A stretch of DNA of 36,789 nt from Gemmatimonadota bacterium (GTDB taxonomy: Bacteria > Gemmatimonadota > Gemmatimonadetes > Gemmatimonadales > GWC2-71-9): the NCBI GenBank assembly GCA_041491545.1, contig JBGPVE010000002.1, forward strand, positions 1-36,789. The letters are read 5' to 3'. The notes under the pieces were generated by a model. That model saw only the letters and a program-made list of their open reading frames with translations. It ran no database searches and was not told the origin of the DNA. Both the position numbers and the translations under genes were made by a program. Below, one piece after another: positions 1 through 36,789 of the stretch (positions are counted from its first letter, which is position 1; each line of letters starts with the position of its first letter).

Positions 1-669
1 ACGCGCGAAATCCTCCACCTGCCGAATGGTGGCGGCGTGGGCGCGGAAGCCGTCCCGCCGATGGATGAGCATGATCGACCGCGCGATCCCCTGAAGGTTC
101 ACGGCCCAATCGAACGCCGAGTCGCCGCCGCCCACAATCAGCACACGCCGGCCGGCGAACTCCTTGGGATCGAGAACCTTGTAGTAGAGACCTCGGTTCT
201 CGAATCGCTCCTCCCCCTCGACGCCCAGATGGCGTGGCTCGAATGCGCCGATGCCCGCGGCGATGAGCACGGTACGGCAGGGGTAGGCGGCCTCGGTGGT
301 CTCGAGCACAAAATGGGACCCGCCGTCCGCCTCGACCCGCCGGAGGCCGGTGACCACTTCGCCGAGGTGGACCGGCGTGCCGAACTGCAGCGCCTGCTGC
401 GTCATGCCGGCCACGAGATCCTTGGCAAGCACTTTCGGGAACCCGGCGACATCGAAGATGTATTTTTCGGGGTAGAGCGCCATGAGCTGCCCGCCGAGAG
501 CGGGGAGCGCGTCGATAATGCGGGCGGAAGCACCGCGCATGCCGGCGTAAAACGCGGCGAAGAGCCCGGTGGGCCCGCCGCCGATGATCGAAATGTCCCT
601 CAGCTCATGCTCAGTCACTACCGCTCCCAGGTCGGCGAATTTACGGTGAAGCGGGTAAATATAGTCCAT
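1..669 (-). CDS. Ferredoxin-NADP(+) reductase / thioredoxin-reductase-like FAD flavoprotein, N-terminal 223 codons; the 3' part lies beyond the window start
   Basis: Absent from the ORF track because it runs off the left edge. My reverse-complement translation from 669 reads MDYIYPLHRKFADLGAVVTEHELRDISIIGGGPTGLFAAFYAGMRGASARIIDALPALGGQLM... This is a GxGxxG FAD fold followed by the YumC/TrxB-like FNR pattern. The listed 37..696 + ORF is its antisense shadow. An alternative start is GTG at 618, preceded by GGGAG. Confidence 0.8.
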   Translation of the reverse strand, partial: MDYIYPLHRKFADLGAVVTEHELRDISIIGGGPTGLFAAFYAGMRGASARIIDALPALGGQLMALYPEKYIFDVAGFPKVLAKDLVAGMTQQALQFGTPVHLGEVVTGLRRVEADGGSHFVLETTEAAYPCRTVLIAAGIGAFEPRHLGVEGEERFENRGLYYKVLDPKEFAGRRVLIVGGGDSAFDWAVNLQGIARSIMLIHRRDGFRAHAATIRQVEDFAR

Positions 670-1213
670 GACGATCTACACCAAGACCGGCGATGAAGGC
701 GACACCGGCCTGTTCGGCGGCGGGCGAGTCCCCAAGGACCACCCGCGGGTCGCCGCCTACGGCGAGGTCGACGAGCTCAATTCCACCATCGGCGCGGTCC
801 GCGGCACCGCACCGACGGACTTCTTCGACCCGCTGCTCCAGTCGATCCAGCGCGACCTCTTTGCCATCGGCGGCCATCTCGCCACGCCGGATCCCGCGAA
901 GGTCGCCAAAGCGCTCGAGAAGGCCGAGCTCTCGGCCGATCGGGTGACCGAATTCGAGCGGATCATCGACGCTGCGGATGCCGAGCTGCCGCCGCTCAAC
1001 GCGTTCGTGCTTCCCGCCGGAACCCCGAAGGCGGCGGCGCTGCACTTGGCGCGCACGGTGTGCCGCCGGGCGGAACGCAGCGTCGTTCACCTCGCGCACG
1101 AGGCCGCGGTACCCGCGCTCTTCATCATCTATCTCAACCGGCTGTCGGATCTCTTCTTCACCCTCGCGCGCCTCGCAAACCACCGCCAGGGCTCGGGGGA
1201 CCTGACATGGTGA
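668..1213 (+). CDS. ATP:cob(I)alamin adenosyltransferase, PduO type
   Basis: 181-aa ORF. The N-terminus MTIYTKTGDEGDTGLFGG, then RVAAYGEVDELNSTIG and LPAGTPKAAALHLARTVCRRAER, fit the PduO/MMAB-type adenosyltransferase family pattern. Its stop overlaps the aroB start (ATGGTGA). Confidence 0.88.
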   Translation: MTIYTKTGDEGDTGLFGGGRVPKDHPRVAAYGEVDELNSTIGAVRGTAPTDFFDPLLQSIQRDLFAIGGHLATPDPAKVAKALEKAELSADRVTEFERIIDAADAELPPLNAFVLPAGTPKAAALHLARTVCRRAERSVVHLAHEAAVPALFIIYLNRLSDLFFTLARLANHRQGSGDLTW

Positions 1214-2331
1214 CCTCGATCCTCGTTACCCATGCGGCGGGCAGCTATCCGGTCTACATCGCCCCCGGCCTGCTCGGCCGGATCGGGCCGCTCGCCGAGC
1301 AACACCTCGCGGATCGAAAGCTCGCGCTCGTCACCGACGACACCGTGTTGGCGCTCCTCGACGCCTACCGCTCCGATCCGGGGAGCGTGTGGCGCAAACC
1401 GAACGCGCCCGTCGCGCTCCCGGCGTTCGGGACGGAGCTGAGCGTGCCCGCCGGCGAGGCGTCGAAGACGCGCGAACGGTGGATCGCGCTGTCGGATGCG
1501 CTGCTCGAGCGCGGTTTCGGCCGGGACAGCGGAATCGTCGCGGTGGGCGGTGGAGTCGTGGGCGATCTGGGCGGCTTCGTCGCGGCGACCTACCTGCGAG
1601 GCATCCCGTACCTCCAGGTGCCGACCACGCTGCTCGCGATGCTCGACGCATCGGTGGGCGGCAAGACCGGCGTCGACACGGCCCGCGGAAAGAATCTCAT
1701 CGGCGCGTTTCATCCCCCGGCCGCTGTCGTGGCCGACATGCGCACGTTGCTCAGCCTGCCCGAGCGGGAGTTCGTCGCCGGACTCGCCGAAGCGGTGAAG
1801 CATGGCCTCATCGCCGATCGCGCGTATTTCACTTGGATCCGCGAGTCCGCCGATCGTATCCGGTCCCGCGATTTGGAAACGCTCGCCGAGTTGGTGCGCG
1901 GCAGCGTCGCCATCAAGGCGACCGTGGTCGGCGAGGACGAGCGGGAAGCGGGCCGGCGGGCCGTGCTCAACGCGGGCCACACCGTGGCTCACGCGTTGGA
2001 GCACGTCTCGGGATACGCTCTCGCGCATGGGGAGGCGGTCGCGCTCGGCCTCGTCGCCGAGTGCCGCCTCGCGGAAGCGCTGGGTGTCGGCCGAGCCGGG
2101 CTCGCCGCTGAGGTCTCCGAGCTGCTCGCACAACTCGGCCTCCCAATTCGACTCGCGCAGCCACTCGCGGCCGAGCAGGTCAAGGCCGCGATGGCGCTGG
2201 ACAAGAAGAATCGTCAGGCCACCGTTCGCTTTTCCCTGCCGGCGGACGTCGGTACGATGTTCCCCGGCCAAGGGTGGACGGTGGCAGCCCCAAACGGAGA
2301 GGTTGAGGCGGCGTTGGCCGCCATTCAGTAG
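1207..2331 (+). CDS. aroB: 3-dehydroquinate synthase
   Basis: Internal ATG (MVTSILV...) of listed ORF 1060..2331. Contains GGGVVGDLGGFVAATYLRGIPYLQVPTTLLAMLDASVGGKTGVD, GKNLIGAFHPP and the HTVAHALE metal-binding region typical of AroB. The 5' extension of the listed ORF overlaps the upstream gene and is Arg/Pro-rich. Confidence 0.92.
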   Translation: MVTSILVTHAAGSYPVYIAPGLLGRIGPLAEQHLADRKLALVTDDTVLALLDAYRSDPGSVWRKPNAPVALPAFGTELSVPAGEASKTRERWIALSDALLERGFGRDSGIVAVGGGVVGDLGGFVAATYLRGIPYLQVPTTLLAMLDASVGGKTGVDTARGKNLIGAFHPPAAVVADMRTLLSLPEREFVAGLAEAVKHGLIADRAYFTWIRESADRIRSRDLETLAELVRGSVAIKATVVGEDEREAGRRAVLNAGHTVAHALEHVSGYALAHGEAVALGLVAECRLAEALGVGRAGLAAEVSELLAQLGLPIRLAQPLAAEQVKAAMALDKKNRQATVRFSLPADVGTMFPGQGWTVAAPNGEVEAALAAIQ

Positions 2332-2446
2332 CCGGTTCCAGCCCGCCTGCACTCCCGCCCGCCAGTTATCCACATTTTGCCCGCCGTGGAGAAACCAGCC
2401 AAGCATCTGCTTTGGAATAATTTGTGATGTGGACAATCCCTATTTC

Positions 2447-2475
2447 TTGACCGATTTGACGCGGCTTCCTATATT
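2447..2475 (+). promoter_or_regulatory. Candidate sigma-70 type promoter for the sigma factor gene
   Basis: TTGACC (2447-2452), a 17-nt spacer, then TATATT (2470-2475). It sits in a locally AT-richer intergenic region about 75 nt upstream of the ATG at 2552. Motif match only. Confidence 0.45.
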
Positions 2476-2551
2476 CAAGGCCCGCAATGGGTTACGAAGT
2501 GGCCTCCTGACATGCCAGTCATTGTTCGGCTTACGCTCGCTGGGGTTCGCT

Positions 2552-3445
2552 ATGACTTCTGTGCGTCGTACGGGTCCACGTCCGCTCTTCCGCTCCGCAC
2601 CGTCCAGCGCGTTCGATCAGTATCTCCTGGACATCCAAAAGCTCCCAATGATCACCGACCCCGAGGAAGAGAAGCGCCTCGCGCGTCGCGCCCAAGCGGG
2701 TGATCAAACGGCGGCCGAGCGCCTGGTCACAGCGAACCTGCGCTTCGTCATCAGTTACGTGAAGAAGTACCAAGGCCACGGCCTCGACCTGTCGGAGCTG
2801 GTCGCCATCGGCAACGAGGGGCTGCTCAAGGCGGTCAAGAAATTCGATCCCGATCACGGCGTGAAGTTCATCTCCTACGCCGTCTGGTGGGTCCGTCAGG
2901 CCGTTCTCAAGGCTCTTGCCGAACAGACACGCAGCGTGCGCATCCCGCTCAACCAGAATTCCGCGCTCATCCGGATGGCCCGGGCGGAGAGCTTCCTGGC
3001 CCAAGAGCTGGGACGAGAGCCGACCGATCACGAGGTCGCGGTCGCCCTCAACGACACGGTCGACAACATTCGCGCGGCCCGGCGGATGAGCGGCACCGAG
3101 GTTTCGCTCGATGCCCCGGTCGAGCGGCAAGACCGCGCCTCAAGCACGTTCGGTGAGCGGGTGGCCGGCACGGGCGGCGGCGAGATCGAAGAGCTGACCG
3201 ACTCCAGGCTCCGCCGAGAGTTCATCGACCGGTTGTTCGAGCGACATCTGACGCCGCGGGAACGAAAGATTCTCTCCCTCTACTACGGGCTCGACGAAGG
3301 CTCGGAAGCGCTCACGCTTGAGAGGATCGGCGCGCTGTTGGGCGTCACCCGCGAGCGGATCCGTCAGATCCGCGAGCGCGCCTTTGAGAAGTTGCGCGAT
3401 TCCCCGGACGTCAAGTCGTTGATGGGCGTATGGGTGGCGGCATAG
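2552..3445 (+). CDS. RNA polymerase sigma factor, sigma-70 family (RpoD-like short form, about 297 aa)
   Basis: Internal ATG (MTSVRRTG...) of listed ORF 1802..3445. Region 2: NLRFVISYVKKYQGHGLDLSELVAIGNEGLLKAVKKFD and FISYAVWWVRQAV. Region 3 is present. Region 4 HTH: LTLERIGALLGVTRERIRQIRERAFEKLR. Confidence 0.9.
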   Translation: MTSVRRTGPRPLFRSAPSSAFDQYLLDIQKLPMITDPEEEKRLARRAQAGDQTAAERLVTANLRFVISYVKKYQGHGLDLSELVAIGNEGLLKAVKKFDPDHGVKFISYAVWWVRQAVLKALAEQTRSVRIPLNQNSALIRMARAESFLAQELGREPTDHEVAVALNDTVDNIRAARRMSGTEVSLDAPVERQDRASSTFGERVAGTGGGEIEELTDSRLRREFIDRLFERHLTPRERKILSLYYGLDEGSEALTLERIGALLGVTRERIRQIRERAFEKLRDSPDVKSLMGVWVAA

Positions 3446-3497
3446 CGGCAGGCAAGTCGGCGTAGCGGCTTCAGCAGCGGCCGCTGCCCGCTCATCC

Positions 3498-3529
3498 GGC
3501 CCTCCGGTGCAGCTATGCACCGGAGGGCC
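3498..3529 (+). terminator. Perfect 14-bp stem / 4-nt loop hairpin downstream of the sigma factor gene
   Basis: GGCCCTCCGGTGCA-GCTA-TGCACCGGAGGGCC read directly from the sequence. It begins 53 nt after the stop at 3445. There is no clear U-tract (followed by TCGCTGTCATT), so it may be a terminator or an RNA-stability element. Confidence 0.5.
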
Positions 3530-3563
3530 TCGCTGTCATTGCCACTCCCTTATGTTTGGTCCC

Positions 3564-4235
3564 ATGTCGTCTTACCGACTGCCCCTCTTTCCGCTCACTG
3601 TCGTCCTCTTTCCCGGCACGCCGCTTCCGCTGCACATCTTCGAGCCGAGATATCGACAGATGTTGGCGGATTGTCTCGCCGGCGATCGCCGCTTTGGGAT
3701 CACGCGAAGCGGCGGGGAGCGAGAGGCGCCCGACGCGGGAGCCGTCGGCTGCGTCGCCGAGGTGCGAGCCAACGAGCAGCTGCCGGACGGGCGGTCGAAC
3801 GTTCTCATTCTGGGCATCGTGCGCTTCGTCGTGCGACGCGTGCTGGCGGATCCCGCGCCGTACCACGTCGGACTGGTCGAGGAATTCGAGGAGGAAGACG
3901 GTACCGCCCCGCGCCCCGAATCGGTGGATGAGCTGCGGGTGCTCTTTCTTCGGTACTACCATGTCCTCCGACTCCTCAACGACGCCGATCCGGACGAGCC
4001 GGCGTTGCCCGAGGAGCCGCTGCCATTGTCCTTTGCCGTCGCCGCGGCGGTCGAATGCGACACCGGGCTCAAGCGACGATTGCTGGCCACACGCTCCACC
4101 GACGAGCGGGTGCGTTTGCTGCTTCGACTGCTGCCCGAACTCACGGCCAACGTCGAATCGGCGCTTGGCATTCACCGCGGAGCGCATCAGAACGGCAAGG
4201 GCGGCATGCACCCGGTGCTTCCCTCCGATCTATGA
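3564..4235 (+). CDS. Lon N-terminal (LON substrate-binding) domain protein
   Basis: MSSYRLPLFPLTVVLFPGTPLPLHIFEPRYRQML is the hallmark start of stand-alone Lon-N/PUA-like domain proteins. Start chosen at the third in-frame initiator of ORF 3507..4235; 3552 is an alternative. The stop overlaps the glcD start (ATGA). Confidence 0.85.
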   Translation: MSSYRLPLFPLTVVLFPGTPLPLHIFEPRYRQMLADCLAGDRRFGITRSGGEREAPDAGAVGCVAEVRANEQLPDGRSNVLILGIVRFVVRRVLADPAPYHVGLVEEFEEEDGTAPRPESVDELRVLFLRYYHVLRLLNDADPDEPALPEEPLPLSFAVAAAVECDTGLKRRLLATRSTDERVRLLLRLLPELTANVESALGIHRGAHQNGKGGMHPVLPSDL

Positions 4236-5662
4236 ACTCTTCGCTGATCGACGCGCTCGGCCGAATCGTGAGTCCTGCCTGGGTGCGGCATCGCCGGGCG
4301 GAGCTGGCGACGTATCGGATGGACGGTCTGCCCACCCACGAATCGGAGCCCGGCGCCGTGGTCATACCGGGGAGCCGCACCGAGGTGATCGAGCTCCTGC
4401 GGCTCCTCGCCTTATTGCAGGTGCCGTTCGTCGCGCGGGGTGCGGGCACGGGCCTCTCCGGTGGCGCGCTCGCCGATCCCGACGCGGTGCTCATCTCGCT
4501 CACCCGGCTCAATCGCATCCTGCGCATCGACCCGCGCCGCCGCCGCGCCGTGGTGGAGCCCGGCGTCGTGAACGCCCGGCTCTCCGAGCGGGTGGAGCCC
4601 CTCGGGCTGCAGTACGTGCCCGATCCCTCCAGCCAGGCGGCGTGTACCATCGGCGGCAACGTGGCCGAGAACGCGGGTGGTCCGCACTGCCTCAAGTACG
4701 GCGTGACGACCAACCACGTCGTCGAGCTCGAGGTCGTGCTCCCCGATGGGAGCGTGACGTTGCTGGGCTCGCGGCAGGGAGAGCCGTGGGGGCCGGACCT
4801 GGTGGGGCTCTTCGTCGGCAGCGAGGGCATGCTCGGCATCGCCACCGAGATCACCGTGCGGTTGGAGCCGATTCCGGCGGGGGTGCGGACGCTGCTCGCC
4901 GACTTCCCGACGGTGCGCGGTGCGAGCGAAGCGGTCTCCGCCATCATCGCCGCCGGGATCGTGCCCGCGGCGCTCGAGATGATGGATCGCGCCTGCGTGC
5001 TTGCGGTGGAGGCGTCCATCTACGCGGCGGGATATCCCACCGACGCGGCGGCCGTGCTCTTGGTCGAGGTGGATGGCCCCGAGGCGCAGACGGCGGCGGA
5101 GACGGTGTTGGTGGACCGGCTGCTTCGCGCGCACGGAGCCCGCGAGGTGCGGAGCGCGTCATCCGCGGTGGATCGCGCCAAACTCTGGCAGGGACGCAAG
5201 AAGGCGTTCGGCGCGATGGGGCGGATCGCCCCGGACCTGGCCGTGCAGGATGCCGTCGTGCCGCGCTCCTCCTTGCCCGACATCCTGGAGCAGATCGAGC
5301 GGATTCGCCGACACTATGGCCTGCTGATCAGCAACGTCTTCCACGCCGGAGACGGGAACCTGCATCCGAACATCAGCTTCGATCGCCGCGATCGGGTCAT
5401 GGCCGAGCGAGTGCGCCAGGCAAGCAAAGAGATCATGGCCGCCTGCGTCGACGCCGGCGGCAGCATTACGGGGGAGCACGGCGTGGGCAACGACAAAGTG
5501 GGCTACATGTCCTGGATCTTCGACGCCGAGACCCTCGGGGCCATGCAGGCGGTGCGGCGCGTCTTCGATCCCGGGGAGCGGGCGAATCCCGGGAAAGTGC
5601 TACCCGCCCATGCGTGTCGGGAGTGGCGAATGGTGCCGGAATCGAGGCTGGGCGTGCCATGA
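4232..5662 (+). CDS. glcD: Glycolate oxidase subunit GlcD (FAD-linked oxidase)
   Basis: Internal ATG (MNSSLIDALG...) of ORF 4055..5662, 476 aa. FAD-binding PCMH pattern: VARGAGTGLSGGA, PDPSSQAACTIGGNVAENAGGPHCLKYG, GEHGVG. Followed by glcE and glcF. Confidence 0.9.
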   Translation: MNSSLIDALGRIVSPAWVRHRRAELATYRMDGLPTHESEPGAVVIPGSRTEVIELLRLLALLQVPFVARGAGTGLSGGALADPDAVLISLTRLNRILRIDPRRRRAVVEPGVVNARLSERVEPLGLQYVPDPSSQAACTIGGNVAENAGGPHCLKYGVTTNHVVELEVVLPDGSVTLLGSRQGEPWGPDLVGLFVGSEGMLGIATEITVRLEPIPAGVRTLLADFPTVRGASEAVSAIIAAGIVPAALEMMDRACVLAVEASIYAAGYPTDAAAVLLVEVDGPEAQTAAETVLVDRLLRAHGAREVRSASSAVDRAKLWQGRKKAFGAMGRIAPDLAVQDAVVPRSSLPDILEQIERIRRHYGLLISNVFHAGDGNLHPNISFDRRDRVMAERVRQASKEIMAACVDAGGSITGEHGVGNDKVGYMSWIFDAETLGAMQAVRRVFDPGERANPGKVLPAHACREWRMVPESRLGVP

Positions 5663-6867
5663 TCTTCTCTCGCCTGCGCGCGCTCTTGGGCCCCACCAGC
5701 GTGGACCGCGATCCGGACAATCTGCCGCGCGCGACGCCCGACTCGCACGACGCGTTGGCGTTGGTCTGCCGGCTCGCGCATGACGAAGGCTGGAAGATTC
5801 GCATCGAGGGCCAGGGCACCTGGCTGCCCGCCGATGCCCCGGCCGCGCTCGCCGTGAGCACGCGGGCGCTCGACGAGGTCGTGTCGGTGAGTCCGGCCGA
5901 TCTGGTCGCCACGGTGCAAGCCGGGGCCACGATCGAGGCGGTGCGACGTCGCCTCGGGGATCAGGGCATGTGGCTCGCGATCGATCCCCCGGGGCGCCCC
6001 GAGCGAAGCATGGGCTCGATCGTGGCGACCGCCACCTCCGGTCCACTCCGCCACGGCTTCGGACCGGTGCGGGACCATGTGCTGGGGTGCACCGTCGTCA
6101 CCGGCGATGGCCGGATCGTGCGAGCCGGCGGCCGGGTGGTGAAGAACGTCGCCGGGTACGATCTCACCAAGCTCCACGTCGGCGGCTTCGGCGGATTCGG
6201 CATCGTGACCGAGGTGCATTTGAGGCTCCGGGCGCTGCCCCGCGCCGACGTCACGCTGCTCACCCGCGGCGGCCGCGATGCGCTCACCGCGGTCGCGCGG
6301 GACCTGACCGATGCGCATCTCAGCGCGGCCGCGCTCGAGCTCCTGTCCCCCGCCCTCGCGGCCGGGCCGGACTGGGTGGTCGCCGTCCGATGCGTCGGGC
6401 TCGAGGCGGCGGTGCAGGCGGAGGTCCGCCGATTGTCGGCGGAAACGACGGTCGCGTGGGAGCAGCTGCCGGCCGATCGCACGGCGGCCTTCTGGAGCCT
6501 CGTGGGCCGGGGGACCACCGGCGGGCCGGTGACCTTCCGGCTGGGCGTGCTCGCCGATGGGCTCGATGAGACGATCGATCTCCTCGCCCGCGACCTGGAC
6601 GAGGGCCTGATTTCGGCCGGGGCCGGCGGCGGCTCGCTACGGTGGACCGGCGATGCCTCCGTAGAGCGGCTGCGGGCCGTGCGCCGGGCCTGCGCCGCTC
6701 GGGAGGTGCCCATGACCCTGGAGCGGGCTCCCTGGCCCGTGCGCCGCGCGCTGGGCCATTTCGGGGCCTATCGCGAAGGCGTGGGCCAGTTGGTCGGCCG
6801 GCTCCGTGACACGTTCGATCCGGGACACTCCCTCAGCGTGGCCCTCGAGGGCGCCGAGCATGACTGA
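5659..6867 (+). CDS. glcE: Glycolate oxidase FAD-binding subunit GlcE
   Basis: Only the 3' part (MIFSRLRALLG...) of the 1103-aa listed ORF 3556..6867 is real. It contains the FAD-binding PCMH-like segment VVKNVAGYDLTKLHVGGFGGFGIVTEVHLRL. ATGA overlap with glcD. Confidence 0.85.
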   Translation: MIFSRLRALLGPTSVDRDPDNLPRATPDSHDALALVCRLAHDEGWKIRIEGQGTWLPADAPAALAVSTRALDEVVSVSPADLVATVQAGATIEAVRRRLGDQGMWLAIDPPGRPERSMGSIVATATSGPLRHGFGPVRDHVLGCTVVTGDGRIVRAGGRVVKNVAGYDLTKLHVGGFGGFGIVTEVHLRLRALPRADVTLLTRGGRDALTAVARDLTDAHLSAAALELLSPALAAGPDWVVAVRCVGLEAAVQAEVRRLSAETTVAWEQLPADRTAAFWSLVGRGTTGGPVTFRLGVLADGLDETIDLLARDLDEGLISAGAGGGSLRWTGDASVERLRAVRRACAAREVPMTLERAPWPVRRALGHFGAYREGVGQLVGRLRDTFDPGHSLSVALEGAEHD

Positions 6868-8143
6868 AGGCTACTCGGCCCTCGACCCGTGCGTGCACTG
6901 CGGATTCTGCCTGCCGGCCTGCCCCACGTATCTCGCCACCGGCGACGAGGCCGACAGTCCGCGCGGCCGCATCGTGCTGATGCGCGCCCTCGAGCGGGGC
7001 GAAATCGGCCCCGACGACCCGGCTCTGCGCCAGCATCTCGACGCCTGCCTGGGGTGCCGGGGATGCGAGCCCGTGTGCCCCGCGGGCGTGGGCTACGGGC
7101 GCGGCCTCCAGGCCGCCCGCGAGGAGCTGGTTCGCGCCGGGGGACTCCCGGCGCTCGCCCGCCTGATGCTGGGCGTCTTCAAGCGCCCGTGGTTGTGGCG
7201 TCCGCTCTTCGCCGCGGCGCGCATGCTCCGCGGAACCGGCGTGCCCGGTCGCCTCGCGAACGGGAGCCGAATCGGGTTCGCGTTGGGCATGCTGGATGCC
7301 AGTCGAGATGGACGCAGCGCGGATGACCCGGGGCCCGATCCAGCGGCCCGGTCCGGCGGGCGAACCATCGGTCCGGGACCGCGGCCCACCGTCGCCTTGT
7401 TCCGCGGCTGCGTGATGGACACCCTCTTCCGCCACGTGCACGACGCGACACGACGGACCCTCAGCGCCAACGGCTACGACGTGCGGGAGGTGGCGGCGCA
7501 GACCTGTTGCGGAGCGTTGCACGAGCACGCCGGCGACCGCCCCACGGCCGAGCGGCTCGCCCGGGAGAACGTCGAATCGCTGGTCGATGCGGCCGACTAC
7601 GTCGTCGTCAACAGCGCCGGCTGCGGCGCCTTGCTCAAGGACTACGGGCATCTGCTGGGCACCGCAGCCGCGGCGCGCTTCGCGGCGAAGGTGCGCGACG
7701 TGTCCGAGCTGCTCGCCGAGCGAGGGCCCCGCCCGGGCGCGCCGCTCGATCTCGAGGTGGCCTACGATGCTCCCTGTCATCTGCAGCACGCCCAGCGGGT
7801 CCACGCGGCCCCACTCGCGGTATTCGGCGCGATTCCGGCGTTGCGGCTTCGGCTCCTGCCCGGGTCGGATCGCTGCTGCGGCGGCGCGGGGATCTATTCG
7901 CTGCTCGAGCCCGATCTAGCCCGGCAGGTGCTCGCCGACAAGATCCGGACCTTTGAGGAGGCGGCGCCGAAACTCGATCTCGTGGCGTCGGGCAATCCGG
8001 GCTGCCTGATGCAAATCGGGGCCGGGCTGCGGGCTGCAGGGCTCAAGATCCCCGTGGTGCATCCGGTCGAGCTGCTCGATCGGGCCTACGCGAAGGCGGG
8101 ACTGTACGAAGATGGGCGCGGCCCCGCTACTATTGTCGCATGA
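6860..8143 (+). CDS. glcF: Glycolate oxidase iron-sulfur subunit GlcF
   Basis: MTEGYSALDP... with two ferredoxin-type clusters, CVHCGFCLPACP and CLGCRGCEPVCP, plus C-terminal CCG-type Cys motifs (CCGALHEH, CCGGAG). 427 aa. 8-nt overlap with glcE. Confidence 0.9.
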   Translation: MTEGYSALDPCVHCGFCLPACPTYLATGDEADSPRGRIVLMRALERGEIGPDDPALRQHLDACLGCRGCEPVCPAGVGYGRGLQAAREELVRAGGLPALARLMLGVFKRPWLWRPLFAAARMLRGTGVPGRLANGSRIGFALGMLDASRDGRSADDPGPDPAARSGGRTIGPGPRPTVALFRGCVMDTLFRHVHDATRRTLSANGYDVREVAAQTCCGALHEHAGDRPTAERLARENVESLVDAADYVVVNSAGCGALLKDYGHLLGTAAAARFAAKVRDVSELLAERGPRPGAPLDLEVAYDAPCHLQHAQRVHAAPLAVFGAIPALRLRLLPGSDRCCGGAGIYSLLEPDLARQVLADKIRTFEEAAPKLDLVASGNPGCLMQIGAGLRAAGLKIPVVHPVELLDRAYAKAGLYEDGRGPATIVA

Positions 8144-8808
8144 GCCGAGCAATTCTCTTCGATTTCAACGGGGTCATCGTCAACGACGAGCCCCAGCACT
8201 GTGACGCGCTGATGCAAACCCTGGACGAGTACGGGATCGAGCTCGACCGAGAGACCTACTATCGCGACTACCTCGGCTTTGACGACCGGGAATGCTTCCG
8301 CTTCACCTTCGAGCGGTATGGCCGCCCGGCGGACGAGACGGCGCTGGCCGATGCGATCGAGCGGAAAGCGGCGCACTACGAGCGGGCCATCCGGCGGTCG
8401 ATGCACCTGGTGCCCGGCGCCACCGATTTCGTCAACGCCGCCGCCCGCGACGGCATGACGCTCGCGATCGTCTCCGGCGCGCTCCGCCGAGAGATCGAGC
8501 TCGTCCTCCAGGAGGCCGGTCTTCGGAAGCATTTTCGCCACATCACCGCGGCCGAGGACGTCTCGGCCTGCAAGCCGAACCCCCAGGGCTATAATCGGGC
8601 GCGGGCGGCCGTTGGGGCGGCCCCGGATGACTGCGTCGTGATCGAGGATTCGCTGCCCGGACTCGCCGCCGCGCGGGCCGCGGGGCTGCGCTGCGCGATG
8701 GTCACCACCTCACACGCCGCGACGGCACTCGATGGCGCCGATCTCGTGTGGCCTGACCTTGCGGGCCGGAGCCCGGCCGACCTGCCGTGGGCCTATGCCG
8801 GTCCTTGA
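8140..8808 (+). CDS. HAD-superfamily hydrolase, subfamily IA (phosphatase / beta-phosphoglucomutase-like)
   Basis: Motif I region LFDFNGVIV, motif II IVSGA, motif III K in CKPNP, motif IV VVIEDSLPGLAAARAAG. ATGA overlap with glcF. Confidence 0.85.
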   Translation: MSRAILFDFNGVIVNDEPQHCDALMQTLDEYGIELDRETYYRDYLGFDDRECFRFTFERYGRPADETALADAIERKAAHYERAIRRSMHLVPGATDFVNAAARDGMTLAIVSGALRREIELVLQEAGLRKHFRHITAAEDVSACKPNPQGYNRARAAVGAAPDDCVVIEDSLPGLAAARAAGLRCAMVTTSHAATALDGADLVWPDLAGRSPADLPWAYAGP

Positions 8809-9784
8809 GCTATCCCTCAGTCGGGAGCGGCTCGACCGCCTGCGCCATGGCGCGGTCGTCGCCCTGGGCGAGCCCGGCGTCTTTTTCATCGAGGGACCGG
8901 GAGCGCTCACCTGCTTGCAGGGACTGCTCACCAACGATCTCGCGAAGCCGGGCGACCAGAGCCTGGTCTACGGCGCCCTGCTCACACCCAAGGGATCGAT
9001 CGTCGTCGACCTCTGGGTGCTTCGGGAGCCCGCCCGGTTCACCCTGATCGCTCCGCGTCGCGCGCACGAGGCCGCGCTCGAGTTGTTGACTCGTCAACTC
9101 CCGCCACGCTTGGCCAAGCTCACCGATGCGACCGGCGATGTCACCGTCGCATGGCTCGCGGGGGGTCAGGCCTTCCCGACGCTCGCGCGCTCCGGCACCA
9201 AGCCGCTGCCGGAGGCCGCGGGCCGGATCGCAACCGTCGCTTTAGGCGGCAGCCACCTGACGCTCGGACTCACCCACGAAGCGGCGCCGTTCGCGGCCAT
9301 AGCCGTCGGGCCGCGCCCGGCGATCGATGCGCTCTCGACGGCGCTGCTCCAAGCCGGCGCGGTCGAGGGCACGGACGAGGATCTCGAGGCGGCCCGCATT
9401 CTGGCCGGTTGGCCCGGCCTCGGAGCGGAGATCGAAGAGCGCACGCTGCCGCAGGAGGTGCGCTACGACGAGATCGGTGGCGTCTCCTACACCAAGGGTT
9501 GCTATGTGGGACAGGAAACGGTGGCCCGACTGCACTTTCGAGGTCACACCAACCGCGAGCTGCGCGGCCTCGTGTGGGAGAGCGCCGAGCCGCTGACTGA
9601 CACGGCGATCGTCGCCGGCGGGAAGTCGGTCGGTACCGTGCGCTCGACGCTGGTATTGGAGGACCGTATCATCGGTCTCGCGCCGATCCGCCGCGAGGTG
9701 GAGCCGGGCGCCGAGGTGACGGCGGGAGGCCGGGCGGCGACGGTGGTGGCCCTGCCGTTCGCCTCGGAAGACCTCGACGGCTAG
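8795..9784 (+). CDS. ygfZ: YgfZ/CAF17-type folate-binding protein (GcvT-like fold)
   Basis: Internal ATG (MPVLELSL...) of ORF 8732..9784, 329 aa. Contains the family signature KGCYVGQETVARLHFRG and CLQGLLTNDL. 14-nt overlap with the HAD gene. Confidence 0.82.
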   Translation: MPVLELSLSRERLDRLRHGAVVALGEPGVFFIEGPGALTCLQGLLTNDLAKPGDQSLVYGALLTPKGSIVVDLWVLREPARFTLIAPRRAHEAALELLTRQLPPRLAKLTDATGDVTVAWLAGGQAFPTLARSGTKPLPEAAGRIATVALGGSHLTLGLTHEAAPFAAIAVGPRPAIDALSTALLQAGAVEGTDEDLEAARILAGWPGLGAEIEERTLPQEVRYDEIGGVSYTKGCYVGQETVARLHFRGHTNRELRGLVWESAEPLTDTAIVAGGKSVGTVRSTLVLEDRIIGLAPIRREVEPGAEVTAGGRAATVVALPFASEDLDG

Positions 9785-9796
9785 GATACAAGCAAA

Positions 9797-9826
9797 CGAG
9801 CCCCGGGGACTTTGCCCCGGGGCTCG
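9797..9826. terminator. Bidirectional hairpin between convergent genes
   Basis: CGAGCCCCGGGG-ACTTTG-CCCCGGGGCTCG, a perfect 12-bp GC-rich stem. It lies 13 nt after the ygfZ stop and 24 nt from the stop of the minus-strand lipoprotein gene. No strong U-tract. Confidence 0.55.
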
Positions 9827-9849
9827 TGGCGACAGTGCGGCAACCGCCC

Positions 9850-10020
9850 TTACATCTTCTTGCTGGTGTCCCGCGCCATGGTGCTATCGTGCATCATCAT
9901 CGCGGAACTGTCAGCGGGCGCCGCCGCCGGAGCCGCAGACGAAGCCGGGGCTTCCGCCTTCTTTTCGCCACCGCAGGCAGCCATCACGAGCACCGCGGCC
10001 AGGCACATGCTCTTCTTCAT
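9850..10020 (-). CDS. Small (56 aa) putative lipoprotein, Ala/Pro-rich linker and Met/His-rich tail
   Basis: Internal ATG of ORF 9850..10146: MKKSMCLAAVLVMAACGGEKKAEAP...SSAMMMHDSTMARDTSKKM. Lipobox-like VMAAC. AGGAG sits 6-7 nt upstream of the ATG (read on the reverse complement). Confidence 0.6.
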   Translation of the reverse strand: MKKSMCLAAVLVMAACGGEKKAEAPASSAAPAAAPADSSAMMMHDSTMARDTSKKM

Positions 10021-10181
10021 GTGTCGCTCCTGAAAATATTTTGGGTTACTCAGGGTGATGCACGGACATATGCCGCCACTGTCGCAGTGGCATACGGCGA
10101 GCGAAGTTAACCGCCATTCCGCGTTTGTCAAGCTTTGGTCCTCCATTGTGATACACCTTTGTACGATGAGCGAATCCCATC

Positions 10182-11645
10182 ATGATTGAACCGCGCACCT
10201 TCGGCGAGTTGAAGAGCACTCCGTGGGCGGAGCCACCGCTTCGCCGGCGGACGGTCCGCGACGAAATCCGCGCGAACCTCCTGGCCCGGCTGGAGTCGGG
10301 TCAGGAACTGTTCCCGGGCATCGTGGGCTACGAAGACACCATCGTTCCGCAGCTCGTCAACGCGCTGCTATCCCGACATCACTTCATCCTCCTCGGTCTC
10401 AGGGGCCAAGCCAAGAGTCGCATCCTCCGCCAGCTGGTCGACTTGCTCGACGAGCGGATCCCGATCGTGGCCGGGAGCGAGGTGAATGACGATCCCTTCG
10501 CTCCGCTCTCGAAGTTCGCCCGCGAGCGCCTGGCCGAATGCGGCGACGCCACGGCGATTGCCTGGCTGCTCCGGTCCCAGCGCTTCGTCGAAAAGCTGGC
10601 CACGCCCGATGTCACGATCGCCGACATCATCGGTGACGTCGACCCCATCAAGGCGGCGCGGGGCGGCCACCTCTTGTCTGACGAGCTCACGATGCATTTC
10701 GGCCTGTTGCCGCGGGCCAATCGCGGGATCTTCGCGATCAACGAGCTGCCCGATCTGAGCGGTAAGGTGCAGGTGGGTCTCTTCAACATCATGCAGGAGG
10801 GGGACGTCCAGATCAAAGGGTACCCCGTGCGACTGCCGCTCGACGTGCTGCTCACCTTCACGGCCAACCCCGAGGACTATACCGCGCGCGGTAAGATCAT
10901 CACGCCGCTCAAAGACCGGATCGGCTCGGAGATCATCACGCACTACCCCCGCACGGTCCAGCTCGGCATCGAGATCACCGCGCAGGAGGCTTGGACCGAG
11001 CGGGAGGGCCGCCCCATCGAGGTCCCCGATTTCCTGCGGGAGCTGGTGGAGCGGGTGGCCTTCGAGGCTCGCGAGGACAAGCGGGTGGACAAGCGTTCGG
11101 GGGTGAGCCAACGCCTCCCGATCAGCATGCTTGAGAATGTCGTCTCGAACGCCGAGCGGCGCGCGCTGGCCCACGGCGAGGCCCGGGTCGTCCCCCGGGT
11201 GAGCGACGTCTACGCCGCCATCCCCGCGATCACGGGCAAGCTCGAGCTCGAGTATGAGGGAGAGCTACAGGGCGGGGATCCGATCGCCCGGGAGCTCATC
11301 CGCCGTGCCGCCGGCCGAGTGCTGGAGGAGCGGTTGGGTGGCGCGGATTTCACCCGGATCGTCGCCTGGTTCGACCAGGGTGGCGCGCTTAAGGTTTCGG
11401 GTGACGAGCGGTCGGAGCTCTGTCTCAAGGGATTCGGCGTGGTGCCCGGCCTGCTGGAGACGGTGGCCGACGGCGGGCTCGCGCCGTCGAGCGACGCCGC
11501 GCTGACCGTCGCGGGGTGCGAGCTGATTCTCGAGGGCCTGGCCGCCCAGAAGCGCATCAGCCGGAGCGAGGAACTGGGTTACACCCGGGCCAAGCCCGAG
11601 CGGCGCGAGCCCGGCTACGGCAAGGGCGGGATCAGCTTCGGCTGA
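10182..11645 (+). CDS. AAA+ ATPase, Mg-chelatase ChlI-like / sigma-54-interaction-domain-like family
   Basis: 487 aa. Walker A GLRGQAKS (nt 10395-10418). Walker B-like IFAINE (nt 10728-10745). Pattern LPRANRGIFAINELPDL...GLFNIMQEGDVQIKGYPVRLPLDVLLTFTANPEDY is typical of ChlI-like ATPases that pair with CoxE-type vWA proteins. Confidence 0.8.
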   Translation: MIEPRTFGELKSTPWAEPPLRRRTVRDEIRANLLARLESGQELFPGIVGYEDTIVPQLVNALLSRHHFILLGLRGQAKSRILRQLVDLLDERIPIVAGSEVNDDPFAPLSKFARERLAECGDATAIAWLLRSQRFVEKLATPDVTIADIIGDVDPIKAARGGHLLSDELTMHFGLLPRANRGIFAINELPDLSGKVQVGLFNIMQEGDVQIKGYPVRLPLDVLLTFTANPEDYTARGKIITPLKDRIGSEIITHYPRTVQLGIEITAQEAWTEREGRPIEVPDFLRELVERVAFEAREDKRVDKRSGVSQRLPISMLENVVSNAERRALAHGEARVVPRVSDVYAAIPAITGKLELEYEGELQGGDPIARELIRRAAGRVLEERLGGADFTRIVAWFDQGGALKVSGDERSELCLKGFGVVPGLLETVADGGLAPSSDAALTVAGCELILEGLAAQKRISRSEELGYTRAKPERREPGYGKGGISFG

Positions 11646-12264
11646 TCCACCCACGCCTCGCCGCCTCCGCCACCAGAATCGCCGTCGCCCCATCGAAGCC
11701 GAGCCGCTCGGTGTTCAGCACCATGTGGTAGTTCACCGCGTCGTTCCAATCCCGGCCATAACACTCGCGGTGGTAGCGCTGGCGTTGCGCGTCGGTCTCC
11801 TGCATGACTCGCTCGGCCTCCCTTAGGTCGAGCGAGAGACGCTCCGCCGCGGCCTTGATTCGGAACGCGCGCGATGCGACTAGCTTCACGTGAATCGCGT
11901 TCCGCTCGCTGGCCAGCACGGCCGGCGCGGCGCGACCGACCAGTACCACCCGGCCCTCCGCCGCGATCTCCCCCACCACGACCTCGGTGATTCGGACCAG
12001 ATCTTTCTCCGACATCTCCGGCACGGTGCCGCTCTGCGGTGGAAACAGCTCCGGCGTCGATGCCGCCAGGGTGCGCGCCAGGCGTTCGATGAAGCTGGGG
12101 ACCCGCTCCTCCATCGACTCGACCTCCTCGCGCGAGAGGCCGGCCCGCGCCGCGATCCGCTCCACCAGCTCGTTGTCGACGACGCGCCAATGGAGCGCCT
12201 CCGCCACCCGCCGGGCCACCTCGGATCCGCCGGCGCCATACTCCCGGGCCATCGTGATCAGCAT
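11632..12264 (-). CDS. Cytidylate kinase-like family protein
   Basis: MLITMAREYGAGGSEVARRVAEAL... is the characteristic N-terminus of the cytidylate-kinase-like (AAA_28 / Cytidylate_kin2-like) family. 210 aa. Its 3' end overlaps the AAA+ gene by 14 nt (convergent). Confidence 0.75.
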   Translation of the reverse strand: MLITMAREYGAGGSEVARRVAEALHWRVVDNELVERIAARAGLSREEVESMEERVPSFIERLARTLAASTPELFPPQSGTVPEMSEKDLVRITEVVVGEIAAEGRVVLVGRAAPAVLASERNAIHVKLVASRAFRIKAAAERLSLDLREAERVMQETDAQRQRYHRECYGRDWNDAVNYHMVLNTERLGFDGATAILVAEAARRGWISRS

Positions 12265-12273
12265 GCGGGCCTC

Positions 12274-13485
12274 CTATCGCAGAACCGGCGTGAGCTTCCC
12301 CCGGGGACCCATCATATACCACGCCACCGCCGTCGCGGTGATGAAGCAGGCCAGGCCCCCGAGTCCGATCGAGTACTGCACTCCGAGGTGCTCCGAGACC
12401 CATCCTGCCTGCAAGGAGCCGAACGGAGCGAGTCCCAGCACGAGGAATGAATAGACGCCCATCACGCGGCCGCGGAGATGATCCGGCGCTTCGGTCTGCA
12501 GCATCGTGTTCCCCACGATCCCGTTGATCGCCATCGTCCAGCCGGCGAGCGTGAAGAGCAGGAGCGCGGGCCAGAAGCTCGGCACCAGCGCCACGACCGT
12601 GAGGGTGGCGCCGAACAGCAGCGAGGCTCCGAGCAGGAACCGCCCCTGCCGGAAGCGCTTGCCGAAACCCGCGACAAAGAACGCCGCGATGGCGGCCCCG
12701 AGACCGATGGCCGACACGAGGGCCGCGTAGCCCGACGCCTTGACGTTCAAGATGTCGCGCGCGTAGACCGGGGCCATCGTCATGAACGGGAACCCGAATA
12801 GGCTGAACCCCGCGATCAAGATGACCAGAGCGCGCGGCCACCGGTGACTCCAGATGTAGCGGAGTCCCTCTCGCATCGCCGAGATCGCGCCGATCCGCGG
12901 CGGCGGCTGGCGGGGTGTGCTATCCATCATGACCAGACTGGCGATGACCCCGAGATAGCTCACCGCGTTGGCAAAGAAGCAGGCTGGGAGTCCGAAACCG
13001 GCGATCAACACGCCGGCCACGGCCGGTCCGATCACCCGCGCGAGGTTGAACGCCGAGGAATTGAGGGCGATCGCGTTCATCAGATCGTCCTTCCCCACCA
13101 GCTCGACCACAAACGCCTGCCGCGTCGGCACCTCGAAGGCGGAGCAGAGCCCAAAGAGTACCGCCAACACCATCACCCAGTGCACCGTGGCGGCCTTGAG
13201 CGCGGTGATGATCCCAAGCGCGAGCGCCTCACACAGCATGAGCGACTGGAGCACCAGCACGAACTTTCGCTTGTCGACCCGGTCCGCGATGACACCGCCG
13301 TAGAGGGTGAACAGGAGGATGGGCAACGAGCCCAGCGCCGTCACCAAGCCGACGGCAAAAGCCGAGTTGGTGAGCTCGAGCACCAGCCACCCCAGCGCCA
13401 CCTGCTGAATCCAGGTGCCGCAGAGCGAGACGAACTGGCCGGTCAGGAAGAGGCGGAAGTTGCGGTGGCCCAGCGCCGCAAACAT
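12274..13485 (-). CDS. MFS transporter (EntS/MFS_3-like)
   Basis: Internal ATG (MFAALGHRNFRLFLTGQFVSLCGTWIQQVALGWLVL...) of ORF 12274..13617. About 12 hydrophobic segments. Sits 9 nt upstream of the cytidylate-kinase-like gene on the same strand. Confidence 0.85.
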   Translation of the reverse strand: MFAALGHRNFRLFLTGQFVSLCGTWIQQVALGWLVLELTNSAFAVGLVTALGSLPILLFTLYGGVIADRVDKRKFVLVLQSLMLCEALALGIITALKAATVHWVMVLAVLFGLCSAFEVPTRQAFVVELVGKDDLMNAIALNSSAFNLARVIGPAVAGVLIAGFGLPACFFANAVSYLGVIASLVMMDSTPRQPPPRIGAISAMREGLRYIWSHRWPRALVILIAGFSLFGFPFMTMAPVYARDILNVKASGYAALVSAIGLGAAIAAFFVAGFGKRFRQGRFLLGASLLFGATLTVVALVPSFWPALLLFTLAGWTMAINGIVGNTMLQTEAPDHLRGRVMGVYSFLVLGLAPFGSLQAGWVSEHLGVQYSIGLGGLACFITATAVAWYMMGPRGKLTPVLR

Positions 13486-13675
13486 TGAGCGCAGGTGAGC
13501 CGCGGGGCGAAGAGAGGGAGGCACGGAACAACAGTAAAGGGGGAGGCGAGAGCGGTGAAGGGCGCAGGGGGCCGCGTTGAACCTGGGGTGTTCCGGGGGT
13601 ACTATACGAAAGGGCAATCAGCCGGCCGTGGCGGGCCACCTGCCCGCTTCACCTCTCACGCTGCGCCGCCGTCTC

Positions 13676-14965
13676 ATGCGCTTTACAACTTATTCGAAGT
13701 TCATCCCCGAGCTCGCGGACGCCGTCAACTTGCAGGCGCTCCTCGATCAGCTCAGTGATTTTCTCCTTCAATCGGGGTTCGCTGGCCAGGGGCAGTCGTT
13801 CTGGCAAGACGAGATGGGCGACGGAGACCGCACGCTGGACGCCCTCAAGCAGGCGATTCTCAAGGCGCTGATGGAATCCGGTCAGCTTACGCCGGACATG
13901 CTCAAGGTGCTCCGGGGGGAGAGCACGGGCGACCCGGCTCGGGATCGGGAGATCGAGGCGACCCTCGGCGAATTGCTCGACCAGATCGTCCAGCGGCTCA
14001 TGGATGCGGGATACCTCACCGCCGGCGAGGCCCCGCAAGTGCCCAGCGGCTATCAGTCGATGTTCGGGCCCGGCGGCCAAGCCCACTCGGCGGCGCAGCA
14101 GGTACAGTTCAACCTGACCGAGAAGGGGATCGACTTTCTCGGCTACAAGACGCTCAAGAATCTGCTCGGCAGCGTGGGAAAATCGAGCTTCGGCGCGCAC
14201 GAAACGCCACACCTCGCCACCGGCGTCGAAGCCGAGGGTGTGAGCAAGCCCTACGAGTTTGGCGACGTGCTCAACCTCGACGTGCCGGCCACGCTCACCA
14301 GCGCCATCGCGCGCGAAGGATTGGGCGTCCCGCTCAACCTCGAGTACGAGGACCTGATGGTGAGCCAGTCGGAGTACCGATCCTCCGCGGCCTCGGTGCT
14401 CATGCTCGACTGCTCACACTCGATGATCCTCTATGGCGAGGATCGGTTCACTCCGGCCAAGAAGGTGGCGCTCGCACTCACCCACCTGATCCGCACCCAG
14501 TTTCCGGGCGACAGCCTTCGGGTCGTGCTCTTCCACGATTCGGCGGAGGAGATCCCGTTGCGCGCGCTGGCCACCGCGCAGGTGGGACCGTATCACACCA
14601 ACACGGCGGAGGGACTCAAGCTGGCTCGCCGGATCCTCACGAGCCAGAAGAAGGACATGAAGCAGATCATCATGATCACGGACGGCAAGCCTTCCGCGCT
14701 CACGATGCCCGACGGCCGGATCTATGTGAACTCGATGGGGCTCGATCCCCAGATCCTGGCGGCCACCTATCGCGAAGTGGCTAATTGCCGGCGCAACGGG
14801 ATCATGATCAACACCTTCATGCTCGCCCGAGACCGGAGTCTCGTGGAGTTCGTCAAGCAGGTGGCCTCGATCTGCAAAGGCAAAGCCTATTTCACGAACA
14901 CCATGACGCTCGGCCAGTTCATCCTCATGGACTTCATGAAGCGCAAGACCCGGAGGGTGAGTTAG
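13676..14965 (+). CDS. vWA domain protein, CoxE-like
   Basis: Internal ATG ([20 protein letters not shown]...) of ORF 13577..14965. Intact MIDAS motif LMLDCSHSM and downstream ITDGKPSA. Usual partner of the ChlI-like ATPase at 10182. Confidence 0.85.
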
Positions 14966-14970
14966 GGAAC

Positions 14971-15007
14971 TGTCGCATTTGGGCCCCATGATGTCGCAAA
15001 CGGGCCC
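14971..15007 (+). repeat. Imperfect 16-nt direct repeat in the vWA-CHAT intergenic region
   Basis: TGTCGCATTTGGGCCC (14971-14986) and TGTCGCAAACGGGCCC (14992-15007), 13/16 identical, 21-nt period. The two GGGCCC blocks could also pair as a weak 6-bp hairpin followed by TTT. Confidence 0.4.
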
Positions 15008-15137
15008 TTTCCGCGGCTTCGTACACCGCCATCTTGGACACCAGGCAGCCGTGCCTTCGTTGTAACTCCTGCATCGTAACTGCCCGCGATTCGACCACCC
15101 CGCCTGCCGGTGATCGGCGCGACGTGAGAGCCCAAGC

Positions 15138-18100
15138 GTGTCGTCCGCCGGATCGTGCGACCGAGCCCTCCAGATCGTCTTTCTCTGCTGCACAACGGCT
15201 TTGTTGGCCAGTGGCTGCACCAATCGCTTCGCGCCAGCCCGGTACGGTCGCGCCGATCTTCTAGCCGAGCTCGGGCGGCTCGCTCCCATGCGAGCGATCG
15301 AACCCCGCCTGTCGCTTCCCGCCCCCTATCAGCCCGTACCCTCGGCCCCCCAGCCACCCTCCGACGCCGTCCTCGAGTTGGCGGAGCGGGCCGCGGCGCG
15401 GGTTCGCCACCACGCGGATGCGCGGACTCTTCACGCGGCGGCTCTGGTCGACCTCCTCTGGGCGGGGACGGACGGAATTCCACTCGACCGGTCCATCTCA
15501 TACCTGCGAACGGTCTCGAGGCTCGAAGATCGGTCCGCGGCGGCGCTCACGGATCTGGCGGCGGCGCTCATCGTTCGGGCGGAGCGCAAGCGGTCGCCCC
15601 GCGATCTCCTCGAGGCGATCGAGAGCGCGGATCGTGCGCTCGAGCTGGAGCCGCGGGATGCCGCGGCCCGGTTCGACCTGGCGCTCGCGCTGGAGCGGTT
15701 TGGAATCGATGCGGAGGCGGAGCGAGCCTGGAAGATGTTTCTCGAGATCGACTCGACGTCGGGCTGGGCCACCGAAGCCAAGCGCCATCGCCGCCCGCCG
15801 GCCGAAGCGGCGGAGCCACCTCCAATGCCGGCGCCCACGGCCTCGCTGACGGGGGTCCTAGCCTACGCCGACGCGGCGCCCGAGCAGGCGATGCTCTTCG
15901 GGTGGGACCATCTGCTCGACGAGTGGGGTTCCGCGGTGGCGGCGGGAGACATGGCGCGTGCGGATCGTTCCCGGCGGCTTGCCGCCGCGGTCGGCGCCGA
16001 GTTGGAACGACAGCACCACGATGCGACACTGGCGGATGCGGTGCGGGCGGCCGTCCTGACCGCTGGGCACGCCTCGACCGAGCGGGCGCTCGCGAGAGCA
16101 CATCGAGACTACGCCGCCGGCCGCGCGGCCCATCGCGGCGGAACCTACGCGGCGGCGGGCCGCTGGTTCGACCGCGTGATCGCCAACCCAAGCGCGTCGC
16201 CGCCGCTGGTTGCATGGGCGCGATTCGGCCGCGCGTCGACGCTGGTGTACCAGGGGCGCCCCGACGCCGCCGACGCCGCCCTTCGGCAAGTGCTGGCGTA
16301 CGCGAATGCGCTCCGGGATCCGTCCTTGGCTGCCCGAGCTCACTGGGTGCTCGCCACCACGCTGCTGCGTCGGGGCCGGCACCAACAGGCGATCGATGAG
16401 TCGGAGCGAGGCGCCGAGCTGTTCCAACGTATCGGCGAGGAAGAAAATCTGGGAGCCGTCGAGGTGATTGCGGCCGACGCGGAGCAGTACCTGGCCGACC
16501 CGGCCGTGGAGTATGCGGCCGTCGAGCGCGCGCTGATCACGCTGCGGCCGTACCGCCGCTCGGTCTGGTTGCACGTCGCGCTGTACAACGCCGGCAGCTT
16601 TGCCGCGACGGACGGCTTGAGGCGGGCCGCCGTGAAGCTCGCGGACGAGGACGTTCGGGTCGCAACGGAGACGGGGGAGCGAATGTTCGTGGCGGAGGCG
16701 CGACTGGGGCGAGCTCGACTGCTCGCGGCAAGCGAGAGGGCATCGGTCGCGGCCCAAGACGTGGGTACCGCGCGCGCGATCGTACAGGCACTGCCGCCGA
16801 GCCCCGGACGAAACTGGTTCGACGCCGATCTCCGCCTGGCGGAGGCCGCGACGATCCTCTCGGACACACCGGTCAAGGCGCGTGCGGCCCTGGATTCCGT
16901 CATCGCGTTCTTCCGCTCGCAGCACAATCAGATCCGACTGTTGCCGGCGCTGGTGGCGCGCTCGCGCGCGGCGCTCGATCTGGGCGACGGGGCCGGCGCC
17001 ACCGCCGATCTCGACCGTTCGCTCACGATCTTGAACGAGCAGAGCTCCAGCATGACCCGCATCGAGCTGCGCGCTTCGCTATTGGAGACGGCGAGGAGCG
17101 TGGTCGATCGGTTGGTCATGCGGCGGGTCGCGGCCGGTCAGTCTCGTTTGGCGCTCGCCGACCTCGAGCGGGCGCGCGTGTCGCTGGCACCGACGGGCGC
17201 CAGGAATCGCGCACGAGTGGCGCCGCTGTCCTCCCCGCCGCGCCAGGTCGCCGCCGAGTATGCCCTGGTGGGTGACACGCTGCTCATCTGGACCATCGTC
17301 GATGCGGCCGTGGAGCTTTCCCGCACGACGGTCGACCGCGCGCAGCTCCTTCACACGATCGAGCAAACGCGCACCTCGCTCGAGCTGCGCTCCGAGGAGC
17401 GCTCGACGACTGGGCAGCTCACATCGCTGTACGACTGGCTCGTACGCCCGATCGAGCCGCGGCTCGGGCAATCCGGCGCCACGCTCGTGCTCGTTGCCGC
17501 CGGCGACCTTGCCGGCGTCCCGTTCGCGGCACTCCGCGACTCGGCGCGCGGGCGCTATCTGATCGAGGATCACCCACTCCGTTTCGTCCCAAGTCTCCGA
17601 GATGCAGGGCGCGCGGCGGCCAAGAGGCCGTCGCTGGCGGAGCGAGCGCTGCTAGTCGCCGATCCCGAGTTCGATCGGCGGGCGTTTCCCGAGCTGAGGC
17701 GGCTTCCGGGGGCGAGCGCCGAAGTCGAAGCGCTGCGCGCCGAGTATCCGGATGCCGTCGTGCTCTCCGGCCCCGCCGCGAATCGGGTGGCCGTCGAGGC
17801 GGCGCTCCAGCACGCGAGCGTTGTGCATTACGCCGGGCACGCCGTCTTCGACGACGAGCGCCCGGAGCAGTCTCTCCTCGTCCTCGCATCCGCCCAGGGC
17901 CAAAGCGATCCGGCGGCCGGGCGCATCACCGCGGAAGAGATCGAGCGGCTTCGCCTCGGCCACTTGCGGCTCGTCGTGCTTTCCGCCTGCGAGACGATTC
18001 GGTCGCGAAGCGCGGGATCCGGTGGCTTTGGCGGGTTGGCCGACGCGCTGTTGGCCGCTGGCGCGCAGGGCGTGGTCGGCAGCTTGTGGCGGGTCGACGA

Positions 18101-18263
18101 CGAGCTGACGCGCGAACTCATGAGCGAACTGCACCGGGCCTACGGCCGATCCGGCAACGGTGCCGAGGCGCTGCGCGCGGCGCAGCTTCGGCTGCTGCGA
18201 TCCGCCGACTCCAAGTTGAGCTCACCCGCCGCATGGGCGGCGTTCCGTTACGCGGGCAACTGA
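15138..18263 (+). CDS. TPR-like repeat + CHAT domain (caspase-fold) peptidase with lipoprotein-type signal peptide
   Basis: 1041 aa, GTG start. N-terminus MSSAGSCDRALQIVFLCCTTALLASGCTN (hydrophobic core plus Cys). Long helical-repeat middle, e.g. AIESADRALELEPRDAAARFDLALALERFG. C-terminal CHAT: LPGASAEVEAL, VVHYAGHAVF (His), RLVVLSACET (Cys), GAQGVVGSLWRVDD. Confidence 0.88.
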   Translation: MSSAGSCDRALQIVFLCCTTALLASGCTNRFAPARYGRADLLAELGRLAPMRAIEPRLSLPAPYQPVPSAPQPPSDAVLELAERAAARVRHHADARTLHAAALVDLLWAGTDGIPLDRSISYLRTVSRLEDRSAAALTDLAAALIVRAERKRSPRDLLEAIESADRALELEPRDAAARFDLALALERFGIDAEAERAWKMFLEIDSTSGWATEAKRHRRPPAEAAEPPPMPAPTASLTGVLAYADAAPEQAMLFGWDHLLDEWGSAVAAGDMARADRSRRLAAAVGAELERQHHDATLADAVRAAVLTAGHASTERALARAHRDYAAGRAAHRGGTYAAAGRWFDRVIANPSASPPLVAWARFGRASTLVYQGRPDAADAALRQVLAYANALRDPSLAARAHWVLATTLLRRGRHQQAIDESERGAELFQRIGEEENLGAVEVIAADAEQYLADPAVEYAAVERALITLRPYRRSVWLHVALYNAGSFAATDGLRRAAVKLADEDVRVATETGERMFVAEARLGRARLLAASERASVAAQDVGTARAIVQALPPSPGRNWFDADLRLAEAATILSDTPVKARAALDSVIAFFRSQHNQIRLLPALVARSRAALDLGDGAGATADLDRSLTILNEQSSSMTRIELRASLLETARSVVDRLVMRRVAAGQSRLALADLERARVSLAPTGARNRARVAPLSSPPRQVAAEYALVGDTLLIWTIVDAAVELSRTTVDRAQLLHTIEQTRTSLELRSEERSTTGQLTSLYDWLVRPIEPRLGQSGATLVLVAAGDLAGVPFAALRDSARGRYLIEDHPLRFVPSLRDAGRAAAKRPSLAERALLVADPEFDRRAFPELRRLPGASAEVEALRAEYPDAVVLSGPAANRVAVEAALQHASVVHYAGHAVFDDERPEQSLLVLASAQGQSDPAAGRITAEEIERLRLGHLRLVVLSACETIRSRSAGSGGFGGLADALLAAGAQGVVGSLWRVDDELTRELMSELHRAYGRSGNGAEALRAAQLRLLRSADSKLSSPAAWAAFRYAGN

Positions 18264-18287
18264 CCAACAGAGAAGGAGGGTGGAGCG

Positions 18288-19091
18288 ATGGCGTTCAATC
18301 TCGAAATCACGATTACGGGGCTCTGCATGTTCGTGCCGAGGTCAGAGTCGAGGATGGACGTCCTGATGGTCGCTGCCGGCGGGGGGATGGGAGGTTGCAG
18401 GTGCGGATGCATGCAGCGGCACTACGCCCGGGTATTCTACGATGCCGCATACAACAGCGATGATCCAAACGCTCTGCCGGGCGAATGTGTCGGCATCGCG
18501 CTCGAGGACAGACTGCTCGACTTGACCCAGCTCGGCGGCAATGGCGAAACGGTCAAGCCGCTTCGCAATCTCGTGGATGTCGGTGCCATCGTTGGGAAGT
18601 CGGTCTCGTCCGACCTGAACGCGATCCCCAGCCTGGCTGCGTGCGTGGCGCTCCCGCCCGGCTTTGTCGCATACAGCCTGCCGTACGGGCCGTGGGAGCT
18701 ATACGCACCGGGGGCCGGCGTAAACACGCTGCTACTGCCCTACTACGTGGTTTGGACGATAGAGGGGATTGACGACACCGAACTCCGCTGGGAACTCCGC
18801 GGGCTGGGTGGGCTTCCCGATCAGCCGCTTGCGCCGCTCTACCCAAAGCGAGGCCAGGCCGGCAACGCGATCAAACTGACCGCTTGCAACGTCACCAAGA
18901 GCCACGCCAACTGTAACGTAGTTGGCGATCCCGGATCACCGCCGCCGCCGAACTACCCGATGGACCATTTCGAGGCCTTCTATGACCTCTATGACTGGGA
19001 CGGGTTTCGGCCGGTGCCCATATATGCGCCGAAGCAATCGGGTGCGAGCAAGAGCACAGCCTACACCTGCGTGCCGTCGGGCGGTCACTAG
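18288..19091 (+). CDS. Hypothetical protein (267 aa), no family recognised
   Basis: Starts 24 nt after the CHAT stop, behind GAAGGAGGG. High third-position G+C. Predicted mostly beta (alternating hydrophobic segments). Cys/Gly cluster GGGMGGCRCGCMQRH near the N-terminus. No signal peptide or TM segment seen. Confidence 0.7.
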   Translation: MAFNLEITITGLCMFVPRSESRMDVLMVAAGGGMGGCRCGCMQRHYARVFYDAAYNSDDPNALPGECVGIALEDRLLDLTQLGGNGETVKPLRNLVDVGAIVGKSVSSDLNAIPSLAACVALPPGFVAYSLPYGPWELYAPGAGVNTLLLPYYVVWTIEGIDDTELRWELRGLGGLPDQPLAPLYPKRGQAGNAIKLTACNVTKSHANCNVVGDPGSPPPPNYPMDHFEAFYDLYDWDGFRPVPIYAPKQSGASKSTAYTCVPSGGH

Positions 19092-19106
19092 CAAACCCGC
19101 GCGCCG

Positions 19107-19985
19107 CTAGCTGCCGAGCGCCTTGACCAGCGCAGTCAACGCGTTTTCCAGCCCGTCCCAATCCGGCGGGCCACCGGCAGGCAAGAGCGACTCGAGACGC
19201 TGAAGCTCGGCGGCAGCGGATCCAGGCAACGTGGGCAGGCGCACGGCCTGCTCCACGGCCAATCTGCTGTCGCGCGCGCGGAAGAATTCCAGATCGTGTC
19301 GGGCGGCCGCGATGCGAGCGGACTCCGCCCAGGCGGCGAATCCGACGAGCGCCGGCGCGGGCGAGGCGGCGCCAGCCCTCCAGGCGTATGCCAGCAGCGG
19401 CTCCACTGCCCGCGGCGGAACGTCAGGACGGACCTCGCCGCGGAGCTGGCCGGCAAGGGGCGTGAGCCCGAATCTCTCCACGAGCGACGCGACGTCCGCG
19501 GCGATACCGCCAGCCGCGCTGTCGCCCGCGGCGATGGCGAGATCCAAATCCACCAGCCGGGCGCCCAAGCGAGCGGACGCCGCGGGATCGGAGAGCGGCT
19601 CGGCTCCGCCCCGAACGCTGCTCCACGGGCGACCTTCCCACCCCGCCGGCAGACCGTCGGCCCGAGCCGCGAGAAGCGCCACGAACCGGCGCGGATCGGC
19701 CGAAGCCGGCGCCGGCGGCCGCGCTAGTCTCCAGAGCAATGGGGCGAGCGCAATACCCGCGAGTGTCGCGGCGATCGCGAGCCATTGCTTGGCCGGCCAA
19801 CGCCGTGGCGCCGCCGAGCCACCTTCTAGCTCACCGAGCGCGGCAACCGCGTCGAAGTAGGCCTCCGATGCCTCTTCCTCTTCCGACGAGGCGAGCCGCG
19901 CCAGCAGCTCCGCCCGCTCGTGCTGATCGAGCTTTCCATCGAGCAGCGCGGCGAGCCGTTCCGCGTCCAGCGCGGGTTCAGTCAT
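19107..19985 (-). CDS. Putative anti-sigma factor (single-pass membrane protein)
   Basis: 292 aa, immediately downstream of the ECF sigma gene. N-terminus LDAERLAALLDGKLDQHERAELLARL resembles anti-sigma N-domains but lacks the HxxxCxxC zinc motif. One TM segment (WLAIAATLAGIALAPLLW), then an Ala-rich helical extracytoplasmic domain of about 200 aa. Confidence 0.6.
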   Translation of the reverse strand: MTEPALDAERLAALLDGKLDQHERAELLARLASSEEEEASEAYFDAVAALGELEGGSAAPRRWPAKQWLAIAATLAGIALAPLLWRLARPPAPASADPRRFVALLAARADGLPAGWEGRPWSSVRGGAEPLSDPAASARLGARLVDLDLAIAAGDSAAGGIAADVASLVERFGLTPLAGQLRGEVRPDVPPRAVEPLLAYAWRAGAASPAPALVGFAAWAESARIAAARHDLEFFRARDSRLAVEQAVRLPTLPGSAAAELQRLESLLPAGGPPDWDGLENALTALVKALGS

Positions 19986-20003
19986 GGTCGTGGCCCTCGA
20001 CTG

Positions 20004-20022
20004 CCGTCAAGTCATTTGACGG
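20004..20022 (-). other. Intercistronic hairpin between the sigma and anti-sigma genes
   Basis: CCGTCAA-GTCAT-TTGACGG, a 7-bp stem with a 5-nt loop, within the 69-nt gap between the sigma stop (20055) and the anti-sigma start (19985). Confidence 0.4.
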
Positions 20023-20054
20023 ACAGCGATCCCAAGATTCCCTAGACCCGCCCG

Positions 20055-20825
20055 TCATGGTGTCCATTCGCTGAGCAACTCCCGCGCGTCCTCGCGCGAC
20101 ACGCCGGAGTCCGCAAGATAGCCGCGCACCTCCGCCAGAGCGCGATCCATTCGCCGATACAGGGGCTTTTGCGGAACGCCCAGCCCGCGCGCGATGTCGG
20201 CCACACTCATGCCTTCCCAAAAGCGCATCCGCAACATGAGCTGGTCCTCCGGCGCCAGGCGTTGAAGCACGCCGCCGATCGCCTTCTTCTCCGCTTCGGT
20301 CTCGTCGGCGATCACGAGGTCGTCCGCCCGATCCGTGGCCGGACTGTCGGACAGCGGCTCCGCTTCCACGCGGGTGGGCCGCACGGACAGGCGGGCCGGC
20401 AGCTCGGTCAGAAGCTTCCCGAGCTCGCGATCGGACAACTCCGCCTGCCCCGAGGTTCGGAGCAGCTCCCCAGCCTGTTCCAGCTTGAGTCGGTCGCGAT
20501 AGACCAGGGTTTCGAGCCGGACGGCGAGCGCTCCCCGGCGGCGCGCGGCGGCCGAGGGCCGCCATCGGCCCCAGCGCTGGGTGCGGTAATCCCGGTGCAG
20601 CATCGCGATGACGACGGTGAGGTACGTCGTGATGGAGCTCTCGCCCCGGAACTTCCGGAAGACCGCGTAGTCGTCCTCGATGAGCTTGAGCTTGGCCCAG
20701 GAGACGAAGTCGTCGGCGTCGTCGCGGGGGAGGCCGTGGCGGCGGGAGATGGCGGCAGTGACCCGTTCGATCCAGCCTACCTGGCTGAGGAACAGGGCCT
20801 CGAGCTCTCGGCGGTCCGAGATCAT
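20055..20825 (-). CDS. ECF-type sigma-70 family sigma factor with extended region-2/region-4 linker
   Basis: 256 aa. Region 2-like DDADDFVSWAKLKLIEDDYAVFRKFRGESSITTYLTVVIAMLHRDYRTQRWGRW. Region 4 HTH LAPEDQLMLRMRFWEGMSVADIARGLGVPQKPLYRRMDRALAEVR. About 85-90 residues (nt ~20292-20558) lie between them. Confidence 0.8.
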   Translation of the reverse strand: MISDRRELEALFLSQVGWIERVTAAISRRHGLPRDDADDFVSWAKLKLIEDDYAVFRKFRGESSITTYLTVVIAMLHRDYRTQRWGRWRPSAAARRRGALAVRLETLVYRDRLKLEQAGELLRTSGQAELSDRELGKLLTELPARLSVRPTRVEAEPLSDSPATDRADDLVIADETEAEKKAIGGVLQRLAPEDQLMLRMRFWEGMSVADIARGLGVPQKPLYRRMDRALAEVRGYLADSGVSREDARELLSEWTP

Positions 20826-20846
20826 CTAGGGGGCGAGATGAAGGAT

Positions 20847-20862
20847 CGCGTGCGAGCACGCG
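20847..20862. promoter_or_regulatory. Palindrome in the divergent sigma / caspase-operon control region
   Basis: CGCGTGC-GA-GCACGCG (7-bp arms), 22-37 nt upstream of the sigma factor ATG. Candidate operator or 5'-UTR hairpin. Confidence 0.35.
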
Positions 20863-20995
20863 TCACCCGTTGAGATGGATCAGAGTGTCGCAGCCAAGGT
20901 ACAGCCCGCCCGAGGGGTCGGCAACGCGGCGGGAAGGAGAAAATGAGGGCCTGCGTCCATCAATATGGAATAAGCACATCAACGTGGGAGGACAT

Positions 20996-21757
20996 ATGAG
21001 GAAGAGCGTCAAGCCAACCTTGGGAGCGTTCAATCAGGGCGACGTTCCGACCATTGCCTGCTTCAACCGTGCCACGACACCGCTCGGGGTCGACCTCGAC
21101 GCTCTCATCGCCGCCATGCAGGCCTACGTGGACCGGCATGTCGCGCCAGTTTGGGCCACCCCCGCCAAGCTCTTCAAGACCGACGACTTCGTTCCGGGAG
21201 CGTGGGCCGTCGTATTTCTCGACGACGCGGACCAATCGGGGGCGCTGGCGTACCACGACCTGACCCCCGAGGGCTTGCCGCTGTCCAAAGTCTTCGTCCG
21301 GACGACACTCCAAGACGGCGAGCCGGTCAGCCTATCCACCTCGCATGAGCTGGTGGAAATGCTGGTGGACCCGGCGATCAACCTCATGACCACGGGTCCC
21401 GATCCGCTGGCCGTCTATGCGTACGAAAGCGCGGATCCCGTCGAACAATTGGCGTTCGATGTGATCGGGATCGCCATGAGCGATTTCGTGCACCCGGCCT
21501 ATTTCGAGAGCTTCCATGCGCCGGGGTCGGTTCGCTTCGATCACATGGACCAGGTGAAGCAGCCCTTTGAGATCTTGAGCGGTGGGTATCAGATCGTCAT
21601 GAAGGATGGCAAATGGAGCCAGGAGTACGGCTCACCTGCCAAGAAGATGAGCTTCGCCCGGGAGGACCGGCGGGGGCATCGCAGTGAAGCACGTAGTGCC
21701 GCTCGGCTGTACCGGGCTGATCTCGAGGCCATCGCGAGCCTGGCGGGACACGCGTGA
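20996..21757 (+). CDS. Hypothetical protein (253 aa), no family recognised; His/Glu/Asp cluster
   Basis: Internal ATG (MRKSVKPTLGAF...) of ORF 20870..21757, preceded by GGGAGG. No signal peptide or TM segment. Contains ALAYHD and SHELVEMLVDP (nt 21344-21370). This is an HExxE-type string, not the canonical HExxH. Confidence 0.7.
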   Translation: MRKSVKPTLGAFNQGDVPTIACFNRATTPLGVDLDALIAAMQAYVDRHVAPVWATPAKLFKTDDFVPGAWAVVFLDDADQSGALAYHDLTPEGLPLSKVFVRTTLQDGEPVSLSTSHELVEMLVDPAINLMTTGPDPLAVYAYESADPVEQLAFDVIGIAMSDFVHPAYFESFHAPGSVRFDHMDQVKQPFEILSGGYQIVMKDGKWSQEYGSPAKKMSFAREDRRGHRSEARSAARLYRADLEAIASLAGHA

Positions 21758-21813
21758 CCCGTCTCGCAGCGCTTCTCGGTCGACCCGACACAGCTAGGTG
21801 AAGGGATTGCGCA

Positions 21814-22089
21814 ATGGCGCCTCCAGTCCAACCAAACGGCAACCGGATCCTGCCCCTCCTCGCGGGGTTCGTCGGCGGGTTCTCTCCTCCGCTGGTGCTC
21901 AACTATCTCCCCCTCGCGGTCGGGGCGGACGCCCGCCATCTGGGCATCCAGCCTGCGGCTCCGCAACGCAGTGCCACCGTCATCAACGTGAAGAGCTGCG
22001 ACAGAGCGCCGAGCGGGGAGAATTCCTACTTGGTGTTGACCATGACCTCAGCGGACGGCGCGCCGCCGGGAACCCAGTTCTACGGTTGA
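21814..22089 (+). CDS. Small hypothetical protein (91 aa), hydrophobic N-terminal segment
   Basis: G/C-ending codons dominate in this frame, whereas the overlapping 21798..22106 frame is Arg-rich shadow. ILPLLAGFVGGFSPPLVLNYLPLAV could be a TM or signal segment. Lies between two same-strand genes. Confidence 0.5.
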   Translation: MAPPVQPNGNRILPLLAGFVGGFSPPLVLNYLPLAVGADARHLGIQPAAPQRSATVINVKSCDRAPSGENSYLVLTMTSADGAPPGTQFYG

Positions 22090-22144
22090 ATTCGTTCCGC
22101 AGCTAGAGGTGCTGAAAACATACCGTTAGATCCGGAGGTGTACG

Positions 22145-22996
22145 ATGCAGCGCGCCCTATTAGTCGGCATCAACCAGTACCCCGACCCAGCCAATCGCTT
22201 GCACGGCTGCGTCAACGACGTTCAGGACATGGCGAAATTCCTGACCGCGTCGTGCGGCTTCGACTCGGCGGACATCAGGCTCCTGTGCGACAAGCGGGCC
22301 ACGCGGGAGGCGATCATGGCGCACGTGGGCTGGCTGCTCAACGGAGCCGCGGCCGCCGATCACCTGGTCTTCCACTACAGCGGCCACGGCGCGCAGATGG
22401 CCGATCGCAATCCTCAGGGCGCCGTCCACGCCGTGCACGACGCAATCTGCCCGTACGATTTCGACTGGACCGACCAGCACGCTGTGCGGGACGTCGACTT
22501 CGGGTTTGCATTCGACACTGTGCCGGAGGGAGTGCACTTCGTCTGGGTGGCCGACTCGTGCTTTTCGGGCGGCCTCGCGAAAGCGTTTGGCGAGCCCAAG
22601 ACCGACCGGTGCCCCAAGCGGATGCGGCCTCCGGCCGATCTGGAGTGGCGCCTACAGACCGCCCTGTCGAGCAAGCGGTACCGGCCGCGGGTCTCGACGA
22701 TGAAAGACGTCGCGGGTCTGCTGAGATTGGCGCTGATCGCCGGGTGCACGGCGCAAGAAGAATCGAGCGACGCGTTGATCGACGGGCGGTACAACGGCGC
22801 GCTGACCTACTTCCTGCTTCAGGAGCTGAGGGCCAAGGCGGGGCTCACCGAGCCGCTGTCGGCATGTGTCCAGCACGTGGCGAAGGCGGTGCACGAGGGT
22901 GGGTACGATCAGACGCCGGAGCTGCATGGATTGCCGGCGCTGTTCAGCGGAACCTTCGCGGCGTCGGCGCCAGCAGTGCGGCTGGCTGCCAGCTAG
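22145..22996 (+). CDS. Caspase family (peptidase C14) protein, stand-alone orthocaspase/metacaspase-like
   Basis: 283 aa, GGAGG 6 nt upstream. ALLVGINQYPDPANRLHGCVNDV, catalytic His in LVFHYSGHGAQ, catalytic Cys in VWVADSCFSGG, p10-like LIAGCTAQEESSDALIDGRYNGALTYFLLQEL. Confidence 0.88.
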   Translation: MQRALLVGINQYPDPANRLHGCVNDVQDMAKFLTASCGFDSADIRLLCDKRATREAIMAHVGWLLNGAAAADHLVFHYSGHGAQMADRNPQGAVHAVHDAICPYDFDWTDQHAVRDVDFGFAFDTVPEGVHFVWVADSCFSGGLAKAFGEPKTDRCPKRMRPPADLEWRLQTALSSKRYRPRVSTMKDVAGLLRLALIAGCTAQEESSDALIDGRYNGALTYFLLQELRAKAGLTEPLSACVQHVAKAVHEGGYDQTPELHGLPALFSGTFAASAPAVRLAAS

Positions 22997-23071
22997 GACG
23001 GCGAGCAGGCTCTCGCACCACCCGGGCGTGGCTCCGTAGCAACGAGGCAAATCGAGCGAGGAGAACGGACG

Positions 23072-26000
23072 ATGCCGGCCAAGAGGAGAAAGTCGCCCAT
23101 GCGGTACTCGAGAAAGGCGCTGCCGCCGCCAGACGATCCGCTGAAACGCCATGAGGAGCTGGCCATCGACCGGTTCAGCAACACCGGCGATCAACTCCGG
23201 GCCACCACCCGGACGGCCGCGGCTCGAGCGAGGCGAAGCGCGAAGGGCAGGGCCAAGGAGGAGGACGGCAGGGTCAAGCGACTTGCCGAGCTCCGCCTGG
23301 CCGCGCTGGTGCAACATCGAGCCAGAATGGCCGCCGAGGCGCAGCCGGCTCGTGCGAGACTCGCGCCGGCGGTGGCCCCGGTCGCGGGGGCGAGCAACTG
23401 GGTGCAGCTGGGGCCAAGCGCCGTCCCCAAGGGGCAGACCTATTCCTCGGCGCGCGTCCTCATCACCGGGCGCGTCACCGCCATCGTCGTCGATCCGGCC
23501 AATACCGCCACGATCTACACCGGCACTGCCCAAGGTGGCGTCTGGAAGACGACGGATGGGGGCCTGACCTGGGCCCCTAAGTCCGACAACGAAGTATCGC
23601 TGGCGGTCGGCGCCCTGGCGATGGACCCGAGCAATTCCCTCGCCCTGTACGCGGGCACCGGCGAGGGCAACTTCTCCGGCGACAGCTACTACGGTAACGG
23701 GGTGCTCAAGACGGTGGATGGCGGCAACTCGTGGACGACGCTGGCTCAGGCGACGTTCATGGGCACGCGCTTCAGCCGGCTCGCCGTGACGCCAGGCACT
23801 CCCACGCGGCTCTTCGCCGCGACCGGAAGCGGGCTCTACCGGAGTACCGACGGCGGCGCGAGCTGGACCAAAATGACCGGCGTGCCGGCTTCCTTCGCCA
23901 CGGACGTCGTCGTCGATCCCGCGACGCCCGCCACGGCCTACGCGGCGTTCTGGGGAAACGGGATCTACCGGTGCACCAACGCCGGCGCGGCGACGCCGAC
24001 CTGGACGCCGCTGGCCGGCGGCTTGCCTGTCTCCGGCTTCACCCGGGTCTCGCTCGGCCTCTCGCCGTCCTCGCCGCAGACCGTTTACGCGCTGATCGCG
24101 GGACCATCCTACGTCGTCGATCGTTTCACGCAGACGACGGACGGGGGGAATACCTGGACGGCGATCGCGTTGCCCGGCGGCAACATCGGGGGGCAAGGTT
24201 TCTACAACCTCAACGTCGCGGTCGACCCGACGACGCCGGACATCGTCTACTTGAGCGGAATCTCGCTCTGGAAAGCCACCCGCAATCCGATGACCGGCGT
24301 CTGGACGATCACCGACGTCGGCGGCCCCTTTCACCCCGACAATCACGCCCTCGCCTTCGACCCCGCGAATCACCTGGTGATCTACGCCGGCAGCGACGGC
24401 GGGATCTACCGGTCCACCGACGGCGGCGCGACCTGGTCGGACCGGATCAACCGGGCGCTGTGTATCACCCAGTTCGAGTTCATCGACCAGCACCCGACGA
24501 GCGATGCGGTGGTCTTCGGCGGCACCCAGGATAACGGTACCGAGCAATACCGCAATAGCCCGGTCTTCAATCACGCCGACGATGGGGACGGAGGCTTCTG
24601 CGCGGTCGACGCCACTCAGCCCCGCAACGTGGTCAGCACCTACTACTCCGCGAGCCCCAAGCGCTCCACCGCCGGGGGAAAGTTCGGAACCTGGCTCAGC
24701 GTTAGCAGCGGCATCCAGGGCTCCCCGCTGTTCTACCCGCCGCTCGCCCTCGACGCGACCAACCCGAGCAACATCGCCTTGGGCACCGATCGCATGAACC
24801 TCGACGGCGCGCAGGGCGCCGGCGGGTGGCCCACGCAGGTCGCCCTTCCGGGCGTCTTCGGCAACGTGTCGGCCATCCACTACGTGAACTCGAGCCTGAT
24901 CTACGCGGGGACGACGACCGGGCAGGTCTACCGGCTCACGCTGAGCGGCGCAACCTGGACCGCGACGGCCATCCACGCCGCGCCGCTGCCGGGCCAGTAC
25001 ATCTGGGATGTCGCTGCCCGTCCCGACGACGTCGACACCGTGATCGTGGTGATGTCCACCTTCGGTATCTCCCACGTGTGGCGGGGCACCGTACCGGCGG
25101 GAGGCGGGACCGCCGCCTGGAGCGATATCAGCGGGGCCGGCGGCGGCACGCTGCCGGACATTCCCGCCAATGCGCTGGTCATCGATCCGGCCGCGCCGAA
25201 CACCTACTACATCGCGACCGACATCGCGGTCTACCGGACGACCAACGGCGGGGCCACCTGGACGCAGTTCAGCGAGGGCCTGCCGAACTGCGCCGTGTTC
25301 GACCTGCGGCTGCACGGCCCGTCGCGGCTCCTCCGCGCGGCCACGCATGGACGCGGCATGTGGGAGCGCAGACTCGACGTGGCGTCCATGTCGGCCGTGG
25401 ATCTCTACCTTCGCGATCACCTGATGGACACCGGCCGGACCTCGCCCTCCCTCTCGGGAGTTCCGGCCGCCTTCGAGGACCCGCTGCACTACGTGGCGCT
25501 CGGCGACACGCTCTGGTGGTGGCAGTGCGCCGACATCAAGGTCGATGCCCTCGAGGGGTCGCCGCCGGCGTACCAGTTCCCGGTCTCGAGCGTCGACTAC
25601 GTCACCTTCGAGAGCGAGCTTCAGCACCGCAACGCGCAGCGCGGCCGGGTCAACCGGGTCTACGTCCAGCTCCACAATCGGGGCTTTGCCCCGGGCGCGA
25701 GCGTCACCGCCAAGTTGCTCTACGCCGACGCGTCCGCCGGGCTCCCGCCCCTGCCCGTGGACTTCTGGACCGCCTTCCCCGGCAATTCGACCGATGCGAC
25801 CCACTGGAAGCCCATCGGCACGGCCCAAGTCGTTCCGTCTCTGTCCGCCACCGAGCCGACGGTGGTGGAGTGGGAGTGGAGCACGCCCTCGGACGCGGCC
25901 GACCACTCCTGCCTGCTGGTCGTCGTCGACTGTCCGGCCGACCCGATTCCGGCGGCGAGCAAGGTGTTCGACCTGGGTGTGCTGGTACCGAACGAGAAGC

Positions 26001-26485
26001 GCGCGGGTCTCAAGAACCTGCACGTGGTCGATGCGCCGCCGGCGGCGATGTCCTGGACGGCGCTCGGATTGTTCAGCTCGTCGAGGCGGCGACAGTCGAT
26101 CCGGATTCTGCCCGGGCGCCTCGGCGGCTGGACCGTGGGGCTCATGCTTCCCAAGGCGGCGATACTCGGCGATGCGGGGCGGAGCCTGAAGCTCACCGGC
26201 TTCGCGGTGCGGAAGCCGACCCGTTCGATGATCAAGGCGCTGCGCGATCGGTTCGGCCGGGACGTCACCGCGTTCGACATCACCCGTCTGTACGTGCTGG
26301 AGAGCGGCGAGCGCGGGGGCCGGCTGGAGGAGCTGGAGATTCCGAAAGCCGGCGTGCGTGTTCTGCTTTCGTTCGCCGCGCCCGCCAGAGGCAAGGGTGA
26401 AGCCGCGTTCAACGTCGTGCAGGAGGATGGAGAGCGGATCGTGGGGGGGAACACTTTCGTGCTGCGCACGCGGCGGGCGCGCTAG
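23072..26485 (+). CDS. BNR/Asp-box repeat beta-propeller protein (sortilin/VPS10- or Ycf48-like repeats) with basic N-terminal extension and extra C-terminal domain
   Basis: 1137 aa, GAGGAG upstream. At least six clear Asp-boxes (TDGGLTW, VDGGNSW, TDGGASW, TDGGNTW, TDGGATW, TNGGATW) plus degenerate ones. No signal peptide. The first ~100 aa are Arg/Lys/Ala-rich. The C-terminal ~370 aa (DLYLRDHLMDTGR...WWWQCADIKV...) are non-propeller. Confidence 0.85.
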   Translation: MPAKRRKSPMRYSRKALPPPDDPLKRHEELAIDRFSNTGDQLRATTRTAAARARRSAKGRAKEEDGRVKRLAELRLAALVQHRARMAAEAQPARARLAPAVAPVAGASNWVQLGPSAVPKGQTYSSARVLITGRVTAIVVDPANTATIYTGTAQGGVWKTTDGGLTWAPKSDNEVSLAVGALAMDPSNSLALYAGTGEGNFSGDSYYGNGVLKTVDGGNSWTTLAQATFMGTRFSRLAVTPGTPTRLFAATGSGLYRSTDGGASWTKMTGVPASFATDVVVDPATPATAYAAFWGNGIYRCTNAGAATPTWTPLAGGLPVSGFTRVSLGLSPSSPQTVYALIAGPSYVVDRFTQTTDGGNTWTAIALPGGNIGGQGFYNLNVAVDPTTPDIVYLSGISLWKATRNPMTGVWTITDVGGPFHPDNHALAFDPANHLVIYAGSDGGIYRSTDGGATWSDRINRALCITQFEFIDQHPTSDAVVFGGTQDNGTEQYRNSPVFNHADDGDGGFCAVDATQPRNVVSTYYSASPKRSTAGGKFGTWLSVSSGIQGSPLFYPPLALDATNPSNIALGTDRMNLDGAQGAGGWPTQVALPGVFGNVSAIHYVNSSLIYAGTTTGQVYRLTLSGATWTATAIHAAPLPGQYIWDVAARPDDVDTVIVVMSTFGISHVWRGTVPAGGGTAAWSDISGAGGGTLPDIPANALVIDPAAPNTYYIATDIAVYRTTNGGATWTQFSEGLPNCAVFDLRLHGPSRLLRAATHGRGMWERRLDVASMSAVDLYLRDHLMDTGRTSPSLSGVPAAFEDPLHYVALGDTLWWWQCADIKVDALEGSPPAYQFPVSSVDYVTFESELQHRNAQRGRVNRVYVQLHNRGFAPGASVTAKLLYADASAGLPPLPVDFWTAFPGNSTDATHWKPIGTAQVVPSLSATEPTVVEWEWSTPSDAADHSCLLVVVDCPADPIPAASKVFDLGVLVPNEKRAGLKNLHVVDAPPAAMSWTALGLFSSSRRRQSIRILPGRLGGWTVGLMLPKAAILGDAGRSLKLTGFAVRKPTRSMIKALRDRFGRDVTAFDITRLYVLESGERGGRLEELEIPKAGVRVLLSFAAPARGKGEAAFNVVQEDGERIVGGNTFVLRTRRAR

Positions 26486-26546
26486 TGCCCGGATCTTGGG
26501 GATGCGGAGATATTCCCACGACCAACGTACTAGCGAGGAGTCGGCA

Positions 26547-27131
26547 ATGGAGAATTTCTTAGAGTTCTTGGGGGTGGCGGCCGTCGTCGTACTTCTACCC
26601 ATCGTGCCGGCGCTTCTGATCTACAAGTACGTTCCTCCGGGCAGGACCGTCGCGGCGGGACCCTTCAGGGGTCTGCAGATCAAATTGACAGGCTCGTTCG
26701 CGGGCTACTTCGTCGTCCTTCTCGTCCTTCTGAGCTTTGCTGGCGCCTACTGGAAGCTGGCTGCGGAATACGAGCCATGGACCGTGCGTGGCAAGCTATT
26801 CTATGCCAATGGAAGACCGGTCGACGACGAGCGAGCCGTACTGTTCCAGGTGCAGCCACCCACCGCCCATGTTGCTGTGGACGGCAATTTTACAATCGTC
26901 GTACCGGTCGACATAACGAAATCGGAAGCGTTACCCATCATTCGGGTCGACCAGCTTCCGTTGCGGGATGGCGGGCCGGTGGCAGTCTCGCACCTTGAGA
27001 GCGATCCCCTTACGACTGCCGCCCGCACGAGGAGGAGCCTGCTCAGAAAGACTATTTGGCTACTCGATTCGCTAGTACTCACTACGCACCCGTCTCCTTA
27101 CCCGGATACACGTCAGGATTCCACACGCTAG
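26547..27131 (+). CDS. Hypothetical membrane protein (two N-terminal TM helices + beta-rich domain)
   Basis: Internal ATG (MENFLEFLGVAAVVVLLPIVPALLIY...) of ORF 26358..27131 with GAGGAG 6 nt upstream. Second hydrophobic helix FAGYFVVLLVLLSFAGAYW. WTVRGKLFYANGRPV...DGNFTIVVPV resembles a CarboxypepD_reg-like sandwich. Visibly lower G+C than the flanks. Confidence 0.6.
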   Translation: MENFLEFLGVAAVVVLLPIVPALLIYKYVPPGRTVAAGPFRGLQIKLTGSFAGYFVVLLVLLSFAGAYWKLAAEYEPWTVRGKLFYANGRPVDDERAVLFQVQPPTAHVAVDGNFTIVVPVDITKSEALPIIRVDQLPLRDGGPVAVSHLESDPLTTAARTRRSLLRKTIWLLDSLVLTTHPSPYPDTRQDSTR

Positions 27132-27139
27132 GAGGCAAT

Positions 27140-27520
27140 GTGAGAGTGCTACGCGGCGCAACATGCCAGCTGCTGACGAAGAGAATAGGTCTGTGGTTCA
27201 TTGTATCAGCATTCGCGGCCGCTACGACCTCCGTGGATGCGCAGGTCAGTTTGCGGGGGCGCCTGGATCGGCGTGATGCGTCTGGGCAGTTGTATCCGGC
27301 GACGGGATTTGCTGTGACGCTTAGATCTCCAACCACAGGAGTACGTTCCCTCGCCGCGTACGCGGGAATCGATGGATTCTATTACTTCTCCGGAGTTGCT
27401 CCGGGTCAGTACCAGTTGGAGGTGTGGTTGCCGACGAGTCCGCCAAGCCCGATGCTGTTCAACATTCAGGTACCGATGGTCCCCCAGTTTGATATTTTCC
27501 CGATTCTCGTGCCCTTCTGA
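27140..27520 (+). CDS. Secreted carboxypeptidase-regulatory-like (CarboxypepD_reg) domain protein
   Basis: GTG at 27140 (or 27146) just after AGGAGG and 9 nt after the upstream stop. Signal peptide RIGLWFIVSAFAAATTSVDAQ. Then VSLRGRL...GFAVTLRS...IDGFYYFSGVAPGQYQLEVW, typical of this Ig-like fold. The 5' part of listed ORF 27056..27520 overlaps the upstream gene. Confidence 0.65.
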   Translation: MRVLRGATCQLLTKRIGLWFIVSAFAAATTSVDAQVSLRGRLDRRDASGQLYPATGFAVTLRSPTTGVRSLAAYAGIDGFYYFSGVAPGQYQLEVWLPTSPPSPMLFNIQVPMVPQFDIFPILVPF

Positions 27521-27536
27521 CGCGCCCAACTTCTGG

Positions 27537-27560
27537 CGGATTGCTGGCTGCCGCAATCCG
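27537..27560 (+). terminator. Hairpin after the last gene of the caspase operon
   Basis: CGGATTGC-TGGCTGCC-GCAATCCG, a perfect 8-bp stem, 17 nt after the stop at 27520. No U-tract. Confidence 0.4.
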
Positions 27561-27738
27561 TGGGAAAGCCGTGAGCCATGTCCATCCAATGACAATGTGG
27601 TCGCGGCAGGGGTGTCGTACTCCAATCGTCCCGAGTTCTTGGGGGACGTGGACCGGAAGGTGGGCGCGAACTTCGGCCTGCGATATAAGACCGTGAAGAA
27701 TTGATCCCACCAGCGGGCGCACCGGAAGCCGGGGAGTA

Positions 27739-28012
27739 ATGGCTTACGGCCGGGTCGCCATGCTCGTCATCCACGGCATGGGCGAGCAGTTCCCTACGAA
27801 ACCCTCGACACGATCACCCGCGGATTTGCGGAGACGTTCGCGACGCGCGCGGGCTGAGCGCACTCACCAGCGAGCGCCGGCAGCATGCGGACTGGACCGA
27901 GATCACCGTGCACATCGACTTCGGACCCCGATGACACCGCGCGGCCTGCAGCGACTCAGACTGTTCGAGTTCTACTGGGCCCGCAAATTGGGTGGAGACG
28001 GCCGCTGGCCGC
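27739..28012 (+). pseudogene. Probable frameshifted / truncated remnant of an alpha/beta-hydrolase-like gene
   Basis: ORF 27739..28110 opens with a credible MAYGRVAMLVIHGMGEQFP and then turns into Arg-rich shadow sequence. Protein-like text continues if the frame is switched three times: YETLDTITRGFAETFATRAG from 27795, LSALTSERRQHADWTEITVHIDFGP from 27854, then TPRGLQRLRLFEFYWA back in the first frame. The reading then runs into the 3' end of the minus-strand M48 gene. Hand translation only. Confidence 0.35.
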
Positions 28013-29467
28013 TCACTGCCCCACCGAAGCCGTCCGCGGAATGCCGCCGACCACCCGCTTGTAAGCTCTCCCCGGGCGCACCGGCGCGTCCGGCCCGTCG
28101 AGCCCATTGATGAGCGCCACTTCCGCGATCGGGATCGTCGACGGATACCGCTGGTTGAACTGCGTCAGCGTCATTCCCTCGTTGACCTGCACCAGCTCGA
28201 TCCGCGCCGGCTGCACGTTGAGCGCCGCGGGATCCCGCAGTGCTTGAAAGCTCCCGATCGTACGGCGGAAAGCGTCATCGTAGTTGCCGAGATTGCCGGC
28301 GCCGGTATAGGCAAGGATGCCGTAGGTCGTACCGCCGTACGAGATGAACGAGACCAGCCCCTGGACCGCCCCCTGATCGGACTGAGCCGTGAAATAGGTC
28401 GATGCGGCGGTGTTGCCGTTGACGTTTTGGCTCGACGCGGTGCCCGGTTGAATCCCCTGCTGGGATAGGAACTGGCGCGCCGCCTGGTCGGGCGGCACCT
28501 GCCCCGCCAATTTGAGCTGGATGATCGCGTCCTGGTTGGGGCTCGCCGCGACGACGGCATCGGCCCCGTTCTGCGTCTTCCACCCATCCGGAAAGGTGAG
28601 CTGAAACCGCAGGTCCGGATGCAGGAACTGGGTTCCGCGAAAGTAGCCCTGCCGCGGATCGTCGCCGTACACCACATGGTTGATCCGCTGGAGGTAGCCG
28701 TCGCGATTCACCGTCGCCTTGCTCAAATCCCGCTTGAGCGTGTCGAGCCGGGCCTGCGTGTCCTTGACCCGGTTTTCGGGGCTTGGGTGGGTCGCCAACC
28801 ACTCCGGCAGCTTCCCGCCGCCGCTGATTTGACTCACCCCCTCCAGCGTCTGGAACACGTCGAGCATCTGACGGACGTCGTAGTTCGCGTTGAGCGCGTA
28901 GCGGAATCCCGCGAGGTCGGCCTCGTTCTCGGCATCCCGGCTGTACTTGAGGAATAGAACGCCGAGACCCTGGCTCAAGAGGCCGGAGGCCTGCGCCACC
29001 TGCGAGTTCAGGATCGAGCCGATTCCGAGGCCCAACTGCGCCACCTCCGCTTTGCTGATCTGTTGAACCGAGTGCCGGTTGGTAACGTGCCCGATCTCGT
29101 GGCCGACGACGGTCGCCAGCTCCGCTTCGTTGGTGATCGAGCCGATGAGCCCACGCGTCACGTAAATGAACCCGCCCGGAAGCGCGAACGCGTTCACCGA
29201 GGCGTCGTTTACGACGTGGAACTCCCAGGGCAGATTGGGCCGCTCCGAGCTCTTCGCCATCCGGTCTCCGATACCGGCCACGTACGACTGGATCGCGGGA
29301 TCGTTGTAGAAGCCGATGGTCTGCTGCACCTGTTGAGCTTCCTGCTTGCCCATCTCGATCTCTTGGGACTCGGAGACGAGCGAGAGTTGGCTCTTACCGG
29401 TCACAGGATTCGTCGCGCACGACGCCGCGGCGAATAAGAAAGTGCCGAGCGCGATTTGCCGTCGCAT
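28013..29467 (-). CDS. M48 family zinc metallopeptidase (BepA/YfgC-like), lipoprotein
   Basis: HEIGH zinc motif in ATVVGHEIGHVTNRH. Signal plus lipobox LFAAASC. Start chosen at the ATG (MRRQIALGTF...) with GAGGA 8 nt upstream. The listed ORF start (GTG, 29491) is the alternative. Confidence 0.88.
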   Translation of the reverse strand: MRRQIALGTFLFAAASCATNPVTGKSQLSLVSESQEIEMGKQEAQQVQQTIGFYNDPAIQSYVAGIGDRMAKSSERPNLPWEFHVVNDASVNAFALPGGFIYVTRGLIGSITNEAELATVVGHEIGHVTNRHSVQQISKAEVAQLGLGIGSILNSQVAQASGLLSQGLGVLFLKYSRDAENEADLAGFRYALNANYDVRQMLDVFQTLEGVSQISGGGKLPEWLATHPSPENRVKDTQARLDTLKRDLSKATVNRDGYLQRINHVVYGDDPRQGYFRGTQFLHPDLRFQLTFPDGWKTQNGADAVVAASPNQDAIIQLKLAGQVPPDQAARQFLSQQGIQPGTASSQNVNGNTAASTYFTAQSDQGAVQGLVSFISYGGTTYGILAYTGAGNLGNYDDAFRRTIGSFQALRDPAALNVQPARIELVQVNEGMTLTQFNQRYPSTIPIAEVALINGLDGPDAPVRPGRAYKRVVGGIPRTASVGQ

Positions 29468-29560
29468 ATCGGTCGTCCTCGATGAGTTCACGGAGAATGT
29501 ACCATGGCAAATGGCGGGGCGCTGTGATCCGGGTCCCGGTCATATGCTGCCGACCGGGAA

Positions 29561-29598
29561 GCGGTTAGATCGGCCGGGCATGCGGTTGGATCGACCGG
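29561..29598. repeat. Tandem 17-nt direct repeat with 21-nt period upstream of the M48 gene
   Basis: GCGGTTAGATCGGCCGG (29561-29577), GCAT, GCGGTTGGATCGACCGG (29582-29598), 15/17 identical. A partial CGACCGG lies at 29551-29557. Located in the GT2-stop / M48-start intergenic region, about 95-130 nt upstream of the M48 ATG. Confidence 0.5.
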
Positions 29599-29605
29599 CG
29601 AAGGC

Positions 29606-30373
29606 TCAGACCAGGGCCTGGGAGCCTGGGCTGGCCGGCGCCGAATGTCGCAGCTCGATCGGAGCTGGATCGCTCGGCGGGAGGAGATTGCAGCGCACGA
29701 TGTGCCAGATGGCCGCCACGCCGTCCCGCCAGCCGATCTTCTTTCCCTCGGCATAGGTGCGGCCAGAATAGGAGATCGATACCTCCCAGATCCGGGCCCG
29801 CGCCTGGGCCAGGCGAGCCGTCAGCTCAGGCTCGAACCCAAAGCGGTCACTGGTGAGCGCGAGCGATTTCATGAGCGGCGCTCGCACCATTTTGTAACAG
29901 GTCTCCATGTCGGTCAGGTTGAGATCCGTGAACATGTTGGAGAGGAGCGTGAGCACCTGGTTGCCGATCGAATGCCAGAAGTAGAGCACCCGATGATCGC
30001 CGCCCAAGAAACGAGAGCCGAAGACCGCGTCGGCTTTGTCCAGGAGGATCGGCTGGAGCAGTCGAGGTAACTCGGAGGGCTCGTACTCGAGGTCAGCGTC
30101 CTGCACCACGATGACATCGCCGGTGGCCGCCGAAACGCCGGTGCGGATAGCGGCACCCTTGCCGCGATTGAGCGCGTGATGCAGCACGACGTCGATCCGC
30201 CCGTCGCCCCGGAGGGCGTCGAGAATGTCGCCGGAGCCGTCAGTGGACGCGTCGTTGACCGCGATGACCTGGATCGGCAGCGGCACCGTCCGGACCCGCT
30301 CGACCAGCGCCGCGACGGTCCGCGCCTCGTTGTAAACCGGAATGACGACACTGAGGCGGATCGGTTCAGGCAT
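29606..30373 (-). CDS. Family 2 glycosyltransferase (polyprenol-phosphate sugar transferase-like)
   Basis: Internal ATG ([20 protein letters not shown]...) of ORF 29606..30427. Contains VNDASTDGS and VVQDADLEY (DxD). GAGAGG upstream. Confidence 0.88.
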
Positions 30374-30680
30374 GACGGAGCCTCTCGAAAAGATCCCCAC
30401 CGGACGGAGCGCAGCCGCTTGCTGCAAAATAAGCGAGTCTTGCGTGAGGGCAGGATCGCAGTTGCATCGCTGCGGTCGATTTCCGGCTCCGCCAATAGGA
30501 GTCTGATGTGTTACTACTATCTATACATCATTGTGGCAATGACTTACATATTGCCGCCTGCGTCTTGAGCGGCAACCCTCCGCAATTCAATGGCTTACCG
30601 TTGCGGTCCGGCCCGCGGGCGCGGGCAACAACCGACCATATCATGCTAACTCACTTGTTAACAGTAACTTAAACCTATCC

Positions 30681-30710
30681 TTGACTTGAGAAGTCTGGCC
30701 GTCGTAATTG
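30681..30710 (+). promoter_or_regulatory. Weak candidate sigma-70 promoter for ptrB
   Basis: TTGACT (30681-30686), an 18-nt spacer, then TAATTG (30705-30710), about 70 nt upstream of the ptrB ATG. Motif match only, with a suboptimal spacer and -10. Confidence 0.25.
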
Positions 30711-30780
30711 CGCGCAGGACCTCCAGGGCTGGTCCGGCGTACCATCAGCAAGCACCCGCGGCGGGAACCGCAAGACTCAC

Positions 30781-32896
30781 ATGCCGCTCGAATCCTCGCG
30801 TCGTCTTCCTCCTTCGGCCGCCGTCGTGCTCGCCGGAGAGGTTGAAGTTGATCCGTCTACGTTTGACGCCGCACCCGAGCCGCCGCAGGCTCGCCAGGTG
30901 CCGCACGTCGATGCTCGTCACGGTGACGTGCGAATCGACGAATTCCGCTGGCTCCGCGACCGCGACGATCCCGCGGTCGCGACCTATCTCCATGCGGAAA
31001 ACGCCTACACCCGCGCCGTGATGCGCCAGACCGAGCCGCTCCAGGAGCGGCTCTACCAGGAGTTGGTCGGCCGAATTCAGGAGACCGACCTCTCGGTGCC
31101 CGAGCGCATCGACGACTTTAGCTACTACACGCGGATCGAAGCCGGCCGGCAGTACTCGCTCCTCTGCCGCAAGCGTGGGAGTGAAGCGGCCCCGGAGGAG
31201 CTGCTCCTCGACCTGAACGCGCTCGCCGACGGTCATCCGTATTTCCGGCTGGGCGTGCACGAAGCGAGTCCCGACCACCGCTATCTGGCCTATTCCGTCG
31301 ATGTCACGGGTGCGGAGGCGTACACGCTCTTCATCAAGGACCTGCGCGACGGAACGATGCTCCCCGAGCACATCCCCAATACCGCGCACACCGCGGTCTG
31401 GGCCAACGACAGCCAGACGCTCTTCTATACGGTGCTCGACGAGAGCAAGCGCCCCTGCGCCCTCTATCGCCACCGGTTGGGCGACGACCCCGCAAACGAT
31501 AAGCTGGTGTACTTCGAGTCCGACGAGGCGTTTTTCCTGGACGTGACTCGCACCCGGAGCCGGGAATACCTCCTACTCGAGCTCGCGAGCCACACCACGT
31601 CCGAGGTGCGCGCGCTGCGCGCCGATCAGCCTGACGGCGACTTTCAGATGATCTATCCGCGCCAGCCTGGCGTCGAGTACTCGGTTGGGCATCACGGCGA
31701 CCGGTTCTTCGTGGTCACCAACGAAGGCGCGGAAAACTTTCGCTTGGTCGATGCGCCGGTGTCCGACCCCGCCAAGGCCAACTGGCGGGAGATACTCCCG
31801 CATCGGCCGGCGGTGAAGCTGGACGGGATCGACCTCTTCCGCGGCCATCTCGTCGTACACGAGCGTCAGGAGGGCCTCAAAGGGATTCGCGTGATCGACC
31901 TCGCGAGCGGCGAGGCTCATACCGTGCAATTCCCCGAGTCGGTGTACAACATTCACGGGTCGACCAATCCCGAGTTCGACACCAGCCTGCTCCGCTTTGT
32001 CTACACGTCGCTCGTCACCCCGGCGATGGTCGTGGACTACGACATGGCGACTCGCACCCGAGAGGTTCGGAAACAAACCGTCGTGCGGGGCGGGTACGAT
32101 CCGTCGCGGTATCGGACGGAGCGGGTGTTCGGCTGCGCGCCGGACGGGACCCGAATCCCGATCTCCCTCGTCTATCGGCACCCGCTCGAGCTGGACGGCG
32201 CTCGGCCGCTCCTACTGGCGGGCTATGGCGCGTATGGGGTGAGCTACGATCCGTCCTTCTCGACCCACACGTTGAGCCTGCTCGACCGCGGGCTGGTCGT
32301 CGCCATCGCCCACGTGCGCGGCGGGGAGGAATTGGGGCGCCGCTGGTATCACGACGGCAAGCTGCTGCGCAAGCGAAATAGCTTCACCGACTTCATTGCG
32401 GCAGCCGAGCACTTGATCGCGGCGGGCTATACGACACCGGAGCGGCTGGCGATCAACGGCGGCAGCGCCGGTGGGCTCTTGATGGGCGCCGTCACCAATT
32501 CTCGGCCCGATCTGTTCAAGGCTGTTGTCGCCGAGGTGCCTTTCCTCGACGTGCTCAATACGATGCTCGATGCCTCGCTCCCGCTCACCGTCATCGAGTA
32601 CGAGGAGTGGGGCAATCCGAACGACATCGACGCCTATGCCTACATGAAGTCATACTCGCCGTATGACAACATCGAAGCGAAGGCCTATCCGCACATGCTG
32701 GTCACCGGCGGCTTCAACGATCCCCGCGTCGCCTATTGGGAGCCCGCCAAATGGACGGCGCGCCTCCGCGCCAGAAAGACGGACCGAAACCGGCTGCTGC
32801 TCAAGACCAATATGGGCGCGGGCCACGGCGGCGCATCCGGCCGCTACGACTTTCTCAAGGAGTTGGCGTTCAAGTACGCCTTCATCCTGGACGTCC

Positions 32897-32907
<11 letters not shown>
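30781..32907 (+). CDS. ptrB: Oligopeptidase B (protease II), S9A prolyl oligopeptidase family
   Basis: 708 aa. N-terminal beta-propeller region with [18 protein letters not shown]. Catalytic Ser in [15 protein letters not shown]-terminal GGFNDPRV (Asp) and MGAGHGG (His). Confidence 0.92.
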
Positions 32908-33883
<976 letters not shown>

Positions 33884-34022
33884 ATATGCTCGCAGCTGCA
33901 TGTTGGTCAGAAGCACCGAACCTCTGTTATCATCCGGGCCGAATCGAGGGCCAGCCGCAAGCTAATCACCGGCGGCGGCGGGCCGATAGCCGTCAGCCGA
34001 CCGCCCGCGCGGAGATACGTCG

Positions 34023-34622
34023 ATGGTGGATGATCAGGAGATCAAGAGAGTCTGCGTGTTCTGCGGGTCCAGCAGCGGCGCCCGACCGGACTATCCCGCC
34101 GCCGCCAGGGCCATGGGCGAGGTGCTGGCCGGCGAGGGGCTCGAGGTGGTGTATGGGGGCTCGAGCGTAGGGCTGATGGGTGAGCTTGCCCGATCGGTCC
34201 TGGAGCACGGAGGCCATGTCTTCGGCGTCACCGTCTCGACCCTCAAGGACAAGGAACCGCCAGACACCGAGATCCCCGATCTCATCGTGGTCGGCTCCAT
34301 GCACCAGCGGAAATCGCAAATGGCCGACCTGTCCGACGCATTCATTGCGTTGCCCGGCGGCTTGGGCGCGTTGGAGCAGTTTCTCGAGATCGTGACATGG
34401 GAGCAACTCGGACTCCACACCAAGCCCTGCGGCATTCTCAATGTTGCGGGATACTTCGACGCGCTGAACGTGTTCCTGGATCACGCGGTGAAAGAAGGGT
34501 TCATTGCCGAGGAGCACCGCCAGATGATCTTGATCGACGACGACCCGCGGCGGCTCGTGCAGCGGCTCAAGGCTTACCGGGCTGGGGAGGGGGAGCAGTG
34601 GATCGGCCGGACGAACCGCTGA
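34023..34622 (+). CDS. LOG family protein (TIGR00730-type Rossmann fold, cytokinin riboside 5'-monophosphate phosphoribohydrolase-like)
   Basis: 199 aa. VCVFCGSS, VYGGSSVGLMGELA, MHQRK, and ALPGGLGALEQFLEIVTWEQLGLHTKPCGILNVAGYFD. Confidence 0.88.
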   Translation: MVDDQEIKRVCVFCGSSSGARPDYPAAARAMGEVLAGEGLEVVYGGSSVGLMGELARSVLEHGGHVFGVTVSTLKDKEPPDTEIPDLIVVGSMHQRKSQMADLSDAFIALPGGLGALEQFLEIVTWEQLGLHTKPCGILNVAGYFDALNVFLDHAVKEGFIAEEHRQMILIDDDPRRLVQRLKAYRAGEGEQWIGRTNR

Positions 34623-35484
34623 CCGGCGCCACGGCTGGGGCGGGATTCGCCACCGGAGCCGCTCTCGGAAACCGGCCGGCCAGACTCAGTATCGTGCCGA
34701 CTCGCAGCATGTGCTCTCGTTGGCGGCTCAGGCCGCTCGCCGCGACGATCGGATTCGGCACGTACGTGAAGGCCAGATAGGGGTTCAACATCGCGCCCGC
34801 CACCCGGAGCATCGGTCCCGCGCTTACCTCGAGGTGGGTGAAGCCGTCTCGAGTGTACGGGACAAAACCCACCACGGCCGTGTCCGCCGTCTGCTTCAAG
34901 CTGTAGCCCACACGGCCGCTCACGCTGAAGCCGACACCGCTCGCGATCGGCAGGAGTTGCCGAACCTCGCCCTCGAAGTAAGACCCGTTGATCCCGCCGA
35001 CATCGTAAGAGAACGTGAGCGACGGCGAGAACGGCACCCGCGGCAGCCCGACCGTACTCTGAAAGCTCACGGTATTGGCCGTCTTGGTGAGCCCGGTCGA
35101 ATTGGGATAGATCCTCCCCACGGCTCCGAAGGCAAACCGGACCGGCCCGTAGAGCTGGCTCAACATCAGCGACGGTCGGGCCTCGACCACGTTGGGCGAC
35201 TTGCCCCCCGGCGCCATGCTGAAATAGCGGCTCGTATCGAGCGACACCGGCTCCACCGTCGCTCCGATGCCGAAGCCGAACGACCCGCCGCCCAGCGGGA
35301 GGGCGATGGTCAGATTGGGCTGCAGAACCGGCTCTGAGGTGAGAATCACACCGCGGTCGACATACGCGCTGGCGAAGCCGACCCCAAAGCTCATATCGAT
35401 GACGAGCTGTGCCCGGACCGAGCCCGAGACCAGCGCAAGACCGCACCCAGCCAGTGTCAACGTTCGGCACAGCCCTCTTGGCAT
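34567..35484 (-). CDS. Putative outer-membrane beta-barrel protein (Gcw_chp/TorF-like pattern)
   Basis: Internal ATG (MPRGLCRTLTLAGCGLALVSGSVRAQ signal peptide) of ORF 34567..35601. SAYVDRGVILTSEPVLQPNLTIALPL and alternating beta-strand periodicity throughout. The Pro/Ala-rich 33-aa tail overlaps the LOG gene. Confidence 0.6.
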   Translation of the reverse strand: MPRGLCRTLTLAGCGLALVSGSVRAQLVIDMSFGVGFASAYVDRGVILTSEPVLQPNLTIALPLGGGSFGFGIGATVEPVSLDTSRYFSMAPGGKSPNVVEARPSLMLSQLYGPVRFAFGAVGRIYPNSTGLTKTANTVSFQSTVGLPRVPFSPSLTFSYDVGGINGSYFEGEVRQLLPIASGVGFSVSGRVGYSLKQTADTAVVGFVPYTRDGFTHLEVSAGPMLRVAGAMLNPYLAFTYVPNPIVAASGLSRQREHMLRVGTILSLAGRFPRAAPVANPAPAVAPVSGSSGRSTAPPPQPGKP

Positions 35485-35591
35485 AGCCTTCGTACTCCGG
35501 AGGATGAGTCGTGGCGCCGGCCTTTGAGCCCAGCGCTTGGAGTATCGGTGGGTAGTCGGCCGAGGTTGAGGACGGGCGGACGTCGCACCGG

Positions 35592-36500
35592 ATGGGGCCA
35601 ACCTATATTTCGCCCCCGATGAGATCGGTTCATACCCTGCTCCACGGCATCGTCGACTACGCCGGCCTCTTTCCGCCGGCCGGTTTGGGCATGGACGCCG
35701 CGGTCCGCCGCTTCGCCGAATATCGTTCGGCCGACACCAGTTGGGCGCTCGGTCGATTCGTGGTGCCAGCCGCCCGCCTCGCGGGGTTCGAGGCCGCCGC
35801 CAGGCCGCACCTGCAGACGGGCGGAGCGCCCTGGCAGCTCAGCGCGCTCCTGGGGCCCGACCTGGAGGCCAATCTCGCCGTGATCCGCGCGTTCAACGAT
35901 CGGCTCGCGGGTTCGGCGGTAGTCGATGCGGTCGAGCTCAAGGCCCAGTCGGGCGGCGCCATCGCGCAGGCGATCGAGACCATCGGGGGCCGCCTCGACG
36001 TCTACGTCGAGCTGCCTATCACCGAGGATCCGGGTCCCCTGATCGCGACCCTGGCGCGGCTGGGCGGCCGGGCCAAGGTCCGCACCGGCGGGGTGACGGC
36101 GGATGCGTTTCCGGCCGCCGCTGATCTCCTCCGCTTCATCCGGCGATGCGCTGAGGCGCGAGTCCCGTTCAAGGCCACCGCGGGTCTTCATCATCCGTTC
36201 CGCGCGAGCTATCGGCTCACCTACGCCTCCGACAGTCCGAGCGCCCCGATGTACGGGTTCCTGAACCTGTTCCTCACCGCCGCTCTCGTGAATCAAGGTG
36301 CCGCCGACGCCGCCGCGCTTGCACTCCTGACCGAGACCTTACCGGGCGAGTTCCGGTTCGAGAATGAGGCGGTCGCGTGGCGCGAGCATCGGCTGACTGA
36401 AGCCGAGCTTCGCCGCACGCGGGACCAACTCGCCATCGCATTCGGATCGTGCTCCTTCCAGGAGCCGATCGACGACCTTCGCGCACTGGGCCTCCTGTGA
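35592..36500 (+). CDS. Conserved-looking hypothetical protein (302 aa), no family recognised
   Basis: Good G/C-ending codon bias. LLHGIVDYAGLFPPAGL near the N-terminus (alternative start ATG 35619). The stop overlaps the GTG start of the downstream fumarylacetoacetase gene (GTGA). Confidence 0.7.
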   Translation: MGPTYISPPMRSVHTLLHGIVDYAGLFPPAGLGMDAAVRRFAEYRSADTSWALGRFVVPAARLAGFEAAARPHLQTGGAPWQLSALLGPDLEANLAVIRAFNDRLAGSAVVDAVELKAQSGGAIAQAIETIGGRLDVYVELPITEDPGPLIATLARLGGRAKVRTGGVTADAFPAAADLLRFIRRCAEARVPFKATAGLHHPFRASYRLTYASDSPSAPMYGFLNLFLTAALVNQGAADAAALALLTETLPGEFRFENEAVAWREHRLTEAELRRTRDQLAIAFGSCSFQEPIDDLRALGLL

Positions 36501-36789
36501 CCATCCCGCTCGATGAGACCCACGACCCGAACCGCCGGAGCTGGGTGGCATCGGCCAATGGCCATCCCGAGTTCCCCATTCAGAATCTTCCGTTCGGCGT
36601 CGTTCGCCGGCGGGAGAGCGCGGATGCTCCGAGCATCGGCATAGCGATCGGCGATCAGGTGCTGGACCTGGAAGCATGCGTGCGGCGCGATCTGTTCGAG
36701 GGCCCGGCGGAACGCGCGGCGCGATCGTGTGTCGCGCCGGCGCTCAACGGGCTCATGGCCCTCGGCCGGCCCTACTGGTCGGCGCTGCG
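36497..36789 (+). CDS. fahA: Fumarylacetoacetase, N-terminal fragment (continues beyond window end)
   Basis: Not in the ORF track (no stop in window). My translation from GTG 36497 reads VTIPLDETHDPNRRSWVASANGHPEFPIQNLPFGVVRRRESADAPSIGIAIGDQVLDLEAC... This matches the SWV..AN...FPIQNLPFGVF...IGVAIGD N-terminal pattern of fumarylacetoacetases. Confidence 0.8.
   Translation, partial: MTIPLDETHDPNRRSWVASANGHPEFPIQNLPFGVVRRRESADAPSIGIAIGDQVLDLEACVRRDLFEGPAERAARSCVAPALNGLMALGRPYWSAL

Follow-up and report, generated by a model that had tools for sequence, protein, structure and literature searches.

The window, by which we mean the whole stretch of DNA analysed (36,789 nucleotides of contig JBGPVE010000002.1, from a Gemmatimonadota bacterium), contains a 12.4-kb span at positions 15138–27520 that is a mosaic and not a ten-gene module. 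An earlier note, made from the sequence, had treated the ten genes as one unit, but a gene-neighbourhood survey found only four of them linked in other genomes. These four (15138–20825) form a signalling cassette conserved in Gemmatimonadota and arranged as two convergent operons, one encoding a TPR-CHAT protease and a 267-aa protein, the other a sigma factor and an anti-sigma-like protein; the genes at 20996–27520 are linked neither to the cassette nor to each other in any other genome sampled.

The four cassette genes

The first cassette gene (15138–18263, forward strand) encodes a TPR-CHAT caspase-fold protease of 1041 aa, which matches Pfam CHAT with E = 2.9e-63, together with TPR families and, in the PDB, designed TPR proteins. 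It carries the lipobox LLASGC of a lipoprotein signal and both His/Cys dyad motifs (HYAGHA and LSACET), and the lipobox and intact dyad are present in all CHAT orthologues of the cassette loci. About 140 nt upstream of the start lies a tandem direct repeat in a 21-bp register, TGTCGCA-N14-TGTCGCA (14971–14998, forward strand), which recurs with identical spacing upstream of CHAT in loci L006, L009 and L015 but not in L043 or L011. The repeat may serve the CHAT operon as a site for a regulator to bind or as part of its promoter; no ECF-type −35/−10 pair was recognisable upstream of CHAT.

The second gene (18288–19091, forward strand) begins 24 nt past the CHAT stop codon, is preceded by a strong Shine–Dalgarno sequence, and lies between the CHAT and anti-sigma genes in every cassette locus. 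Its 267-aa product belongs to an unannotated family of 414 representatives, with no match in Pfam or the PDB, in which H45, W156, H227 and C261 are invariant and G11 and C13 nearly so. The window's protein, like most family members, has no signal peptide, but a Tat signal occurs in eight of the approximately 107 representatives with a recognisable core, the L043 orthologue among them, and one member of the family is fused to a trypsin-like protease. The AF2 model of the protein failed (pLDDT 29). On a separate short contig (L046), a divergent homologue (28% identity) again lies 3′ of a CHAT gene, the product of which is 61% identical to the window's CHAT protein.

The convergent operon lies on the reverse strand, and here the earlier note's description of an ECF-type sigma factor with a single-pass anti-sigma-like protein was borne out. 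The sigma gene (20055–20825), divergent from the genes to its right, encodes an ECF-like protein of 256 aa that scores 54.7 bits against TIGR02937 over residues 26–236, above the cut-off of 42.9 bits. Pfam recognises region 4 and nothing else, approximately 65 additional residues separate regions 2 and 4, and no sigma factor in the PDB matched at E ≤ 0.01. Directly downstream of the sigma gene, here (19107–19985) as in every cassette locus, is the gene for a 292-aa protein that hydropathy and orthologue alignment divide into a three-helix cytoplasmic N-terminus of approximately 55 aa without zinc ligands, one transmembrane segment (residues 67–88, approximately) and a conserved helical extracytoplasmic domain of approximately 200 aa. 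Its similarity to zf-HC2 is below threshold (E = 0.28, residues 9–28), and this match, the topology and the position of the gene together suggest a putative anti-sigma factor. A promoter-like element, TTGCCG-N17-TACCTT, lies upstream of the sigma gene within GTTGCCG...CTGTACCTTGG (20894–20925, reverse strand). It is kept in L006, L007, L009, L010 and L015, is degenerate in L011, and is itself the one good match to the motif in the whole window; no promoter motif was found in common between the sigma promoter and the divergent string that runs from the 253-aa gene to the propeller gene.

The right-hand genes

The genes for a 253-aa protein, a 91-aa protein, a caspase and a propeller follow on one strand with gaps of 55–102 nt and mostly GGAGG-like Shine–Dalgarno sequences, that of the 91-aa gene being weak. 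The same genes were called independently on a metagenome contig that is nearly identical to the window (L001). The 253-aa protein (20996–21757, forward strand) belongs to a very widespread and highly conserved unannotated family with the motif SHELVEMLVDP; it has 2998 homologues, those listed being 69–77% identical and coming from Terriglobales, Planctomycetota and Burkholderiales MAGs. Relatives at 72–75% identity stand alone in unrelated contexts, with no other window genes nearby. Foldseek gave weak metzincin-like matches, and nothing else, for the AF2 model (pLDDT 59.5). The gasdermin-like fold that the earlier note asked about for the 253-aa and 267-aa proteins was not found in either, in what was a weak test given that pLDDT and the failure of the other model. 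The 91-aa ORF (21814–22089, forward strand) has a hydrophobic N-terminal segment and a real coding signal (G+C at third codon positions, GC3, of 0.80), and tblastn found no match to it in any fetched locus besides L001.

The caspase (22145–22996, forward strand; 283 aa) is a stand-alone, orthocaspase-like C14 enzyme without a signal peptide, matching Peptidase_C14 in Pfam (E = 2.4e-26) and the PADLOC 'caspase' profile (2.5e-20); with its dyad motifs HYSGHG and ADSCFSGG it is, as the earlier note had read it, the second of two caspase-fold peptidases with intact dyads. No window gene lies within 8 kb of its relatives (49–55% identity), the neighbours of which encode DUF5723 or LRR proteins. The propeller (23099–26485, forward strand) is of the BNR/Asp-box, Sortilin-Vps10-like type by Pfam and NCBIfam and has, as previously described, a Lys/Arg-rich N-terminus and no signal peptide; the N-terminus is conserved, and the protein carries a PPPD(D/N)PL(L/K)RHEE motif. 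Its length, given before as 1137 aa, is probably 1128 aa, from a start at 23099. Full-length homologues with 55–68% identity occur in Acidobacteria, Planctomycetes, Verrucomicrobia and Proteobacteria, and the relatives at 64–68% lie in unrelated contexts without other window genes nearby. We observed a C14 caspase flanked by two TPR-CHAT genes at one distant caspase locus (L038) and a propeller homologue adjoining a TPR-CHAT gene and a C11 peptidase at one propeller locus (L042), and there may be a loose tendency of caspase, propeller and TPR-CHAT genes to cluster.

The string had been described as six genes with Shine–Dalgarno sequences on the same strand; the first four stand, but the last two ORFs (26547–27520, forward strand) are doubtful. 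They lie in a lower-G+C stretch, in keeping with the reported fall in G+C toward the right end (0.60 at 27–28 kb). GC3 of the 2-TM ORF is 0.45 beyond its overlap with the propeller gene (26486–27131) and 0.69 over the full 26358–27131, and that of the CarboxypepD_reg-like ORF (27056–27520) is 0.61, compared with 0.77–0.89 for the other genes. Neither ORF has a match in any fetched locus, and the proposed CarboxypepD_reg match scores 19.5 bits, short of the 32.3-bit cut-off. The claim that four proteins lack a recognisable family proved correct, since Pfam, NCBIfam, PADLOC and PHROGs assign none to the 267-aa, 253-aa and 91-aa proteins or to the 2-TM ORF.

Conservation of the cassette

Seven other Gemmatimonadota loci are long enough to show the whole arrangement (L006, L007/L008, L009, L011, L012, L015 and L043/L044), and in each of them the genes for CHAT, the 267-aa protein, the anti-sigma and the sigma form a co-linear block, with flanks that all differ. 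The earlier view that CHAT belongs with the sigma/anti-sigma pair is thereby upheld. In all-against-all clustering of seven loci, the four cassette families were the only ones present in at least five. Identities to the window are 57–76% for sigma, 40–60% for CHAT and 40–49% for anti-sigma, and the 267-aa orthologues are recognised at 27–40% identity or by profile (E = 1.6e-6 to 1e-158). Rearrangement has not broken up the block: some loci have gained genes within it, for an M28 peptidase in L011 and for a C39 peptidase and others in L043. It spans families as distant as Gemmatimonadaceae and Longimicrobiaceae. The gene divergent from sigma, by contrast, varies from locus to locus (a 76-aa protein with a GH94 glucan synthase, an SH3_3 protein, a Ser/Thr kinase), and the 253-aa, 91-aa, caspase and propeller genes occur in none of the other cassette loci. 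In L013, a Ser/Thr kinase gene lies immediately past anti-sigma and the contig stops before any CHAT position.

The sample comprises approximately ten loci from one phylum, and all clearly orthologous cassettes are from Gemmatimonadota. Four loci of Ignavibacteriota/Chlorobiota, picked up solely via a sigma region-4 heptapeptide, also have a CHAT gene no more than approximately 4 kb away, and the two examined in detail (L017 and L020) have the order sigma, ZAS anti-sigma, TPR-CHAT. This arrangement is analogous to the cassette and not demonstrably orthologous (hhalign probability for anti-sigma, 0.1).

A proposed protease-gated sigma switch

In Myxococcus, DdvA has a TPR-CHAT protein fused to an anti-sigma factor that acts with the ECF sigma factor DdvS, and its CHAT domain is proposed as the site-1 protease (PMC11506125). 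In the CRISPR-associated Csx29/Csx30/CASP-sigma system, the TPR-CHAT protein Csx29 cleaves Csx30 and so relieves an ECF sigma factor (PMC10028731); CHAT is likewise part of the gene neighbourhood of group ECF54 (PMC8999054). The cassette resembles DdvA/DdvS, but its CHAT is a separate polypeptide; its CHAT domain matches the craspase CHAT proteins weakly by sequence (E ~0.1), and its matches included no chain labelled DdvA. With these two published systems as precedent, it is a reasonable hypothesis that the exported CHAT would cleave the outer domain of the anti-sigma factor and free sigma.

Topology and precedent suggest this direction of control, but the CHAT operon could instead be an output of sigma: another protease would trip a conventional envelope-stress switch formed by sigma and anti-sigma, and TPR-CHAT with the 267-aa protein would be a conserved target, a periplasmic effector made on demand and not the sensor. 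Conserved neighbours are targets in many ECF groups, Casas-Pastor et al. note that context cannot separate regulators from targets (PMC7826278), and the CHAT operon is a separate convergent transcription unit whose own conserved TGTCGCA repeat is unlike the sigma promoter element. We nevertheless consider this unlikely: the protease acts upstream of sigma in both published systems, the repeat is confined to the closest relatives, and the region before CHAT offers no recognisable ECF-type promoter. That the four genes have no functional coupling and are adjacent through common descent within one phylum, with CHAT one of many unrelated paralogues, would fit the restriction of clear orthologues to Gemmatimonadota and the apparent abundance of TPR-CHAT genes in large soil-bacterial genomes (L038 and L042 are examples); we give it little credence, as the block survives changed flanks and insertions with CHAT identity down to 40%, and an analogous arrangement exists in Ignavibacteriota/Chlorobiota.

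The relay put forward in the earlier note, in which CHAT cleaves the anti-sigma, freed sigma turns on the right-hand string and the cytoplasmic caspase then processes the propeller or the unannotated proteins, leading to defence, cell death or envelope remodelling, draws on the divergent, tightly spaced, same-strand string with no predicted terminators and on the clustering of caspase-fold proteases elsewhere. It seems very improbable: the string is missing from other cassette loci, its members' relatives lie apart, no copy of the sigma promoter motif precedes it, and the searches brought up no pore-former, NTPase or known defence architecture. Nothing indicates that the string is the sigma regulon, and the caspase, propeller and remaining right-hand genes appear to be unrelated neighbours.

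We therefore favour, with a probability of about 0.6, the reading of the cassette as the DdvA/DdvS scheme split over two polypeptides. The short three-helix N-terminus of the anti-sigma factor would tether sigma to the membrane, and a cue from the envelope or from outside the cell, picked up by the TPR scaffold, would activate the periplasmic TPR-CHAT lipoprotein, with the 267-aa partner possibly gating it in the role of inhibitor, co-sensor or adaptor. Activated CHAT would then cut the anti-sigma extracytoplasmic domain in a site-1 step, after which a site-2 protease of the RseP type, together with proteases of the cytoplasm, would release sigma. The cassette thus looks like a split, periplasmic variant, conserved in Gemmatimonadota, of the protease-gated switch known from DdvA/DdvS and Csx29/Csx30/CASP-sigma.

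Gene content of the region

The window has a G+C content of about 67%, with a third-position G+C (GC3) of 0.77-0.89 in real genes, and the gene calls on a near-identical metagenome contig (L001) match the genes described below. Sequence differences between the two contigs, considered as strain differences, are bunched at the end of the contig, most likely as an artefact of assembly. The gene list of the earlier note, which had joined ten genes at 15138-27520 into one module, proved largely correct by Pfam and NCBIfam searches and by these independent gene calls, except that its last two ORFs, 3′ of the propeller gene, have weak coding statistics, with a GC3 of 0.45 for a 2-TM ORF, counted beyond the part shared with the propeller, and of 0.61 for a CarboxypepD_reg-like ORF whose Pfam match is sub-threshold. 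The approximately 1.5 kb concerned (26486-28012) has a G+C of 0.60-0.64 and lacks the host GC3 signal, and its ORFs, including a third of 123 aa at 27739-28110 (start ...VIHGMGEQ, overlapping the end of the M48 gene), look foreign or decayed.

The rest of the window is housekeeping in character (an rpoD-like sigma, glycolate-oxidase-type genes, HAD, GCV_T, M48, S9 and others). Just upstream of the CHAT gene lie an AAA-like ATPase (10170-11645, +), with weak AAA_5 and Sigma54_activat matches, and a VWA_2 protein (13577-14965, +), with genes for a cytidylate-kinase-like protein and an MFS transporter as separators; the ATPase and the VWA_2 protein were considered as members of the cassette described below and rejected, as they are not conserved at other loci. 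An Rfam scan of the window gave no match, and terminator and sigma-70 promoter scans were uninformative.

No cas or CBASS genes were found in the window using Pfam, NCBIfam and PADLOC. The PADLOC matches were to single genes, namely the caspase (2.5e-20) and a weak BovA match (1.4e-6) across 90 CHAT residues, with neither the full marker complement of any anti-phage system nor any defence architecture. The 267-aa and 253-aa proteins and the other unknowns have no family in Pfam, NCBIfam, PADLOC, PHROGs or PDB, even at permissive E-values. A Pfam scan of the window proteins and of the 267-aa family gave no gasdermin match, and we found no evidence for a gasdermin-type pore-former among the unknowns.

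The four-gene cassette

The cassette opens with a 1041-aa TPR-CHAT protein (15138-18263, +), which has TPR matches and a CHAT match of 2.9e-63 in Pfam, a lipobox (LLASGC) and the His/Cys motifs HYAGHA and LSACET. Its gene is followed after 24 nt, behind a strong Shine–Dalgarno sequence, by that of the 267-aa protein without known family (18288-19091, +). On the opposite strand are the genes for a 292-aa anti-sigma-like protein (19107-19985, -), with a short helical N-terminus, one TM segment and about 200 outer residues, and for a 256-aa sigma (20055-20825, -), which matches TIGR02937 at 54.7 bits, above the cut-off, and region 4 only in Pfam. These two genes, 69 nt apart on the same strand, are conserved as a pair.

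Close relatives of the 267-aa protein are few, and their contigs (L006, L007/L008) repeat the arrangement of the window, in which the TPR-CHAT gene and the 267-aa gene behind it run convergently to the sigma and anti-sigma genes. A scan with a sigma alignment, taking one genome per species, gave 12 loci, seven of which have sigma orthologues at 57-75% identity; these are labelled Gemmatimonadota and span Gemmatimonadaceae, Gemmatimonadales and Longimicrobiaceae. One further locus, from an unclassified bacterium, is more distant (sigma 42% identity). Two short contigs, one of them L013, end too early to judge, and every locus that is long enough (L006, L009, L011, L012, L015 and L043/L044) contains the anti-sigma, the 267-aa homologue and TPR-CHAT. 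All-against-all clustering leaves just these four families common to at least five of seven loci; the flanks are unrelated from locus to locus, and additional genes interrupt the block in some of them (L011 has an M28 peptidase there, L043 a C39-type peptidase and two unknowns). Survival of the block amid so much rearrangement speaks for a functional coupling of the four genes. The neighbourhood survey thus bears out the earlier proposal that the CHAT, anti-sigma and sigma genes belong together, kept as they are in every long-enough Gemmatimonadota locus, and speaks against a single ten-gene module.

Several loci have a Ser/Thr kinase gene, in most cases with a TPR tail, no more than a few kb from the cassette (L006 1971-4697, L043 12055-14784, L009 about 8587-9459 and L013 1582-2454, the last directly after the anti-sigma); the window ORFs scanned included no such kinase.

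A lipoprotein signal and the His and Cys of the catalytic dyad are present in all CHAT orthologues compared, and the protein is predicted to lie on the periplasmic side. In the window and at all orthologous loci the TPR-CHAT lipoprotein has a gene of its own, transcribed convergently. The anti-sigma orthologues have one TM segment, a conserved helix-rich outer domain and a shared N-terminal motif, ERLAALLDGRL...ER.ELL.RLASS, in which similarity to zf-HC2 is sub-threshold. The first 60 residues of the window protein contain no Cys, a single non-conserved His and three predicted helices, and zinc ligands are absent from the N-terminus across the orthologues. The sigma is unusually divergent, with about 65 additional residues separating regions 2 and 4, and matches no PDB sigma at E ≤ 0.01.

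The 267-aa family comprises 414 representatives at 50% clustering, with H45, W156, H227 and C261 invariant and G11 and C13 nearly so, and has no Pfam or PDB relative by sequence and profile searches, including those with family alignments. An AF2 prediction from a shallow six-sequence alignment gave a failed model (pLDDT 29). Eight members, including the cassette orthologue in L043, have clear twin-arginine signals, and most members, the window protein included, have no signal. A divergent member (28% identity), encoded on a different short contig, also lies after a CHAT gene, this one 61% identical to that of the window. In another member, P0334 (669 aa), the family is fused to an N-terminal Trypsin_2 (trypsin-like) peptidase domain, which is a second, independent link of the family to proteases. 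The TGA stop of the window's CHAT gene is in frame with the 267-aa ORF 24 nt downstream (18261-18290); a read-through fusion is unlikely, because L006 lacks this relation of frames and the ATG is preceded by a strong Shine–Dalgarno sequence.

The genes divergent from sigma

At other cassette loci the genes divergent from sigma encode a 76-aa protein together with GH94, an SH3_3 protein, or a Ser/Thr kinase, and never the 253-aa protein, the 91-aa ORF, the caspase or the propeller found at this position in the window. The protein of about 76 aa (YKGFAI.ARTFQIRGSGRWTLDLLIGRH...) is conserved in the three closest cassette loci (L006 12753-12983, L007 5687-5914 and L009 about 281-547) and absent from the window.

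The 253-aa protein (20996-21757, +) has no Pfam, NCBIfam or PDB match, and has 2998 homologues, with 69-77% identity among the matches listed; those with a named source come from Terriglobales, Planctomycetota and Burkholderiales MAGs, and those on long contigs stand alone among unrelated genes. Conservation this high across phyla is unusual in an unnamed protein. The motifs AYHD, SHELVEMLVDP, YESADPVE and EDRRGHRSE are invariant in the family. An AF2 model of modest confidence (pLDDT 59.5) has an alpha/beta fold whose central helix carries SHELVEM; a Foldseek search of this model against the PDB gave nothing significant (best E = 0.086), with scattered weak matches to metzincins and none to gasdermin. 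On this modest model, the protein may be a novel zincin-like enzyme. The following 91-aa ORF (21814-22089, +), which has no Pfam or NCBIfam family, has no detectable relative in any fetched locus.

The C14 caspase (283 aa; 22145-22996, +) matches PF00656 at 93.3 bits (cut-off 21.4; E = 2.4e-26) and carries the motifs HYSGHG and ADSCFSGG. Both caspase-fold peptidases with His/Cys motifs described earlier are confirmed. Assignment to the EACC1-associated subtype was rejected (44.7 bits vs 140). No gene of the window occurs within 8 kb of any of the caspase's relatives, whether nearest (49-55% identity) or more distant, and the genes beside them encode DUF5723 or LRR proteins.

The propeller is a signal-less BNR/Sortilin protein (Pfam, NCBIfam; from 23072 or 23099 to 26485, +). 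Full-length homologues, 55-68% identical to it, occur in Acidobacteria, Planctomycetes, Verrucomicrobia and Proteobacteria, in unrelated contexts. The N-terminus of the family has a conserved Lys/Arg-rich stretch followed by PPPD(D/N)PL(L/K)RHEE (23072-23400, +). In three of four loci a small ORF (80-98 aa) directly 5′ of the propeller homologue carries the same basic stretch and motif; the small ORF or motif sites are at L040 7731-7973, L041 7648-7944, L042 7720-7962 and L047 205-408, with L047 having a 67-aa ORF upstream of its propeller homologue. The window propeller has no such ORF upstream, the caspase gene being there instead. The 91-aa ORF was considered as a conserved small partner of the propeller and rejected, as the ORFs upstream of the homologues repeat the propeller's own basic N-terminal motif.

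The string from the 253-aa gene to the propeller has short gaps and no predicted terminators, and so may well be co-transcribed in this organism, but no evidence connects it with the sigma, or with the caspase as a set of substrates. On this comparison of gene contexts, the right-hand genes are independent of the cassette. There are anecdotal hints that caspase-fold proteases cluster loosely with one another and with these propellers: in L038 (4416-14088) a distant C14 caspase of 656 aa lies between two TPR-CHAT proteins, and in L042 (8001-16753) the propeller homologue adjoins a 1142-aa TPR-CHAT protein, a C11 peptidase and a sigma/kinase pair.

Known systems and a model for the cassette

Where anti-sigma factors are controlled by classical regulated intramembrane proteolysis (RseA/DegS/RseP and RsiW/PrsW/RasP), the extracytoplasmic domain is taken off by a dedicated site-1 protease. 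The cassette likewise has a single-pass anti-sigma with an extracytoplasmic domain, but its candidate site-1 protease is a cassette-encoded lipoprotein of clan CD (caspase fold) rather than of the DegS or PrsW type.

The closest parallel in parts is DdvA of Myxococcus xanthus, in which a transmembrane anti-sigma is fused to a periplasmic TPR-CHAT region and controls the ECF sigma DdvS (PMC11506125). Its authors propose that autoproteolysis by CHAT is the site-1 cut that precedes RseP, which that study was in no position to test, since a single polypeptide is both protease and substrate and the signal has yet to be identified (PMC11506125). Both systems have an ECF-type sigma gene beside that of a single-pass anti-sigma with a short three-helix cytoplasmic domain for binding the sigma, and a large TPR-CHAT with an intact His/Cys dyad on the periplasmic side (predicted here). 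In contrast to DdvA, however, the TPR-CHAT of the cassette is encoded as a lipoprotein of its own instead of forming the anti-sigma C-terminus, CHCC zinc ligands are missing from the N-terminus of the anti-sigma, there is a fourth conserved gene (the 267-aa family), no CBASS/CRISPR-Cas defence-island regulon adjoins it, and the phylum is Gemmatimonadota rather than Myxococcota. The window CHAT protein matched no DdvA chain in the PDB by sequence. The cassette shares the parts of DdvA/DdvS, as separate polypeptides predicted to sit on one and the same side of the membrane, and would work in a like manner, without its defining features of fusion, CHCC domain and defence regulon.

In type III-E CRISPR systems the TPR-CHAT protease Csx29 cleaves Csx30, an inhibitor of CASP-sigma (PMC10028731), which is again a cut in the inhibitor of an ECF sigma. 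The window CHAT has weak sequence similarity (E about 0.1) to craspase CHAT chains around the catalytic region. Craspase, however, is cytoplasmic and is switched on by the RNA-guided Cas7-11 complex, whereas the protease and the anti-sigma sensor domain of the cassette are both predicted to face the periplasm. Pfam, NCBIfam and PADLOC found no Cas7-11, CRISPR array, cas genes, Csx30 or Csx31 in the window, so that the cassette lacks everything that defines a craspase locus. The actinobacterial group ECF54 has CHAT, subtilase and carboxypeptidase genes in conserved context, is described as having no anti-sigma and is proposed to be under proteolytic control (PMC8999054, PMC7826278). It resembles the cassette in the CHAT-domain protein conserved beside an ECF sigma and in the S8, M28 or C39 peptidases near some cassette loci, but every cassette has an anti-sigma-like gene, and the phylum is Gemmatimonadota; the match of the sigma is to the generic TIGR02937 model. 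Operons of a sigma, a ZAS-type anti-sigma and TPR-CHAT occur in Ignavibacteriota/Chlorobiota; orthology with the cassette was unsupported by hhalign, and we treat them as analogous. In the searchable literature, outside which the ECF Hub group descriptions lie, we found no account of a split sigma/anti-sigma/TPR-CHAT lipoprotein cassette or of the 267-aa family.

The comparison establishes the gene linkage, predicted topology and intact catalytic residues of the cassette; cleavage of the anti-sigma by CHAT and the direction of control are inferred from topology and precedent. In the best-supported model the lipoprotein TPR-CHAT would sense a cue and then cut the outer domain of the anti-sigma, after which the sigma would be freed by intramembrane proteolysis, and the role of the 267-aa protein would be that of a conserved regulator, adaptor or co-substrate. 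Stated more specifically, the cassette may be a naturally split DdvA, in which a free periplasmic CHAT lipoprotein acts in trans as the site-1 protease of its own anti-sigma and is gated by the 267-aa protein, Tat-exported in some lineages, as a securin-like inhibitor or a ligand sensor, a tentative proposal to which we give a probability of roughly 0.3.

The main rival model makes the CHAT operon an output of the sigma, and here the upstream elements are relevant. A tandem repeat, TGTCGCA-N14-TGTCGCA, in a 21-bp register lies 5′ of the CHAT gene (14971-14998, +) and has the look of a regulator-binding site or of an unusual promoter; it recurs in the nearest relatives only (L006 6665-6692, L009 6605-6632 and L015 9267-9294) and is thus lineage-restricted. 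Upstream of sigma is a different element, TTGCCG-N17-TACCTT (20894-20925, -), which is conserved across the Gemmatimonadota orthologues and occurs once in the window in a motif scan. A shared ECF promoter was accordingly rejected. That the CHAT operon carries an element of its own gives the rival a foothold, but does not settle whether the operon is input or output. The sigma-upstream element looks more like a housekeeping-type promoter than the classical ECF GGAAC/CGT promoter, which makes it a question whether the sigma regulates its own gene. A single TGTCGCA between the sigma and 253-aa genes is within chance and overlaps a possible start codon in relatives. The earlier relay from sigma through caspase to propeller, read as two-caspase death or defence, has been dropped for want of any comparative support, as the divergent gene differs at other loci and the promoter element is not repeated. 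That in this organism the sigma has recruited the adjacent caspase/propeller string as its output is remoter still than the split-DdvA proposal, and we consider it improbable.

The split cassette extends a known logic, and makes an open mechanistic question approachable in trans: with separate genes for TPR-CHAT, anti-sigma and candidate regulator, trans cleavage, inhibition and sensing become testable with purified parts. Through the cassette, the link between TPR-CHAT and ECF sigmas is no longer confined to Myxococcota and CRISPR loci but takes in Gemmatimonadota; Ignavibacteriota/Chlorobiota show an analogous arrangement. The cassette also gives an unannotated family of about 400 representatives its first functional context, as a partner of CHAT. 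If the split-DdvA proposal is true, this would be the first cut of an anti-sigma by a periplasmic caspase-fold protease that is genetically separable into protease, substrate and regulator.
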